Origin: Chloroflexota bacterium
GTDB lineage: Bacteria; Chloroflexota; Dehalococcoidia; Lucifugimonadales; UBA2962
Length of the DNA stretch: 64,000 nucleotides
Reading direction: 5' to 3'
Assembly: GCA_002699485.1 (NCBI GenBank)
Contig: PAAV01000049.1
Coordinates: 61,981-125,980 of the forward strand
Below, piece after piece: positions 1-64,000 of the stretch. Position numbers and translations under genes: made by a program. How positions within the stretch are numbered: the first letter of the stretch is position 1; each line of letters starts with the position of its first letter. Under the pieces are notes generated by a model. It did not search any database and was not told the origin of the DNA. It saw only the letters and a program-made list of their open reading frames with translations.

Positions 1-507
1 AATGTAGGGTTATTGCTTGCAGGAACCCCCAGATTCGTGCCTGCCACCCCAGCAGGAATTCAAGAATTATTAATTCGAACTAATAATAATCCCTCTGGCA
101 AACATGTTGTTGTTTGTGGCAGATCCGATATCGTTGGAAAGCCAATTTCAGCTTTATTATTTCAGAAAGATAGGGCAGCTAATGCAACAGTTACTATATG
201 CCATACCGGTACAAAAGATATGAGTGCATTCACTCGCCAAGCAGATATTCTGATAGCTGCAGTGGGAATGCCTGAATTAATAACTTCAGATATGGTGTCA
301 GATGGGGTGGTCGTAATTGATGTGGGCATCAACCGAAAACCGGACTTATCAAGAAAGTCTGGCTATAAACTTGTAGGTGATGTTGAATATATTGGTGTTT
401 CAGGAAAAGCATCTGCAATAACTCCAGTACCTGGAGGTGTAGGCCCCATGACAATTGCGATGCTTTTGTATAACACTATGAAAGCTGCGAAATTAACTGC
501 TGAATAA
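1..507 (+). CDS. folD: Bifunctional methylene-THF dehydrogenase / methenyl-THF cyclohydrolase FolD, C-terminal part (5' end outside window)
   Basis: The frame is open from base 1 ([12 protein letters not shown]...), so the track start at 13 is an edge artefact. FolD signatures [29 protein letters not shown] and [17 protein letters not shown] are present. Confidence 0.9.
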
Positions 508-558
508 CTACTGAATGACGACAAACTCTGTTAAGACAGATGTTTTTTTTAACTGCAG

Positions 559-1623
559 CTATTTAAATTTCAAGGCTTTGGCTGGATTATCTATCAACAT
601 TGCATCAATTTGCCGTTGAGATATTCCTCGTTTAAGCATTCTGGGAATTATACTGTCTAGAATATGCGCAAATCCCCTCCCACCATATCTCACTGTTTCC
701 GGTTTAAGACAAACATCATGAGCCATCGTTATTTGACTACCTAATCCTTCAGAAATTAAATAGTCTAGCGATTCAAGACGTTGAGCATCACTAACAGAAG
801 TTGTGCTTACTTCTCCGCTCTCATATTCAAAACTTGTGTCTTCAGCTCCAAAACGGTCATATTCCAAATAGCAACCCGAACTAGCGAGCTCTTTTATAGC
901 TGACATAGGTCGAATGTTATCCAGGTGTCCAAAAATTATGTTATCCGCAGAAGCTCCGTTATCAGTTAAAACTTTTAAAATCTGAAGAGGAGAATCTGGA
1001 TGTATTCCGGGATGAATAAGTATAGGGGCTCCAGTTTCCACTTGGGCTTGGGCAGAAGCTCTTAGGATTTTGGTCTCATTTTCTCCTATAGGGTAGTAAT
1101 TGCCGATTTCTCCGATAACCCCAGTTTTTACTCCGGTATCTCCAACGCCAATAGTGACGTCTTTGACGATCTGTTCGGTTAGAGAGTCCTCTGTTCGGTC
1201 TGACATATCCTCAGGATGGGAGTCAATTACATAATAACTTCCGCCCATGATTATATTTAGACCCGTTGCACGTGATATACGTGCAAGAGCAAGAGGATCT
1301 CGTGCTATACCGATAGAAGTGGTGTCGACAATGGATCGACCTCCAGCATATTTATATTTAAGAATCTCTTCGATCGCTAGATTCTCATCAAACATCGTTT
1401 GTGCATCTTTACTATGGTAAAAATGTTTTCGTAGACTTCCTAACATCTCCATAGTTATTGGCTTATCTACTATTGCTCTGGCAGTTGCTTCTTCAGGCAT
1501 TCGAAAATAGCATGTGAGGTCGATTAATAAATGTTCATGAGTTAACGTGATTCCAAGCTCAGACGGGTGCCTTAACCCTAAAACTGTTTGTACCATTCCC
1601 TTCGCTTTGTTATCCATTTTCAA
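559..1623 (-). CDS. Phosphotriesterase-family (Php/PTE-like) metal-dependent hydrolase
   Basis: N-terminal GITLTHEHLLIDL (HxH metal motif). Later ILIHPG, FGHLD and MAHDV segments fit the TIM-barrel amidohydrolase pattern of PTE homology proteins. Confidence 0.75.
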   Translation of the reverse strand: MKMDNKAKGMVQTVLGLRHPSELGITLTHEHLLIDLTCYFRMPEEATARAIVDKPITMEMLGSLRKHFYHSKDAQTMFDENLAIEEILKYKYAGGRSIVDTTSIGIARDPLALARISRATGLNIIMGGSYYVIDSHPEDMSDRTEDSLTEQIVKDVTIGVGDTGVKTGVIGEIGNYYPIGENETKILRASAQAQVETGAPILIHPGIHPDSPLQILKVLTDNGASADNIIFGHLDNIRPMSAIKELASSGCYLEYDRFGAEDTSFEYESGEVSTTSVSDAQRLESLDYLISEGLGSQITMAHDVCLKPETVRYGGRGFAHILDSIIPRMLKRGISQRQIDAMLIDNPAKALKFK

Positions 1624-1724
1624 CTCCTGTATTAATAAAACCCTTCACGAAATCTGTTTCGAATTGCTTTAGAATTAGCAGACCAACATTTTATCCAGTA
1701 ATACTATACGCAATATATTGATCT

Positions 1725-2768
1725 ATGGGAACTAACAAATTTTTAAGCCTACAAGAGTACGATTACAATCTGCCAAAACAGTTGATCGCACAGTCTCCCT
1801 CCGAACCAAGGGACCATTCCAAGTTATTAGTATTTCACATTGATAAAGGACTTCTAGAGGATCGCCATTTTTACGATTTGCCTCATTATTTGACCAAAGG
1901 TGACGTGCTGGTTTTTAACGATACCAGGGTTATGCCAGCACGCTTGTTTGGAAAAACAGACAAGGGTTCGAAAGTCGAATTACTTTTACTAAAACAGATT
2001 CACGAAGACACTTGGCGTGCTCTTGTTAAACCTGGCTACAAAATGAGGAAAGGTGCTCAATTTTTTATTGGCAATAATGAATTGACCTGTAAAGTCGATT
2101 CTGTTGAAGATGAAGGTACGAGAGTAGTTGTTATTCCTAAAGAATTAAATTTGATGGAAGAAGGAGTGATTCCTGTTCCACCTTATATAACTCAAACATT
2201 GAACGATCCGGAGAGATATCAAACAATTTATTCATCTGTGCCAAAAAGCGTCGCTGCGCCAACAGCAGGATTACATTTCACAGACCAACTAATGGGAGAT
2301 CTCAGGAAAATAGGAGTGGAAATCATTTTTGCCACTTTGGATATAGGATGGGGAACGTTTCGCCCGATTTCGGCAGATAACATACATGATCACAAAATGG
2401 ACTCGGAGGAATTTTTGCTGCTTGAATCAGCAGCAAAAACGATAAACAAAGCTAAAGCCGAAGGGAGGAGAGTGATAAGCGTAGGGACTACCTGTGTAAG
2501 ACTTTTGGAATCCAACATTAAGGAAAATCGGGGTGCATCGAACTATATTATTGGCCACGGATCTGGGAGCACTAATTTATTTATAACTCCAGGGCACCAA
2601 TTCAAAATAATTGACGGTTTAGTGTCAAATTTTCATTTGCCAAAATCTACATTACTTTTGTTAGTAAGTGCATTGATAGGTAAAGAAAATTTATTTAAAA
2701 CGTATAATCATGCAGTCGACAATGGTTATCGATTTTATTCTTTTGGTGATGCTATGCTTATGATTTAA
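1725..2768 (+). CDS. queA: S-adenosylmethionine:tRNA ribosyltransferase-isomerase
   Basis: YDYNLPKQLIAQSPSEPRDHSKLLV N-terminus, AAPTAGLHFT and GTTCVRLLES. Length of 347 aa is typical. Confidence 0.9.
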   Translation: MGTNKFLSLQEYDYNLPKQLIAQSPSEPRDHSKLLVFHIDKGLLEDRHFYDLPHYLTKGDVLVFNDTRVMPARLFGKTDKGSKVELLLLKQIHEDTWRALVKPGYKMRKGAQFFIGNNELTCKVDSVEDEGTRVVVIPKELNLMEEGVIPVPPYITQTLNDPERYQTIYSSVPKSVAAPTAGLHFTDQLMGDLRKIGVEIIFATLDIGWGTFRPISADNIHDHKMDSEEFLLLESAAKTINKAKAEGRRVISVGTTCVRLLESNIKENRGASNYIIGHGSGSTNLFITPGHQFKIIDGLVSNFHLPKSTLLLLVSALIGKENLFKTYNHAVDNGYRFYSFGDAMLMI

Positions 2769-2889
2769 GTTGATTTATTAGCGAAAGTTTTGAGAACTTT
2801 ATATTATTACTGGTGTGTTTTATAAAATTAATTTAGTTTGTAGCAAGAATTAGGCTCATTAGAAAATACAAATAGCGAGGTTTCCATAA

Positions 2890-4029
2890 ATGGTTCATGA
2901 AATTAACCCTAACAGTATTTATAAAAATATTGGAGTAACACCTGTGATAAACGCAGCAGGTCCTATAACTATGTTCGGGGGTACTAAATTACGGCCAGAA
3001 GTGCATAGTGCAATGAATGCAGCGTCTCAGACAATGATTGACTTGCACCAGTTAAATGATAAGGCTGGAGAAATTTTAGCTTCATATGCTGGTGCAGAGG
3101 CTGGAATGGTCACTTCAGGGTCTGCAGGGGCACTGATATTACAGGCAGCAGCAGTAGTCGCTGGTAGCGACAAGAAAAAGATGCGCAAACTACCGAATAC
3201 CGAGGGGATGCGTAATGAGATCATAATTCATAATATCCATCGATTTCCATATGATCAATGTTATACAGCTGTTGGAGCGAAACTAGTAGGTGTAGGGGAT
3301 TTTCTAAGGTGTTTACCTTGGGAGTTGGAGGCTGCAATAAATGAAAACACGGCTGCCATTGCCTACCTCGACGCTCCTTTCGTATCAAGAAATGCTATGC
3401 CATTAAAAGAAGTAGTAGAGATTGCCCATAAACATGAGTTACCGGTGATTGTTGATGCGGCAACGATGATTCCACCAAGAAGTAACTTCACAAAATACAT
3501 AGAGCAAGGAGCTGATTTAGTCTTATATAGTGGCGGCAAAGGCATAAGGGGTCCACAAGGCACAGGCATTATGGTTGGAAGAAAAGATTTGATTCAGGCA
3601 GCCAGGGATAATGCATCTCCTAACCAATTTATTGGAAGAGGCCTTAAAGTTAGCAAGGAAGAGATAATCGGTCTCCTGCAATCAGTAGAACTATTAATGG
3701 CAACAAATGAAGATGAGGAAACAGCCATATTTCGTGATCTGTCTCAGATGGTGGTCGATGCTTTAATTGAGTTGCCAGGCCTCGATGTTTCTATCGAACA
3801 TGATTATAAAAATTATCTTATTCCAAATGCCGTATTCCGGTTTACCAAGGAATGGAATGGTCCATCTAGAGATGCTGTTTTAGAACGAATGAAGCAGGGC
3901 GAAACCCCAATCTATCTGTATTGGTTAGCTGGCCCTGATACTCTAGCTGTTGATCCGCTTAATGTTGATCAAGATGAGATGAGAATTGTCATATCTCGAC
4001 TGTTAGAAGAGCTAACTAAGAAAAATTAA
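2890..4029 (+). CDS. SelA-fold (COG1921-like) PLP-dependent enzyme, not a bona fide selenocysteine synthase
   Basis: IYKNIGVTPVINAAG N-terminus and GADLVLYSGGKGIRGPQGTGIMVG, with the presumed PLP lysine in GGK. Paralogous to 25246..26403. Confidence 0.6.
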   Translation: MVHEINPNSIYKNIGVTPVINAAGPITMFGGTKLRPEVHSAMNAASQTMIDLHQLNDKAGEILASYAGAEAGMVTSGSAGALILQAAAVVAGSDKKKMRKLPNTEGMRNEIIIHNIHRFPYDQCYTAVGAKLVGVGDFLRCLPWELEAAINENTAAIAYLDAPFVSRNAMPLKEVVEIAHKHELPVIVDAATMIPPRSNFTKYIEQGADLVLYSGGKGIRGPQGTGIMVGRKDLIQAARDNASPNQFIGRGLKVSKEEIIGLLQSVELLMATNEDEETAIFRDLSQMVVDALIELPGLDVSIEHDYKNYLIPNAVFRFTKEWNGPSRDAVLERMKQGETPIYLYWLAGPDTLAVDPLNVDQDEMRIVISRLLEELTKKN

Positions 4030-4072
4030 AAAGTCATAAAAGACATATATGTATTTAAAGGATAACTAAAAT

Positions 4073-5176
4073 TTGTTAGAAAGATTTAAAGTTCCAGAAG
4101 ATGACCAGATCCGTATTGATCATAAAGACTTAAGGAATACGGTATCAGCAATATTTTTAAAAATGGGTTGTTCTGAGGAACATTCTGCAGCAGGGGCTGA
4201 TACGCTTGTATCGACTGACCTAAGAGGCGTAGAAACTCACGGTGTTTCGAACATGTTGCGAGCTTATGTGAAGGAGTTTCAATCAGGAAAATTAAATTCT
4301 AAGCCTGAGGTTAAAGTTATAAGGGAAACACCTGGAACTGTTTCATTGGATGGAGATAGAGGATTAGGAGTCATACTTGCCCCAGGCGCAATGAAAAGAG
4401 CAATTGCAAAGGCAAAAAATGTTGGTATAGGCGTTTGTGTTATGCAAAATAGTGGTCACATGGGAGCAATAGGTCATCATGCTATGCTAGCCGCAAAAGA
4501 AGGTATGGTTGGAATGACCACTACCTCAGGCGGTTCTGGAACTAGGGTTTTTGTTTTACCCACGTTTGGAGCCGAACCAAGGTTTGGTACAAATCCCATA
4601 GCAATAGCTGCGCCTGCTAGAAGTCAGCCGTACCTACTTTTTGATGCAGCAACAAGTGCGATAGCTGGAAACAAAATCGGTTTAGCTGAAAGGGTGGGAT
4701 CAATGCTTGAACCGGGATGGATAGCAAAACTTGATGGGACTCCAATTGTTGATCCGGTGCATTCTCCAGGAAGTGGAAATTATTGGCAATTACCTTTAGG
4801 GGGAGTTAGAGAACAAGGTTCCCATAAGGGTTTTGGTCTGGCAATGATACCGGAGGTTTTAGGCACGATGCTATCGGGAGCTAGGCCAGGTATGTTACCA
4901 GGTGAAAGGTTAGCTCAGGATCATTATTTTGCTGCTTATAATATCGAGGCTTTTACTGACCCGGATCTGTTTTTAGACACTATGGATGAAATGCTTACTA
5001 CCTTGCGTGATACAAAACCTGCTCCAGGGCAAGATCGAGTGTTGTATCCAGGTCTTCCGGAATATGAGGAAGAACTCAATCGGATTGACAATGGTATCCC
5101 GCTCCATAAGGAAGTCATCGAATGGTTTGATGGGATAACTGCTGAACTGGAAATACCAAAGTTGCCTAGAAAATAA
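4073..5176 (+). CDS. Ldh2-family (malate/L-lactate/ureidoglycolate/sulfolactate dehydrogenase type 2) NAD(P)H oxidoreductase
   Basis: ETHGVSNMLRAYV, NSGHMGAIGHHA, GTNPIAIAAP and GSHKGFGLAM. TTG start with an AAAGGA upstream. Confidence 0.8.
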   Translation: MLERFKVPEDDQIRIDHKDLRNTVSAIFLKMGCSEEHSAAGADTLVSTDLRGVETHGVSNMLRAYVKEFQSGKLNSKPEVKVIRETPGTVSLDGDRGLGVILAPGAMKRAIAKAKNVGIGVCVMQNSGHMGAIGHHAMLAAKEGMVGMTTTSGGSGTRVFVLPTFGAEPRFGTNPIAIAAPARSQPYLLFDAATSAIAGNKIGLAERVGSMLEPGWIAKLDGTPIVDPVHSPGSGNYWQLPLGGVREQGSHKGFGLAMIPEVLGTMLSGARPGMLPGERLAQDHYFAAYNIEAFTDPDLFLDTMDEMLTTLRDTKPAPGQDRVLYPGLPEYEEELNRIDNGIPLHKEVIEWFDGITAELEIPKLPRK

Positions 5177-5192
5177 TAAGCGATACCTATCT

Positions 5193-6590
5193 TTAACCGA
5201 TAGGAGCCCTGGCTGCTTTACCAGGGAACACATCACCTTTTATTTTGCCTCCTGATACTAAAGGCACCCCATTTACAATCACATGATGAAAACCAGTTGA
5301 TACAGCAGATGGATTTGAATAGCTAGAATTATCAATAACTCGGACAGGATCAAAAATACAAATATCTGCGTCTGCACCTACTTTAATCCTGCCTTTTCTT
5401 GAGAAATCAGGTGCTCGTTTTTCTAGACGCTGAGCTGGCATTAAACTTGATTTACGAATTGCATCCATGAAAGTCATGGTTTTGTTTTGTCTAACAAATT
5501 CACCTAGGATTTTTGCGTAAGATCCTGAAGTTCTCGGATGGCCTTTTTTATTCTTTAGCCACCCGTCCGTGGCTATAGAGGTTAAAGGGCTCGTTACTGA
5601 AGCAATTACAGAAGCTTCAGGGATAAAATTCACTACTACCATACCGCCTAGCGTTCGGTATTTTTCAAAAGAGGTTTTATTCAATATCTCCCCTGTGCTT
5701 GGCCATAATAGTTGTTCGTAATTTACTCCAAGGTTTTCCTGCCATCCCTCGTCAAATATGGCAGATTCAATTAATGTCATTCCTGCGCTATAGGGATAAC
5801 ATTCGGTTGTTATATCGAGACCATTAATGCTTGAATGTTCTACTATTTCTAGAAGATCTTCAGTTACCGACAGGCCAACACTTGATATATGAACTACATG
5901 CAGGGCTGCGCCTGTTATCGTTGCATTTGCTATAACTTCTTGTATGCTCTCTATAGCACCTAATTTATTTCCTTTATCAGGTGGATTTCCCATACCGCGA
6001 ATATGAACATGACAAGGCGCAGAAAAACTCTTAGCTATTTTGAAGGCTTCGATAATTTCGGTTCTAGAAGCCCCTGGCGTATACTGCAATCCAAAACCAA
6101 CTGCTAACCCTCCACGTTTTAATCCAACATTTATAGTTTCTAGTATGCTTGTTAACTCCGTTTTGTTAGCTGTCCGATGAGCAGCATCCTTACTTGGGAT
6201 TAAACTGAACCCATCCTCCATAATAGATATTCGCGCTGGAATATGACCAGAACTGACACCATAGTTAATAGGGGTTTTATTTTTTCTGATGTCATACCAT
6301 TCATCGACGTCTGCGGTTCCCACTTCAAGTTCTAGGGCAGTAGTAACGCCATCCATTGCTTGAACCCGGTAGTTCTCTATGTCTTGTCCGTGGGCGTGTA
6401 GGTCTATAAATCCCGGAGATACTATTAATCCGGTTGCATCTATCTCCTCAACGCCTTGTAGCTTACTGCCCCATATGTCTTCGATAACACTAATTCTTCC
6501 ATTATTTATAGCAATATGTCTTTGCGTGTCTGTATCTGATTCTGGATCAATAACTCTGCCATTTTTTATCAACAGATCATGCGTTTGCAT
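5193..6590 (-). CDS. Amidohydrolase, N-acyl-D-amino-acid (D-glutamate/D-aspartate) deacylase-like
   Basis: LLIKNGRVIDPES followed by SPGFIDLHAHG (HxH). 465 aa, with a C-terminal beta-sandwich-like tail ending VIVNGVPLV. Confidence 0.65.
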   Translation of the reverse strand: MQTHDLLIKNGRVIDPESDTDTQRHIAINNGRISVIEDIWGSKLQGVEEIDATGLIVSPGFIDLHAHGQDIENYRVQAMDGVTTALELEVGTADVDEWYDIRKNKTPINYGVSSGHIPARISIMEDGFSLIPSKDAAHRTANKTELTSILETINVGLKRGGLAVGFGLQYTPGASRTEIIEAFKIAKSFSAPCHVHIRGMGNPPDKGNKLGAIESIQEVIANATITGAALHVVHISSVGLSVTEDLLEIVEHSSINGLDITTECYPYSAGMTLIESAIFDEGWQENLGVNYEQLLWPSTGEILNKTSFEKYRTLGGMVVVNFIPEASVIASVTSPLTSIATDGWLKNKKGHPRTSGSYAKILGEFVRQNKTMTFMDAIRKSSLMPAQRLEKRAPDFSRKGRIKVGADADICIFDPVRVIDNSSYSNPSAVSTGFHHVIVNGVPLVSGGKIKGDVFPGKAARAPIG

Positions 6591-6629
6591 AATTGGTTCC
6601 TTTCATGAAAATATAAACCTATTTGAAGA

Positions 6630-7211
6630 TTATGCTAATCGAAATATTCTTGCTACTTTTATAAAACATGTCGGCATGGGTTCCATGAGTTTCCTAAGCA
6701 GATATACAGGAATTATGGATAAAATGCCTATAATAGCTCCCATTAATACGTCACTAGGGTAATGTACTCCAACATAAACTCGGCTAAATGCCAAAATCCC
6801 TACTAGGACAAACAAGAGAAGTCCAAGTTTTTTATTAAATGTAGACACTACTGCAGCGATTGCAAAACATGCAGCCACAGAGTTCGAAGGGAAGGAGAAG
6901 TCTGTAGGCTTGTAAAAGAGTACTACTAGATCGTGTGTTAAAAACGGACGAGGACGTTCTATTAAAGCACTTATAAGCTGTGAAATGCCACTTGAAATTG
7001 CCATTGCAGCTAAGGCAGAAAACACACCTAGTTGATATTTATATCTTGTCTGTTTGTTATGCCCTATAAACCATATGTAAATTAAGGCAAGGCACAAACA
7101 AACAGGAATTAAATAGTCGCTTACGGTCCAGGATATGATTGAGTCTAATGATCTGTATTTACCATTCAAATCATTCAGTGCAAATAGAATTTTTTCATCT
7201 AAACTTAACAA
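6630..7211 (-). CDS. PAP2-family lipid phosphatase (BcrC/undecaprenyl-diphosphatase-like)
   Basis: Polytopic membrane protein with a C1-like ERPRP and the C3 motif SRVYVGVHYPSD. The C2 position reads PSNS instead of the usual PSGH. Confidence 0.7.
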   Translation of the reverse strand: MLSLDEKILFALNDLNGKYRSLDSIISWTVSDYLIPVCLCLALIYIWFIGHNKQTRYKYQLGVFSALAAMAISSGISQLISALIERPRPFLTHDLVVLFYKPTDFSFPSNSVAACFAIAAVVSTFNKKLGLLLFVLVGILAFSRVYVGVHYPSDVLMGAIIGILSIIPVYLLRKLMEPMPTCFIKVARIFRLA

Positions 7212-7692
7212 TGATCTTTGCTGCCAATTGATAGATTATATTTTTAGGTAAATCTGTGAAATGTTTTGCCAAATAAGCTCTCGAATTCCTTCGAAATTGA
7301 AAATACTCATCTTTGATGGCGAGGAAATAATTTTGTTCTCTTAGAGCATCCAGGTCATCGAAATCTTTATTGTCGCTACTAAATTTGAGATCGAAATTAA
7401 TTATAGAAGTGATTATTAAAGTTAATATAGTTCCAATCAAAGCCCCCACAAAGAAACCGACGGCCTGCCTATTTGCATCCAGACCTCCAGCTGTATCGTT
7501 AATATTGCGGTCTTCTGAAAGGAAAAACCAAAAAATGGAACCTATTATAATGGCTGCTCCGAATACCAGTGATGCAATACGTTGTCTTAGAATTAGCAAT
7601 GCCTGTAAACTTCCAAAATATGCAGCAATTTGTATTGACCCGATCGTACTACAACCGACAAAAATCATGTAGTCGACAAAGAAGAGGCTCAT
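7195..7692 (-). CDS. Hypothetical membrane protein (3-4 predicted TM segments, charged C-terminal tail)
   Basis: ORF with hydrophobic N-terminal two thirds. It overlaps the PAP2 gene by 17 nt and lies 10 nt downstream of ilvE on the same strand. No family recognised. Confidence 0.5.
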   Translation of the reverse strand: MSLFFVDYMIFVGCSTIGSIQIAAYFGSLQALLILRQRIASLVFGAAIIIGSIFWFFLSEDRNINDTAGGLDANRQAVGFFVGALIGTILTLIITSIINFDLKFSSDNKDFDDLDALREQNYFLAIKDEYFQFRRNSRAYLAKHFTDLPKNIIYQLAAKIIVKFR

Positions 7693-7702
7693 TTTATATT
7701 TG

Positions 7703-8635
7703 TTAGGAAGTACCCATTTTTACTGTATGACACCAGTGTTTATATTTGGGGTTATTGCCACGAACTGTTTCGGCATATATACCTCTGAGTTTTTCAGTTA
7801 TTGACCCGACGTCTCCATTTCCTACGGAACGATTATCAATTTTGCCTACAGGAGTGATATGTGCAGCAGTGCCCGTGAGGAAAACTTCGTCTGATAAATA
7901 CAGTTCGCTTCGTCTTATACGTCTTTCTATAACCTTCAGTCCGAGTTCAGATGTCGCAAGGGTAATAGCGCAGTCTCGAGTTATACCTGTAAGGTTATTA
8001 TCTGAGATTAATGGTGTGTGAATTTCATTTCCTACGACCATAAATAGATTTTCGCCGGTGCCTTCTGAGACTGCTCCATCTTGATTTAGCATTATCGCCT
8101 CGTCAAATCCTGCTAATATGGCCTCAGTTTTTGCCAAAATGCCATTTACATATGTGCCCGTAATCTTAACTCTTGGAGGGATGATTGTGTCATCGATACG
8201 TCGCCACGAAGAGGTACAACAGTTGATGGCGCCATCGGAATCTATGTAAGCTCCGAAAGGAATCATGATTAACGCAAAATCGCTACTTAACTCATGTAGT
8301 TTTAAGTTGGCAACCAGCTCTTCGCTTTTGTAAGCCAAAGGTCTAATATAAATATCTTCTTGGTATCCACATTCTTTTATTAGATTTTCAGTGATTTCAC
8401 ACAAGTCCTTTACAGAATACGGTATGTCTAGCATCAACATCTTGCATCCTAGTAGTAATCGCTCGTAATGCTCTTTCATTCGAAACACATACATTGATTT
8501 GTGTTCAGAGTTCCAATTACCTCGAATACCTTCAAAAACGCCTGTGCCGTAATGTAAAGCATGGGTACTTATGCTTAAGTTTGCTTCTTGAGAAGGTACA
8601 ATTTTGCCTCTAAAAAAAGCTAACGACTTAGACAT
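7703..8635 (-). CDS. ilvE: Branched-chain-amino-acid aminotransferase
   Basis: HALHYGTGVFEGIRG and SEGTGENLFMV motifs. 310 aa, fold-type IV aminotransferase pattern. Confidence 0.9.
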   Translation of the reverse strand: MSKSLAFFRGKIVPSQEANLSISTHALHYGTGVFEGIRGNWNSEHKSMYVFRMKEHYERLLLGCKMLMLDIPYSVKDLCEITENLIKECGYQEDIYIRPLAYKSEELVANLKLHELSSDFALIMIPFGAYIDSDGAINCCTSSWRRIDDTIIPPRVKITGTYVNGILAKTEAILAGFDEAIMLNQDGAVSEGTGENLFMVVGNEIHTPLISDNNLTGITRDCAITLATSELGLKVIERRIRRSELYLSDEVFLTGTAAHITPVGKIDNRSVGNGDVGSITEKLRGIYAETVRGNNPKYKHWCHTVKMGTS

Positions 8636-8743
8636 AATTCACCTTAGAACCGCTATTTTTATTAATAATCATAATTGGTTACAAACCTTATAAAATAATC
8701 CTGTAATTACCTAGTGGATGAGAGGCAATTTTTATAAAACTTA

Positions 8744-9202
8744 TTATTTACCTGATTGAGGTTCAGCAGGAATAATCTTTCTGATTGGATAATCGTTCAT
8801 ATTTTCTAACAATGATTGTATAACTTTAGGCGAAATATCTCTTGGGTAAGTGTTAACTGGCCACGAATTTTTCAACTTTTGGCTAATAGCAACAGCAGAA
8901 ATCGGCTTGTTTTTATTTGCTAAAACCGCACGGAAAACAGCTTCTTTGAGTGGCATGTCCGGCAAAAGATATTCTTGTGAGTCAATTGCTTTGACAGATA
9001 TATCTTTTACAAGCTCCTTTAGATTTGAACTAAGAACATTTTCCATGTTATCTGACTGCTTAACAGCATAATCCCTTCGATCTGCAATTATCATAGCTAC
9101 AGATCTATGTGAATCATTATTTAAATCAATAGCATATTTTATATTTTCAAGATCTTCATCAAATTCCAATTTAGTTTCCCGTAATTTTTTCATACTTCTC
9201 AA
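8744..9202 (-). CDS. Hypothetical protein
   Basis: 152-aa ORF co-directional with its neighbours. No recognisable family. The C-terminal half (PLKEAVFRAVLANKNKPISAVAISQKL) is vaguely winged-helix-like. Confidence 0.45.
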   Translation of the reverse strand: MRSMKKLRETKLEFDEDLENIKYAIDLNNDSHRSVAMIIADRRDYAVKQSDNMENVLSSNLKELVKDISVKAIDSQEYLLPDMPLKEAVFRAVLANKNKPISAVAISQKLKNSWPVNTYPRDISPKVIQSLLENMNDYPIRKIIPAEPQSGK

Positions 9203-9236
9203 ACCTCCTGACTAATAGTTTATATTGAGTAATGGA

Positions 9237-10529
9237 TTAAAACACTTCTGGTGGCCAATACAACATCATAACAGTAACGGTTTCGCCTGCCTTAATACCT
9301 GTTTTATTTTCGGGGCATATTGCTAAACCATTGGCTTTTGCCATTGTGCTCAAAATGTTTGAAGACTGAACTCCAGAAAGAGACACATGATATTCATCGT
9401 GTTTTTTATAGACGAACGCACGAGCATAAATTCGACGTCCATCCTGATTATCTATTTCGTCGTCTAAAATCGCCTTGATAGTTGCTCTAGGAATGAACTC
9501 GTGCCCTAACATCAATCTGATCGCCGGCCTACAGAATTGTTCAAAAGCAACTAGTGCGCTTACTGGGTTTCCTGGTAGACCAACTAGTGGTACAAGTTTG
9601 CCATTTTGTCTTAGCACCCCAAAAGCCAAAGGCTTCCCTGGTTTCATTCGCACAGAATGGAATTCAATCGTTCCATTTTTTGAAAGGACGTCTTTTACTA
9701 TATCGAAATCACCTTTTGAAACCCCGGCAGATGTGATTACTAGATCAGACTTATTACACTTATCGAGTTTTTTTTCTATCGATTCAAAATTATCTCTAGC
9801 AATACCTACTATAGTGGGGTTCCCGCCTGCCTCCATAACCGCGGATGCTATGCCATAAGAATTTGAGTCATATATCTTGCCTTGATGTAGTTTGTTTCCG
9901 GGTTTGGTTATTTCATTTCCCGTTGCCAAAATAGCAACTTCAGGCCTTCGAAATACTTTTACGGATGCTTTCCCAACAGACGCAATCAAAGCTATATGTG
10001 AAGGATGCAAAACTGTACCTGACTCGAGAATGGTTTCACCACTTTTTACATCCTGTCCCGCCTTACGCACATTTTTTCCGAGAGCTGAACTTGTATGAAT
10101 TCGAACCTCGTTAGCAGTGTTTGAGCTTGTACAATTAATTTCGTCTCCAGTTTCCTCGAAAGGTACTACTGCGTTTGCTCCCGTGGGAATTGGTGCCCCT
10201 GTCATAATTCGAACGGACTCATTATTGGATAAAGCCGAATATGGTAATTCTCCTGCAGCGGTTGTTGCTACTACTTTTAAGCTTTTTGGGTTTTTAAACG
10301 AGGCATTCTTAATATTTTCATATTTAACTGCATATCCATCCATTGCGGAGTTATCTAATGGAGGTATGTTAATTTCGCTTATTACATCTTCAGCCAATAC
10401 CATGCCATTTGTTCGTAAGATATCGCTTTCCTGGGTAGATAGAGGACTAAATACTGATAGGATCTTAGATAATGCATCTTCTACATCTATCATCGACTCA
10501 TGATGGCCATCTTGGTGCTTTACAGCCAA
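9237..10529 (-). CDS. moeA: Molybdopterin molybdenumtransferase
   Basis: PPLDNSAMDGYAV and GLPGNPVSALVAFEQF. The TTG start lies 1 nt after the pheT stop; an alternative ATG at 10493 (MIDVEDAL...) is possible. Confidence 0.85.
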   Translation of the reverse strand: MAVKHQDGHHESMIDVEDALSKILSVFSPLSTQESDILRTNGMVLAEDVISEINIPPLDNSAMDGYAVKYENIKNASFKNPKSLKVVATTAAGELPYSALSNNESVRIMTGAPIPTGANAVVPFEETGDEINCTSSNTANEVRIHTSSALGKNVRKAGQDVKSGETILESGTVLHPSHIALIASVGKASVKVFRRPEVAILATGNEITKPGNKLHQGKIYDSNSYGIASAVMEAGGNPTIVGIARDNFESIEKKLDKCNKSDLVITSAGVSKGDFDIVKDVLSKNGTIEFHSVRMKPGKPLAFGVLRQNGKLVPLVGLPGNPVSALVAFEQFCRPAIRLMLGHEFIPRATIKAILDDEIDNQDGRRIYARAFVYKKHDEYHVSLSGVQSSNILSTMAKANGLAICPENKTGIKAGETVTVMMLYWPPEVF

Positions 10530-10530
10530 A

Positions 10531-13011
10531 CTATGCTTGCCTCATCTCAACTTTTATAGACCTTTGTAATTTATTCAAAACATCTTCCATGCATCGGTCT
10601 ATTTGCTCTGCAGTTAGGGTATCTTTTACGGATTGGAAGACAACCTGAAAAGCCACAGATTTCTTGTTTGAACCTAAAGAATCATCCGTGTAAATGTCAA
10701 AAGGAAAAATATCTTTTACATATTTATGTTTCTTAAATACAGCTTCGATCTGAAAAACGGGCAAATCCTTATCAACAATTAAGGCTAGGTCACGAGATGA
10801 CTCTGGATATTTACTGAATTTTTTGTATATTCTGTCCCGAATACCAATCAAGCCATGTAGCTGACGTATGTCTACCCTAAAAATACTGATTAAATTCTCT
10901 TCCAGATCAAACTTGTTGAGGACGCTGGTATTAAGCTCACCGATATCACCTATAGTTTGTTTTTTATAAATGACATTAGCCGCCCTGCCCTCAAGATACA
11001 AAGGATCTGATTTTTCTTGAAATTCAACATCCAGGCCAAATTCAGTTAAGAGAGTATTTAGAACCCCTTTTGCATCATAAAAACCCATTTGAGTAGGCTT
11101 AGATGACCAGTTTCGAATATTTCTATTCCCGCAAAAACCTGCGATTAGTGATTCTTTTTCAATTGGCAGGTTGAAATCATCTGTAGTTAAATTAGGTATA
11201 AAGATTCTTCCCAATTCAAATAGGCGTAAAGGTTCTTCTCGACTGAGTTTTTTGTTCATGCTCATGGTTTTAAGCATGTTTGCTACCAATGAAGGCCGTA
11301 AAAAACGTTGATCGGATGTCATGGGATTAGCCAAGGATAGAGGTGGGTTTTTTAAATCCCATGAGTAAGTGTCTACCAGTTCCTGTTCAGAATTTACGTT
11401 GTAGGTGATTATTTCAACTAAACCTAGGGCAGAAATTTTATCTTTAATATTTTCTTTAAAATGCCACATGCCTCTTGGTCGATGATGGGGTATTGGCGTA
11501 GAAATCATAGTCGTTGGGATTGCTTCGTAGCCTGTGATTCTAGCTACTTCCTCTATTAAATCCTCTTGTATCTCGATTTCTGTTCGCCAATAGGGAGGCG
11601 TGAAGTATGTAGTCTCAGATCGAGATGAAGGAGACGGTTCAATAGTGTCAATTAGATTTATATCGTCATCCATAGCGTTGTCTGAAACAAATCCCAAAGA
11701 CTCAAGTACTTTAATTGCATCTTGATACTTAATACTCGCTCCAAGAACTTGATTTAATCTTGTTCTTTCGAACGGTATATTATGAGCTTTAGAGGTTTTA
11801 GACCTTATGTCTACAATTTCATCATATACTTCTCCGCCAGCGATCTGTTTTATCAATGCCGTCGCTCGGCGAAGCCCAATTTCTGCTAGATCTGGACTTA
11901 AAGTGCGCTCGAATCTGTAAGATGCTGCAGTACTTAATCTGAGATTTGAAGAAGTCCTTCTGGTATTTATTGGCTCAAAATTTGCTGCTTCAAGTAAAAT
12001 TGTATTGGTTTTGTCACTTACCTCGGAATTAGAACCTCCCATGATTCCTGCCAGACCAATTGCGCCAGATGTATCTGCAATGACAAGCATGGGTGGTTCA
12101 AGTTCTCTTTGTTCCCCATCTAAAGTTGTCAACTTCTCCTTGCTTATTGCTTTTCTAACAATTATTGAATGATCATTTATCGAATCAATATCAAATGCAT
12201 GTAATGGTTGATTCAACTCCAACATCACATAATTGGTTATATCAACAACATTATTTATTGGCCTTTGGCCACTTTTTACTAATATATCTTGAAGCCACTG
12301 GGGAGACTCCTTGATTTTGACCCCTTCTATTATGCTTGCAGTGTATCGCAAACATAAATCAGGGTCTCTAACATCAATTGAAATTATATTTTTGGTCAAT
12401 TTATCGGTGGTTGAAAAACTCAAATCTGGTTCAGCTACAGTCTTGCCAGTCAAAGCAGCAAGCTCTCTTGCGATTCCTAAAACAGAAAGACAGTCAGCTC
12501 TGTTCGGTGTTACATCAATATCAAAAACCACATCGCTCACAACGCTGCTTAACGGGAGTCCAATTTCAGTTGAATTATCGAGCTCCATGATTCCTTCATG
12601 GTCGTCGCCAATACCGAGTTCTTTAACCGAGCAAATCATCCCTTGTGACTTCACTCCACGAATGTTTGCTTCCCGAAGTTGCTCCACTTTTTCAGTACGT
12701 GTGTTAAAAACCTTAGCCCCTAATTTAGCAAAAGCTATTTTTTGGCCCTCGCGAATATTAGGTGCACCACAGACAACCTGAACAGTAGTTTCTGCACCTA
12801 TATCAACTACAGGTAATTTTATGCGGTCTGCATTTGGGTGGGGCTCAATTTTAACAATCTCACCAACAATAAATTTATTGTCATCAAGATGGCCGCCAAT
12901 ATCTTGATAATCGGCAACCTCTACACCAGCCATAGTTAGTAAATGAGCAATTTGCCGTGGTGGCAAATCGATCTCAACATATTGTTTTAACCAAGATAAA
13001 GGAACAAGCAT
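10531..13011 (-). CDS. pheT: Phenylalanine--tRNA ligase beta subunit
   Basis: N-terminal tRNA-binding domain (VGEIVKIEPHPNADRIKLPVVDIG), then B3/4, B5 and anticodon-binding-like regions. 826 aa, directly downstream of pheS. Confidence 0.95.
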   Translation of the reverse strand: MLVPLSWLKQYVEIDLPPRQIAHLLTMAGVEVADYQDIGGHLDDNKFIVGEIVKIEPHPNADRIKLPVVDIGAETTVQVVCGAPNIREGQKIAFAKLGAKVFNTRTEKVEQLREANIRGVKSQGMICSVKELGIGDDHEGIMELDNSTEIGLPLSSVVSDVVFDIDVTPNRADCLSVLGIARELAALTGKTVAEPDLSFSTTDKLTKNIISIDVRDPDLCLRYTASIIEGVKIKESPQWLQDILVKSGQRPINNVVDITNYVMLELNQPLHAFDIDSINDHSIIVRKAISKEKLTTLDGEQRELEPPMLVIADTSGAIGLAGIMGGSNSEVSDKTNTILLEAANFEPINTRRTSSNLRLSTAASYRFERTLSPDLAEIGLRRATALIKQIAGGEVYDEIVDIRSKTSKAHNIPFERTRLNQVLGASIKYQDAIKVLESLGFVSDNAMDDDINLIDTIEPSPSSRSETTYFTPPYWRTEIEIQEDLIEEVARITGYEAIPTTMISTPIPHHRPRGMWHFKENIKDKISALGLVEIITYNVNSEQELVDTYSWDLKNPPLSLANPMTSDQRFLRPSLVANMLKTMSMNKKLSREEPLRLFELGRIFIPNLTTDDFNLPIEKESLIAGFCGNRNIRNWSSKPTQMGFYDAKGVLNTLLTEFGLDVEFQEKSDPLYLEGRAANVIYKKQTIGDIGELNTSVLNKFDLEENLISIFRVDIRQLHGLIGIRDRIYKKFSKYPESSRDLALIVDKDLPVFQIEAVFKKHKYVKDIFPFDIYTDDSLGSNKKSVAFQVVFQSVKDTLTAEQIDRCMEDVLNKLQRSIKVEMRQA

Positions 13012-13017
13012 TTTTCG

Positions 13018-14076
13018 TTAAAATTGTCCAAGAAATCTAATATCGTTATTATAGAAAAGTCTGATATCGTCTATGCCATTTTTGAGCATCGCGATCCTTT
13101 CCACTCCAATTCCAAAAGCAAAACCAGTGTACTTGTCAGTATCATATCCGACGGCCTTTAATACCTTAGGGTGGACCATGCCGGCACCCAAAATTTCTAT
13201 CCAGTTCTCCTCATCTATGTTTTTATCAGTGTCTTTGGTTCTGGAATTCCAGTCAATTGCCATTTCGGCTCCGGGTTCCACAAATGGAAAGTAGTCACAT
13301 CGAAAGCGAACTTTCACATCTTCTCCGAATAATATTCGAGCAAATTCGTAGAGAGTGCCTTTTAAGTTTGCAAAGGTTATACCCTTGTCAACTGCTAACC
13401 CTTCAATCTGTGAAAAATGCCACTCATGTGAAGAATCAGTCGCTTCATATCGATACACTTTTCCTGGCACTACAAGACGAACAGGAGGATCTTGCTTTTC
13501 CATAGTCCTGATTTGCATCGGAGATGTGTGCGTGCGGAGTAACATAGGTCTTTCCCCACTATCATCTTCTTGGTCAATCCATAGAGTATTGAACCCATCT
13601 CTAGCTGGATGATGCTTCGGTATATTAAGCATCTGAAAATTGTAATGATCAAGCTCTACTTCTGGGCCTTCGATGATTTCGAACCCCATTGATGAGAAGG
13701 CTTCACATATATCACGAATAGTTTGGGTAATAGGGTGTAGGGATCCATTATTGATTGGTATACCAGGCAAAGTCACATCTATTGATTCTGTGTGATTTGG
13801 GCTATTATTGGTTGAAATTTTGGTACGCTGGCCCAGTAGTTTTTCTTCTAGCAGTGCGGAGGCGCTATTGATTGCATGGCCAAATTCCGGTCGTTCTGCT
13901 GAGGGTAAATCAGATATAGAACGTTTCAATTGAACAACAATACCTTTACGGCCTAAATACCGAACTCTCCATTCATCAAGGGATTCTAAAGTTTTGGTCG
14001 CATTCAATTCTTTCAAGGCGCTATGTAAGACCTCGTCTATATTTGGTGCGGTATTTTTTTCAGTGTTTTTGTTCAT
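13018..14076 (-). CDS. pheS: Phenylalanine--tRNA ligase alpha subunit
   Basis: HPARD, FRCDYFPFVEPGAEM, LGAGMVHPKVL and AFGIGVERIAML (class II motifs). Confidence 0.95.
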   Translation of the reverse strand: MNKNTEKNTAPNIDEVLHSALKELNATKTLESLDEWRVRYLGRKGIVVQLKRSISDLPSAERPEFGHAINSASALLEEKLLGQRTKISTNNSPNHTESIDVTLPGIPINNGSLHPITQTIRDICEAFSSMGFEIIEGPEVELDHYNFQMLNIPKHHPARDGFNTLWIDQEDDSGERPMLLRTHTSPMQIRTMEKQDPPVRLVVPGKVYRYEATDSSHEWHFSQIEGLAVDKGITFANLKGTLYEFARILFGEDVKVRFRCDYFPFVEPGAEMAIDWNSRTKDTDKNIDEENWIEILGAGMVHPKVLKAVGYDTDKYTGFAFGIGVERIAMLKNGIDDIRLFYNNDIRFLGQF

Positions 14077-14205
14077 TAATTTAAGTAACTAAATCATTTG
14101 AGAATAATAATCAGATTTGATTACTATAAATATCTTACACGGCAGAAGCATTAACCAATAGACTGATACACTACACTCTAAACCAATTTGGTAAGGGGAA
14201 TAACA

Positions 14206-14916
14206 GTGAAAAGAGAGGATGGCAGGCAGTTTGACGAGATGCGAAATGTAACAATAACACCTGGCGCACAGCAATATGCAGAAGGGTCCGTCGTCATCGA
14301 AACTGGTAACACAAAAGTTCTTTGTGCAGTATCTATTGAAGAGGGTGTCCCTGCATTTTTAAAAGGACAGGGCAAGGGATGGGTTACTGCTGAGTATTCG
14401 ATGTTACCTCGCTCAACTCATACTCGCATTAGCAGATCTCGCTCTAGCGGTGGGCGTGCGAAAGAAATACAAAGGTTAATTGGTCGTTCTATAAGAGCGG
14501 TAACGGACTTGGGCCTATTAGGAGAAAAGACTGTAACTATAGATTGTGATGTGCTGCAAGCCGATGGAGGGACTCGCACATCGGCGATAACAGGATCGTA
14601 TGTGGCTTTTGAATTAGCTTGTCGGGAGTTAATAAATCGCGGTGATTTGTTGCAAAACCCTTTGAAATACCCTGTGGCAGCCACGAGTGTTGGACTTGTA
14701 GGTGGAAAATTACTGCTGGATCTTGTGTATGAAGAAGATTCGAGTGCAGAAGTGGATTTCAATGTAGTAATGACGGGAAGCGGGCAATTTGTAGAGATTC
14801 AGGCTACAGGTGAAGAGTTTGTTTTTGACCACGACAGTTTAATGGGAGCTTTGGATTTAGCAAAAAAGGGTATTCAATCCTTAAGCGAGCTACAAGCTGA
14901 AGTGTTAAGAAATTAA
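14206..14916 (+). CDS. rph: Ribonuclease PH
   Basis: GSVVIETGNTKVLCAV, GGRAKEIQRLIGRS and DCDVLQADGGTRTSAITGS. I prefer GTG at 14206 (AAGGGGA 8 nt upstream) over the track TTG at 14188. Confidence 0.9.
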   Translation: MKREDGRQFDEMRNVTITPGAQQYAEGSVVIETGNTKVLCAVSIEEGVPAFLKGQGKGWVTAEYSMLPRSTHTRISRSRSSGGRAKEIQRLIGRSIRAVTDLGLLGEKTVTIDCDVLQADGGTRTSAITGSYVAFELACRELINRGDLLQNPLKYPVAATSVGLVGGKLLLDLVYEEDSSAEVDFNVVMTGSGQFVEIQATGEEFVFDHDSLMGALDLAKKGIQSLSELQAEVLRN

Positions 14917-14949
14917 TGATTAAAGAGTACAAAAACTTAGGCAAGTCGA

Positions 14950-15957
14950 TTGAATAGCGAATCAAACATAAAAGTGCTTCTGGCTGCTAGGCCTAAGGGA
15001 TATCCCAGAAACGAAGATTTTTTAGTGATTGAATCTGAGATTCCCAAGATTAAGGAAGGTGAGTTACTGGTTAAAATAGATTGGCTATCTCTTGACCCAT
15101 ATATGAGAGGCCGAATGAACGATGTCAAATCCTATGCACCTTCTGTTGAGGTTGGTGACGTTATGGTGGGTGGTGCAGTTGGAACAATCATCGAATCAAG
15201 GACCTCACTATTCTCTAAGGGAGAAATTGTTGAAGGGAGTTTTGGCTGGCAGTCATACGCTTTATCGAACGGTGTAGGTTTACGGAAGATAAACCCTGAT
15301 TTAGGACCGATACAATCTAGTATAGGGGTGCTAGGGATGCCTGGTCTGACTGCATATTTTGGGTTATTAGACGTATGTCAACCTATAGCTGGCGATACTG
15401 TAGTTGTTTCGGCCGCTTCTGGTGCAGTAGGTCAAATTGCAGGACAAATAGCAAAGATCATGGGATGTAGAGTTATTGGTACTGCTGGTACAAACGAGAA
15501 AGTACAATTTATTGTAGACGAATTGGGGTTTGATGCTGGGATAAATTACAAAACAGAAAATGTGGGAACTTCACTTAACTCTGCCTGTCCTGATGGAATT
15601 GATATTTATTTTGATAATGTAGGTGGATTTGTTACCGATGAAGTCATAAAGAGAATCAACACTGGAGCTAGAATCGCTATTTGTGGACAAGTTTCTCAAT
15701 ATAATTTAGAAGAACCTGAGCTTGGCCCGAGAAATTTGTTCCATTTGACTAAATCACAGGCAAAGATGGAAGGCTTCTTAGTTTTTGCTTATGAGGCAAG
15801 GTATGACGAAGCTCTTCATAGACTTTCTAAGTGGATAAATCAAGATAAGTTGAAGTACAAGGAAGATATCGTGGAAGGCATAAGAAATGCCCCGCAAACT
15901 TTTATTGGCATGCTAAACGGGGAGAATTTAGGCAAAACCTTAATTAAGGTGTCTTGA
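14950..15957 (+). CDS. NADP-dependent oxidoreductase, MDR superfamily (YncB/CurA/prostaglandin-reductase-like)
   Basis: N-terminus LLAARPKGYPRNEDF and nucleotide-binding AASGAVGQIAGQIAK. 335 aa. Confidence 0.8.
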   Translation: MNSESNIKVLLAARPKGYPRNEDFLVIESEIPKIKEGELLVKIDWLSLDPYMRGRMNDVKSYAPSVEVGDVMVGGAVGTIIESRTSLFSKGEIVEGSFGWQSYALSNGVGLRKINPDLGPIQSSIGVLGMPGLTAYFGLLDVCQPIAGDTVVVSAASGAVGQIAGQIAKIMGCRVIGTAGTNEKVQFIVDELGFDAGINYKTENVGTSLNSACPDGIDIYFDNVGGFVTDEVIKRINTGARIAICGQVSQYNLEEPELGPRNLFHLTKSQAKMEGFLVFAYEARYDEALHRLSKWINQDKLKYKEDIVEGIRNAPQTFIGMLNGENLGKTLIKVS

Positions 15958-15984
15958 CTCGATCTTTATGGAGTGTAGGGGTTT

Positions 15985-17019
15985 TTATGCACATCGGATA
16001 TCTTCAGGATCCCATCTGTTGAAGTATTCCGACTCATTTTTTTCAATCAACTTATATTTAGCATCCTGCCACATGCTTCGCCATAGCTTGTGATCCTTCA
16101 ATACGCTGTCAGGGGTATGTTTGCTTCTAGCCACAAATCCAGGAAAATGAGCTCGTCCAGTAGGCTGCCCAATAGGCTGATATCTTAAATCAAAACTCCA
16201 TCTAATATCATCACTTTGATTTTCTAGGGAACAGTGCTTGGTTAATTTGGTTAAAAACAGTACATCGCCCGGTTCCATTTCCAATGCTATATTATCTTCA
16301 GTGACATATTTTCCAGGAATTTCAATTTGTTTCCATTGAGGTCTTTTTTCAGTTTTGGTGCAGTGCAAAACTAATCCATTATTATGACTGTTCTTAGCAA
16401 CAACAAGACAACCATTTTCTATATTTGCAATTGTCATAGGAATCCAGACTGTCAATATTTCACTATTATCTGCATCTGAGGTGATCACCCCTTGGTCTTG
16501 ATGCCATTGAGTCCCGGTTACTAAACCTGAACCAAAAGATTTTTTTTGAAGCTTTTTGCTGATATTTTTAATTGGAGGTTTAATACGGACGTGTTGAACT
16601 GGATTGGAGTAAATTTCTGGTCCGATTATTTGTTCAACCATATCTAGCAACTTTGGATTAGTTAACAGACTGAAAATTGCTGGTCCGGTATGCATTAAGC
16701 TATCTGCATCAATTCCTCCATATCCAGCAGATTTTATTGACTCTGCGGTCATTTTAGGCAAGCTTATGTCCATATATTCATAATATGGGGCTTCAGGATA
16801 GTCATTCAAAATGCTGCATAATTGTTTGCCTAGTGTCAGATCTTCGTAAGTAGAAGCGATCTTTTGTTGCGAATACCATTCAGATGCCAGATCATCTAAA
16901 ACTTTTTTGTATTCTTGTCGAACGGGTTTCAGGTCTAATTGATCATCAAGAAGTCCTTTAGCGACCAAATAACCATTCTTAGTAAGCTGTTCTTTTAATG
17001 GGTTGTTTACTGTGACCAT
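15985..17019 (-). CDS. Phytanoyl-CoA dioxygenase (PhyH) family Fe(II)/2-oxoglutarate oxygenase
   Basis: TQWHQDQG (HxD facial triad) with a later His in a KNSHNNG-type segment and R-W-S-F near the C-terminus. Overall PhyH-like layout. Confidence 0.7.
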   Translation of the reverse strand: MVTVNNPLKEQLTKNGYLVAKGLLDDQLDLKPVRQEYKKVLDDLASEWYSQQKIASTYEDLTLGKQLCSILNDYPEAPYYEYMDISLPKMTAESIKSAGYGGIDADSLMHTGPAIFSLLTNPKLLDMVEQIIGPEIYSNPVQHVRIKPPIKNISKKLQKKSFGSGLVTGTQWHQDQGVITSDADNSEILTVWIPMTIANIENGCLVVAKNSHNNGLVLHCTKTEKRPQWKQIEIPGKYVTEDNIALEMEPGDVLFLTKLTKHCSLENQSDDIRWSFDLRYQPIGQPTGRAHFPGFVARSKHTPDSVLKDHKLWRSMWQDAKYKLIEKNESEYFNRWDPEDIRCA

Positions 17020-17048
17020 ATTGTTCTTGAACTACAACTTAAACTTCT

Positions 17049-17252
17049 TTAAGCGCTGTCTTCTTGTATGGGTGGGTGAAACAGGGGTGCTTCTCCATCG
17101 TCAATTTCAGCACCATTAACTTTCAATATATGATCAGCAGCCTCAATTATATTGTTGCTTGAATCTTGTGTTCTTTTTGAACCCCATAGCCTTACAGCTT
17201 TTTGTGTAAGTTCGGTAATCAACACCTTTTTTTCATCTATTGAGTCATTCAT
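17049..17252 (-). CDS. Hypothetical small protein (67 aa)
   Basis: ORF 29 nt upstream of the PhyH gene on the same strand. Only a weak SD. No family recognised. Confidence 0.3.
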   Translation of the reverse strand: MNDSIDEKKVLITELTQKAVRLWGSKRTQDSSNNIIEAADHILKVNGAEIDDGEAPLFHPPIQEDSA

Positions 17253-17371
17253 ATTGGTTAATCGCGCCTAGTAAACAAAAGTATAGTGCTTTATTAATAA
17301 TAGAGTCAAAGGTAAAATAAACGATACAGATTTAAGCCTAATTAAATCTTAAGATTGTAAATGTAAACAAA

Positions 17372-17401
17372 TTGACCCCAATACGTGGACGCTAATATAA
17401 T
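17372..17401 (+). promoter_or_regulatory. Sigma-70-like promoter candidate for the rpmH operon
   Basis: TTGACC (17372..17377), an 18-nt spacer, then TATAAT (17396..17401), about 27 nt upstream of the rpmH ATG. Confidence 0.45.
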
Positions 17402-17427
17402 CGTTTGGGAAATTAACAGATAAAGTC

Positions 17428-17571
17428 ATGTCTAAAAGAACTTATCAACCAAAAAATCGACGTCGAATGAGAGTGCATGGATTCAGATCCAGAATGAAAA
17501 CTCGTGCAGGTAGAAACGTGCTTAAAAGACGCACTTTTAAAGGACGTAAACAGCTCACAGTACAGGTATAG
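17428..17571 (+). CDS. rpmH: 50S ribosomal protein L34
   Basis: Absent from the ORF track because it is under 60 aa. My translation is [47 protein letters not shown], the classic L34 sequence, upstream of rnpA. Confidence 0.9.
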
Positions 17572-17604
17572 ATTAATATTAATTTTTTAATCTAGTGTAA
17601 TACA

Positions 17605-17964
17605 TTGCCTACGCTTCAAAGTCTTAGAAAAAAGTTGGACTTCCAAAGGGTGATGGAATCAGGGGAAAGTTGGTCGGACCGAAAGTTTGTGCTAGTAGCA
17701 TCGAATCAAACACCCCCTTCCGTTACAACAAGATTTGGTTTTTCAGTTAGCAAGCGTATTGGAAATGCCGTTATACGTAATCAAATGAAGCGCAGATTGC
17801 GGACTGCTGTAACTAACTGTGATTACAGCGGAGGATGGGATGCGGTATTAATAGCAAGAAAAGGTTCTGTAGGCTGCACATATAAAGAAATTGAAAGATC
17901 AGTGTCTAGATTATTAATGAAATCTGGAATAGCTACTGATCGACTGGAATCGAAAACGAGATAA
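17605..17964 (+). CDS. rnpA: Ribonuclease P protein component
   Basis: FGFSVSKRIGNAVIRNQMKRRLR (RNR motif) and its position after rpmH. TTG start. Confidence 0.85.
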   Translation: MPTLQSLRKKLDFQRVMESGESWSDRKFVLVASNQTPPSVTTRFGFSVSKRIGNAVIRNQMKRRLRTAVTNCDYSGGWDAVLIARKGSVGCTYKEIERSVSRLLMKSGIATDRLESKTR

Positions 17965-17969
17965 ATGCA

Positions 17970-18179
17970 ATGAAAAAGTTAGCGCTACTGATAATAGTTA
18001 TTTATCAGCAGATCATTTCTCCATATTTAGGGTATAGGTGTAGGCACGAGCCCACGTGTTCGAATTATGGACATGAAGCTATATCGAAACACGGATTGAT
18101 GACAGGTTCATTGATGACAATTTCTAGGCTGCTTAACTGTCGTCCTTTTGGTAAAACCGGATATGACCCGGTGCCATAA
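17970..18179 (+). CDS. yidD: Membrane protein insertion efficiency factor YidD
   Basis: YQQIISPYLGYRCRHEPTCSNYGHEAI. 69 aa. Confidence 0.9.
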   Translation: MKKLALLIIVIYQQIISPYLGYRCRHEPTCSNYGHEAISKHGLMTGSLMTISRLLNCRPFGKTGYDPVP

Positions 18180-18202
18180 TTGAAAAAAATGGATTTACGC
18201 CT

Positions 18203-19378
18203 TTGAATCAGAAAAACTTTATGAGTATGAATCGTCAATTACTCTCATTTAAATCAACACATATGCTACTAATTATATTGGTGAGTCTGGCCTTGTTTGC
18301 ATGTGTGCCTGGTGGGGCTTGCGGCGGGATTACGAGGCCTGCGGGTTGGTCTAGTGGTGTAGTACAGGATAGCGTCCTTTATACGGGCACGATGCAGGGA
18401 GAGATTATAGCAATAGATGCTGTTTCCGGAGATTACATCTGGCATTTTGAACCTTCTATCGGTGAAGAAAGTGATAGAGCGTTTTATGGAGACCCTATAA
18501 TTGTCGACGATCTTATTTATGTAGCAGGCTATGATGGTTATTTATACTCAATATCTAAATCAGATGGCAGTTTATGGGAGCAGCCGATTCCAATTGGTGA
18601 AAACAAAGATAGTGTGGTTGGTGGAGTCGAGTATGGTGAGGGGATACTGTTAGTAGGTTCATCTGATGGGAGCATCTATGGATTCGACATCGAAGATAAC
18701 TCAAATATCTGGAGCTTTGAGACAGGCTCAAAAATATGGACTAAGCCATTAATTTCAGATGGACAAGTATTTTTTGGATCTTTGGATAAAAACTTTTATG
18801 CTTTAGACGTCACTGATGGCTCTTTGAATTGGAGTTTTGAAACAGGAGGAGCGATCATTACTTCTCCAAGTAAAGTTGGTGACACGGTTTTATTTGGTAG
18901 TTTTGATGGAGTTTTTTATGCCCTGCAGGCTGAATCTGGGAACGAGTTATGGAGTTTTACAGATGCTGAAGGCTGGTATTGGGGCAAGCCTGTAACAACT
19001 GAAACACACGTGTATGCCCCCTCACTCGATGGAAACTTATACGCAATCGATATAGATAGCGGAAGATTGACATGGAAGGTCGAGACAGACGGTCCAATTA
19101 TTGGCTCACCTTTAATCTTCGATGATTGGGTTATATTTGGTTCAGATGACGGGAAGCTTCGGGTTGTTTCATCAAAAACAGGTGCCAGCCAGAAGCGGTG
19201 TAACATAGGACATGACCTAAGGACTAGTATTGTAAAAGGTGACGATGCCATCTACATGGGCGTATCAAATCGTTCCATAATTGCCCTAAATATAAAAGCG
19301 AATGGCGATCCGGATGAGAAGTGGAATTATATTACCGAGGATCAAAATATTGATCTTGATCGGGCTAAAGCATGTTGA
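18203..19378 (+). CDS. PQQ-like (BamB-type) beta-propeller repeat lipoprotein
   Basis: Signal peptide with lipobox-like LALFAC. Repeated blades such as FYALDVTDGSLNWSF, FYALQAESGNELWSF and LYAIDIDSGRLTWKV. Start codon uncertain (TTG 18203 or ATG a few codons later). Confidence 0.75.
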   Translation: MNQKNFMSMNRQLLSFKSTHMLLIILVSLALFACVPGGACGGITRPAGWSSGVVQDSVLYTGTMQGEIIAIDAVSGDYIWHFEPSIGEESDRAFYGDPIIVDDLIYVAGYDGYLYSISKSDGSLWEQPIPIGENKDSVVGGVEYGEGILLVGSSDGSIYGFDIEDNSNIWSFETGSKIWTKPLISDGQVFFGSLDKNFYALDVTDGSLNWSFETGGAIITSPSKVGDTVLFGSFDGVFYALQAESGNELWSFTDAEGWYWGKPVTTETHVYAPSLDGNLYAIDIDSGRLTWKVETDGPIIGSPLIFDDWVIFGSDDGKLRVVSSKTGASQKRCNIGHDLRTSIVKGDDAIYMGVSNRSIIALNIKANGDPDEKWNYITEDQNIDLDRAKAC

Positions 19379-19399
19379 TGCCAAGCGAGGATTTGTGAA

Positions 19400-20314
19400 A
19401 TGGAATTTTTAGGCGGCATCTGGAATGGAGCAATTATCAGGCCAATGATAAACAGCCTGGTAATACTCTATGAATTGGCATTTTCTAATTTTGGTGTATC
19501 GATAATACTTTTTACTTTGATAATACGGGCTATTTTATTCCCATTAACTGTAAAGCAAAGCAAACAAATGAAAGCGATGCAAGCTATTCAACCTAAGCTT
19601 AAATCGATGCAAGAAAGATATAAGAATGACCGTCAAAAAGTGTCCCAAGAAACAATGCGAATATACCGAGAAAACGGCATCAACCCACTTGGATGTTTGG
19701 GTCCAATGTTTATACAATTTCCAATTTGGATTGGTTTATATCAAGCGATAATACAAACACTTCCGTCCACGCCAGAACGACTAGCAACTCTTTCTAACAA
19801 ACTATATTGGTGGCTACCTTCAGTGCATAAGGCGGTGCCAATAAATGGAGATTTTTTGGGGCTCGATTTAGCAGTACCCGATCCCACTCGCATAATCCTC
19901 CCGGTATTGGTTGGAGTATCAATGTTTGTCATGCAAAAAATGACGACGATGCCCTCAACGTCTCCACAACAAGATTCGACAAATCGTATGATGTTATGGA
20001 TGATGCCAGTGATGTTTGGGTTTTTTACAATCCAATTCCCAAGTGGATTAGCAATCTACTGGATAGTTTCAAATATAGTTGGAATTATTATCCAAGGCTT
20101 CGTCACAGGATGGGATCCCGTACTTAAAATACTTAATTTTCAGGTTGCATCGCAACCTGCTCCTGCTGCAGTATTAGCTTCATCAGGAGATGAAGAGGTA
20201 GGTAATGAAAAAGAACACGATAGTGATGACGGCGAAGACCGTCGAAGACGCAATAGAAATAGCACTAAAGCAACTAGACGCAAATCGAGAAGAAGTAGAA
20301 ATAGACGTCGTTAG
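19400..20314 (+). CDS. yidC: Membrane protein insertase YidC (short, Gram-positive-type, with basic C-terminal tail)
   Basis: IILFTLIIRAILFPLTVKQSKQMKAMQAIQPKLK, GCLGPMFIQFPIWIGLY and PSGLAIYWIVSNIVG. The tail reads RRRRNRNSTKATRRKSRRSRNRRR. Confidence 0.9.
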   Translation: MEFLGGIWNGAIIRPMINSLVILYELAFSNFGVSIILFTLIIRAILFPLTVKQSKQMKAMQAIQPKLKSMQERYKNDRQKVSQETMRIYRENGINPLGCLGPMFIQFPIWIGLYQAIIQTLPSTPERLATLSNKLYWWLPSVHKAVPINGDFLGLDLAVPDPTRIILPVLVGVSMFVMQKMTTMPSTSPQQDSTNRMMLWMMPVMFGFFTIQFPSGLAIYWIVSNIVGIIIQGFVTGWDPVLKILNFQVASQPAPAAVLASSGDEEVGNEKEHDSDDGEDRRRRNRNSTKATRRKSRRSRNRRR

Positions 20315-20873
20315 TAGGGGGAAACCCGGTCTACTTGGTCTTGGTTATGAAGAAGCTGAAGTCAGGGTGAGTATTGTTGATTTTGGCCCTGATGAAGTTG
20401 CAGGTGATGTTGTTAAAGCTGTCTCACATGTTTTAGATAATTTATTAAGTCAAATGGGCGTAGATGCTGTATCGACTTTGAGGCGCTCAATTGGAGAAGA
20501 AGGTGGTGGGCCAGTTTTCAATATTGAAGGTGAAGATTCAGGACTTTTGATTGGGCGGCAAGGGGAAACATTGCGAAGCTTGCAATTTTTGGTTAATTTT
20601 ATTGCAAATATCCAACTTGGATTTAGACCTAATGCGATAATCGATGTGGGTGGATATCAAGAACGACGCAAGAAATCCTTACAAAATATGGCAAGAAATG
20701 TGTCTCTTACAGTTGCTCAGAGTGGAAGATCTATAACCCTAGAGCCTATGACTGCATATGACAGGAGACTAGTGCATTTAGCATTATCAGATAACCCTGA
20801 AGTAGTTACTCAGAGTGTTGGCTCCGGAGCTGATAGGCAGATCGTTGTGAGTCCGGCAGACATAGACGAGTAA
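20205..20873 (+). CDS. jag: RNA-binding protein Jag/KhpB (Jag_N, KH and R3H domains)
   Basis: Jag_N-like TAKTVEDAIEIALKQLDANREEVEIDVV, KH-like LIGRQGETLRSLQFLVN and R3H YDRRLVHLAL. ATG with GAGG 6 nt upstream. Confidence 0.85.
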   Translation: MKKNTIVMTAKTVEDAIEIALKQLDANREEVEIDVVSRGKPGLLGLGYEEAEVRVSIVDFGPDEVAGDVVKAVSHVLDNLLSQMGVDAVSTLRRSIGEEGGGPVFNIEGEDSGLLIGRQGETLRSLQFLVNFIANIQLGFRPNAIIDVGGYQERRKKSLQNMARNVSLTVAQSGRSITLEPMTAYDRRLVHLALSDNPEVVTQSVGSGADRQIVVSPADIDE

Positions 20874-20892
20874 TCACTCGAAAGAATTAGCT

Positions 20893-21678
20893 ATGACACG
20901 GGAAATAGATTTTGAATTTAAAAATTTGTCTACGATACAAGTTTCTATCAAGGAACATGTTGGCTTAATTAGAATTCAAGGAACAGACAGTTCAAATTTA
21001 ATTAATGAACTTATGGTTGCTGAGTTAAAGGAAGTCATTAAAAGTTTTGACGATAATCCTGAAGTTCGTGCAATTATTTTGTCTTCTAAGGGTAGTAATT
21101 TTTCAGCTGGCTCCGCTTTAGAAAGTCCACTTAGAAAGGTTGATTTGGATTCTCATCGCATAGCATCAAACATAGCTAATGCCAGGAAAATCACCATCGC
21201 ATCACTTCGTGGTAAAGTGCTGGATCAAGGGATGGAATTGGCTTTAGCTTGTGATATTAGATTTGCATCCTCAGAAACAATTTTTGGTTTAACTCATGTT
21301 AAATCCGGTTGCATTCCATGGGATGGAGGCACACAACGACTTACTCGCGCAATCGGGCCTTCAAGAGCTTTATATTTGATGTTAACCGGTTCAAAAATCA
21401 ATGAAATTCAAGCCTTGGAATATGGGCTCGTGTCAGGTACAACTTCTGAGGTCCATGATGAACAATTGTCAGTTGAATTTGGATCAATAGTTGCAAATCA
21501 TGGCCCTGTAGCGGTGCAATATTTGAAAGAGGCAGTTAATTCCGGATCTGATCTGAGTATTGAAGAAGGTATGCGACTCGAACTAGATTTAGCTACATTA
21601 TTGCATTCAACTAATGATAGAGCCGAGGGGCTACGCGCCTTTGCGGAGAAAAGGAAGCCGGAGTTTAAAGGTGACTGA
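20893..21678 (+). CDS. Enoyl-CoA hydratase/isomerase (crotonase) family protein, variant active site
   Basis: NPEVRAIILSSKGSNFSAGS, GMELALACDIRFA and DGGTQRLTRAIG. Where hydratases have F-G-x-P-E this protein reads FGLTHV. Confidence 0.8.
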   Translation: MTREIDFEFKNLSTIQVSIKEHVGLIRIQGTDSSNLINELMVAELKEVIKSFDDNPEVRAIILSSKGSNFSAGSALESPLRKVDLDSHRIASNIANARKITIASLRGKVLDQGMELALACDIRFASSETIFGLTHVKSGCIPWDGGTQRLTRAIGPSRALYLMLTGSKINEIQALEYGLVSGTTSEVHDEQLSVEFGSIVANHGPVAVQYLKEAVNSGSDLSIEEGMRLELDLATLLHSTNDRAEGLRAFAEKRKPEFKGD

Positions 21679-22399
21679 TAAATTTGTCATATACAGTAAA
21701 CAAGGTTCGATTGCTACCATACAATTAAATCGGCCAGAGTCTATAAATGCAATTACCCAATCCATGCGAGATTTGATTTTTGACGCCCTAATGGCTTATT
21801 CACATGATGAAGAGGCTAAAGTATGCATTATTTATGGTGCTGGAGAAAGAGGCTTTTGTTCGGGAGCTGATCTAATTGAGTTTGGGAAAACCAGATCTCA
21901 AACCGAATCTAGAGCGATCAGAAAACGACGAGATCTATGGGGTCTATTAAGTCAAATCGAAAAACCGTTGATAGCGGCAGTCCATGGGTATGTAATTGGA
22001 GCGGGGCTTGAAATAACCTCACTATGTGATATTAGAGTTGCTTCTGAAGATGCTGTGTTTGGGATGCCAGAGGTGGCACATGGTTTTATACCTGGTGCCG
22101 GTGGAACACAAAGTTTTCCCAGGGCAATTGGCAAAACTCATGCAATGAAACAGTTTTTAAGTGATCGAAGTGATCGAATGACCGCCCAGAGAGCTTTTGA
22201 ACTTGGTTTGATACATAAAATGGTTTCTATCGATGTTTTATTAAAAACTGCATTCAATTTAGCCGAAGAAATTGTTGTGCCAGACCTAGAAGTGTTAACA
22301 GCTATGAAAACAGCAGTATTGGATGGATGGTATATGCCAATGACTCTTGGCTTAAATCTAGAAAAAAGATTGATTGGAAATATAAAATCTAATAAATAA
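21671..22399 (+). CDS. Enoyl-CoA hydratase
   Basis: GERGFCSGADL, GAGLEITSLCDIRVA and FGMPEVAHGFIPGAGGTQ, with both catalytic Glu positions present. I prefer GTG at 21671 (GTGACTGA overlap with the upstream stop) over the track start at 21614. Confidence 0.8.
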   Translation: MTDKFVIYSKQGSIATIQLNRPESINAITQSMRDLIFDALMAYSHDEEAKVCIIYGAGERGFCSGADLIEFGKTRSQTESRAIRKRRDLWGLLSQIEKPLIAAVHGYVIGAGLEITSLCDIRVASEDAVFGMPEVAHGFIPGAGGTQSFPRAIGKTHAMKQFLSDRSDRMTAQRAFELGLIHKMVSIDVLLKTAFNLAEEIVVPDLEVLTAMKTAVLDGWYMPMTLGLNLEKRLIGNIKSNK

Positions 22400-22401
22400 A
22401 C

Positions 22402-23946
22402 ATGAATTTTTCTGAAACTCTTTCCATAGTAGCTGAGATTATGCCAGATAGGGTTGCTACTGTTTTTGATAACGATTGCACTTCATTTGCTCAGCTTGAC
22501 CATCAAGTAGACCTTATAGCTTCAGGATTGATTGCAATTGGAGTTAAGCCACGCGATAGAGTTGCAATTCTCGATGTTAATAGTGATAGACAAGTTAAAT
22601 TAATCTACGGTATTGCAAGAGCTGGCGGCATATCTGTACCTATAAATTACCGAGCTAAACCATCAGAAATCGAATTTTTACTGAACGACTGCGAGGCTTC
22701 CGTAGTTGTGGTCGGTGAGGACTATCGAAAAACAATCCTATCTATCGAAGCTAATATAAATCATCATATTAAATTGGTTTCGTTTGAAAATAATGTGTTT
22801 ACAGAGAAATGGATTCCTTTTAATGACATTCTTAAACAAACCGATTGCTTGCACCCCAAAATAGACTCTACTGATCATGCCATAATACTTTACACGTCGG
22901 GTACTACAGGTCGTGCTAAAGGGGTGTTGTTAACTCACCAATCGTTAGTCGGGAAACTACTAGATAATGCCTTTCCTGATATTGAAAACAGTGAGGTCGT
23001 TTTGCTTAGCATGCCCCTGTATCACATAGCAGGAATACATATTTTGCTGGCTTCAATTTATGAAGGTCGAAAGTTAGTAATACAGCGTCAATTTCATCCA
23101 GTAGAATGGCTTGAAATAATAGGGAAACATAAAATTTCTAGGTCAACTTTGGTACCCACAATGCTTAAGATGATTCTAGAAGAAGACTTTTTCAAAGAAG
23201 CGAACCTTTCCAGCCTTCAAATGATTACATACGGTGCTGCTGTTATGCCCTTGAAAGTAATAACCACAGCCATTAATAAATTACCGCAGGTTTCCTTTAT
23301 CAATGCTTTTGGGCAAACTGAGTCAGGTTCTACAATAGCTGCTTTAACCCCAGAAGACCATAAATTGACTGGAAGTTCTGCTGATTTAGAAAAGAAGCTA
23401 CACAGGCTGGGCTCTATAGGACGGGCTTTAGAAGGAATCGAAGTACGTATTTATTCGAATGAATCCATTATGCCCTCTGGTCAGATAGGTGAGATATTAG
23501 TTCGTAGTGAACAGATTATGGATAGATACTGGAATGACAATACTTCTTCCTCTTTAATAATCAAGGATGGATGGTTACATACTGGAGACATGGGATATGT
23601 CGACGAGGATGGATATATCTTTCTTCATGGAAGGTTAAAAGACTTTATTAAGCGGGGAGGAGAACGTATCTCACCAAACGAAATTGAAAGTGTCCTGTTA
23701 CAACATGCTTGTGTAGATGAAGCAGCAGTAATAGGAAAACCAGATAATCATTGGGGCGAGACTATCTTGGCTTTTGTTATCAAATCAAGCAATTCTGAGG
23801 TTACAGAAAAGGATCTAATAATACATTGTAAAAAACTATTAGCGAGCTTTAAAAAACCCGAACAGATTATCTTTGTTGAGACAATGCCAAAGAACTCATT
23901 AGGTAAAATTTTAAAGACCGATTTAAAAAAACTATACTTAAATTAA
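22402..23946 (+). CDS. AMP-dependent acyl-CoA synthetase/ligase
   Basis: LYTSGTTGRAKGVLLTH (AMP-binding motif) and GWLHTGDMGYVDEDGYIFLHGRLKDFIKRGGERISPNEIE. Starts 2 nt after the crotonase stop. Confidence 0.85.
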   Translation: MNFSETLSIVAEIMPDRVATVFDNDCTSFAQLDHQVDLIASGLIAIGVKPRDRVAILDVNSDRQVKLIYGIARAGGISVPINYRAKPSEIEFLLNDCEASVVVVGEDYRKTILSIEANINHHIKLVSFENNVFTEKWIPFNDILKQTDCLHPKIDSTDHAIILYTSGTTGRAKGVLLTHQSLVGKLLDNAFPDIENSEVVLLSMPLYHIAGIHILLASIYEGRKLVIQRQFHPVEWLEIIGKHKISRSTLVPTMLKMILEEDFFKEANLSSLQMITYGAAVMPLKVITTAINKLPQVSFINAFGQTESGSTIAALTPEDHKLTGSSADLEKKLHRLGSIGRALEGIEVRIYSNESIMPSGQIGEILVRSEQIMDRYWNDNTSSSLIIKDGWLHTGDMGYVDEDGYIFLHGRLKDFIKRGGERISPNEIESVLLQHACVDEAAVIGKPDNHWGETILAFVIKSSNSEVTEKDLIIHCKKLLASFKKPEQIIFVETMPKNSLGKILKTDLKKLYLN

Positions 23947-23960
23947 ATAAGCAAAGCAGA

Positions 23961-25223
23961 CTAGCTATCGATCTTGTCAAACCCCGTGTATTTCCTTAAA
24001 ACTTCTGGAACAACTACAGAGCCATCACTCTGTTGGTAGTTTTCAATTAATGCAATCATTATTCTGGGTATAGCTAAGCCTGACCCATTTAAGCTATGAG
24101 GATGCATAGGTTTAGAAGTCGATTCTGGTCTGTATCTTATGTTTGCTCGCCTCGATTGAAAATCATCACAATTAGAGCAGCTACTCACCTCTAACCAGTC
24201 ATTGCTTCCAGGTGACCATGTTTCCAGGTCGAAAGTTTTTACCGCAGAAAATCCAAGGTCTCCAGCACATAGCTCGACAACCCTATATGTAAGCTCTAAT
24301 CTTCTGATGATTTCTTCTGCATTATCTACAAGTTTTAAAAGTTCTTTATCTGAGTCTTCTGGACTAACAAATTTGTACATTTCAACCTTATCAAACTGAT
24401 GAACTCTTTTAATGCCTCTAGTTTGACTGCCGGCAGCAGCTTTTTCTCTGCGAAAGCACGGAGTATGCGCGACAAATTGTGCAGGAATTTGATCAGGTTT
24501 AAGTATTTCTTCCCGAAACATGCTAGTTATTGGTACCTCAGCAGTTGGAATTAGCCATAAATCATCTTCCTGATCGTGATACATAGTTTCACTAAATTTT
24601 GGCAAATGGCCACTTCCTGTTACGGTTTCAGTGTTCACTAAATAAGGTAAATACAATTCTTGGTATCCATGTTCCTCGACATGGATGTCTAGCATCCAGC
24701 TTATTAAAGAGCGTTGTAGTTTTGCAGCCTTACCATTTAGGACATAAAACCTTGATCCAGATATTTTTGCTGAAGCAGTCAGATCAATCATTCCTAAATC
24801 TTTTGTAATTTCCCAGTATGGACGAGCATTTGAGATTGGTTTGACCGGACTTTCTACAGTACGAACGATCTGATTTGATGATTCGTCTTTTCCGTCAGGC
24901 ACGTCCGGCCTAGGAATATTAGGTATATCCAATAGGATGGTTCTAATATCTTGTTGGATAGATTTGTATTCAATTTCTAATTTTTTTACTTTTTGGCCCG
25001 CAGCTTTCATTTCATTAAGGGCGGAACTACTAGGTTTATTATCACGGCCAATTTGCTGGTTAGCTTTTTTTCGTTGCGACCTTAAGTCATCTAATTCTTT
25101 TTGAATCAATTTACGTTTATTGTCTAAACTAACTAATTCGTCTATAGGCGCCGCTTCACCTCGCCTAATAAGAGAAGCACGAACATTTTCTGTATCTGAC
25201 TGTATAAGCTCTATGTTTAACAT
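23961..25223 (-). CDS. serS: Serine--tRNA ligase
   Basis: N-terminal coiled-coil arm, FRREKAAAGSQTRGIKRVHQFDKVE and GSGLAIPRIMIALIENYQ. Confidence 0.95.
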   Translation of the reverse strand: MLNIELIQSDTENVRASLIRRGEAAPIDELVSLDNKRKLIQKELDDLRSQRKKANQQIGRDNKPSSSALNEMKAAGQKVKKLEIEYKSIQQDIRTILLDIPNIPRPDVPDGKDESSNQIVRTVESPVKPISNARPYWEITKDLGMIDLTASAKISGSRFYVLNGKAAKLQRSLISWMLDIHVEEHGYQELYLPYLVNTETVTGSGHLPKFSETMYHDQEDDLWLIPTAEVPITSMFREEILKPDQIPAQFVAHTPCFRREKAAAGSQTRGIKRVHQFDKVEMYKFVSPEDSDKELLKLVDNAEEIIRRLELTYRVVELCAGDLGFSAVKTFDLETWSPGSNDWLEVSSCSNCDDFQSRRANIRYRPESTSKPMHPHSLNGSGLAIPRIMIALIENYQQSDGSVVVPEVLRKYTGFDKIDS

Positions 25224-25245
25224 TACGATTGTATTAAATTTTAAT

Positions 25246-26403
25246 TTAACCCAGTTCTTCTTGCAGCCTTTTAAGTATTAATTGCTCATCTCCCGAGTCT
25301 ACAGTCTGTATGCGTATTATGAGCGAATCTGACACCGAGTCAGTTCTTAAGTGGATGATCGGCTGACCATTTCTAAGTGAATTTTCTAACTGTTCAGCTG
25401 ATAGACGAGCGACACTTTTATCTAATGTAAGTCTCAACCCCTCTACCATACCTTTATCAGGAAAATCAGCTACGGTTACACCGGGAAGATTTGCAATTTC
25501 ATCGCGAATAGTATTAATTCTATTTTCATATTCTGCTAAACGCGATTCATGGTCCATTTTGAGCCATTCTTGCAGCGCAACATACGTTCCGATGACGGTT
25601 TGGCGATCCATTTTGATTGAGCGACCAAAAACCCTCGTATGCTCGAATTCAAAACCAACGAAGCTTAATCGATATGCAAGACGCATCAAGTGTTCATTAG
25701 CTCCAACTAGCAGGCCACTAGTGTTTAAACCCTCAAAATATTTTCCTCCATACCCAACCAAATCAGCTCCATTCTGGGCGTAGTGGCTTAATCGATTAGT
25801 TGGATAAACTTGGCCAGCAGCATCTATTAGTAAAGGCATATTGTTTCGTTGAGACAATTTAGTTAATTTGTTAAATGCCACAATATCGGTTCGTTGCTCT
25901 CGCTCATCAGGATCATCGTATAGTCCGCCTGCTAGATAATGAATGCCAGCTGTCTTTTCATTTATTGCCTCCTCGATATCTTTTTCACTAGTGCCCTCTT
26001 CATTTCCAACTTCAATTAGCACTCCGCCTGGCACCGTTACAGCTTTGTCATAGCTTACCCTCAGTTGTTTTTGTATTATGAACTCATTTGGCAGTCCAGT
26101 AACATCAGGTAATTGTTCAATGACATCCTCATTATTTCGTGTAATGCATGCAGCTGCTCCAAGTGAAAGAGCTGCAGAACATCCGGGAGTTACCATGGCG
26201 AATGGCACATTCAACATTTCTGAAATTCTTTCACCAGAAATCTTGACTAGTTCGCTCATTTCTACATAGTCCAGAGAAGAATCTTCCATTGCCTCTTTAA
26301 CAACCTTTGAAGGATTGTTGCCGCCAATAGCAGTCGGGTGCCCATGGGCATTTATGATGGGTTTAATTCCTAAATCTTTGTATATTTTGCTACGTCCAGC
26401 CAT
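25246..26403 (-). CDS. SelA-fold (COG1921-like) PLP-dependent enzyme, paralog of 2890..4029
   Basis: IYKDLGIKPIINAHG, GADLVGYGGKYFEGLNTSGLLVG and a C-terminal RLQEEL tail. Aligns by eye with the first copy. Confidence 0.6.
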   Translation of the reverse strand: MAGRSKIYKDLGIKPIINAHGHPTAIGGNNPSKVVKEAMEDSSLDYVEMSELVKISGERISEMLNVPFAMVTPGCSAALSLGAAACITRNNEDVIEQLPDVTGLPNEFIIQKQLRVSYDKAVTVPGGVLIEVGNEEGTSEKDIEEAINEKTAGIHYLAGGLYDDPDEREQRTDIVAFNKLTKLSQRNNMPLLIDAAGQVYPTNRLSHYAQNGADLVGYGGKYFEGLNTSGLLVGANEHLMRLAYRLSFVGFEFEHTRVFGRSIKMDRQTVIGTYVALQEWLKMDHESRLAEYENRINTIRDEIANLPGVTVADFPDKGMVEGLRLTLDKSVARLSAEQLENSLRNGQPIIHLRTDSVSDSLIIRIQTVDSGDEQLILKRLQEELG

Positions 26404-26427
26404 TTTTACTCAATTAACCTCTCTATA

Positions 26428-27438
26428 TTATTGGGCGAATGCTTTTATAGTGTTTAAATAATCGACTTTTATATTATCGTTAACTCCAAAAGGAGCTAGT
26501 ACCGGCAGGTCAAGACCTAGCGAAGTTCGCTTTGTAATTTGATCATAACAATCAGCGGGGCGTCCAACCATTGCCACTTCTTTTTCCATGTTTGATGATA
26601 TAGATGCTATTGCGGTATCTATATCATTAGAATTCAAAGCTGATTCTGCTGAAATCATTTCTTTTTCAAATCCACATGAGACAAAATAACTTCGATAATT
26701 AGGATGTCTAGAATACTGTGCTATTTCTCTTTTGAGTTTTGTTCGAGCGGCGTCAATGTTTTTAGATCCTACATAAGTTCTAATATAACCAGCTATATCT
26801 GGGTTCAATTTATTATTTGCCTTATTATGGGCAGATTTAAATATTTGGATAAAATCTTTTAACTTGCTTACGGCAGTCCAATTTAATAAAACACCATCAG
26901 AAATTTCTCCCGAGATTCGAATCATTTTTGGCCTTAGAGCAGCAAGATATATTGGCACACAAACGTCTTTCGCTGCTAGGCCAAGTCTAGCATTATTAAT
27001 CTGAAAATGTTCACCGGTCACACTGAATGCTTTACCACTTAATAATTGCCTTATGATGCTAACTGTTTCTTCAGTTCTTCCAACAGGATCATCGAATGTG
27101 CTTCCATGAATTTTTTGCACCACTAATTTATGGCCGATTCCCAATCCTAGTGAAAAACGATGATTCGTCATTCTGTCTAGATTAGCTGCTGTCATCGCAG
27201 TCACAGTAGGAGTTCTTGAAAAAATCGGTAGAATTCCAGTGCCTAACCGGATAGTTTTTGTAATCGATGACAGGTATCCAATCAGGGAAATCGAGTCATA
27301 ACCCCCGCCTTCAGGTATCCATACCGATTCGAAGCCAGCACTCTCGGCTTTAATGACAATTTCAGTAATATCATCCATGGATAACCGAGGATCATTTTCG
27401 ACCCTCAGCCCTAAACGTTGAATCTGATACTTATTCAA
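26428..27438 (-). CDS. LLM-class (luciferase-like) flavin/F420-dependent oxidoreductase
   Basis: GFESVWIPEG near the N-terminus and FSLGLGIGH. 336 aa TIM-barrel-type layout. Confidence 0.75.
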   Translation of the reverse strand: MNKYQIQRLGLRVENDPRLSMDDITEIVIKAESAGFESVWIPEGGGYDSISLIGYLSSITKTIRLGTGILPIFSRTPTVTAMTAANLDRMTNHRFSLGLGIGHKLVVQKIHGSTFDDPVGRTEETVSIIRQLLSGKAFSVTGEHFQINNARLGLAAKDVCVPIYLAALRPKMIRISGEISDGVLLNWTAVSKLKDFIQIFKSAHNKANNKLNPDIAGYIRTYVGSKNIDAARTKLKREIAQYSRHPNYRSYFVSCGFEKEMISAESALNSNDIDTAIASISSNMEKEVAMVGRPADCYDQITKRTSLGLDLPVLAPFGVNDNIKVDYLNTIKAFAQ

Positions 27439-27586
27439 ATTGTTAGACCAACTTTATTAATCAATTTTTTGGCTATCGTTATTGTATTTATCAAAGATGC
27501 AATCACAATGAGTTATTGAAGCAAGTTAATACTAAGTGGCTGCCTGATATAATTTTCGATATTATTGATCGTATACTAACAAAATA

Positions 27587-27640
27587 TCACATTGTTTAGA
27601 AAATATAGTCATATTGTTTAGAGGTTTGAAGAAAACAATG
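27587..27640. promoter_or_regulatory. Phased direct repeat plus inverted half-site in the LLM/manC divergent intergenic region
   Basis: TCACATTGTTTAGA (27587..27600) and TCATATTGTTTAGA (27609..27622) match at 13 of 14 positions, with starts 22 nt apart. AAACAATG (27633..27640) is the reverse complement of CATTGTTT. Confidence 0.3.
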
Positions 27641-27705
27641 TTTAAAAATACCCTGCAAGATTGTTATTGAAATAATGTTAATAAATATCATCCCATACGA
27701 CTTCA

Positions 27706-29160
27706 ATGATTAGGCCTGTTATATTAGCCGGTGGTTCCGGCACAAGGCTTTGGCCATTATCTAGGGAGGATTTTCCCAAGCAATTCCTTAAATTGGCAAC
27801 TGAACACACTATGCTTCAAGACACCGTATTGCGCTTGGATGGACTCAATAGTAACTTCAGTAGTTCTCCTCCAATTGTTATTTGCAATGAACAGCACAGG
27901 TTTCTTATAAATGAGCAACTTAAAGAAATAAAGAGGACGCCGGACGCAACAATACTTGAACCAATCGGTAAGAATACCGCACCGGCTTTAACTCTAGCGG
28001 CTCTTTGGGCTTTAAAAAATGACCAAGATTCGACTTTACTTGCATTGCCAGCAGATCAACATATTGATAAATCAGAAGTTTTTCATAAAGTAGTAAAAGA
28101 AGCTGCAGCCCTTGCTGATCAAGGATGCTTTATAACTTTTGGAGTGCCACCTACTGCACCCGAAACTGGATTTGGTTATATAAAGACGGCACCAATGTTA
28201 GGCAATTTTGAAAATGGTGAGTCAAATGTTATGAAAGTCGCAAAATTTGTGGAAAAACCCAATTTAGAAACCGCGAAGAAATATTTAGATTCAGGGCAAT
28301 ATTTGTGGAATAGTGGAATGTTTATGATGAAGGCGAGTTTATGGATGGACCTTGTAAAAGAATTTCGTCCCGAGATTGGCCAAGCATGTGTTGAAGCATA
28401 TGAAAAAGGTTCAATTGATGGAAATTTTTTCAGACCAGATAAGATCACATTTAGCCAAAGCCCTTCAGATTCCATTGATTATGCTGTTGCTGAAAATATA
28501 GACATAGATCGTGATGATCCATGCTCAGTAGTATTTGAATATAGTGCAGGCTGGTCTGATCTCGGGACATGGACTGCAATAGCAGATAAATTGCCTTCTG
28601 ATGCTGATAATAATGTTATCAAGGGGGATGTTCTGCCAGAGGATGTTTCAAACTCAATAGTTATCTCAGACGGACGTTTATTAGCAGCAGTAGGCCTTGA
28701 TAACGTTGTTATAGTTGAAACTCCTGATGCAATATTAGTAACCTCCAAAGAGAAGATCAATGATATTGGTAAATTGGTTGCAAAAATTCGTACATCAGGT
28801 CGTACCGAACATGCTAAACATCTAAAGTCTCATCGGCCATGGGGTACATATGAGATATTGGATAAAGGACGAGGGTTCCAGGTTAAGCATCTAAGAATTG
28901 AACCCGGACAGTCAATATCATTGCAACGTCACAAACACCGTGCGGAACACTGGGTCGTAGTTAAAGGTAAAGCAAAGGTGATATGTGGCTCAGACACTTA
29001 CGAATTGTTAGAAAATCAATCAACATACGTTCCTCAGGGAGTAAAGCACAGATTACTTAATCATGGAACAGAAATATTGGAAATTGTTGAAGTGCAATCA
29101 GGTGAAGTTATAGATGAAGATGACATAGAACGATTCGAAGATAGTTACGGTCGGGTTTGA
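27706..29160 (+). CDS. manC: Mannose-1-phosphate guanylyltransferase / mannose-6-phosphate isomerase (type II PMI)
   Basis: ILAGGSGTRLWPLSR and a C-terminal cupin (RPWGTYEILD, HRAEHWVVVKG). 484 aa. Confidence 0.9.
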   Translation: MIRPVILAGGSGTRLWPLSREDFPKQFLKLATEHTMLQDTVLRLDGLNSNFSSSPPIVICNEQHRFLINEQLKEIKRTPDATILEPIGKNTAPALTLAALWALKNDQDSTLLALPADQHIDKSEVFHKVVKEAAALADQGCFITFGVPPTAPETGFGYIKTAPMLGNFENGESNVMKVAKFVEKPNLETAKKYLDSGQYLWNSGMFMMKASLWMDLVKEFRPEIGQACVEAYEKGSIDGNFFRPDKITFSQSPSDSIDYAVAENIDIDRDDPCSVVFEYSAGWSDLGTWTAIADKLPSDADNNVIKGDVLPEDVSNSIVISDGRLLAAVGLDNVVIVETPDAILVTSKEKINDIGKLVAKIRTSGRTEHAKHLKSHRPWGTYEILDKGRGFQVKHLRIEPGQSISLQRHKHRAEHWVVVKGKAKVICGSDTYELLENQSTYVPQGVKHRLLNHGTEILEIVEVQSGEVIDEDDIERFEDSYGRV

Positions 29161-29996
29161 TAGTCGATTCTCACGTGCATATTTTCCCTCCTGAGTTTTT
29201 GCGTGACAGGCAATCTCTTTTAACGAAAGACAAAACATTCAACGAATTATATTCGAATTCGCGGTCCAAATTAGTCACTGTAGAGGATCTTATAGAGACT
29301 ATGGATGAAACAGGTGTTAACGTATCGGTGGTGATGGGCATTGGGTGGACTAATCCTGAACTTGCTGAGAAATCTAATCAGTATATCTCTGAATCATGTC
29401 TCCGGTTTTCTGACAGGCTAATTGGATTTGGCTCCATTGATCTATCGTCTATGAATGCAGTAGATCAAATCAAAAATTGTGCAGATATTGGTCTGAAAGG
29501 AATAGGCGAGTTGCATTTAGATCACCAGCTTTTCTCAGAAGGTGGATACGAGCTTATGACCTCTGTTATCCAAGAAGTCAAAGCCAAAGACCTTATTTTA
29601 TCGATACACTGTTCTGAGCCATTAGGTCATTTATACCCTGGTAAAGGCACTAATACTCCTGAGAAATTGGAAAGGTTATTAAAGTTAGCTGATGGGGCCA
29701 AGATTATACTTTCTCATTGGGGTGGCGGACTACCATTTTACGCTCTAATGCCGGAAATAAAAAAATTATCCGAATCTGTGTTTTTTGATACTGCAGCATC
29801 GCCATTTTTATATGAGCCTAAAATTTTTGAGATTGTCAATAGCATAATGGGCCCCGATCATATTCTTGCTGCGAGTGACTATCCTTTACTTAAATTTTCA
29901 CGCATAAAAAACGAAATTGAACAAAGTAATATATCTAATGATGACCAGAAACTTATTTTGGGAGATAACGCAAAGACCCTTTTTAATCTCCTTTAA
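29157..29996 (+). CDS. Amidohydrolase_2-type TIM-barrel metal-dependent hydrolase
   Basis: DSHVHIFPPEF N-terminus, later SIHCSEP, ILSHWGG and AASDYP. The TTG start overlaps the manC stop (TTGA). Confidence 0.7.
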   Translation: MIVDSHVHIFPPEFLRDRQSLLTKDKTFNELYSNSRSKLVTVEDLIETMDETGVNVSVVMGIGWTNPELAEKSNQYISESCLRFSDRLIGFGSIDLSSMNAVDQIKNCADIGLKGIGELHLDHQLFSEGGYELMTSVIQEVKAKDLILSIHCSEPLGHLYPGKGTNTPEKLERLLKLADGAKIILSHWGGGLPFYALMPEIKKLSESVFFDTAASPFLYEPKIFEIVNSIMGPDHILAASDYPLLKFSRIKNEIEQSNISNDDQKLILGDNAKTLFNLL

Positions 29997-30060
29997 ACTG
30001 TTTTGATTATTACCCAGCTAGGTGCGCAAAAGAGATTACAGTTCAATAATTCAAATTGAG

Positions 30061-30069
30061 TGCTATACT
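30061..30069 (+). promoter_or_regulatory. Extended -10 promoter candidate (TGcTATACT)
   Basis: TGCTATACT lies about 53 nt upstream of the ATG at 30122. No good -35 was seen. Confidence 0.3.
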
Positions 30070-30121
30070 TTCCCCATATAGTGTTTAATTTTGTGAATTA
30101 GTAGATAAGGGGTAAACGAAG

Positions 30122-30334
30122 ATGGGTTCTGAATTTCCGATATGTAAAGAGTGTTCTAATGGTAATCTGCTTCCACTGTCCGATTTTGGCAGCCAAGGAG
30201 CTCCAATACACTATAAAGCCTGGGTGTGCAGCCTGCCGAGTTGTGGTTATAACATAAAAATCCGCAATGGTGATGTATATATAAATGAACCAATAAGTAG
30301 CGGGGATAGTCACGTTCCAAGAACTCGAGGTTAA
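30122..30334 (+). CDS. Small zinc-ribbon-like protein (70 aa)
   Basis: ATG preceded by AAGGGGT 8 nt upstream. Cysteine pairs are C-K-E-C and C-S-L-P-S-C, separated by about 24 residues. Confidence 0.5.
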   Translation: MGSEFPICKECSNGNLLPLSDFGSQGAPIHYKAWVCSLPSCGYNIKIRNGDVYINEPISSGDSHVPRTRG

Positions 30335-30447
30335 AACTAGATTTAATTACTTGACTGCATATCAACTTTTATAAAATGCAGATAGTAATGGAGATCAATG
30401 GTGTCAATTAACGATGCGATTAATTCAATCTTCACTTTGGATGTGGC

Positions 30448-31278
30448 TTGAATAAGAGTTTAAGTTTAGGCGTGGCGATGATGGTCATCGGGGTAGTTGT
30501 TCTACTGCTTGTTGGTGGCTATTTAATTTTTATCATTAATGAAAAATCAAACTTAGATCAATTAAATGTAAGTTTGAATAATGATGTTATTAATGAAAAC
30601 ATTGCAGTTACTATAGATGAACAGGACAGTAAACAGCTGTCTGTAATTGACCTTCCAGTCCATTTTTCCAATATGCATTTTGGAGTTTTATTCCATCCAA
30701 AATATTGGCATGATCCTATTAAAACTGGAACTGATTTAAGGCAAGCCAGTCACATTGCAGAGGGATTTGAGTTAGCGCCTTCTTTGGATGATGTGTCAAT
30801 GTTTGCCCCAAAAGGCACAGCTGCCAGAATTGTAATACCAATGTTGAATGTTGATTCGCGGGTTGATGAATTAGGAATTATTGATCTTGGCGATAGTAGA
30901 GAATATGAAACCCCCGATAACACAGTAGGACATATTCCTGAGACGGCTGATCCGGGAGAAATAGGGAATGGGTGGTTTTTTGGGCATCTAGAGAGTCCAT
31001 TTAGTGGCGAAGGTAATGTCTTTCGGAGGCTTCCTGAAATACCTGAACTTTTACGTGAAATAAATGAGATTGGAGAGGGAGGGATCGACATAATATTGCA
31101 TAGTAGCACAGGTGAATACCTATATCAGGTTACATCATCAGAAGTATTACATGCCGATGAATTAACTATATATGGATCAGATGATTTCCGTATAAGTCTG
31201 GTTACATGTATTCCCAGGCTTGAATACTCTCATCGTCTCATAATTAAAGCGGTTTTAGTTGGTTTCAGAAATTTTTAG
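30448..31278 (+). CDS. Sortase-family transpeptidase with N-terminal membrane anchor
   Basis: N-terminal TM (GVAMMVIGVVVLLLVGGYLIF), ARIVIPMLNVDSRV, VGHIPETADPGEIGNGWFFGH, the catalytic ISLVTC motif and a downstream Arg (SHRLII). Confidence 0.75.
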   Translation: MNKSLSLGVAMMVIGVVVLLLVGGYLIFIINEKSNLDQLNVSLNNDVINENIAVTIDEQDSKQLSVIDLPVHFSNMHFGVLFHPKYWHDPIKTGTDLRQASHIAEGFELAPSLDDVSMFAPKGTAARIVIPMLNVDSRVDELGIIDLGDSREYETPDNTVGHIPETADPGEIGNGWFFGHLESPFSGEGNVFRRLPEIPELLREINEIGEGGIDIILHSSTGEYLYQVTSSEVLHADELTIYGSDDFRISLVTCIPRLEYSHRLIIKAVLVGFRNF

Positions 31279-31282
31279 CCGC

Positions 31283-32164
31283 TTAAGATAGTGATAGTGT
31301 ATCTCTCAAAAGCTGCACGAATGCCTTTGTCGGAGTAGACATTGTTTTGCCCCTTAGGTTAATGATTCCAGCCTGCTCTACGGGAAGCATGTGAGCCAGC
31401 CCTACCACTCCAAATGATTCATGATCGGTTGGATCGATTGCCAAACGAGGCCCAACTGAGATTCCCATTCCTAGAGCCACATATCGCTTAATCATATCCA
31501 TGCTGTCTAATTCAACGATTATTTCATATTCTAGGCCACGTCTCCTGAATTCCGTTTCAAGCATCAATCTAGTATAGGTACCTCTTCCCATCATAATTAA
31601 CGGCCAAGATGCAATTTCGTCTAATGAGGTAATAGTTGAATTCAACAACGGGTGATTTAACGGAGCTATTAGAACTCTTTCATAAGCAAACAACGGTTGA
31701 AATTCAAAATCAACACCCCTTTCCGGTCCAGGTACGAGTCCAATATCAACCGTACCTTCACCTACCATGTTTAAGACCTCATCTCGCCTTCCAGATAATA
31801 TTCGTATATGTCCATGAGGATTTTGTTTTAGAAAGATTCTCACCACTTGTAACAATCTGTGAGGAATTATGTCATGTGTGGCTGCAACCCTTACAGGGCT
31901 AACCTGCTCTGCTATTCCAGTTTCGTCTAATAAAGAATCGATACCATCTAAAAGTGGCTTTGCCAGATCCGCAAGAGTTGTTCCCGAAGCGGTTAATTGA
32001 ATAGGCCTTTTTATCCTGTCGAAAAGCAAGGTGCCAAGCTCCTGTTCTAACTTTTTAATATGTGTAGTGGCGGTTGGCTGGCCTATACCTAGCTCTTCAG
32101 CTGCTTTTGTAATACTTCTTAATCTTGCAGCAGCCACGAAACTCCTTAATTCTCTAAGCTCCAT
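31283..32164 (-). CDS. LysR-family transcriptional regulator
   Basis: MELRELRSFVAAARLRSITKAAEELGIGQPTATTHIKKLEQELG (wHTH). I start at the second Met (32164) because AGGGGATGGA lies just upstream of it, whereas the track start at 32188 has no SD. Confidence 0.85.
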   Translation of the reverse strand: MELRELRSFVAAARLRSITKAAEELGIGQPTATTHIKKLEQELGTLLFDRIKRPIQLTASGTTLADLAKPLLDGIDSLLDETGIAEQVSPVRVAATHDIIPHRLLQVVRIFLKQNPHGHIRILSGRRDEVLNMVGEGTVDIGLVPGPERGVDFEFQPLFAYERVLIAPLNHPLLNSTITSLDEIASWPLIMMGRGTYTRLMLETEFRRRGLEYEIIVELDSMDMIKRYVALGMGISVGPRLAIDPTDHESFGVVGLAHMLPVEQAGIINLRGKTMSTPTKAFVQLLRDTLSLS

Positions 32165-32221
32165 GTTTATTCCATCCCCTATTATCATAAAATTTAATAT
32201 TAATTATATTATATTATATCT

Positions 32222-32249
32222 TTGAATGATGTTACTTATGTCTGATAAT
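32222..32249 (+). promoter_or_regulatory. Promoter candidate for the small basic-peptide gene
   Basis: TTGAAT (32222..32227), a 16-nt spacer, then GATAAT (32244..32249). The AT-rich palindrome TTAATATTAA (32194..32203) lies between this and the lysR start. Confidence 0.3.
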
Positions 32250-32301
32250 TGTATTAAGGGTCGTCAAATTACCGAAAATTTTGTAAGCAAAGGAAGATTT
32301 A

Positions 32302-32454
32302 ATGACAAAATTATTTAGAAATGTAAGGAAGCGTTCAAACCTAAAATCAGGGTTTGATTTTTATATGAGGTCTCTAAATGCTAGGCGCACGAATTGTGGT
32401 CCAACTGCCGATGAGGCAAGGAAAGACTTTAGGAGATTTCAGCACTTAATTTAG
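32302..32454 (+). CDS. Small highly basic hypothetical protein (50 aa)
   Basis: Absent from the track because it is under 60 aa. ATG at 32302 with AAAGGAAG 6-8 nt upstream. My translation is MTKLFRNVRKRSNLKSGFDFYMRSLNARRTNCGPTADEARKDFRRFQHLI, with TAG at 32452. A terminator-like hairpin follows. Confidence 0.4.
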   Translation: MTKLFRNVRKRSNLKSGFDFYMRSLNARRTNCGPTADEARKDFRRFQHLI

Positions 32455-32478
32455 AACAACTCACAACGTAAGTAGTCT

Positions 32479-32534
32479 AGCTCATATCGAGGCCTAATGA
32501 TAATCTTCATAATGGTCGGTATGAGCTTTTTTTG
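32479..32534 (+). terminator. Intrinsic-terminator-like hairpin with T-run
   Basis: AGCTCATATCGA (32479..) pairs with TCGGTATGAGCT (..32527) in a 12-bp stem with one G-U. The loop is about 25 nt and is followed by TTTTTTT (32528..32534). Confidence 0.55.
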
Positions 32535-32605
32535 TTAGGAGAAATTGTGGATTTAAATACAGAATACGACTCTATCAGATCCTCTACTAACAGGGAGTCC
32601 TCTCT

Positions 32606-33508
32606 ATGAAAACCGGACAACCATGGTTCTCAAAGATAAACTCACTGTTTAAGGTTAAAACCCTGAATGATGATATATGGGACGATCTCGAAGAGGCCCT
32701 GATACTATCTGATGTGGGTGTACCTATAGCCTCGGGTCTAATCGACAACGTTAGATCTCAAGTCCAGACAAACGTAATCGATGACCCGGCCGAGGTGTTT
32801 GAGGTTCTAAAGTCCGAAGTAAAGGCTCTTTTATCCCATGATTTAGATTACTCGGCATTAATTAACACTTTTCAACCTTCTAGCAGTAATAATCCTATTG
32901 TGATCTTATTTGTAGGTGTCAATGGAGTAGGCAAGACAACAACTCTTGCGAAAATGGCTCAAATGTATATTGATTCTGGACACAAAGTGATTATTGGGGC
33001 CGCAGATACTTTCAGAGCCGCCGCCATTGACCAGGTCAAAATTTGGGGAGAAAGGTTAAATTCAGATGTAATTGCTCACTCCCATGGCTCAGACCCAAGT
33101 GCGGTTGCTTTTGACACAATCGAGGCAGCAAAGGCTCGCAAAATCGATGTTGTTTTAATTGATACTGCTGGCCGCATGCATAATAGTGTAAATTTGATGG
33201 ATGAGTTGAATAAGATGACTCGAGTAGCTGCAAAAACAGGGATTAGTAAGCCTAAAATACTTCTAGTGTTGGATGCTTCTACTGGTCAAAATGGACTACA
33301 ACAAGCGAGATCCTTTCTTGGTTCCATTGGATGTGATGGAATAGTATTAACAAAGCTCGATGGCAGCTCGAGAGGAGGGGTTATCCTGTCAGTTTACTCT
33401 GAATTTGAAATGCCTGTTTTGTATATAGGAACCGGAGAAAATATCTCAGATTTACAATTATTTGACCCAAATCAATTTGCACAAGATTTATTTTCTGCGC
33501 CTTCATAA
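32606..33508 (+). CDS. ftsY: Signal recognition particle receptor FtsY
   Basis: FVGVNGVGKTTTLAKMA (G1), DTAGRMHN (G3) and LTKLDGSSRGG (G4). 300 aa with a short N-terminal domain. Confidence 0.9.
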   Translation: MKTGQPWFSKINSLFKVKTLNDDIWDDLEEALILSDVGVPIASGLIDNVRSQVQTNVIDDPAEVFEVLKSEVKALLSHDLDYSALINTFQPSSSNNPIVILFVGVNGVGKTTTLAKMAQMYIDSGHKVIIGAADTFRAAAIDQVKIWGERLNSDVIAHSHGSDPSAVAFDTIEAAKARKIDVVLIDTAGRMHNSVNLMDELNKMTRVAAKTGISKPKILLVLDASTGQNGLQQARSFLGSIGCDGIVLTKLDGSSRGGVILSVYSEFEMPVLYIGTGENISDLQLFDPNQFAQDLFSAPS

Positions 33509-33617
33509 AATAACCTATCCAGTCTTTAGGATTTCATAAAGCTTATAAATTAAATCGGATAATCGATGTAAACTACAGGTACATTTTTGCATAATGGTTT
33601 AATGCTGGAGAAAATAG

Positions 33618-36005
33618 TTGACTGACCCTTTAATCTGGATCCTCACGATTGAATTTATAGGAATAATTGCGTTTCCTATATCCTTTGTGATATTCAGGTG
33701 GATGCCTGACAGAGGGATTACCCTAGCTATGCCGTTAGGGATAGTTATTGCGGCGTATCTCACTTGGATTTTAAGTTACACTAATGTGGTCTCTGCCAGT
33801 AGGCTTGGACCGGTTTTATCATTAATAATTATAGCTGTTCCATCTATCTACATCAGTTGGAGTCACAGAAAACAAATAATTAACCATCTCCGAAGGCACG
33901 TTTGGTTGATAGCAGTTACACAAGTGATACTTTTGGCGCTATTTTTCTTGTGGACTCTTTATAGGTTTTATGACCCATCAATATCCCATACAGAGCAGCC
34001 AATGGACATGGCTTTCTTAAATGCATCCATGATAACCGAGTTTGCACCACCGGAGGATCCATGGATGAGAGGCGAGTCCATTAGCTATTATTATTTTGGT
34101 TATTGGATAGTGGGTTTTTTCTCTAACTTAGTTAGCACAAAATCAAGCGTTGCTTATAACTTAGCCCTTTCATTAATTCCTGCAATAACATCTGTTGGTG
34201 TAATTGGTTTGGTTTATAACATCATAAAAATTGATGGAGGTAAAATTAAATTTGCCATACTGGCTGGCATAATTTCAACAGTTATCCTTCTAGCAGCGTC
34301 TAATTTTGAGGGAGCACTAGAATTTCTGCGATATAACGGTATTGGAAGTGACTCGTTTTGGAATTGGCTTTCAATTGATGGAATTACTGGACCTGTAACC
34401 AATTTAACAGACAGCTGGAGGCCTACTGAGTTTTGGTGGTGGTGGCGTGCCACGAGAGTTATTAATACTTTTGAAAATGGAGTGGGCTTAGATTATACAA
34501 TTCATGAATTCCCTGTATTTTCTAGCTTACTTGGAGATCTCCATCCACACTTTTTGTCTCTACCTTTCGTAACGCTATTTTTGGGGTTAGTGACAAACTT
34601 TATTTTGAGCCCAATAACTGTTATGCCAGGTCGGTTTTTTATTGGCAATTTACCAGTTCGAAGGGTATTAACCACTTACGTTAGTGCTGTAATAAATAAT
34701 GCCCCACAACTTATTTGTATTGGGTTTATTTTAGGCGCTCTAGGGTTCGTCAATGCCTGGGACTTACCTATATTTGGCTTAGTTTTTGCCGGTGCTGTGT
34801 TATTTAAAATCCATAAAGAACAGAAGCTATCGTTTTCAGGAATTCTCGTTAAAGCCATACCAATTTTCATAATTGTATTTGGAGCAGCGTTTTTACTGTA
34901 TTCCCCATATTATTTTTATTTTCAAAGCCAGTTTTCTGGCTTGGCCCCGGTAACAGACATAACTTCAAGACCGATACATTTTTTCATTGTCTGGGGATTA
35001 TTTATGGTAATACTCGTACCAGTTGTTTTATACGTTTTTTCCAAATCAAAATTAAGACATGGATGGCTGCAAAACGTATGGATATCAATGGCAATTACGA
35101 TGCTACCGTTTCTAGTCTGGTTGATTTTGATTGGATGGACTGGCAGTCCAGAAGTTTCGATACTTAGACGATTCATTAAATTACTACCCATTATGGTCGT
35201 TATATTTATGACAATTTATTCTGCGTTATACCTGCTCAGAGATGGCAGGATAGGAGGAACTAAAACTCTAGGGATATCTGTAACTATGGTTTTGGTTTGT
35301 TCGGCTTTTATATTGATAATGATTCCAGAGCTGATTATCGTTAGTGACCAATTCGGAAGCAGGATGAATACCGTATTTAAATTGTATTATCAAGCATGGA
35401 TTCTCTTATCAATTTCTGCCGGAATTGGAATATACCACGCAGGCTATTTATTAACCAAGTCCAGAGGAATACACAAACTGATTATTGCAAGTTTTGGTGT
35501 TATTTTAGTTCTAATGCTTTCAGTCTCTTTGTATTATGCACCTGCAGCAGCCTTTACCAAAGTTGATACAAGTAATTTCAGAAGCTTAGATGGGTTGGAG
35601 CATATAAAAAACAAAAACCCTGATGAATTAGAGGCGATTAATTTTCTAGTGAGAACATCTGTAAAACATGATGCACTGGTTGAAGCAGTCGGTACTTCAT
35701 ATAGTGAATATGGAAGAATTTCTTCTAGCACAGGGATACCGACAATTCTTGGTTGGCCAGCACATGAAATACAATGGAGAGGATCCGATTTAGGCATTTC
35801 TCAGCGCGCAAATGATGTTGAAAGAATTTATCAGAGTTTAGATCCAACAGAGACATACGGTTTATTGGCCAAGTATAACGTTAGTTATGTATATATTGGG
35901 CCAAGGGAGAGGCGAAAGTATGGAACTAGCGCGCTAAGTAAATTTGAAGGTTTCATGAATAAAGTATTTGATACCGACACTGTGGTCATTTATAAGGTAA
36001 GGTAA
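33618..36005 (+). CDS. DUF2298 / Chlor_Arch_YYY (TIGR03662-like) polytopic membrane protein
   Basis: 795 aa and more than 12 hydrophobic segments. Signature SISYYYFGYW, the upstream HTEQPMDMAFLNASM, and a C-terminal soluble part with ILGWPAHEIQWRG and YVYIGPRERRKYG. Confidence 0.8.
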   Translation: MTDPLIWILTIEFIGIIAFPISFVIFRWMPDRGITLAMPLGIVIAAYLTWILSYTNVVSASRLGPVLSLIIIAVPSIYISWSHRKQIINHLRRHVWLIAVTQVILLALFFLWTLYRFYDPSISHTEQPMDMAFLNASMITEFAPPEDPWMRGESISYYYFGYWIVGFFSNLVSTKSSVAYNLALSLIPAITSVGVIGLVYNIIKIDGGKIKFAILAGIISTVILLAASNFEGALEFLRYNGIGSDSFWNWLSIDGITGPVTNLTDSWRPTEFWWWWRATRVINTFENGVGLDYTIHEFPVFSSLLGDLHPHFLSLPFVTLFLGLVTNFILSPITVMPGRFFIGNLPVRRVLTTYVSAVINNAPQLICIGFILGALGFVNAWDLPIFGLVFAGAVLFKIHKEQKLSFSGILVKAIPIFIIVFGAAFLLYSPYYFYFQSQFSGLAPVTDITSRPIHFFIVWGLFMVILVPVVLYVFSKSKLRHGWLQNVWISMAITMLPFLVWLILIGWTGSPEVSILRRFIKLLPIMVVIFMTIYSALYLLRDGRIGGTKTLGISVTMVLVCSAFILIMIPELIIVSDQFGSRMNTVFKLYYQAWILLSISAGIGIYHAGYLLTKSRGIHKLIIASFGVILVLMLSVSLYYAPAAAFTKVDTSNFRSLDGLEHIKNKNPDELEAINFLVRTSVKHDALVEAVGTSYSEYGRISSSTGIPTILGWPAHEIQWRGSDLGISQRANDVERIYQSLDPTETYGLLAKYNVSYVYIGPRERRKYGTSALSKFEGFMNKVFDTDTVVIYKVR

Positions 36006-36012
36006 ATTCCCT

Positions 36013-38223
36013 TTGTATAAGACGTTAATAACAGAGACTAATATTTTAAAAACTAAGTCACCGATCGGACCATACAGTAAAGGGTTCTTGAACCTAATAA
36101 TTGAAATCTCCAGATTCTTAAAAGTTAATCGAATTGAAGTAACGGCATACGTTGCTTTGCTTATCGTTGCAGGAATAATGCGCTTTTGGAATTTAGGCTC
36201 TAGGGCATTGCATCACGATGAAAGCCTGCATGCGTACTTTTCATGGCAATTATTTGCAGGAAACGGATATCTTCATAATCCAATGATGCATGGCCCGCTT
36301 CAATTCGAACTTAATGCTGCACTTTTTTATATTTTTGGAGTCACAGATTTTACATCAAGGAGTTTATACGCGTTATTCGGGATTTTATTAATTCTTTGCC
36401 CCTTGCTACTTAGAGATAAACTCGGCAGATTGGGTTGCTTTATCACAGCTCTGTTGTTGGCCTTTTCTCCGGCACTACTTTATTTCAGTCGATTTGCAAG
36501 AAACGACATCCTTATGGCTGTTTGGACTTTTGCGTTAATAGCATTTCTATGGAGATATTTGGAATCTGGTAAAAACAGGTATTTGTACGCGACAGCATTT
36601 GCTTTGGCTTTATCATTTTCATCAAAAGAGAGCACATATTTCACAGTAGGTATTCTTTCCATATACTTGGGCTTTGTTTTGATCTTTAGAAACGTACATC
36701 TGATATATAAGCAAAATAATCTTTATGGCGTTCCAATACTTAATGCCATTCTAAAAGTAATCGCCGGGCTGTATAAAAAGCTTATCGAAATTAGATCTCT
36801 CCAAAATATTTCTCGTGAAACATCATTTTTAATTGTGATGTGGACTATATCTTTGCCTCTTTGGTCAGGGTTTATTTCTATTTTTCAGGTTGCTGGCTCG
36901 AATTTAGTACTCGCTTCTGAAAGTGGACCAAATATTGGATCACCAACTGGAGGGGGGTTAGTAATTGCTGGTGTAGTAATAGGAATTTGTTTTTTCGTAG
37001 GCTGTGTGATTGGTCTTCGCTGGAACTGGAGGGCTTGGTTAATATCTGCCCTGATTTTTTATATTCCTTGGATATTATTCCACACCACTTTTTTCGATAA
37101 TCTAAACGGTGTTGGGTCTGGATTGTGGCAGTCTCTTGGTTATTGGGTAGTTCAGCAGGGAGAAAGCAGAGGAAATCAACCCGCATATTACTATTTATTA
37201 ATTACCGCCTTGTATGAGTTTCTTCCATTATTAGTTTCGCTAACAGCCGTTATCTACTACTTTAAAAAGAAAGAAGCATTTGCTAAATTCCTAATATTTT
37301 GGTCTTTGGCAACTTTCTTAATGTATACGATAGCTAGCGAGAAAATGCCCTGGCTTTTGGTCCACATAACCATGCCTTTGATAGTTCTTTCTGGGAAAGT
37401 TTTGGGTGATTATATTAAAACCCAAACTGTCTCAAAATACGTTAATGTGAAAAATATCCCTCTGGCATTACTAACTTTAGCCTTTTTATTTTTTGCTTGG
37501 AGATTGGCATTTTTCGGTATAGATGGCAATGCAGGTAATTTATGGATGTTGGTTTTATTGCTCTCTGGACTGGTTTTAGTGCTATTAGGGTTTGGGTTTT
37601 TACTAAGAGTTGATTTCTATAAAAGCTCTTTAAAGGTGGTTGTTTTAACTATTGTTTTGATTTTATTTGGCTTAACCGTACGGACTGGAGTTATTGCCAC
37701 ATATAAAAATGGCGATATTCCTGTGGAAATGTTGGTTTACACCCAGACTTCGCCTGACGTGCCGTCATTAGCTAGTCATATATCCACATTAGAATTAACA
37801 GGTGGAAGTAAGCCTACTGTGGATGTGGATTCTACCAGCGGGTTCCAATGGCCTTGGGCATGGTATTTAAGAGATATTGCCTTAGCGGGATATCCTCAGT
37901 ATGGTCAACATTTACCTTCTAGCATGATGGAACAGGAAGTCCTAATAATTCACTCTCAAAACAAATTAGCGGTGCAAGAACCTGTAAAAGAAAAATACGG
38001 AGAAGGTATTCGATTTAGACATAGATGGTGGTTTCCGGAACAAACTTATAGGGACCTTAGCTTAAAAAAGATAATTCAATCGATATTTGATCGGTCTGCA
38101 TGGGTAAGATCTATGGATTATTTTCTATATCGTGACCTTAATCATAATTTGTCGAGTGAAGATGCATATGTATACTTTGATGACTCTGAGATGCGAAAAT
38201 TTAGATCCCTTGAATTAGAATAA
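36013..38223 (+). CDS. TIGR03663-like (Agl23-like) GT-C/PMT-like polytopic membrane protein
   Basis: 736 aa. RFWNLGSRALHHDESLHAYFSW and HNPMMHGPLQF in the first loop region, many TM segments, and a C-terminal FQWPWAWYLRD. Starts 7 nt after the DUF2298 gene. Confidence 0.7.
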   Translation: MYKTLITETNILKTKSPIGPYSKGFLNLIIEISRFLKVNRIEVTAYVALLIVAGIMRFWNLGSRALHHDESLHAYFSWQLFAGNGYLHNPMMHGPLQFELNAALFYIFGVTDFTSRSLYALFGILLILCPLLLRDKLGRLGCFITALLLAFSPALLYFSRFARNDILMAVWTFALIAFLWRYLESGKNRYLYATAFALALSFSSKESTYFTVGILSIYLGFVLIFRNVHLIYKQNNLYGVPILNAILKVIAGLYKKLIEIRSLQNISRETSFLIVMWTISLPLWSGFISIFQVAGSNLVLASESGPNIGSPTGGGLVIAGVVIGICFFVGCVIGLRWNWRAWLISALIFYIPWILFHTTFFDNLNGVGSGLWQSLGYWVVQQGESRGNQPAYYYLLITALYEFLPLLVSLTAVIYYFKKKEAFAKFLIFWSLATFLMYTIASEKMPWLLVHITMPLIVLSGKVLGDYIKTQTVSKYVNVKNIPLALLTLAFLFFAWRLAFFGIDGNAGNLWMLVLLLSGLVLVLLGFGFLLRVDFYKSSLKVVVLTIVLILFGLTVRTGVIATYKNGDIPVEMLVYTQTSPDVPSLASHISTLELTGGSKPTVDVDSTSGFQWPWAWYLRDIALAGYPQYGQHLPSSMMEQEVLIIHSQNKLAVQEPVKEKYGEGIRFRHRWWFPEQTYRDLSLKKIIQSIFDRSAWVRSMDYFLYRDLNHNLSSEDAYVYFDDSEMRKFRSLELE

Positions 38224-38324
38224 TTATATTATGTTTTAAATATATGGCTAAATTGTGTAAGGAAATTTGCCAAGCAATTTAAAAGTTCTGAAAGTCTCTT
38301 AACCGAAAAGTATATTCATAAATT

Positions 38325-39392
38325 ATGTTGAATCGTTATAAAACTTGGATTGGAATCGGGCTAACTGCAATTTTGCTCATTGCTTTTCTGCTCACGGTGG
38401 ATGTGGTTAAGATGTTCGACTCTCTTGTTGAGGCTAATTATGTGTTCATCTTACCGGCTATTGCAATGTATTTCATATCACTCCTGTTCAGAACATTGAG
38501 ATGGAAAATGTTATTAACACACATGCAGGATATCAGTATGTCCAGGCTCTATCCGGTTGTGGTCGTAGGATATATGGCCAATAATATTTTGCCAATGAGA
38601 TTGGGTGAATTTGTGAGAAGTTATTACCTCAGAGAGCGTGAGGGAGTAAGTGTGAGTGCTGCATTGGCAACTGTATTTGTTGAACGAGTGATTGATGCTC
38701 TTACATTGTTAATTTTTATTGTGGCAATTGCCTTCATTGTTCCATTGGGAGTGGGTGGGGTTGTCGAAGGATTAGGCGAGAAATCGGGAATTGCATGGCC
38801 ATTAATAGTTTTAGGGGCGACAATTCCATTTATACTCTGTTTCACAGTGTTTATGCTTGTAGCTCGTTACCCTGAATTTACATTGGCAATCACGTCAAAA
38901 ATATTTTCTAGATTCCCAGCCAAGATCAAATTAGTCTTAAATAATCTCGCTGAAACTTTCGTAGTAGGCCTGTCGGCATTAAAAAACCCTCAGTTAATCA
39001 TGGGAATGTTTATTGTTTCTGTTCCGATTTGGCTGTTTGAAGCAGCGCTTTTCTACCTGATCGGAATTTCATTTGACTTCCAAAATCATTTAGGCGGTCA
39101 TGTTAATTTAGCCCTAATTTCTGTTCTAGTGACAGCCATTACTAATATTGGAGCTTCAATTCCTGCTGCACCGGGAGGTATTGGTTTATTTGAAATAATT
39201 GCTCGGGAAACATTGGTTTTAATACCTTTAGGCATAATCGATAGGTCCATAGCTGCTGGATATGCAGCAGTTGTTCATGCTACTTTACTTATACCTATTA
39301 TATTGCTCGGACAGATAATATTGTGGTGGGACAATATATCACTTAATCATTTATGGCTTATGGGTAAAAATAATAAAGAGGATACGGATTGA
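38325..39392 (+). CDS. Flippase-like / lysylphosphatidylglycerol-synthase-TM-domain (UPF0104) membrane protein
   Basis: 8 or more TM segments. FRTLRWKMLL and NILPMRLGEFVRSYYL are typical of UPF0104. Confidence 0.7.
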   Translation: MLNRYKTWIGIGLTAILLIAFLLTVDVVKMFDSLVEANYVFILPAIAMYFISLLFRTLRWKMLLTHMQDISMSRLYPVVVVGYMANNILPMRLGEFVRSYYLREREGVSVSAALATVFVERVIDALTLLIFIVAIAFIVPLGVGGVVEGLGEKSGIAWPLIVLGATIPFILCFTVFMLVARYPEFTLAITSKIFSRFPAKIKLVLNNLAETFVVGLSALKNPQLIMGMFIVSVPIWLFEAALFYLIGISFDFQNHLGGHVNLALISVLVTAITNIGASIPAAPGGIGLFEIIARETLVLIPLGIIDRSIAAGYAAVVHATLLIPIILLGQIILWWDNISLNHLWLMGKNNKEDTD

Positions 39393-40726
39393 AAGTAGGA
39401 ATTATTGGAGCGGGAGCAGCTGGCTTAGCTGCAGCTTATGAATTGGCACTTGCTGGTGTAGAAGTCGTTATATATGAAAAGGCATCATTTGTTGGAGGTC
39501 AAGCGTCAACATTTGATGTTGAATCTACACCTTTAGAACGCGGATATCATCACTTATTTACTTCAGATACTGACATACTATCGTTGATGTCGGAAATTGG
39601 CCTTTCGGATCGTATGGAATGGCATGAGTCTAAAGTTGGCATATTTTATGGTGGGAAAATATTTAATCTTGTTACTCCCCTCGACCTTTTAAAGTTTTCT
39701 CCTTTAAGTATTCTTGATCGAATCCGTATGGGTTTAGTAACAATGATTTTGAAATCAAAAAAGGATTGGAAAGCTCTTGAAAATGTAACTACTGATGAAT
39801 GGATAAAAACTTGGGCCGGTAAAAGAGTCTACGAAGTAGTTTGGGGGCCTCTTTTACGTGGAAAATTTGGAGATCGACATTACAACGAAATAGGCATGCC
39901 ATGGTTTTGGGGAAAAATACATACCAGGTTCGCTTCACGTGGCAAGAATATGGCGAAAGAACTTTTGGGTTATCCTAAAGGGAGTTTTGGCGAAATTTTT
40001 GACACGTTGGCTAAAAAGATTGAGTTAATGGGAGGTACAGTAAGATTATCTACGGGGGTTAAAAAGATAATCATCAAGGAGGGAAAAGCTGTGGGGCTAT
40101 CAATCGAATCCGGATCTGATTCTAAGGAAGAGCTTACTGAAAAATTCGATGCAATCTTGTCTACTACACCTTCATTTGTGTTCCCAAAACTTGTTCCAAA
40201 AATGCCTAAAGAATATGAGAACAGGCTTACAACAGTTCAGTATATGTCAGCAGTGCTCATTATATTAATATTGGACCGCCCCTTGACGAATGTTTATTGG
40301 CTGAACGTTGCTGATCGATCAATACCATTCGTAGGTTTGATAGAACATACTAATATGATAGATTCATCTCTTTATGGCGGCAAACATATTGTTTATTTAT
40401 CTAATTACCTAAATATTGACCATCCGCTTTATCAAATGGATCATAAACAGCTGCTAGCAGAATATCTACCACACATAAAAAAAATTACACCTGAATTCGA
40501 TAAATCTTGGATTGTAAAAACTTACTACCATAAAGTGGGGGCCGCTCAGCCGATCATAGGTGTTAACTATTCGGAGCGTATTCCGGGACATAGGACGCCT
40601 TTTGAAAACCTATATTTAGCAAATACTACTCAAATATACCCTGAGGATAGGGGAACCAACTATTCGGTTCGCATGGGCCGTGATGTAGCAAAACTATTGT
40701 TAAAAGACTATAGTTTGCCAGATTAG
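39389..40726 (+). CDS. NAD(P)/FAD-dependent oxidoreductase (amine-oxidase / phytoene-desaturase / protoporphyrinogen-oxidase fold)
   Basis: KVGIIGAGAAGLAAAYELALAG...VIYEK...GG dinucleotide-binding N-terminus. The TTG start overlaps the upstream stop (TTGA). Confidence 0.75.
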   Translation: MKVGIIGAGAAGLAAAYELALAGVEVVIYEKASFVGGQASTFDVESTPLERGYHHLFTSDTDILSLMSEIGLSDRMEWHESKVGIFYGGKIFNLVTPLDLLKFSPLSILDRIRMGLVTMILKSKKDWKALENVTTDEWIKTWAGKRVYEVVWGPLLRGKFGDRHYNEIGMPWFWGKIHTRFASRGKNMAKELLGYPKGSFGEIFDTLAKKIELMGGTVRLSTGVKKIIIKEGKAVGLSIESGSDSKEELTEKFDAILSTTPSFVFPKLVPKMPKEYENRLTTVQYMSAVLIILILDRPLTNVYWLNVADRSIPFVGLIEHTNMIDSSLYGGKHIVYLSNYLNIDHPLYQMDHKQLLAEYLPHIKKITPEFDKSWIVKTYYHKVGAAQPIIGVNYSERIPGHRTPFENLYLANTTQIYPEDRGTNYSVRMGRDVAKLLLKDYSLPD

Positions 40727-40733
40727 ATATGCG

Positions 40734-40778
40734 TTGTTGCAACAATATCTTTCTGGTAGGATTTGCTGGTAGCATTTG
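40734..40778. promoter_or_regulatory. 12-nt perfect palindrome followed by a tandem 13-nt direct repeat upstream of the nuoE-like gene
   Basis: TTGTTGCAACAA (40734..40745), then CTGGTAGGATTTG (40753..40765) immediately followed by CTGGTAGCATTTG (40766..40778), matching at 12 of 13 positions. Confidence 0.3.
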
Positions 40779-40808
40779 TGAATCATTTATCAAATTAGGA
40801 GATCAGGT

Positions 40809-41336
40809 TTGCCATCGGATGTAACGCCTAAAATAGGCCCTACGCCAGATTCAGAAAAACAAGACCTCAAAGATCGCATAAATAAAGCGGTAAGGACCCA
40901 GAAGAGGCCGACTGTTACAGTACTATCATCTTTACTATCAATAGAAGATGATTTGGGTTATATCCCGGAAGAAGCGATATCTATAGTTGCCGAATATAAT
41001 GATTCGACTATTAACGAAGTCTGGGGTGTAGCATCCTTTTATCCAAATTTTCGATTTGATCCTCCTTCCAAGAATACTGTTGAAGTTTGTTGGGGACCAT
41101 CTTGTCATTTAGTTGGAGCAACGGAGGTAATTAAGTCTGTTTTGGATGAGTTGGATCTTGACGGAGAAGGAGACACCACAGATAAAATCGTGACGTTCAA
41201 ATTTAATACGTGTTTAGGGGCATGCCCTCAAGCTCCTGTAATGAGTATAAATCATCGAATGTATGGAAAAGTTTCAGCCAAACAAGCTCAATCTCATGTT
41301 TCTTCGTTGAGAGAAAGCGCTAAGGGAGTAAGCTAA
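40809..41336 (+). CDS. nuoE: NuoE/FdsG-like [2Fe-2S] thioredoxin-fold subunit
   Basis: VCWGPSCHLVGA and TCLGACPQAPV (Cx4C...Cx3C). TTG start with AGGAG 9 nt upstream. Confidence 0.8.
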   Translation: MPSDVTPKIGPTPDSEKQDLKDRINKAVRTQKRPTVTVLSSLLSIEDDLGYIPEEAISIVAEYNDSTINEVWGVASFYPNFRFDPPSKNTVEVCWGPSCHLVGATEVIKSVLDELDLDGEGDTTDKIVTFKFNTCLGACPQAPVMSINHRMYGKVSAKQAQSHVSSLRESAKGVS

Positions 41337-43120
41337 TGAGCTCTTATGAAAACCTTAAGACATTAGCTGATTCTAGGTGGTCAGAACTCACAGAGGGAAA
41401 CGTTCCTTGGATCAGAATAGGGATGTCTATGTGCTGCGGCCAAGCCTCTGGAGCATACGAAACACTCGCCGAAATCAAACAGCAGTTAAAGGCAAAAGGA
41501 ATTGAAGCAAATGTGAGTGAGGTTGGATGCCTAGGCATTTGTTACGCATCTCCAGTGGTGGATATTTTATTACCTAAGCAACATCGAGCCGTATATGGAA
41601 ACATAACCGCAGACTTAGTAATGGATTTGATTGACAGATGCTTACTTAAAGGAAAACTTCCTAAGAAAAATCTACTCGGAGTCTTAGATATTGGTGATAC
41701 TAAATTAAACGATTTACCAAATTTCAACGAATTGCCCCAGATCAAACTTCAACACCGAATTGCCCTTCGAAATGCTGGACATATTGATCCTAAAGATATA
41801 TATCAGTACATAGCTCGAGGGGGCTACTTAGGTTTGAATAGATCTTTAACTGATCTTAAACCTGAAGATGTAATTGAAGAGGTTAAATCTTCAGGTTTAA
41901 GAGGACGCGGAGGCGCAGCATTCCCGACGGGCGTGAAGTGGAGCTTTATGACCAGAGGAGAGAAACCAAAGTATATTCTTTGTAACTGCGAAGAGGGTGA
42001 CCCTGGAGCTTTTAATGACAAAGCTATTTTGGAGAGTGATCCTTATACCACGATTGAAGGAATGACTATAGCCGCGTACGCTACAGGCTCTACTAATGGA
42101 ATTATTTTTATAAGACATGGACATGATGGTCCAATAAAAACAACAGAAGACGCAATAAAACAGGCATATGAAGTTGGTTTGCTGGGTCAGAATATACTTG
42201 GATCTGATTTCAGTTTTGATTTAGAGGTGTCATTAACAGGTGAGTCATATGTAGCCGGTGAGGAAACGGCGCTCATGGAGGCAGTTGAAGGTAAAAGATC
42301 AATGCCTAGAGCAAGACCACCTTTCCCAGCAGCATATGGTGTTTGGGGACGCCCAAGCACTATTAATAACGTAAAGTCTCTTTCTTATGCACCTTCCATT
42401 CTTGAAAATGGACCTGAATGGTTTTCATCTATTGGTGTAAATAAAAGTACGGGAACTGCGATTATATGTTTGAGCGGCAACATAAAATATCCTGGTTTAT
42501 ATGAAGTTCCAATGGGTCTTACAATAGGTGAGGTTATTGATGATATTGGTGGAGGGGTTCCTGGTGGCCGTAAGTTAAAAATGTTACAAACTGGAGGACC
42601 TCTCGGAGGGGTCTTAAGTTCGGATTCCCTTGAAATACGCTTAGATTTTGATGAAATGAGAGAAGCCGGAGCGATATTGGGTTCGGGAGGGATAATCGTG
42701 GCTGATGATCGTACTTGTGCCGTTGATCTGACCAGGGTTCTAGTAGCATTTTGCCAATTTGAATCGTGTGGTAAGTGCTTTCCTTGTCGTCTAGGCACTA
42801 CTAATCTGTTAGAGATTGTTGAGCGAATGTCATCTAATAAAGCCAGGATGGGTGATGTTGATTTAATGAAGCAGATTGGACAAACAATGCAAGCAGGCTC
42901 GCTCTGCGGACATGGACAATTAGGCTTCAATCCAATCGAATCAGCAATGAAGCATTTTAAAGAAGATTGGAACGCCTGCGTTGATGATGGAAAGTGTTTG
43001 ACTGGTTCGTGCGACAAACCGTATTTTACCCCAATAAATACGAGGCCATTTGCGGATTCTCCTATAAAAAATGCTGTGCCAATTAATATTGCAAAACAAG
43101 TTGGAGAAAAAAATGAGTGA
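41336..43120 (+). CDS. nuoF: NuoF/FdsB-like NAD(H)-binding FMN/[4Fe-4S] subunit with N-terminal thioredoxin-like extension
   Basis: GLRGRGGAAFPTGVKW (FMN), CNCEEGDPGAFNDK (NADH), and ESCGKCFPCRLGT plus SLCGHGQ (N3 cluster). The start overlaps the upstream stop (TAATG). Confidence 0.85.
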   Translation: MSSYENLKTLADSRWSELTEGNVPWIRIGMSMCCGQASGAYETLAEIKQQLKAKGIEANVSEVGCLGICYASPVVDILLPKQHRAVYGNITADLVMDLIDRCLLKGKLPKKNLLGVLDIGDTKLNDLPNFNELPQIKLQHRIALRNAGHIDPKDIYQYIARGGYLGLNRSLTDLKPEDVIEEVKSSGLRGRGGAAFPTGVKWSFMTRGEKPKYILCNCEEGDPGAFNDKAILESDPYTTIEGMTIAAYATGSTNGIIFIRHGHDGPIKTTEDAIKQAYEVGLLGQNILGSDFSFDLEVSLTGESYVAGEETALMEAVEGKRSMPRARPPFPAAYGVWGRPSTINNVKSLSYAPSILENGPEWFSSIGVNKSTGTAIICLSGNIKYPGLYEVPMGLTIGEVIDDIGGGVPGGRKLKMLQTGGPLGGVLSSDSLEIRLDFDEMREAGAILGSGGIIVADDRTCAVDLTRVLVAFCQFESCGKCFPCRLGTTNLLEIVERMSSNKARMGDVDLMKQIGQTMQAGSLCGHGQLGFNPIESAMKHFKEDWNACVDDGKCLTGSCDKPYFTPINTRPFADSPIKNAVPINIAKQVGEKNE

Positions 43121-45866
43121 AGATCTAGTCATCAATATTGATGGTAAAGAGATTAAAGCGAAACCTGGCCAGATGATTCTTCAGGCAGCAATGGAAGCAG
43201 GCATTTACATTCCCTATCTTTGTTACTATCCCGGTACTAAACCTTTTGGGGCATGTCGTATGTGTGTGGTTACGGTAGATGGAGTGAGAGGTACCCCAGC
43301 ATCCTGCACAACACCGGTGAGCCCAGACATGGTTGTAAAAACCGATACCCCAGAAATTGTTGAACTCCGAAGAGGCATAATGGATTTACTTCTATCGGAA
43401 CATCCGCATGGATGTTTAACATGTCATAGGATTGAGCTATGCGGTCCAACAGATGTATGTTTGCGTCATGTATCAGTAAATGATCGTTGTGTCACTTGCC
43501 CTAAAAATGAGAGATGTGAATTAAAAGACACTGTTCGATGGTTAGAGATGGACATGGAAACACCACTTACATACCAGAATAGGGAGATACCTTTAAAGAC
43601 CGCTGATCCTTTCTGGGATATGGACATGAATTTGTGCATCGTATGTGGCCGTTGTGTAAGAGTGTGTGATGAAATTAGAGGTGATAGCGCATTAACATTT
43701 TTGAATCGAGCAGGGAAAACCGTGATTGGCACATCTCAAGGAACCTCTCTACTTGAATCAGGTTGCGAGTTTTGTGGTGCATGTATAGATGCTTGCCCAA
43801 CAGGAGCATTGGTGGAAAGGGATTATAAATGGGATAAGGCTACAAAAACTGTTGAATCGGTCTGCCCGCATTGCCCCGTTGGATGCACGATGAAGCTTGA
43901 AATAAATAAAAGAGACAAACTTATTCGTGCAATTCCAGATAGTCAGTCTGAAGTTAACAGAGGCCAGTCGTGCTACAAAGGAAAGTTTGGAGTGAACTTT
44001 GTTAATAGCAAACAAAGAATAAAGACTCCAATGATTAGAAGTGAAGGAGAACTAAAGGAAGTAGGTTGGAACGACGCAATTTCATCACTTGCAGAAAAAC
44101 TAAGTGATTACCGGAACAATAACGAATATTATTTGTTATTATCTCCTAGGTCTACCAATGAAGACGCATTTGTTGCGCAAAAATTTGGACGTAGTGTTAT
44201 GGGTACCAATAATGTAAATGTATCTTCTAACATTAGACCTGAATTAGTCGAGTATTTAGGTCAAATGCTTGGTACTTATGCTGGAACCAATCCTATTTGG
44301 GACCTCGAAAAATCCCAAGCATTTTTAGTTGTATCAGCTAATATGACTGAACAGCATAACGTCGCTGCATTACCAATAAAAAAAGCAGTTAAAAACGGAT
44401 CTGATCTTATCGTTATTGATCAGCGCGAGACTGAACTAACGAAAATTTCATCCATCTGGCTTCGACCGAAACCAAATACAGAGGCCGTTTTGATAGGCGC
44501 CATTCTCAAGGTTATTATTGACGAAACTTTAGATGATCATGATTTCATAAATAAAAATACTGTTGATTCCGATCGGATGAGAAAGTCTGTTGTTTCATTC
44601 GACATCGTTAAGGCGGAAGGGATAACTGGAATCGAAGCGGATGAAATAAGGAAAGCAGCGCGTATCCTTGCCAAGGCAAATCCATTGGCTATTCTTTATG
44701 GCCTGGAAACACTTGATGCAGCAGTTAGGCCCGATTGTGTAAAGATGCTCGTAAACCTATCGATGTCTACAGGAAATATAGGTGTTGAAGGTGGGGGTCT
44801 ATATCCATTGTTGAACGGTGCTAATGAACAAGGAGCCAAGGATGCAGGTTGTATGCCTGATAAGTTACCTGGTTATATAAGCATCGATGATGCCCGAAAA
44901 GTGTCAGAATTCGAAAAATTGGTTGGCTTTCCTATCCCTAAAGAAGCAGGATTATCAATAGAAGAGCTGGCTGGCGCAGTTAAGTCTGGTAAGTTGAAAG
45001 CCTTGCATGTGTTAGGAGATAGCCCTTCACTGGTTAATGGAGAGTTAGCTGAACTAGTGAAATTAATAGATAAATTAGAATTGTTGGTTGTACATTCCTC
45101 ACTGGAGAATGAACTGACCGCCAAGGCTGACATGGTTTTTCCGGCGGAAACATTTGCTGAAACGGAAGGGACATACACTAATTTAGAAAGACGAGTACAA
45201 ATTTTGAATTCGGCGACATCTAGAAAGGGATATCAATCTCCGAGCTGGAGTGTTTTGAATCAAGTAGCAAACGAATTAAATGTTAATGGTTTTGAATATC
45301 AGACATCGATGCAGATCTTTGATGAACTTAGGCGTCAGGTTGAAGGTTACAAAGGTATTTCATATGAAAAATTACGAAGTACACAGGGCGTACAATGGCC
45401 ATGTTCGCATAAAGAATCTGATGGACTTTCAATTTTGCACACGGCAAAAGACCCGGATGCCGAACATGGCAAATTTGTGAGTGTAGATCTACAGATGCCT
45501 GCAACTTCAAGAGGCACAAATCATGGCTTTATTTTGGCCGAGGGCCGAGTGCTCTTGCAGTCGGAACGAGAATTTGAACTCGTGAAAAATAATAAGAGAA
45601 ATGAGATATCGCGAGAAGAAATCCTCGAAATGCACCCTTTGGATGCAAAAGGACTAAATCTTAAAGATGGAGATCTTGTTGAGCTTGAAGGTGATGAAAT
45701 AAAATTGAAGTTGAAGGTTCATATCAACGGTATACAGCAAGGGCTAGTTTCAACTACTGAATTGTTTGGCTCTTATGCCGGACGTTTAGATTTAACCTCT
45801 GATCCAGATCCTGTATTAAACGCAAAGAACCTGTCTTTAATTCCTGTTAAATTAAAAACCGTATAA
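43113..45866 (+). CDS. nuoG: NuoG/FdsA-like Fe-S plus molybdopterin-oxidoreductase-fold subunit (formate dehydrogenase alpha-like, active-site Cys/Sec-His not seen)
   Basis: CYYPGTKPFGACRMCVV...C (2Fe-2S), HPHGCLTCHRIELC, CIVCGRCVRVC, CEFCGACIDACP, CPHCPVGCTMK and GQSCYKGKF. I start at ATG 43113 (GGAG upstream, ATGAGTGA overlap with the nuoF-like stop). Confidence 0.8.
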   Translation: MSEDLVINIDGKEIKAKPGQMILQAAMEAGIYIPYLCYYPGTKPFGACRMCVVTVDGVRGTPASCTTPVSPDMVVKTDTPEIVELRRGIMDLLLSEHPHGCLTCHRIELCGPTDVCLRHVSVNDRCVTCPKNERCELKDTVRWLEMDMETPLTYQNREIPLKTADPFWDMDMNLCIVCGRCVRVCDEIRGDSALTFLNRAGKTVIGTSQGTSLLESGCEFCGACIDACPTGALVERDYKWDKATKTVESVCPHCPVGCTMKLEINKRDKLIRAIPDSQSEVNRGQSCYKGKFGVNFVNSKQRIKTPMIRSEGELKEVGWNDAISSLAEKLSDYRNNNEYYLLLSPRSTNEDAFVAQKFGRSVMGTNNVNVSSNIRPELVEYLGQMLGTYAGTNPIWDLEKSQAFLVVSANMTEQHNVAALPIKKAVKNGSDLIVIDQRETELTKISSIWLRPKPNTEAVLIGAILKVIIDETLDDHDFINKNTVDSDRMRKSVVSFDIVKAEGITGIEADEIRKAARILAKANPLAILYGLETLDAAVRPDCVKMLVNLSMSTGNIGVEGGGLYPLLNGANEQGAKDAGCMPDKLPGYISIDDARKVSEFEKLVGFPIPKEAGLSIEELAGAVKSGKLKALHVLGDSPSLVNGELAELVKLIDKLELLVVHSSLENELTAKADMVFPAETFAETEGTYTNLERRVQILNSATSRKGYQSPSWSVLNQVANELNVNGFEYQTSMQIFDELRRQVEGYKGISYEKLRSTQGVQWPCSHKESDGLSILHTAKDPDAEHGKFVSVDLQMPATSRGTNHGFILAEGRVLLQSEREFELVKNNKRNEISREEILEMHPLDAKGLNLKDGDLVELEGDEIKLKLKVHINGIQQGLVSTTELFGSYAGRLDLTSDPDPVLNAKNLSLIPVKLKTV

Positions 45867-45971
45867 TAGAAAGAAGCGAATAGATTCCCGACAATTTTGT
45901 TAATCACCGTATTACAGTCTAGCCTAGCGTTGTGGAATTCTTTCTTTTTAAATTTTATTTGAGAGTTACTA

Positions 45972-46754
45972 GTGACAAATATAAAAGAGCCAGCAAAAAA
46001 TTTTAAAAGCCAAAAAAAACTATTGGAAGTTAAGGTCAATAGAAGAGAAGACATTACTGACGACTTGTTGAAAATTTGGATTGAAAAACCTGAGGAATAT
46101 ATATTTAAACCGGGCCAATACTGCACTATTGGAATAAATGGAATTGAAAGAGCATATTCTATAGTTTCAGCCCCTTATGAACGTGACCTTGAATTATTTG
46201 TGGAGTTAGTGCCTGAAAATGAAGGTGGTGTTTTAACTCCATTAATATGGGATTTAAGTGCCGGGGATTCGATTACAATAAGGCCAAGGGCTAAGGGTAT
46301 CTTTGTTTTCAACAATGAATGGCGGAAACATTTGTTACTTGCAACTGTCACAGGTGTGGTTCCATATGTAAGTTTTATTAGAGATTACATAAAAAAAATT
46401 GAAAAACAGGAATTACAATCTACCCAGCACGAAATGCATGTGTTAATGGGAGCCAGCTATCTCGATGAATTCACATATGATTCAGAACTAGAGGAGGCCG
46501 CTTCTAAATACCCTGATTTAGTGACATTTGTTCCTACTGTAAGTAGGCCCGATGAGCAAAAGAATGCATTATGGACCGGGGCAAAAGGTCGAGTTAATGC
46601 CATTGTCGAAGACTACATAAATGATAAGGAACTTTCACCTGAAGACACTTTAATATATGCATGTGGCCATCCAGGAATGATCGAAGATGTTAAGAGTAAG
46701 ATGGTTCCACTTGGCTTCACAGTGGATGAAGAGAGATTTTGGAAAGAAGATTAG
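45972..46754 (+). CDS. fpr: Ferredoxin--NADP(+) reductase (bacterial Fpr type)
   Basis: RAYSIVSAP (RxYS FAD motif), ATVTGVVPYVSF, YACGHPGMIEDV and a C-terminal ERFWKED. GTG start. Confidence 0.8.
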   Translation: MTNIKEPAKNFKSQKKLLEVKVNRREDITDDLLKIWIEKPEEYIFKPGQYCTIGINGIERAYSIVSAPYERDLELFVELVPENEGGVLTPLIWDLSAGDSITIRPRAKGIFVFNNEWRKHLLLATVTGVVPYVSFIRDYIKKIEKQELQSTQHEMHVLMGASYLDEFTYDSELEEAASKYPDLVTFVPTVSRPDEQKNALWTGAKGRVNAIVEDYINDKELSPEDTLIYACGHPGMIEDVKSKMVPLGFTVDEERFWKED

Positions 46755-46852
46755 ATAACTGTCTGTATAAACAGCCTATTTAAATTGCAAATAAATTTAT
46801 CATTTCCTATAAGTTTTTTGTCTCTTGATATCTACACCGTTACAATGACTGA

Positions 46853-49432
46853 ATGACAACTCCCGCGCGCCTTCAATATCTTAAGATTAAAAAACAATAT
46901 TCTGAAGAAATTTTGTTCTTTAGAATGGGTGATTTCTATGAAACATTTGACGATGACGCCGAGATTGTTTCCAGAGTGTTGGAAATAGCTTTAACTTCCA
47001 GAGAATTTGGTAAGTCTAATCGAATTCCGATGGCAGGAATACCTTACCATGCCCTTAATAACTATCTTGGAAGATTAATAAATAAAGGGTACAAAGTAGC
47101 ACTGTGTGAACAGGTTTCTGATGTGGGAGAATCTAAAGGCCCTGTTGAAAGAAAAGTAGTTCGAGTTGTCACGGCTGGAACAGTTATTGAAGACAACATG
47201 CTCGATCCAAAAACTAACAACTATTTAGCAGCAATTGTTGTATCGGAAAATCAAGCCGGCTTATCTTATGCAGATATTACTACAGGTCAGTTTTATACTT
47301 CACAAATTCCGATTGATAAACTAGAGGCTCAGTTGTCAATATTGGCCCCTGGAGAGACACTGGTTAATGATGCTTGCACACTAAATTTAAGTAACACATA
47401 TATAAGTAATCTGCCAAAAGTATCTGAAAGTATCGAAGTTTCAACTGAAGCTTTACAAAGTCATTTTAAGGTTCATTCCTTAGACTCTTTTGGTCTCACA
47501 AATTCTCCCCTAGCTATTCAGGCCGCGGCAGGCATCTTGGCGTATTTGCAGAATAACCAGTCAGGAGCTGTGTCGACATTACATACCATAAAAAGTTTTT
47601 CAATTGAAGAATATATGGTTTTAGATCGGCAAACTAGCCATAACTTAGAACTGTTTCAAAGCGGGAGATGGGGTGATCAAGACACCAGCTTATTTACTGT
47701 ATTAAATAAAACTTTTACACCAATGGGAGCTAGGTTGCTAAGAGAATGGATTAGTCGTCCGTTAATTGAAATTAAACCATTAGAGGAACGCCAAAAGAAA
47801 GTAGAGTGGTTTTACACAAATTCACAAGGGCGTCAGAAAGTGGGCTCTTTGCTAAGAAGAATTTCGGATATCGAACGCTTAATAAATAAAACGAAATCTG
47901 GCTCAGCAAACCCCAATGATTTAATAGCAATTAGAGAGAGTCTAGCCAAAATACCAAAAATCAAAGAAATCTTGGTTGATAAGACTGTTCCGGAAATTAA
48001 TAGCATTTCAAATCAATTATTAGATCATCAAGAAATAATTAACTTGATTGAAAACTCTATTCGTGAACAACCTAGTCAGATTGTAGGAGATGGGAAAGTA
48101 ATAAAGTCAGGATATTCGAATGAATTGGATGAAGTGAGATCTGATGCGGGATCTGCAATTGATTACATTTCAAGATTAGAAACAGATGAAAGACAACGTA
48201 CTGGCATAAAATCGCTTAAGGTCAGTTATAACAAGGTGTTTGGATATTACATAGACGTAAATAAAAGCCACATATCTAAGGTCCCATCCAATTACATCAG
48301 GAGGCAAACTCTTACGAATTCAGAACGATTTATAACTCCTGAGATGAAAGAGTATGAATCCAAGGTGCTATCTGCTAAAGATAAGATAAATGAACTAGAA
48401 AAAAGTGTATATAGAAAAGTCTGTATGGAGCTTTCTGAATCATATGAAAATGTTCTTAAAACTGCAGAACTTATTGCTAACATAGATGTGGTTAGGTCTC
48501 TAGCAGAAGTAGCTGTTTCAAATGAATATATAAGCCCTAAATTAAACAATAAAACTTCGATAGTGGTTAAAGATGGCAGACACCCTACTGTTGAAAAATT
48601 GGTGCCATATGGTGAATTTGTTCCTAACGATGCTAATTTATCAAATGATGACTCTCAATTGATTGTTTTAACTGGGCCAAATATGTCTGGTAAATCTACT
48701 TATATTCGGCAAGTAGCATTAATAGTTCTGATGGCGCAAATTGGGAGCTTTGTTCCTGCCAGCGAGGCTGAAATCGGGTTAGTTGATCGAATATTTACTC
48801 GCGTTGGCTTGAATGACGATATCGCTGTTGGTCAATCAACCTTTATGGTTGAGATGGTTGAAACGGCTTCCATACTGAACCAAGCTACAAATAAATCCTT
48901 AATAGTGCTTGATGAAGTGGGTCGAGGGACATCTACTTATGACGGTTTGGCAATAGCCCAGTCAATAATCGAGTATATTAATTGCAACTCGAATTTAAAA
49001 TGCAGGACGTTATTTGCAACTCATTATCATGAATTGATTAGTATGGCAGAGGAGTTTCCTCGAATCAAAAATTATAATGTGCGAGTTTCAGAGAATCAGG
49101 ATGGGGTGGCGTTTTTACACAATATAGTTCCAGGTGCCGCTACGCGTAGCTATGGGGTTCATGTGGCCAAATTAGCAGGCTTGCCACAAGAAGTTATAAA
49201 GAGAGCCGGTCGAATATTAGATCAATTAGAATCCACCAATGGATCTAATGCTAAAAATAAAAACAGCATCAATGACAGCCAACTATCGTTTGAGTTATCA
49301 GACTCTGAATTAATTGATAGCGTAAAAAGTTTAAATCTTGAGAAGATGACACCATTGGAAGCTATTACCAAGTTGTATGAATTAAAAGATTTAGTTAATC
49401 AAAATGACGATGATAAACATAGAACAATCTAA
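46853..49432 (+). CDS. mutS: DNA mismatch repair protein MutS
   Basis: N-terminal FFRMGDFYETF, GPNMSGKSTYIRQVALI (Walker A), LDEVGRGTSTYDGLAIA and FATHYHEL. Confidence 0.95.
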   Translation: MTTPARLQYLKIKKQYSEEILFFRMGDFYETFDDDAEIVSRVLEIALTSREFGKSNRIPMAGIPYHALNNYLGRLINKGYKVALCEQVSDVGESKGPVERKVVRVVTAGTVIEDNMLDPKTNNYLAAIVVSENQAGLSYADITTGQFYTSQIPIDKLEAQLSILAPGETLVNDACTLNLSNTYISNLPKVSESIEVSTEALQSHFKVHSLDSFGLTNSPLAIQAAAGILAYLQNNQSGAVSTLHTIKSFSIEEYMVLDRQTSHNLELFQSGRWGDQDTSLFTVLNKTFTPMGARLLREWISRPLIEIKPLEERQKKVEWFYTNSQGRQKVGSLLRRISDIERLINKTKSGSANPNDLIAIRESLAKIPKIKEILVDKTVPEINSISNQLLDHQEIINLIENSIREQPSQIVGDGKVIKSGYSNELDEVRSDAGSAIDYISRLETDERQRTGIKSLKVSYNKVFGYYIDVNKSHISKVPSNYIRRQTLTNSERFITPEMKEYESKVLSAKDKINELEKSVYRKVCMELSESYENVLKTAELIANIDVVRSLAEVAVSNEYISPKLNNKTSIVVKDGRHPTVEKLVPYGEFVPNDANLSNDDSQLIVLTGPNMSGKSTYIRQVALIVLMAQIGSFVPASEAEIGLVDRIFTRVGLNDDIAVGQSTFMVEMVETASILNQATNKSLIVLDEVGRGTSTYDGLAIAQSIIEYINCNSNLKCRTLFATHYHELISMAEEFPRIKNYNVRVSENQDGVAFLHNIVPGAATRSYGVHVAKLAGLPQEVIKRAGRILDQLESTNGSNAKNKNSINDSQLSFELSDSELIDSVKSLNLEKMTPLEAITKLYELKDLVNQNDDDKHRTI

Positions 49433-49490
49433 ATTCTGTATTTAATCGAATCTGTGAAATAAAATAACGTCATATAGGGAGTTCAGTCTA

Positions 49491-50285
49491 ATGAATATAA
49501 AAACATTGCCAAACAATCCAAAAGAAATTAGGACTTTGATTAGGAATGGTAAGATCGATAAATCCACAGCTGGGATGGCTCCTGGGTATGTGCAAGCAAA
49601 CCTGGTCATTGTTCCAAAGGGCCTTGCCTTTGAATTCCTGCTTTTTTGTAACCGTAATCCTAAACCATGTCCTGTATTGGAAGTAACTGAAGCCGGTTCT
49701 TATGAACCTGTTTTGATGGCTCCGGGATCAGATCTCAGGTATGACATACCTAAGTACCGCGTTTACCGGCATGGTAAGCTAGATGCCGAGGTTACAGATA
49801 TTGCGGAATACTGGACAGACGATATGGTTGCTTTTCTTACCGGATGTAGTTTCGGTTTTGAAACGGCTTTGATAAGAGCAGGGATACCTCTACGGCATCT
49901 TGAAACTGATACCACTGTACCAATGTTTATAACCAATATCCCAACCAATCCTGCTGGATCTTTTTCAGGTCCGATGGTTGTTTCGATGAGGCCTATTAAA
50001 AAAAAGCAGGTTGTAAGATCAGTACAGGTAACATCTCGTTTTCCATCTGTGCATGGGGCTCCAGTGCAAATTGGTAACCCTGAAGAGATCGGTATTATGG
50101 ATATTAACAAGCCTGATTTAGGAGAACCTATAGAAGTAAAGAATGATGAGGTACCGGTGTTTTGGGCTTGCGGTGTTACTCCTCAGGCAGTAGCGATGAA
50201 ATCCAAGCCCGATTTAATGATTACGCATGCCCCTGGATACATGTTTATTACCGATGCTATTGATGAGGAATATTCAGTTCTGTAA
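49491..50285 (+). CDS. DUF1445/UPF0317 putative hydro-lyase (D-glutamate cyclase C-terminal-domain-like)
   Basis: GYVQANLVIVPK, FCNRNPKPCPVLEV and VFWACGVTPQ. 264 aa is typical of the family. Confidence 0.75.
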   Translation: MNIKTLPNNPKEIRTLIRNGKIDKSTAGMAPGYVQANLVIVPKGLAFEFLLFCNRNPKPCPVLEVTEAGSYEPVLMAPGSDLRYDIPKYRVYRHGKLDAEVTDIAEYWTDDMVAFLTGCSFGFETALIRAGIPLRHLETDTTVPMFITNIPTNPAGSFSGPMVVSMRPIKKKQVVRSVQVTSRFPSVHGAPVQIGNPEEIGIMDINKPDLGEPIEVKNDEVPVFWACGVTPQAVAMKSKPDLMITHAPGYMFITDAIDEEYSVL

Positions 50286-50314
50286 TCGCATTAAGAAAAC
50301 TAAGAGAGTTATAT

Positions 50315-51169
50315 ATGGAAACGATTGAAGATATTATTTTGGACCACGACAGACGAGGCATCTCCTTATTAAGAGAACATTTGCCAATAAACTTTTGCGG
50401 CGAGGCAGCAGAAATTCTGTCAAAAAACTCAGGTACAGTATTTATTGTAACTGGATTTTATATTCTTGCCGCAGAAGCTACGGAAACTGACGGACCTCCA
50501 GGAGCAGTAGTCATTGGAGAGGCTTTATCGAAATTAGACTATAAAGTGGTTTATATTTCTGATTTATATACGACCCCACTGATTAGGTCAGTTGTTGGTA
50601 ATGCTGCAGAGATAATAGATTTTCCAATATTGTCAAATGAAGAAAGTAATAAGTTTGCAAATGATTTGCTAAAGAAATACCAACCCTCTGTTGTTGTTGG
50701 TATAGAGAGATGTGGGTTTACTGATGAATATAAATTTCGGAATATGCACGGTAAAGACATATCGGAGTACAACGCGAAAACGGATTATCTTTTTACAAAC
50801 CATCAAAATACCGTTGCGGTTGGAGATGGAGGCAATGAGGTAGGCATGGGTAATTGCGATCAGATAATTGCCAATAACCCAAAGATACTAATTGAGAAAC
50901 CATGTATTACTAAAGTAAACGAACTTATTGTTGCAAGCACCTCTAATTGGGGAGGATATGGTTTAATCGCAGCCTTATCGGAGAAAAAAAATATTAACTT
51001 ACTTCCTTCAATTCAAAGAGAAGTAGAGATTTTAGACGGATTTGTGGAAGCTGGGGCAGTTGATGGAGTTTCTCAAAAACGTATTAGTAATGTTGATGGA
51101 TTCTCTAAAGAGCAAAATAGTGCCATATTACAGCGACTTCATGATTATCTTCAGTCAATTGGAATCTAA
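50315..51169 (+). CDS. DUF4392-like protein (D-glutamate cyclase N-terminal-domain-like)
   Basis: VTGFYILAAEATETDGPPGAVVIGEAL matches my recollection of the TGF...ETDGPxGA signature of DUF4392. Recognition is less certain than for its neighbour. Confidence 0.45.
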   Translation: METIEDIILDHDRRGISLLREHLPINFCGEAAEILSKNSGTVFIVTGFYILAAEATETDGPPGAVVIGEALSKLDYKVVYISDLYTTPLIRSVVGNAAEIIDFPILSNEESNKFANDLLKKYQPSVVVGIERCGFTDEYKFRNMHGKDISEYNAKTDYLFTNHQNTVAVGDGGNEVGMGNCDQIIANNPKILIEKPCITKVNELIVASTSNWGGYGLIAALSEKKNINLLPSIQREVEILDGFVEAGAVDGVSQKRISNVDGFSKEQNSAILQRLHDYLQSIGI

Positions 51170-51203
51170 ATAGATACCAACTCAAAACATATCTGAGGTC
51201 TTG

Positions 51204-51464
51204 TTACTTGTCTTTCTTAGCTGCAGCCATCTGAGTCATTATGCGTGATTTGCGTCTGGAAGCGTTAGATTTATGAATAGCACCTTTTTTAGCTGCTCTA
51301 TCTAAGGCTGAAACTGCACTTTGGACAAACTCTTGTGCGCTATCAAGTTCATCGGACTCAATAGCAGTTCTTGCTGATGCGATTAAGTTTTTAGCCTTGG
51401 TTCGTAGCGGTGCATTTTGTAAATTTCTGCGAACCGACACACGGTGTGATTTTTTGCTTGGCAT
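51204..51464 (-). CDS. rpsT: 30S ribosomal protein S20
   Basis: MPSKKSHRVSVRRNLQNAPLRTKAKNLI... A basic 86-aa helical protein, the typical S20 pattern. Confidence 0.9.
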   Translation of the reverse strand: MPSKKSHRVSVRRNLQNAPLRTKAKNLIASARTAIESDELDSAQEFVQSAVSALDRAAKKGAIHKSNASRRKSRIMTQMAAAKKDK

Positions 51465-51483
51465 TAATAAATACTCCGAATTA

Positions 51484-53730
51484 TTATTTATTAGAGATAA
51501 CTGATTGATCAGGTGATCTAATTATATTGGTAACACCCTTTACTCCCTCTAGCTTTGAGAACACTTTGTTCAATTCATCTATGCCTCGGGTGTATAAGGT
51601 CATAGTAATGATACTACGATCTGCGACTTCACGCGTTTCGCAATTGGCTATATTAACACGATGTTCAGAGACAAGGGCAGTAATATCTTTCAGAAGTCCT
51701 ACTCTGTCATAAGCATCAATTTGTATATCCACGGGGTACAATGTTCTGGCTTGGCCCCAATCAACTTTTATTAAAGTTTCTTGAACATTTTCGTTCTTAA
51801 TATTAGGGCAATCCGTACGATGTACTGTAACGCCTCTGCTACGTGTAATATAGCCAGCTATATTATCTCCTCTAATTGGGTTACAGCATTGTGCCATTCT
51901 AGTTAACAAATCCCCTACTCCCAACACATCAATCCCGCTGGCCGGGCCAATCGATTTAATTGACTTAGACGAGGGTTCACTATTATTTGGTGCACTTAAT
52001 TTCGCAGCTATCTGAGATACAGTAACCGAGCCTGTGCCGATTGAATGATACAACTCATCAGAAGACTCCATTCCCATGATTTTCGATATCTCGTTTAAGT
52101 TTAAGTTGGTGGTCAATCTTCGAACCTGTTTGCTATATAGCTCTTTACCGCGCTGTATATTAATTCTTTGTTCTTGTCGATTAAACCACTGTCTGATTTT
52201 TTGCCGAGCTGAATTTGTCTTTATATACCCTAAGTTGGGGTTTAACCAATCAATACTAGGCCCACGTTCAGTCTTGCTTGTCACAATTTCAATGCTGTCT
52301 CCATTTTTCAATTTGTATTGTAGAGAAACCAGCTTGCCATTTATATGAGCTCCAACACATTGGTGGCCGATATCAGTGTGTATTTGATAAGCAAAATCTA
52401 ATGGAGTTGAACCGGAAGGTAGTTCTTTTAAATCTCCTTTTGGAGTATATACATATACCTGACTATCAAATATGTCGGTTTTGAAAGATTCAATAAAGTC
52501 TTCAGCTCCACTTACGTCCCTTTGCCAATCAAGTAGTTGGCGTAGCCATAGCATTTTTTTATCAAATTGAGGATCCGAATCCCTACCTTCTTTATAGAGC
52601 CAGTGAGCAGCAACTCCATATTCAGCTAATTCATGCATTTCTGTGGTTCTGATTTGCACCTCTACCGGGAAAGCTCCTTTACATAATACCGCTGTATGAA
52701 TAGATTGATATAAGTTGTCTTTAGGGTTTGCAATATAATCATCAAATTGATCGCGTAATGGACGCCAAAGAGAGTGTACGATTCCGAGCGCGGAGTAACA
52801 GTCGTTTACACCATTAACGATAATCCTGAGAGCAAAAAGATCGTATATATCCCCAATCGTCATATTTTGATCTTGATACCGCTGTATTTTTTTATGAATA
52901 GAGTAGATATGTTTTGGCCTGCCGGTAACAACAGCTTCAATCCCAGAATCTTTCAAAGACTCTGTAAGCTTAGACCGTATCCCTTCTATATATTCTTCTC
53001 TTGAAACTCTTTTGGATCTTAGTAATTTAGAGATCTTTTTATAATCCGTTGGATTTAGATGTTGAAAAGCTAAGTCCTCGAGGCGCCATTTTATTTCCCA
53101 AATACCTAGCCTATGAGCCAGAGGGGCATATATATCTAGTGTTTCTTGTGCTATCGAAAGTCTGCGAGCTTTAGGAAGAGCCTTTAATGTTCTCATGTTA
53201 TGCAATCTGTCTGCCAATTTTATTAATACGACTCTAATGTCCTCTGCCATGGACATAAGTAGTTTTCTCAAATTTTCTACTCGAGCTCGCTCTTTATTCG
53301 AATATAAATCTGATTTAACAGACAATTCTTCATCAGTGTTAATTAAGGATTGGTTAGTAAAAAAATCATCCGTGTCTTCAAAATCAGTTAAAAGCACTGT
53401 GTCTTTTTCGTCTAGAGATTCATTTTTTGTTAGTTTAGTTACTCCGGAAACTAGATTGGCTACTTCTATTCCGAATTCGTTTTCCAAGTCAGTATAAGAC
53501 ACGTCACAGTCTTCCATAACATCATGCAGAAGGGCCGCTGCTATTGCTTTAGAATCAAGCTTAAGTTCTGCCAAGTATATGGCTGTCTGAAGCGGATGCT
53601 CTATAAATGGCTCACCTGAGCGCCGGGTTTGACCGCTATGAGCCTCTTTAGCAAACTCATATGCATTAGCAATTAGGGCCAATTGCTCTTCAGGTATATA
53701 CTTTCCAGCTTTTTTTAATAGGGTTTCCAT
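51484..53730 (-). CDS. rel: Bifunctional (p)ppGpp synthetase/hydrolase (RelA/SpoT homolog)
   Basis: HD domain (HPLQTAIYLAEL...LHDVMEDC), synthetase (YQSIHTAV, EVQIRTTEMHELAEYGVAAHWLYKEG), TGS (YVYTPKGDLKELPSGSTPLDFAYQIH) and a C-terminal ACT-like domain. Confidence 0.9.
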   Translation of the reverse strand: METLLKKAGKYIPEEQLALIANAYEFAKEAHSGQTRRSGEPFIEHPLQTAIYLAELKLDSKAIAAALLHDVMEDCDVSYTDLENEFGIEVANLVSGVTKLTKNESLDEKDTVLLTDFEDTDDFFTNQSLINTDEELSVKSDLYSNKERARVENLRKLLMSMAEDIRVVLIKLADRLHNMRTLKALPKARRLSIAQETLDIYAPLAHRLGIWEIKWRLEDLAFQHLNPTDYKKISKLLRSKRVSREEYIEGIRSKLTESLKDSGIEAVVTGRPKHIYSIHKKIQRYQDQNMTIGDIYDLFALRIIVNGVNDCYSALGIVHSLWRPLRDQFDDYIANPKDNLYQSIHTAVLCKGAFPVEVQIRTTEMHELAEYGVAAHWLYKEGRDSDPQFDKKMLWLRQLLDWQRDVSGAEDFIESFKTDIFDSQVYVYTPKGDLKELPSGSTPLDFAYQIHTDIGHQCVGAHINGKLVSLQYKLKNGDSIEIVTSKTERGPSIDWLNPNLGYIKTNSARQKIRQWFNRQEQRINIQRGKELYSKQVRRLTTNLNLNEISKIMGMESSDELYHSIGTGSVTVSQIAAKLSAPNNSEPSSKSIKSIGPASGIDVLGVGDLLTRMAQCCNPIRGDNIAGYITRSRGVTVHRTDCPNIKNENVQETLIKVDWGQARTLYPVDIQIDAYDRVGLLKDITALVSEHRVNIANCETREVADRSIITMTLYTRGIDELNKVFSKLEGVKGVTNIIRSPDQSVISNK

Positions 53731-53837
53731 ATTAATGACAGGTGTTTTAAGTTAATTACCTTTATTATTCAAGAACTAGTTCAATTACCTATATTAAGAA
53801 TAGTCTATTTACCCAAATTTTAATATCTTTTTACTCT

Positions 53838-53865
53838 TTGAACTGACATCGTATTCGGCGATAAT
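53838..53865 (+). promoter_or_regulatory. Promoter candidate for hisS
   Basis: TTGAAC (53838..53843), a 16-nt spacer, then GATAAT (53860..53865), about 62 nt upstream of the hisS ATG. Confidence 0.3.
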
Positions 53866-53927
53866 CGAAGTGATTGCTATTAGAATTTAAAGAAAATTTA
53901 AGTTAAATCTTAAGGAAATCGATCACG

Positions 53928-55184
53928 ATGATCTTTCAAGCTCCCCGGGGCACATACGATAGGATGCCAGGCCAACAGCGACTTTGGCGAAGAATCAATA
54001 AAGTTTTAGAAGAAATATCAGAGTCATATGGGTATGAGCGAATTGATACTCCAGTAATAGAAGATGCCAAACTATTCTCCAGGGGAGTCGGAGATGTGAC
54101 AGATATTATGGAAAAAGAGACGTACACGTTTCCGGATAGAGGTGGAGACTTGCTTACTCTTAGGCCAGAAGGAACCGCTCCTGTATGCAGAGCTTATATT
54201 GAACACGGCATGCATAACTTACCTCAACCAGTCAGACTTTATTATTTTTGTCCGGTTTTCAGATATGAAAGACCACAGTCTGGAAGATATAGGCAGCATC
54301 ATCAATTCGGGATTGAGGTTTTAGGATCTGCTGAACCTGAAATAGACGTTGAGGTCATTGACCTAGCATGGAATATATTGCAGCGATTAGGTATTTCAGA
54401 CATAAAACTTAAAATCAACACAATGGGTGATAGTGATAGCAGGGGACTATATGTTTCGAACTTGCAAGATTACCTAAAATCGAAAATAGACCAGATGCCG
54501 GAAACGATTAAGGAAAGGATCTCTTCAAACCCGCTACGCGTCCTTGATTCCAAAGATCCAAAAATGTTTGAAATAAATAATAAAGCTCCAAGGTCTATTG
54601 ACTACATTAATTCAGAATCAAGCGAACATTGGGCGACTTTATTAAAGAATCTGGATACCCTTTCTATTCCATATGAAGTGGATCATAAATTAGTTAGGGG
54701 ATTTGATTATTATTCTCGAACTGTATTTGAAATAGTCCCTTCACTCGAGAAGAGTCAAAACACATTAATAGGAGGCGGTAGATATGATGGCCTAATCGAA
54801 ATGCTTGGAGGGAAACCAACTCCCGGCATTGGCTTTGGTATGGGCCTCGAGCGCGTTGCTTCAGCTATTGGAGACACGTCTTCTGAGTCAGAATCGAATA
54901 TTGTGATGAAACTTTTAGTGACACATATTGGAGATGCAGCCAAAGAAAGAGCAGTGTTATTAACTTCAAGAATTAGGAAAGCTGGGATACCAGCTGTTTT
55001 GGCTCCAACTAGGGGAATGAAAAGTCAGTTAAGATATGCAACATCTATATCAGCAACACACGCTATTATTATTGGTGACGATGAATTACAGAATCGTGAG
55101 GTGGTTTTGAGGGACTTCTCAGCACATTCACAAGAAACTATTTTAGAGGCAAATCTTATTGAATATCTTTCGAGCTTTAGTTGA
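53928..55184 (+). CDS. hisS: Histidine--tRNA ligase
   Basis: PRGTYD, LRPEGTAPVCRAY, FRYERPQSGRYRQHHQFG and GGGRYDGL. Confidence 0.95.
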   Translation: MIFQAPRGTYDRMPGQQRLWRRINKVLEEISESYGYERIDTPVIEDAKLFSRGVGDVTDIMEKETYTFPDRGGDLLTLRPEGTAPVCRAYIEHGMHNLPQPVRLYYFCPVFRYERPQSGRYRQHHQFGIEVLGSAEPEIDVEVIDLAWNILQRLGISDIKLKINTMGDSDSRGLYVSNLQDYLKSKIDQMPETIKERISSNPLRVLDSKDPKMFEINNKAPRSIDYINSESSEHWATLLKNLDTLSIPYEVDHKLVRGFDYYSRTVFEIVPSLEKSQNTLIGGGRYDGLIEMLGGKPTPGIGFGMGLERVASAIGDTSSESESNIVMKLLVTHIGDAAKERAVLLTSRIRKAGIPAVLAPTRGMKSQLRYATSISATHAIIIGDDELQNREVVLRDFSAHSQETILEANLIEYLSSFS

Positions 55185-55235
55185 TTCATTCAAGTTAACA
55201 GATAAATGCACAAGTAAAATCGTATTGTCGACAAC

Positions 55236-56306
55236 ATGTTAGAAAAGATACAAACAATTAAAACCCGAATTAACGAGCTTGAAACAATGCTTGCAGACCC
55301 TGATTTAGTTAGTGACTTCAGTAAGTCTCAAGGTTTGCTAAGAGAACACGCCATGATCAAACCATTGGCAGAATTGTCAGAAGAATTCTCAATTGTTGTA
55401 GAACAGATAGATCAGCTCAAAAACATTATAAGAAACGATAGTGATAAGGAAGTCGTTGAACTAGCTAATTTAGAATTACCGGATCTTCAGGAAAAAAAAC
55501 TGAATCTTGAACAAGAACTGAGAATAGCTTTGCTTCCTAAAGATCCGAATGATTTCAAAAACGTGATTATGGAAATTCGAGCAGGCACAGGAGGAGAAGA
55601 AGCCTCCCTTTTTGCTGCAGATTTATATCGTATGTACTCTCGTTATTCGCAAAGAAGGGGTTGGCCATTAGAGATTTTGTCGACTAGTGAATCAGACACC
55701 GGTGGTGTGAAAGAAGTGGTGATTCAAATTAAAGGCGATGGAGCTTTTAGTATCTTGAAACATGAAAGTGGTGGACATAGAGTTCAGCGTGTGCCGGTGA
55801 CAGAGTCTAGTGGACGTATTCACACTTCTGCAGCAACTGTTGCTGTGTTGCCAGAAGCAGAAGAAGTAGACATAGAGATAAGAAATGAAGAACTCCAGAT
55901 CGATATATTTCATGCTAGTGGACACGGTGGACAAAGTGTTCAGAAGGTGGCAACAGCCGTAAGAATTAAGCACTTACCTACTGGCATTTTGGCTATTTGC
56001 CAAGATGAACGATCTCAGCACAAAAATAAAGAAAAAGCAATGGCAGTTTTAAGATCAAGAGTATACAAACAGGAATTGGAGCGACAACAAAAGGAAATTA
56101 GTGACGACAGAAAATCTCAAGTTGGTTCAGGAGACCGTTCTGAAAGAGTACGCACCTATAATTTTCCTCAACAAAGAGTAACTGATCACAGAACTAATAT
56201 GTCTCAATACAACCTTGATGAAGTACTGGATGGTGAACTTGAACCATTTATAAATGGTCTCATCGATCGGGAACAACAAATTAAGCTTGAAGAATCAGGA
56301 ATTTAA
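55236..56306 (+). CDS. prfA: Peptide chain release factor 1
   Basis: QRVPVTES (the PxT tripeptide of RF1), SGHGGQSVQK (GGQ) and ERSQHKNKEKA. Confidence 0.95.
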   Translation: MLEKIQTIKTRINELETMLADPDLVSDFSKSQGLLREHAMIKPLAELSEEFSIVVEQIDQLKNIIRNDSDKEVVELANLELPDLQEKKLNLEQELRIALLPKDPNDFKNVIMEIRAGTGGEEASLFAADLYRMYSRYSQRRGWPLEILSTSESDTGGVKEVVIQIKGDGAFSILKHESGGHRVQRVPVTESSGRIHTSAATVAVLPEAEEVDIEIRNEELQIDIFHASGHGGQSVQKVATAVRIKHLPTGILAICQDERSQHKNKEKAMAVLRSRVYKQELERQQKEISDDRKSQVGSGDRSERVRTYNFPQQRVTDHRTNMSQYNLDEVLDGELEPFINGLIDREQQIKLEESGI

Positions 56307-57156
56307 AGACCAAACTTTACGAGGCTTATGGCTAAAAGGTATTGATCGGTTAAAGAAATATTCAATAACTGATAGTGCCCTTGAATGTGAGTTGCTATTG
56401 AGATCAGCGCTTGGTTACACTAAAAGTGACTTTTACTCTCATTTGCCTGACGCTCTTCTTGAACAAGAGGTGCTGTTAATTGAAAGATTAATTGAACGAA
56501 GGTTGTTAGGTGAGCCGACGCCTTATATTTTGGGTTTCAAAGAGTTTTATGGGATAGAGTTTTATGTTTCCGAAGACGTGTTGATTCCCAGGCCCGAAAC
56601 CGAACTATTAGTTGATTTATCAATTGCTAAATTTAAAGATGGAGGTTTGATCGCTGATATAGGCACTGGGAGCGGCTGTATAGCCGTTTCGATAGCATCG
56701 CAATTACCTAATCTTAAGATAATAGCTGTAGATAAGAGTACTCATGCGTTACAGCTGGCAAGGAAAAATATCATGCTATACGACATGATCGGAAGAATTG
56801 ATTTAGTTAATTCGGACTTATTAACATCTTTCAAACCAGGATTAAAGTTTGATTTGATTGTTTCAAACCCGCCTTATGTGCCTGAAAATATTTATGAAAC
56901 ATTAGATAAAGAAATTAAACATGAACCAGAGATAGCATTAAATGGTGGGATTGATGGTTTGGATATTATTCGCTGTTTGGTTCAACAAGCAAATACATTA
57001 CTTTCTGATAGAGGAAGTTTGCTATTTGAGATTTTTTCTGACAATGCAAATGATGCATTGAGGTTAACGTCAGAATTAATGCCAATGTCGAAGATAACTC
57101 TGCATAATGACCTATTGGGTTTACCTAGGGTGATTGAAGTTCAAAAATTATTGTGA
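56254..57156 (+). CDS. prmC: Release factor glutamine N5-methyltransferase
   Basis: DIGTGSGCIAV (SAM binding) and NPPYV. Start uncertain: ATG 56254 overlaps prfA by 53 nt, and TTG 56287 is an in-frame alternative. Confidence 0.85.
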   Translation: MVSSIGNNKLSLKNQEFKDQTLRGLWLKGIDRLKKYSITDSALECELLLRSALGYTKSDFYSHLPDALLEQEVLLIERLIERRLLGEPTPYILGFKEFYGIEFYVSEDVLIPRPETELLVDLSIAKFKDGGLIADIGTGSGCIAVSIASQLPNLKIIAVDKSTHALQLARKNIMLYDMIGRIDLVNSDLLTSFKPGLKFDLIVSNPPYVPENIYETLDKEIKHEPEIALNGGIDGLDIIRCLVQQANTLLSDRGSLLFEIFSDNANDALRLTSELMPMSKITLHNDLLGLPRVIEVQKLL

Positions 57157-57180
57157 TGCTCGAGCTAGGTTGCTTGGTAA

Positions 57181-58320
57181 CTATCTTCCACCCATTTGGA
57201 AGTACTTACCCTCAGTTTTTATTGAAGGAGCTACTATCATATTTGCCTTTTGCATTTCTCTGATGTTAAATGCACCCACCATACCCATACATTCTTCCAA
57301 TGCCCCAATCAGGTTTTGAGTGCCATTAGTTTTTGAAGTTGGCCCAAAAAGGATCTGCTCTAATGGCCCTTGGGTGCCAACATTTACCCTGGTTCCTCTT
57401 GGTAGTCGCGGATGTGGCCCTGCCATTCCCCAGTTGTAACCCCCGCCAGGTGCTTCCTCTGACTGGGCTAAAGGGGATCCTATCATTATTGCATCTGCAC
57501 CTGAAACGAATGATTTACACACATCTCCACCTGTGCGTATACCGCCGTCAGTGATCACCGGTACATATCTGCCAGTTTGTTTTAAGTATTCGTCTCTTGC
57601 TGCAGAAACCTGTAAAGTTGCTGTAACTTGAGGTACGCCTACACCGGTTACTTCCCGAGTTGTGCATGCTGCTCCTGGCCCTACTCCAATTAATACGCCG
57701 TGTACCCCAGTATCCATTAATTCCAATGCAACGTTATATGACACACAGTTGCCCACTATTATAGGTATATCAATCAAATCAAGTAATTCTGAAAATATTA
57801 AACCTCGCTTTGATTTTGACACATGTCTCGCAGTAGTAACTGTAGATTGCACGAAAACCATGTCTGCGCCAGCTTCGGCAGCAAGTGGAGCCAACTTTTT
57901 AGTACTGGCGGGGGTTATTGATACAGCACATCTTGCTCCTGTTGATTTAATTTCTTGTACTCGTTCACCAACTAAATTAGGATCGACTTTGCCAGAGTAA
58001 ACTTCTTGGAGTACAGAAGTTACATCATTATCTGAGGCATCAATGATTCGTGATAGTGGTTCAGTTGGGTTAGCATATCTTGTTTGAATACCTTCTAAAT
58101 TCATTACGGACAAGCCACCAACTTTTTCCATATGTCCGGCAAATTCCGGAGAACCGATTGCGTCCATTGCAGAGGATATAACAGGTATTTTAAAAGTATG
58201 ACTGGTAATAGAGAATTCTGTATTTGTTTGATCAGGGTTAATCGTGATTTCGCCAGGCGCTATAGCTACTTCGTCGAATCCATATGCTCGGCTGAGTTCC
58301 TTAATTTCCGGAACGGACAT
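57181..58320 (-). CDS. IMP dehydrogenase-family protein without CBS domains (GuaB3-like)
   Basis: GVGPGAACTT loop, ITDGGIRTGGDVCK and IMIGSPLA. At 379 aa it is too short to contain a Bateman domain. Confidence 0.75.
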   Translation of the reverse strand: MSVPEIKELSRAYGFDEVAIAPGEITINPDQTNTEFSITSHTFKIPVISSAMDAIGSPEFAGHMEKVGGLSVMNLEGIQTRYANPTEPLSRIIDASDNDVTSVLQEVYSGKVDPNLVGERVQEIKSTGARCAVSITPASTKKLAPLAAEAGADMVFVQSTVTTARHVSKSKRGLIFSELLDLIDIPIIVGNCVSYNVALELMDTGVHGVLIGVGPGAACTTREVTGVGVPQVTATLQVSAARDEYLKQTGRYVPVITDGGIRTGGDVCKSFVSGADAIMIGSPLAQSEEAPGGGYNWGMAGPHPRLPRGTRVNVGTQGPLEQILFGPTSKTNGTQNLIGALEECMGMVGAFNIREMQKANMIVAPSIKTEGKYFQMGGR

Positions 58321-58504
58321 TGATTATCCCTCCAATCATTGTTATTTCTTGAAATAATAAAGAAGTTATAATCAAGGATATTCCCACGTGAGAAGGAAGG
58401 TCAACAGCAAATTTGTAAAAAATGGATCATTGCTAGTTGAATGTCAGATAAAAGGGCTAACCAATGACACATCTTGTGGAGATAGTAATGCATACTAAGT
58501 AATC

Positions 58505-59635
58505 ATGGTAAAACTTGAGAGACAGATAAAAAATTTAGGACTTAAATCAGGCTTCGATTTAGTTGGAATTACATCGGCAGAAAAGTTCGTACGTGATGAA
58601 CAAGTTAGTATTGCTCGAGTTAAATCTGGATTGATGGATGGCTTGTCTTGGTATACAGAGGATCGGGTTAAAAAAGCTAATGATCCTGGCATGCTCCTCG
58701 AGGATGCGCGATCCATAATCTCGTTAGCAGTGTCATACAACACGAGAGAGAATAAGAATAAAAACAAAATAACGGGAAAAATTGCACGGTACGCTTGGGG
58801 TGAAGATTATCATGATGTGATCAAACAAAGATTACGGTGTTTTGTGGAGGAATTGAAACTACTCGCTGGAGAAGATGTTAAAACAAGAATATTCGTTGAT
58901 GACGGCCCGATGAATGATAGAGCTGCAGCAGAAAGAGCAGGAGTTGGTTGGTTTGGGAAAAATACAAATATATTAACTCAGAACTTTGGCTCATGGGTTT
59001 TTTTATCTCAAGTCATTACGGACATTGAATTAGCACCTGATTTACCATTGAACAAGACTTGTGGGAGCTGCGTAATTTGTATAGAACAATGCCCGACTGG
59101 GGCAATTGTAGCTCCTTACGTAATCGATAACACAAAATGTATATCCTTTCTTACAATCGAACTTAGAGATTCAATACCACGTGACCTCAGGCATTTGATG
59201 GGAGACTGGATATTCGGATGTGACATATGCCAAGACGTATGTCCAGTTAACCGAAAAGCAGTGATCTCTTTAGATCCTAAATTTACTAAGCTACATGAAT
59301 TTTCAGCTATGGATTTAATCCCATTATTAGATTTATCCCAATTGGAATTCAATAAGATATTTAAAGATAGCGCTATAAAACGAGCAAAACTCTCAGGTTT
59401 TCAGAGGAATGTATGCGTAGCTTTGGGTAACATTGGTGATCCGGTAGCGGTGCCGGCTTTAAGAAAAGTGATTCAAACAGATTATCCTGATTTAGTCCGT
59501 TCCCATGCTGCATGGGCTCTTGGTCGTATCGGCGGCAAGAGTGCTATGGAAATATTAAACAGTCATGCAAATTCAGAGAAAAGTCCAGAAGTGCTAGAGG
59601 AAATTCAAGAAGCAATATGTTCCGGAGCATCCTAA
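58505..59635 (+). CDS. queG: Epoxyqueuosine reductase
   Basis: CGSCVICIEQCPTGAI and CDICQDVCPVN ferredoxin motifs, with C-terminal HEAT-like repeats (VRSHAAWALGRIGG). Confidence 0.9.
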   Translation: MVKLERQIKNLGLKSGFDLVGITSAEKFVRDEQVSIARVKSGLMDGLSWYTEDRVKKANDPGMLLEDARSIISLAVSYNTRENKNKNKITGKIARYAWGEDYHDVIKQRLRCFVEELKLLAGEDVKTRIFVDDGPMNDRAAAERAGVGWFGKNTNILTQNFGSWVFLSQVITDIELAPDLPLNKTCGSCVICIEQCPTGAIVAPYVIDNTKCISFLTIELRDSIPRDLRHLMGDWIFGCDICQDVCPVNRKAVISLDPKFTKLHEFSAMDLIPLLDLSQLEFNKIFKDSAIKRAKLSGFQRNVCVALGNIGDPVAVPALRKVIQTDYPDLVRSHAAWALGRIGGKSAMEILNSHANSEKSPEVLEEIQEAICSGAS

Positions 59636-59653
59636 AAAATAGTAAGTGAGCAG

Positions 59654-62503
59654 ATGTTAAATATCGACAATAGGATATCTCCTTTAAAAGAGACTTGGGT
59701 TGCCATTGATACGGAAACCACGGGACTCTCTGAAGATAAAGATTCAATTATAGAAGTGGGATGCGTAAAATTTGTTGGCGGGCGACATATGGAAACTTAT
59801 AGGTCACTCGTGAATCCAATGTCCATATTGAGTGATTTCACAACAAATTTTACTGGTATAACTCAAAACGAGGTTAATAGCGCCCCTGTATTTGAAGACA
59901 TAAAAGAACAGCTACGTGAATTTATCGGCGACGCTCCTGTAGTCGGGCATAATGTTCAATTTGACCTGGGCTTTTTGAATAAAAGTGGTCTGAAAATCGA
60001 TAATCCGGTTTCAGACACTTGGGACATGGCTTATGTTTTACTGCCTGGTATTAGTTCTTATTCACTTTCAAATATTGCGAAGGATTTAGATATAACCCAC
60101 GATAAAGCGCACCGAGCCTTGGAAGACGCAGCAGTAACGGCTCATGTTTTTAATTATTTATTGAAGTCAGCTGACAAATTGGAAGACGATATTTTATTTG
60201 AGCTAAATAGAACAGCGATCCAATGTGGTTCCAGATTGGCTTATGTCCTGTCTGGTCTTATGGCAAGCAGAAACAAGTCTGAAATTAAATCTCAACAAGT
60301 TATTGGATTTGATGTTGAGAAAATTCGTGCCAGGCTAACGAAAGAGTCTTCAATAAAAAAGATCGAACAAGCTACTCCGGTAGATCTAATGTTAATTGAG
60401 ACTGCTTTGTCCGCCAAAGGCAGTTTGTCGAACTCAATGTTGAGATTTGAAGAAAGACCTGAACAGCTGACGATGGCTAAAACGATAGCTGAGACCATAA
60501 ACTCAGGAATTGGAGATGATCAAACTCGATTAATCGTCGAAGCAGGCACAGGTGTAGGGAAGTCTCTTGCCTACCTACTTCCATCTGTTATTTATGCATT
60601 AAAAAACAATAAAAGAATTGTGGTATCAACCAACACTATTAATTTACAAGAACAATTATTAACAAAGGATATGCCTTTAGTGATTGAAGCCTTGAAAGAT
60701 ATAGATTCGATAGATGTTGAAAAACTGAGGTTTACACAGCTGAAGGGACGAGACAATTATCTTTGTTTAAATAAACTATTGCGAATGCGATTGACTGATA
60801 AACCGACATGGACAGAAGGTCGCTTAATATCGAAAGTTTTTGTTTGGTTGCGACAAACTAAAACTGGAGATAAATCAGAATTGAATTTGGGTTCTCGGGG
60901 AGCTTCAGCGGTATGGAGCAGGTTATCGGCTCAGGGAAGCGCCTTATGCAAAGGGATTAGTGGAGCATGCTTTCTCAGAAGCGCCAGGGATAAAGCCTCT
61001 TCGTCACACCTCGTGATTACTAATCATTCTCTACTGATGGCCGATATAGTTTCTGATGGATCTATATTGCCAGATTATGACATTTTAATAATCGATGAAG
61101 CTCATCATCTAGAGGATTCAGCTACTAGGCAACTTGGTTTTGAATTAAATGGAAACAACATAAACGACCACTTGACTCAAATAATGTCTGAAAAAGGAGC
61201 GTTACATACAGGGTTAAAACTATTTAAGGAGAATAAACTCAGCTTGAGTCGAATACAAACCTTAGGAAAGATATTATCGGATATTTCAGAGTTTATTCCT
61301 AAGGCTCGTGACTATACCGCCAGTTTACTTGCTAGTATTGAAAAAGTTGGAAGTGAAGTTCAAAATACCTCGTCATATAATACTAATATTATCTCTGACA
61401 TTAGAATTACTGCTGGAATTAGATCTCAGCCCGCATGGTCTGAGATTGAAATCGATTGGCAAAAGATAGACTTAGCGTTAGACAAAGTAGGTGATTTGCT
61501 TAATGAGGCTGTTGTTGCTTTAGGTAATACAAATCATGATGCGTGTGACAGGGTCTTAGACGAAGTAATAGATCTAATCCAATCCAATCAAGAGTTAAGG
61601 GGCCATCTTGAGGAATTCATTATTCATCCTTCTAAAGATGGTGTGTATTGGGTATCAAATGCTTCCTCAAATCGTAGTTCTAGAGAGAGAAGTATATCGA
61701 TACAATCAGCTCCCCTATATGTTGGTGATGTTTTATCCGAGTCAGTGTATTCAAAAACATCTACAGTAATTATGACAAGTGCAACATTGGCAACTGGAAA
61801 CAACTTTGACTATGTTACCGAACGTACCGGGTTTCAAGATTCAACTGAATTATTGCTTGGCTCCCCGTTTGATTATGCCGCGAACTCAGTATTATGTGTT
61901 CCAGAGGATATGCCCGAACCAAATCTACCTAATTATCAAGGTGCCATAAATAATGCTATAACTAACTCTGTAGTGGCTTCTCAAGGAAAAGCTATGGCCT
62001 TATTTACTTCATATAGTTCATTAAATAAAACTTATAAAGATATTAAAGACACACTCAAATCTTATGACATACAGGTTTTGGCCCAAGGCATAGATGGAAA
62101 TCCAAATAAAATTATTAGTCTTTTTCAGAAGAATCCACGATCATTGTTGCTTGGCACATCTAGTTTTTGGGAAGGGGTTGATCTCCCGGGGGAATCGTTG
62201 CAGCTGCTTCTACTAACGCGCTTACCATTTAATGTCCCAACTGATCCAATTTTTGCAGCTAGGTCAGATTGGTTTCAGGAACCATTCAAAGAATACGCGG
62301 TACCTCAAGCAGTAATCAGGTTAAGGCAGGGATTTGGCAGATTGATAAGGACAGAAACAGATCGAGGCGTGGCTGCAGTATTAGACAAAAGGATTCTCTC
62401 AAAAGGTTATGGCAAAGTATTCTTGGAATCTATGCCACCGGCCAGCGTTGTTAAGACCACAACTTTAGAGATGCCTAAGCTGATCGAACAATTTTTGAGT
62501 TAA
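59654..62503 (+). CDS. dinG: DnaQ-type 3'-5' exonuclease fused to a DinG/XPD-family ATP-dependent helicase
   Basis: Exo motifs AIDTETTGL, GHNVQFDLGFL and HRALEDA. Helicase motifs AGTGVGKSLAYLLP (Walker A) and IIDEAHHLED (DEAH). 949 aa. Confidence 0.85.
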   Translation: MLNIDNRISPLKETWVAIDTETTGLSEDKDSIIEVGCVKFVGGRHMETYRSLVNPMSILSDFTTNFTGITQNEVNSAPVFEDIKEQLREFIGDAPVVGHNVQFDLGFLNKSGLKIDNPVSDTWDMAYVLLPGISSYSLSNIAKDLDITHDKAHRALEDAAVTAHVFNYLLKSADKLEDDILFELNRTAIQCGSRLAYVLSGLMASRNKSEIKSQQVIGFDVEKIRARLTKESSIKKIEQATPVDLMLIETALSAKGSLSNSMLRFEERPEQLTMAKTIAETINSGIGDDQTRLIVEAGTGVGKSLAYLLPSVIYALKNNKRIVVSTNTINLQEQLLTKDMPLVIEALKDIDSIDVEKLRFTQLKGRDNYLCLNKLLRMRLTDKPTWTEGRLISKVFVWLRQTKTGDKSELNLGSRGASAVWSRLSAQGSALCKGISGACFLRSARDKASSSHLVITNHSLLMADIVSDGSILPDYDILIIDEAHHLEDSATRQLGFELNGNNINDHLTQIMSEKGALHTGLKLFKENKLSLSRIQTLGKILSDISEFIPKARDYTASLLASIEKVGSEVQNTSSYNTNIISDIRITAGIRSQPAWSEIEIDWQKIDLALDKVGDLLNEAVVALGNTNHDACDRVLDEVIDLIQSNQELRGHLEEFIIHPSKDGVYWVSNASSNRSSRERSISIQSAPLYVGDVLSESVYSKTSTVIMTSATLATGNNFDYVTERTGFQDSTELLLGSPFDYAANSVLCVPEDMPEPNLPNYQGAINNAITNSVVASQGKAMALFTSYSSLNKTYKDIKDTLKSYDIQVLAQGIDGNPNKIISLFQKNPRSLLLGTSSFWEGVDLPGESLQLLLLTRLPFNVPTDPIFAARSDWFQEPFKEYAVPQAVIRLRQGFGRLIRTETDRGVAAVLDKRILSKGYGKVFLESMPPASVVKTTTLEMPKLIEQFLS

Positions 62504-62510
62504 CAAGATT

Positions 62511-63434
62511 TTGTTAATTAGAATTGAGTCGCCCTTTAATCTGGAATCAACATTAGACAGTGGTCAAGCATTTCGATGGAAAAATCGAAGTGACTATTTT
62601 GAAGGTGTGCTAGACAAATCGATTATTCTGATAAAGCAAATTACCGACGGACTAGAATTCGAATCTTTTCCTCAAAGTGAAAAAGAGCTTAAACCTCAGC
62701 TGAAGTATTATCTGTCTTTGCATGATGATTTGGAAATTATATTGAAATCAATTGCTGTAGACCGAAACATCCAATCGTATATTGATCAATACAAAGGTAT
62801 GAGAATCTTGAAACAAGATCCTTGGGAATGTCTAATTTCATTCATATGTTCCTCTAATTCTAATGTGTTGAGGGTCAAGCAAAATGTTGAAGACATGTCT
62901 GCAGCTTACGGAGAAAAGATTGAAGCTTTTGGAAGTATAAGACACACTTTTCCCTCCCCGAAACAATTGGAAAATGCCAGTATCCCTATTCTTAGACAGC
63001 TTAAGCTCGGTTATAGAGCAGAGTATATCTATGAAGCTGTAAAATTGGTCTCACAACATGTAATCAACCCATGGGCATTATTAGAAGAACCTTATGAAGA
63101 AGCCCTAATTACCCTAACTAAAATACCTGGTGTTGGGGATAAAGTCGCGAATTGCATAATGTTGTTTTCTATGGGTAAGGATGACGCTTTTCCTGTCGAT
63201 GTTTGGATTGATCGGATTATCAAAGAACTTTATCCTGAAGAACTAGATGATTATATTCAAAGAAAATATTTAAATCAGTTGGCAAATAAAAAGAGAACTA
63301 AAAATAGGCTCAAAAACCCATCGGTCAACAGAATGATTATAAAAGATTGGGCTAGGGAATATTTTGGGGATTATGCTGGATGGGCCAATCATTACATGTT
63401 TCACGAGAGACGTAAAAGATTACTGCGCAGTTAA
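62511..63434 (+). CDS. ogg: 8-oxoguanine DNA glycosylase/AP lyase (OGG1 family, HhH-GPD)
   Basis: LDSGQAFRW N-terminal signature, IPGVGDKVANCIMLF (HhH with catalytic Lys) and FPVDVWI (Asp). Starts 7 nt after dinG. Confidence 0.8.
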   Translation: MLIRIESPFNLESTLDSGQAFRWKNRSDYFEGVLDKSIILIKQITDGLEFESFPQSEKELKPQLKYYLSLHDDLEIILKSIAVDRNIQSYIDQYKGMRILKQDPWECLISFICSSNSNVLRVKQNVEDMSAAYGEKIEAFGSIRHTFPSPKQLENASIPILRQLKLGYRAEYIYEAVKLVSQHVINPWALLEEPYEEALITLTKIPGVGDKVANCIMLFSMGKDDAFPVDVWIDRIIKELYPEELDDYIQRKYLNQLANKKRTKNRLKNPSVNRMIIKDWAREYFGDYAGWANHYMFHERRKRLLRS

Positions 63435-64000
63435 AGCTCCATCTATAGATAGACACGAACCGGTGACATATGATGATGCATCAGACCATAAAAATGTAAC
63501 TAATCCAGCAATACTTTCTGGAGTTCCTAATTGTTTGATTGGGTGAAAATCTCGTGCTTTTTTCCACGCTTCAGAATTTTTACCATATGTTTGATTGAAC
63601 ATAGGAGTTTCCACACCGCCAGGACAAACGGCATTTATGCGGATTCCTTTATCGGCGTAGTCTAAAGCAGCGCTTTTTGTCAGTCCGTTCAAACCATGTT
63701 TATTAGCAGTGTAAGTAGTAAAACCTTTTGTGCCAATTAACCCATTTGCAGAGGACATATTGACAATGCTTCCGCCACCTTTAGATAACATATGTTGAAT
63801 TTCATGCTTCATGCATAAAAATGGCGCAGTTAAATTTACTGACATCATATGATTCCAAATATCAGAATCGATTTCGTGTATAGGTAATTGTGGTCCGCCT
63901 GTGGCTGAGTTATTACAAGCCAAATCAACTTCGCCGTATTTTTCTATCGTTTTTTCAAACAAACTGTCAATTTGTTTCGGATCTGACATGTCTGCCTTTA
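63420..64000 (-). CDS. SDR-family oxidoreductase, C-terminal part (5' end outside window)
   Basis: NNSATGG (NNAG-like), the YTANK catalytic YxxxK and NAVCPGGVETPM. The Rossmann TGxxxGxG segment is missing, so the gene continues beyond base 64000. It overlaps the ogg 3' end convergently by 15 nt. Confidence 0.85.
   Translation of the reverse strand, partial: KADMSDPKQIDSLFEKTIEKYGEVDLACNNSATGGPQLPIHEIDSDIWNHMMSVNLTAPFLCMKHEIQHMLSKGGGSIVNMSSANGLIGTKGFTTYTANKHGLNGLTKSAALDYADKGIRINAVCPGGVETPMFNQTYGKNSEAWKKARDFHPIKQLGTPESIAGLVTFLWSDASSYVTGSCLSIDGALTAQ

Follow-up and report, generated by a model that had tools for sequence, protein, structure and literature searches.

A conserved four-gene cluster of a SAR202 bacterium encoding two predicted GT-C-fold proteins, a flippase candidate and a flavoenzyme

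Four neighbouring genes of a marine SAR202 (Chloroflexota) bacterium encode two large membrane proteins with a predicted GT-C fold, a flippase candidate and a FAD-dependent oxidoreductase. With moderate confidence, they are interpreted as a three-component-type module for extracytoplasmic glycosylation that depends on a lipid-linked donor, in a peptidoglycan-less, S-layer-bearing host. The three-component scheme consists of a lipid-linked sugar synthase, a flippase and a GT-C enzyme. SAR202 bacteria are monoderm, lack peptidoglycan, carry an S-layer-like coat and encode archaella.

Results

Gene cluster and family assignments

The window, the whole 64-kb stretch of DNA that was analysed, comprised the following features. 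ORF1 to ORF4 are abbreviated O1 to O4 in gene orders; O1 and O2 form the core pair, O3 and O4 the accessory pair.

manC: 27706-29160, 4.5 kb upstream of the cluster
ORF1: 33618-36005, + strand, 795 aa, TTG start, DUF2298 / Chlor_Arch_YYY (TIGR03662) polytopic membrane protein
ORF1-ORF2 junction: 36006-36012, + strand, 7 nt, read directly, tight coupling of the core pair
ORF2: 36013-38223, + strand, 736 aa, TTG start, TIGR03663 (Agl23-family) membrane protein
AT-rich spacer between core and accessory pair: 38224-38324, + strand, 101 nt, read directly
ORF3: 38325-39392, + strand, 355 aa, ATG start, stand-alone UPF0104 / LPG_synthase_TM protein (MprF-type flippase domain)
ORF4: 39389-40726, + strand, 445 aa, TTG start, FAD-dependent oxidoreductase, NF005560/PRK07233 family

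The arrangement described in an earlier note on this DNA, four same-strand ORFs with a 7-nt gap, a 101-nt gap and a TTGA overlap, was reproduced to the nucleotide. ORF1 ended with TAA at 36003-36005 and the TTG of ORF2 followed 7 nt on. The TTGA overlap was formed by the TTG of ORF4 (39389) and the TGA of ORF3 (39390-39392), and ORF4 is translationally coupled to ORF3. Shine-Dalgarno-like sequences preceded ORF4 (AAGAGGA) and ORF1 (GGAG). No terminator signal exceeding the shuffled background was detected in the spacer. The motifs named in the note were all present: SISYYYFGYW in ORF1 (residues 154-163), LHHDESLHAYFSW and HNPMMHGPLQF in ORF2 (66-98).

Its four family assignments also held in profile searches, in which every ORF scored above the curated cut-off of its own family. 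ORF1 reached 478 bits against TIGR03662 (cut-off 300) and 326 bits against PF10060. ORF2 reached 263 bits against TIGR03663 (cut-off 126), with additional matches to PMT (38.8 bits) and PMT_2 (37.6 bits) above the Pfam gathering thresholds of 22.7 and 26.1. ORF3 matched PF03706 with 161 bits and TIGR00374 with 87 bits and had no aminoacyl-PG synthase domain. ORF4, which showed the highest conservation among the four, scored 491 bits against NF005560/PRK07233 (cut-off 252) and 114 bits against PF01593, and is of the amine-oxidase/phytoene-desaturase fold type. An identity of ORF4 as HpnE, phytoene desaturase, protoporphyrinogen oxidase or CrtI was rejected, with all models below their cut-offs (HpnE 103 bits, cut-off 283), and the DprE1 model gave no match. 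Its nearest PDB sequences were PPOX, PDS and a M. mazei oxidoreductase, followed more weakly by UGM. In the literature searched, the four-gene combination had not been described experimentally, as the note had supposed, and no biochemical study in bacteria of any of the four proteins was found. DUF2298 was mentioned in two papers and PRK07233 in none.

Two membrane proteins with a predicted GT-C fold

The presence of a GT-C-like core was examined with AF2 models and Foldseek searches against the PDB, and such a core was found in both ORF1 and ORF2. For ORF1 (pLDDT 87.6, pTM 0.91), all 13 matches at E<=1e-3 were GT-C enzymes, including DPY19, AglB, STT3, AftA, PglB and ArnT. For ORF2 (pLDDT 88.4, pTM 0.89), the same applied to 26 of 26 matches, among them STT3, ArnT, AglB, Pmt4, PglB, ALG12 and ALG9. 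Global TM-scores were modest, at 0.3-0.6. Since the PDB matches of its model were GT-C glycosyltransferases only, ORF1 (DUF2298) is also classified as a GT-C-fold protein, an assignment taken from the predicted structure only. The earlier view of one transferase next to a protein of unassigned function was therefore revised to a cluster with two putative transferases.

About 16 transmembrane helices were predicted for ORF1, with both termini on the outer side and residues ~649-795 as a C-terminal domain beyond the membrane. This domain resembled the globular domain of AglB (3vu0; TM-score 0.55, normalised to target). The invariant acidic residues D119, E126, D130, D147, D292, E297 and D577 were placed in predicted outside loops. 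STT3, AglB and PglB were among the top Foldseek matches of both models, whereas profile-level sequence similarity to them was absent. ORF1 had neither an STT3 Pfam match nor a WWDYG motif and carried about three extra N-terminal transmembrane helices, and a search for a sequence or profile link between ORF1 and any solved GT-C enzyme found none. DUF2298 had been thought to be essentially confined to Archaea and Chloroflexi. This was not the case, as a TIGR03662 member was present on a plasmid of Pseudobutyrivibrio, a member of the Firmicutes. To our knowledge, no CAZy-type characterisation exists for the DUF2298 and TIGR03663 families.

In ORF2, the first transmembrane helix comprised residues 40-58 and a C-terminal extracytoplasmic domain residues ~566-736. 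The invariant dyad D69-E70 followed directly after this helix and opened the first juxtamembrane helix. Several GT-C enzymes of solved structure have their proposed catalytic Asp at this place (PMC11127046). The motifs DE, HGP, YxSRFxRxD and KES were invariant in 105 homologues and common to Halogeometricum Agl23. The GT-C character proposed earlier for ORF2 was thus borne out by the position of the dyad and by the fold matches to ArnT, STT3, PMT and ALG enzymes.

Conservation of the gene order

In the comparison anchored on ORF2, the order O1-O2-O3-O4 was intact in 54 of the 80 Dehalococcoidia genomes, each representing one species. It persisted across at least four flank configurations, with five flank states distinguished in this comparison, including an inversion of ftsY and the loss of the FDH genes. 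Because it recurs across different flanks, the order is more than chance. With a divergent ORF1 as anchor, 29 of 38 loci had ORF2 as the next gene downstream, and the GC content of loci with full arrays ranged from 0.37 to 0.60. The exact 4-nt overlap of ORF3 and ORF4 was retained in 29 of 58 loci, and ORF1 and ORF2 overlapped by 4 nt in the relatives L001 and L003. All evidence for synteny of the full array came from one phylum. The expected synteny was found in many other genomes. The cluster was not a single indivisible unit but a tight core pair with a separable accessory pair.

The spacer between ORF2 and ORF3 marked the site where other genomes carried insertions or had lost ORF3 and ORF4. 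A molybdopterin-oxidoreductase (Oxidored_molyb) gene was called at this position in L001. The spacer measured ~1.1-1.2 kb in L007, L009, L011 and L012 and was longer in L052, L062 and L064. Many loci kept O1-O2 but lacked ORF3 and ORF4, namely 5 of 80 in one set and 6 of 19 in another, whereas 3 of 80 had O2-O3-O4 without ORF1. The window around the cluster consisted of housekeeping genes, with ftsY and yidC nearby. These observations would suit two modules that are neighbours by chance, in which the core pair glycosylates the surface and the accessory pair serves membrane lipids independently, such as an isoprenoid or phospholipid that is desaturated or oxidised and has to be flipped. Their adjacency would then stem from a conserved housekeeping neighbourhood of membrane biogenesis. 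HpnE, phytoene desaturase and PPOX, the nearest relatives of ORF4 with a characterised function, have isoprenoids or tetrapyrroles as substrates, and UPF0104 proteins have also been proposed as phospholipid translocases. We regard this explanation as unlikely, although it fares best among the alternatives. Besides the persistence of the order across flanks, ORF4 remained behind O1-O2 where ORF3 was missing (L003, L116 and L124), and the context of PRK07233 in two other phyla was that of lipid-linked-sugar operons, not membrane-lipid operons.

In Pseudomonadota, four operons encoded PRK07233 proteins (503-548 bits) and were arranged as UbiA(PRK08238)-DprE1-like-DprE2-like-SDR-PRK07233-GtrA. Three of these had an overlap of the PRK07233 stop with the start of GtrA, and the fourth had an 8-nt gap. 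An actinomycetotal PRK07233 gene (460 bits) shared a 4-nt overlap with a PgfS/ArnC-like GT2 gene. The new observation is that PRK07233 in these phyla adjoins, and mostly overlaps, genes for the synthesis or flipping of polyprenyl-phosphate sugars. Its association with lipid-linked-sugar genes recurs in three phyla. The gene context is that of lipid-linked sugar donor pathways in general and fits an action on the sugar as well as one on the lipid tail, such as the saturation of a polyprenyl carrier suggested in the earlier note.

A donor synthase was searched for at the locus. Neither a GT2- nor a UbiA-type polyprenyl-phosphate sugar synthase was present in the window, and across 80 related loci no such gene recurred in the vicinity of the cluster, which leaves the pathway incomplete at this locus. 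The position of manC 4.5 kb upstream, mentioned in the earlier note, was correct, but a link to the cluster was not supported by the gene order, with an amidohydrolase, a sortase, a divergently transcribed LysR regulator and ftsY in between.

The Agl23 family

The family name of ORF2 had been traced to Haloferax, but the characterised protein is from Haloarcula hispanica. HhAgl23, of the same NCBIfam family as ORF2, is the only characterised TIGR03663 member and was reported as a flippase, not a transferase (PMC11182771). HhAgl23 suppresses a yeast rft1 deletion and, when purified, moves M5GN2-PP-Dol across the membrane of liposomes (PMC11182771). NCBIfam labels TIGR03663 'flippase activity-associated'. 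ORF2 might accordingly be a flippase or scramblase of lipid-linked glycans, leaving ORF1 as the sole transferase and a different lipid for ORF3; the matches of ORF1 to AglB, STT3 and PglB would agree with such a role, as would the resemblance of its C-terminal domain to the globular domain of AglB. This assignment appears slightly less probable still than two chance neighbours. Sequence and structure of ORF2 point to a transferase, and its complete GT-C active-site signature (invariant DE dyad, conserved basic residues and a large, conserved extracytoplasmic domain) is hard to reconcile with a scramblase only. The cluster already encodes a flippase-like protein, and ORF1 lacks the STT3 hallmarks mentioned above. 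Haloarchaeal Agl23 and ORF2 were 36% identical with all N-terminal invariant motifs in common, but the identity was limited to the first ~200 residues, and the C-terminal half of ORF2 was different and longer. In Halogeometricum, the annotated Agl23 gene shared a 4-nt overlap with a gene for the dedicated flippase GtrA, with no DUF2298 gene within 10 kb, so that Agl23 takes the place of the GT-C enzyme in an arrangement of the Gtr type.

Discussion

The mycobacterial arabinan donor and transfer locus comprises Rv3789 (GtrA-like), DprE1, DprE2, AftA and EmbCAB. HpnL is a UPF0104 protein predicted to flip glycosylated lipids. The same prediction applies to GpgF of the GpgSDF / HexSDF glycolipid operons (PMC12713373), but no squalene, hopanoid, GT4 or deacetylase genes were located near the SAR202 cluster. 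Flipping of glycolipids or lipid-linked sugars is the function predicted for the UPF0104 family in the literature. Its domain is fused to the Dol-P-hexose synthase AglD in archaea, as part of the AglD/AglR/AglS logic. ORF3 is thus a candidate flippase for the lipid-linked donor. HpnE provides a precedent for an amine-oxidase-fold enzyme acting on an isoprenoid lipid.

The three-component comparators were GtrA/GtrB/GtrC of Shigella and Salmonella, ArnC/ArnEF/ArnT and the Citrobacter pentofuranose systems (GT136) (PMC11127046). In all of them, a GT-C transferase uses a polyprenyl-phosphate monosaccharide on the outer side of the membrane, the operon includes a gene for a dedicated flippase, and auxiliary enzymes may additionally diversify the lipid-linked donor (PMC11127046). 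In contrast, the SAR202 cluster has no donor synthase gene, a UPF0104 instead of a GtrA/SMR or MATE flippase candidate, two GT-C proteins, and an amine-oxidase-fold flavoprotein instead of an SDR epimerase as auxiliary enzyme. The label 'archaeal-style' was weaker than claimed, as the nearest analogy is this bacterial and archaeal three-component scheme.

The mycobacterial locus, also drawn from PMC11127046, follows a shared logic of a flippase-like protein, a FAD enzyme acting on the lipid-linked sugar and multiple GT-C transferases. ORF1 matched AftA structurally (TM-score 0.51, normalised to target), ORF2 matched Emb proteins more weakly, and the DprE1/DprE2/UbiA/GtrA-type operons with PRK07233 in Pseudomonadota mirror the decaprenyl-phospho-arabinose donor pathway. 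ORF4, however, has a different flavoenzyme fold from DprE1, the SAR202 locus carries no DprE2-like reductase or UbiA phosphoribosyltransferase, and nothing points to arabinose. That the GT-C pair polymerises or branches a wall-replacing polysaccharide or lipoglycan, like mycobacterial Emb, Aft and Mpt, instead of acting on proteins is improbable: the AftA and Emb matches, the PRK07233 context in Pseudomonadota, the peptidoglycan-less host and the Pseudobutyrivibrio DUF2298 gene, which lies in a surface-polysaccharide cluster and adjoins an O-antigen-ligase-family gene, speak for it, but UbiA, DprE1-like and DprE2-like genes were absent from the window and 83 related loci, no primer or backbone synthesis genes were nearby, and it is a variant of the glycosylation module that differs in the acceptor alone, with the data in hand fitting both.

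The glycosylation module is favoured by the family assignments, the predicted folds, the dyad of ORF2, the conserved gene order and the ORF3-ORF4 overlap. Also in its favour, the invariant acidic residues of ORF1 lie on the predicted outer face together with the C-terminal domain that resembles AglB, and ORF4 stays after O1-O2 even where ORF3 is lost. Further support comes from the PRK07233 contexts in other phyla, the Agl23-GtrA overlap, the surface-polysaccharide cluster around the Pseudobutyrivibrio DUF2298 gene, the predicted role of UPF0104 and the biology of the host. It is weakened by the missing donor synthase, the reported flippase activity of HhAgl23, the frequent absence of ORF3 and ORF4, the insertions between ORF2 and ORF3, the purely structure-based GT-C assignment of ORF1, the restriction of full-array synteny to one phylum and the modest TM-scores. 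We infer its biochemical steps, the nature of sugar, carrier and acceptor and any physical complex as follows. A synthase whose gene lies at another place in the genome would produce a polyprenyl-phosphate-linked monosaccharide at the cytoplasmic face. ORF4, at the membrane surface with ORF3, would modify this donor, either by sugar oxidation, as DprE1 does with a different fold, or by alteration of the isoprenoid tail. The donor would be flipped to the outer leaflet by ORF3. ORF1 and ORF2, acting together as a heteromer or one after the other, would then transfer the sugar onto surface acceptors. These may be secreted proteins, among them the S-layer and archaellin, or else a glycan or lipoglycan of the surface. 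The cluster most likely decorates the cell surface with sugars from a lipid carrier.

Gene arrangement and family assignment

The four-gene cluster is flanked upstream by ftsY (32606-33508) and downstream by a formate dehydrogenase (FDH) set of NuoE/NuoF/FdhA type (40809-45866). Four same-strand ORFs had been claimed in an earlier note on this DNA and were found at exactly those positions:

33618-36005, forward strand: ORF1, 795 aa, DUF2298 protein
36013-38223, forward strand: ORF2, 736 aa, Agl23-family protein
38325-39392, forward strand: ORF3, 355 aa, UPF0104 protein
39389-40726, forward strand: ORF4, 445 aa, PRK07233 flavoenzyme

The peptide motifs quoted in that note were all present in the ORFs, and the three junctions matched its description when the sequence was read. 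The TAA of ORF1 is followed by a 7-nt gap before ORF2, a 101-nt AT-rich spacer separates ORF2 from ORF3, and TTGA is common to the stop of ORF3 and the start of ORF4. A Shine-Dalgarno-like GGAG was located 5' of ORF1 and AAGAGGA 5' of ORF4. Operon boundaries could not be called because promoter and terminator counts did not exceed those of shuffled controls.

In profile HMM searches, every family named in the note was matched above its curated cut-off. ORF1 scored 477.8 bits against TIGR03662 (cut-off 300.25; residues 5-795) and 325.6 bits against PF10060 (DUF2298). ORF2 was affiliated with TIGR03663 (263.2 bits, cut-off 126.25) and also matched PMT and PMT_2 with 38.8 and 37.6 bits, both above the Pfam gathering thresholds. 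ORF3 matched PF03706 with 161 bits over residues 8-329 of 355 and TIGR00374 with 87 bits. For ORF4, the match to NF005560/PRK07233 covered residues 1-439 with 491.4 bits (cut-off 252); PF01593, with 114 bits, is less specific. The TIGRFAMs descriptions characterise TIGR03662 as a strongly hydrophobic protein of 700-900 aa with a YYYxG motif and TIGR03663 by an invariant N-terminal DE dipeptide, an HGP tripeptide and two Arg, and they already associate the two families. ORF1, with a YYYFG motif, 795 aa and about 16 predicted TM helices, and ORF2, in which DE, HGP and both Arg are present, fit these descriptions. The parts of the cluster belong to named families and are not categorically new. 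In our estimate, there is about an even chance that together they constitute an extracytoplasmic glycosylation module of the three-component type.

Predicted fold of ORF1 and ORF2

PDB sequence and profile searches with ORF1, ORF2, ORF3 and the ORF1 and ORF2 family alignments, using 100-sequence profiles for ORF1 and ORF2, returned nothing or chance matches only. The link to GT-C glycosyltransferases therefore rests on the predicted fold and the PMT Pfam match of ORF2. AlphaFold2 models built on homologue alignments reached a pLDDT of 87.6 and a pTM of 0.91 for ORF1, and 88.4 and 0.89 for ORF2. All 26 Foldseek PDB matches of the ORF2 model at E<=1e-3 were GT-C enzymes, comprising STT3, ArnT (target-normalised TM-score 0.58), AglB, Pmt4, PglB, ALG12 (0.61) and ALG9; the match to Emb proteins was weaker. 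The same was observed for all 13 matches of the ORF1 model at this threshold, which included DPY19, AglB, STT3, AftA (TM-score 0.51), PglB and ArnT, and the C-terminal domain of ORF1 resembled the globular domain of AglB (TM-score 0.55). The GT-C-like core that the earlier note had named as a check was thus found in both predicted models. Both large proteins are predicted to have a GT-C fold, an assignment that is new for DUF2298.

Topology was derived by applying the positive-inside rule to the helices of the models. ORF2 is predicted to be canonical, with a basic cytoplasmic N-terminus and TM1 at residues 40-58. D69-E70 opens the first juxtamembrane helix (68-81) after TM1 and is followed by HGP; D69-E70, H93-G94-P95, R57 and R64 were invariant in 105 homologues. 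The position of D69-E70 is that of the catalytic Asp proposed for several GT-C enzymes of solved structure (PMC11127046). For ORF1, both termini of the predicted helix bundle are outside. The invariant acids D119/E126/D130/D147, D292/E297 and D577 are on the predicted outer face, as are the YYYFG motif and the C-terminal domain, and S156-Y157-Y158-Y159-F160-G161 was invariant in 108 homologues. The candidate catalytic acids D119, E126, D130 and D147 come after the fourth helix, not the first.

Profile-profile comparison of the two families with hhalign showed no similarity; they are not recent duplicates. Neither sequence contained a WWDYG motif or matched STT3 in Pfam at E<=0.01; STT3-family oligosaccharyltransferases were therefore ruled out for both.

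Conservation of the gene order

A scan of one genome per species yielded at least 566 stretches with TIGR03663 relatives. The best 80 were taken, all of which belonged to Dehalococcoidia or SAR202, and gene patterns were scored by tblastn with the proteins of the window. O1 to O4 denote the homologues of ORF1 to ORF4.

Gene patterns in the best 80 loci with TIGR03663 relatives
O1-O2-O3-O4, colinear: 54 of 80
O1-O2 only: 5 of 80
O2-O3-O4: 3 of 80
O1-O2-O3, cut by contig end: 2 of 80
Solo TIGR03663 paralogue in unrelated context: 16 of 80

Flanks of the 54 full arrays
ftsY (forward) and FDH: 29
ftsY inverted, no FDH: 8
Neither ftsY nor FDH: 8
ftsY (forward) only: 8
FDH only: 1

The synteny in other genomes for which the earlier note had proposed to look was accordingly present in 54 of 80 loci. 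O1 was adjacent to O2 in 59 of the 80 O2-anchored loci. A second sample, drawn from metagenomes with a divergent low-GC DUF2298 protein (31% identity to ORF1) as anchor, comprised 54 loci with a GC content of 0.32-0.70. Here, O2 was directly downstream of O1 in 29 of 38 loci with room for it. Among the 19 O1-anchored loci with at least 5.5 kb downstream, seven held the full array, six O1-O2 only, one O1-O2-O4 and five DUF2298 alone, the latter all with high GC. Overlaps of 4 nt at O1/O2 occurred in the gene calls of relatives. The O3/O4 junction was an exact 4-nt overlap in 29 of 58 loci and measured at most 60 nt in 44 of 58. O4 was kept beside O1-O2 without O3 at L003, L116 and L124, and O3 without O4 at L002. 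The architecture is thus a tight core pair, O1 and O2, with a frequently attached and separable accessory pair, O3 and O4; its quantification in Dehalococcoidia is new. All labelled sequences were Chloroflexota, in the genome scan, in the metagenome scan with the divergent DUF2298 and by cluster labels.

The separability of the pairs would be expected if two unrelated modules were neighbours by chance. We consider this unlikely, since the array persists through differing flanks; because these vary among the 54 full arrays, the array is not merely carried by a frozen neighbourhood.

A gene for a molybdopterin oxidoreductase (Oxidored_molyb) was inserted between O2 and O3 in one lineage of Dehalococcoidia (called at L001, 12258-13289). 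L001 and L012 represent one genomic region, and O2-O3 spacers of comparable size (about 1.1-1.2 kb) were seen at L007, L009 and L011. The solo TIGR03663 paralogue, with about 44% identity to ORF2, was found at L026 and 15 similar loci (e.g. L031, L034, L035, L043 and L048). Its context was conserved, with a peptide-type ABC transporter upstream and an alpha/beta hydrolase downstream, and no DUF2298, UPF0104 or PRK07233 gene was nearby.

Agl23 and DUF2298 proteins in other organisms

TIGR03663 is named after Agl23, as stated in the earlier note, but the source organism is Haloarcula hispanica and not Haloferax (PMC11182771). The Haloarcula protein was described as a putative hexose-P-dolichol flippase; purified Agl23 moves M5GN2-PP-dolichol across liposomes and rescues a yeast rft1 deletion (PMC11182771). 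ORF2 shared 36% identity over residues 45-207 with the haloarchaeal Agl23 of Halogeometricum, and the motifs DE, HGP, YxSRFxRxD and KES were common to both. The context in other phyla was drawn from annotated plasmid and megaplasmid records, among them Halogeometricum borinquense pHBOR02 (L084):

L084, 9974-12345: Agl23 gene, annotated "flippase activity-associated protein Agl23"

This protein scored 319 bits against TIGR03663, and a GtrA-family gene follows its gene with a 4-nt overlap. Because GtrA is the proposed flippase of the GtrA/GtrB/GtrC system, Agl23 is placed in the GT-C slot, an arrangement that suits a GtrA-served GT-C transferase better than a stand-alone flippase. Two GH18 chitinase-family genes were located near it. 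A DUF2298 gene beside Agl23 was absent from this single haloarchaeal locus.

ORF2 might be read as the flippase and ORF1 as the sole transferase, in line with the activity reported for Agl23, which is flipping and not transfer (PMC11182771). However, the Agl23 family retains the complete GT-C active-site signature and occupies the GT-C slot beside GtrA. This evidence is new and leaves the flippase reading of ORF2 with a rather small probability.

The searchable literature says next to nothing on DUF2298: it yielded two incidental mentions, one of which lists a Chloroflexi genome with DUF2298 adjoining PMT_2 proteins. When clustered at 50% identity, the family had 6,832 representatives under a threshold of E<=1e-3 and 2,451 under E<=1e-30. 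Double-length forms were present among the representatives. A two-copy architecture is mentioned in the TIGRFAMs description, and the double-length or tandem forms P0391 (a protein of 1,722 aa), L131 (6188-13407) and L136 (1084-12817) fit it. These come from Chloroflexota-like contigs of high GC content and have no TIGR03663 gene beside them. On plasmid pNP95 of Pseudobutyrivibrio xylanivorans, a TIGR03662 member (432 bits) was located within a surface-polysaccharide cluster comprising GT2 enzymes, an O-antigen-ligase-family protein, a DegT aminotransferase and a GtrC-like glucosyltransferase. A Halarchaeum plasmid match to ORF1 was a C-terminal unannotated fragment at the record end and was uninformative.

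The PRK07233 flavoenzyme family

NF005560/PRK07233 is named only "hypothetical protein" in NCBIfam, and no mention of PRK07233 was found in the literature. Assignments of ORF4 to characterised enzymes were rejected, as scores were below cut-offs for HpnE (103 bits, cut-off 283), phytoene desaturase (59, cut-off 569), protoporphyrinogen oxidase (56, cut-off 98) and CrtI (crtI_fam, 41, cut-off 238), and UDP-galactopyranose mutase was only a weak PDB match (E=5e-5). Relatives of ORF4 on eight replicons showed 28-36% identity over 92% of its length. Among those scanned against NF005560, four proteobacterial proteins scored 503-548 bits and an Embleya protein 460 bits, which makes all five genuine members of the family.

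The PRK07233 gene was part of one conserved operon on plasmids of Burkholderia, Agrobacterium, Rhodobacteraceae and Rhizobium, and was also present in the actinomycetotal Embleya:

L087-L090, about 3400-9700 each: proteobacterial six-gene operon of UbiA (PRK08238), DprE1-like, DprE2-like SDR, second SDR, PRK07233 and GtrA
L091, 6663-11700: Embleya sp. NBC_00888, DegT aminotransferase, PgfS/ArnC-like GT2, PRK07233, class-III aminotransferase and two GMC oxidoreductases

The DprE1-like protein is an FAD oxidase, and the PRK08238 UbiA prenyltransferase is related to decaprenyl-phosphate phosphoribosyltransferase. In three of these operons, the stop codon of PRK07233 and the start codon of GtrA overlap, and in the fourth, from Rhizobium tumorigenes, the two genes are 8 nt apart. 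The operon resembles the mycobacterial decaprenyl-phospho-arabinose donor pathway, to which it adds two redox enzymes. No description of a role for the extra flavoenzyme was found. In Embleya, the PRK07233 gene overlaps the upstream gene for a 325-aa GT2 by 4 nt. This GT2 matched best to two synthases of polyprenyl-phosphate sugars, PgfS and ArnC, with scores below the cut-offs of both, and the gene order suggests a donor pathway for a lipid-linked amino sugar or oxidised sugar. The L091 stretch is unannotated, with 4-nt overlaps around the flavoenzyme.

The PRK07233 family thus adjoins enzymes or flippases of lipid-linked monosaccharide donors in three phyla, mostly with overlapping genes. 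This cross-phylum link is new. Reductases and aminotransferases neighbour PRK07233 in the other phyla, so an action of ORF4 on the sugar would fit; such an activity would parallel that of DprE1, with another fold. An action on the isoprenoid tail would fit as well, because the nearest characterised relatives are HpnE, phytoene desaturase and protoporphyrinogen oxidase.

Genomic surroundings and donor pathway

The nearest homologues of the cluster proteins were labelled SAR202 cluster or Dehalococcoidia, and the GC content of the window was about 38-40%. SAR202 are among the most abundant dark-ocean bacteria and, like Dehalococcoides, have no peptidoglycan. SAR202 and Dehalococcoidales are described as monoderm, without peptidoglycan synthesis and with an S-layer-like coat, and SAR202 encode archaella (PMC10444878; PMC10608941). 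The remainder of the window was made up of housekeeping genes (Phe-, Ser- and His-tRNA synthetases, yidC/jag, mutS, relA, prfA/prmC and queuosine genes) and oxidoreductases typical of SAR202. No GT2, UbiA-type or isoprenoid genes and, in Rfam and tRNA scans, no RNA genes were detected in the 64-kb window. Features around the cluster were:

30448-31278, forward strand: sortase-domain protein, PF04203 58 bits, class E sortase model 31 bits (cut-off 160)
40809-45866, forward strand: NuoE-like, NuoF-like and FdhA-like set (NAD-linked formate dehydrogenase type), directly downstream of the cluster
45972-46754: NAD_binding_1 reductase, 3' of the FDH set

Of the 54 full arrays, 30 have the FDH set in synteny with the cluster. 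The mechanical ORFs of the NuoF-like and FdhA-like genes share 50 nt (43071-43120), which makes a more downstream start of fdhA probable. The sortase gene was syntenic upstream of the cluster in about 21 related genomes; the lineage is reported to be without peptidoglycan. A speculative possibility is that its attachment target is the product of the neighbouring glycosylation cluster. Two SelA/DgaE-like PLP enzymes were encoded at 2890-4029 (forward) and 25246-26403 (reverse), the second adjoining an F420-type luciferase-like oxidoreductase (26428-27438). They appear to be a typical SAR202 paralogue expansion unrelated to the cluster. Adjacent genes for a D-glutamate cyclase (PF07286) and a D-glutamate-cyclase-like C-terminal protein (PF14336) occur at 49491-51169 (forward), in a host said to be without peptidoglycan. 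A stretch of about 1.2 kb (17020-18202) held no ORF of at least 120 aa in either direction, and the Rfam and tRNA scans gave no match there.

manC, to which the earlier note had drawn attention, does lie 4.5 kb upstream, but gene order does not support a functional link because an amidohydrolase, the sortase, an opposite-strand LysR regulator and ftsY intervene. It was ruled out as a member of the system. No polyprenyl-phosphate sugar synthase of the GT2 or UbiA type was present in the window, and none recurred in the 80 related loci. ORF clustering over these loci gave only ftsY, FDH genes, sortase, LysR and general metabolic genes as recurrent neighbours. In tblastn searches with the UbiA, DprE1-like and GtrA proteins, no homologue was found in the window or 83 loci; the sole match of the donor-pathway search was a generic SDR in 7 of the 83 loci.

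ORF3 is a UPF0104 flippase-like candidate by sequence. It matched PF03706 only and has no C-terminal aminoacyl-PG synthase domain, which rules out a full MprF. UPF0104 proteins are predicted to flip glycolipids or lipid-linked sugars, and the domain forms the C-terminus of the archaeal Dol-P-hexose synthase AglD (PMC5898192; PplT preprint; PMC12713373).

Proposed function

The framework nearest to this cluster is that of three-component extracytoplasmic glycosylation systems, which consist of a synthase for the polyprenyl-phosphate sugar, a flippase and a GT-C transferase, and to which auxiliary enzymes for donor diversification may be added (PMC11127046). In comparison with such Gtr-type systems, the SAR202 locus encodes two predicted GT-C proteins instead of one transferase, its flippase candidate belongs to UPF0104 and not to GtrA/SMR or MATE, and the donor synthase gene is absent. 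From the family memberships, predicted folds and outer-face acids, the translationally coupled gene order and the context of PRK07233, we infer the following course, in which sugar, carrier and acceptor are left general. The donor would be made by a synthase encoded elsewhere and modified by ORF4 at the cytoplasmic face, on its sugar or its isoprenoid tail. ORF3 would then flip it to the outer leaflet, where ORF1 and ORF2 would pass its sugar on to proteins or glycans of the surface. The weak points of this model are the missing donor synthase, the separability of the two gene pairs, the report of Agl23 as a flippase and the fact that evidence for the full array was drawn from one phylum. A variant in which the module builds a polymer, differing in the acceptor only, is improbable.

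A more far-reaching interpretation is offered tentatively and is rather doubtful. DUF2298 and TIGR03663 may be an unrecognised GT-C pair that acts as the principal surface-glycosylation machine of wall-less, S-layer-coated Dehalococcoidia, standing in for an oligosaccharyltransferase or a wall-polymer synthase, and the "flippase" label of Agl23 may reflect a side activity of a transferase. PRK07233 would be a new class of flavoenzymes, spread across phyla, whose task is to remodel sugar donors linked to polyprenyl phosphate, or the carrier of these donors, and which physically associate with the flippase of the donor (UPF0104 in Chloroflexota, GtrA in Pseudomonadota).

The large orphan family DUF2298, which has at least 6,800 clusters at 50% identity, gains a model-based structural assignment to GT-C, and the "flippase-associated" annotation of the Agl23 family is challenged in a testable manner. 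In three phyla, the unnamed flavoprotein family PRK07233 is tied to pathways of lipid-linked sugars, and the genetically tractable Proteobacteria among them offer a quick way to establish its chemistry by experiment. For SAR202, the cluster is a concrete, conserved candidate for the machinery that builds or stabilises the envelope, and it opens a way to study how this abundant marine lineage without a wall forms its envelope.
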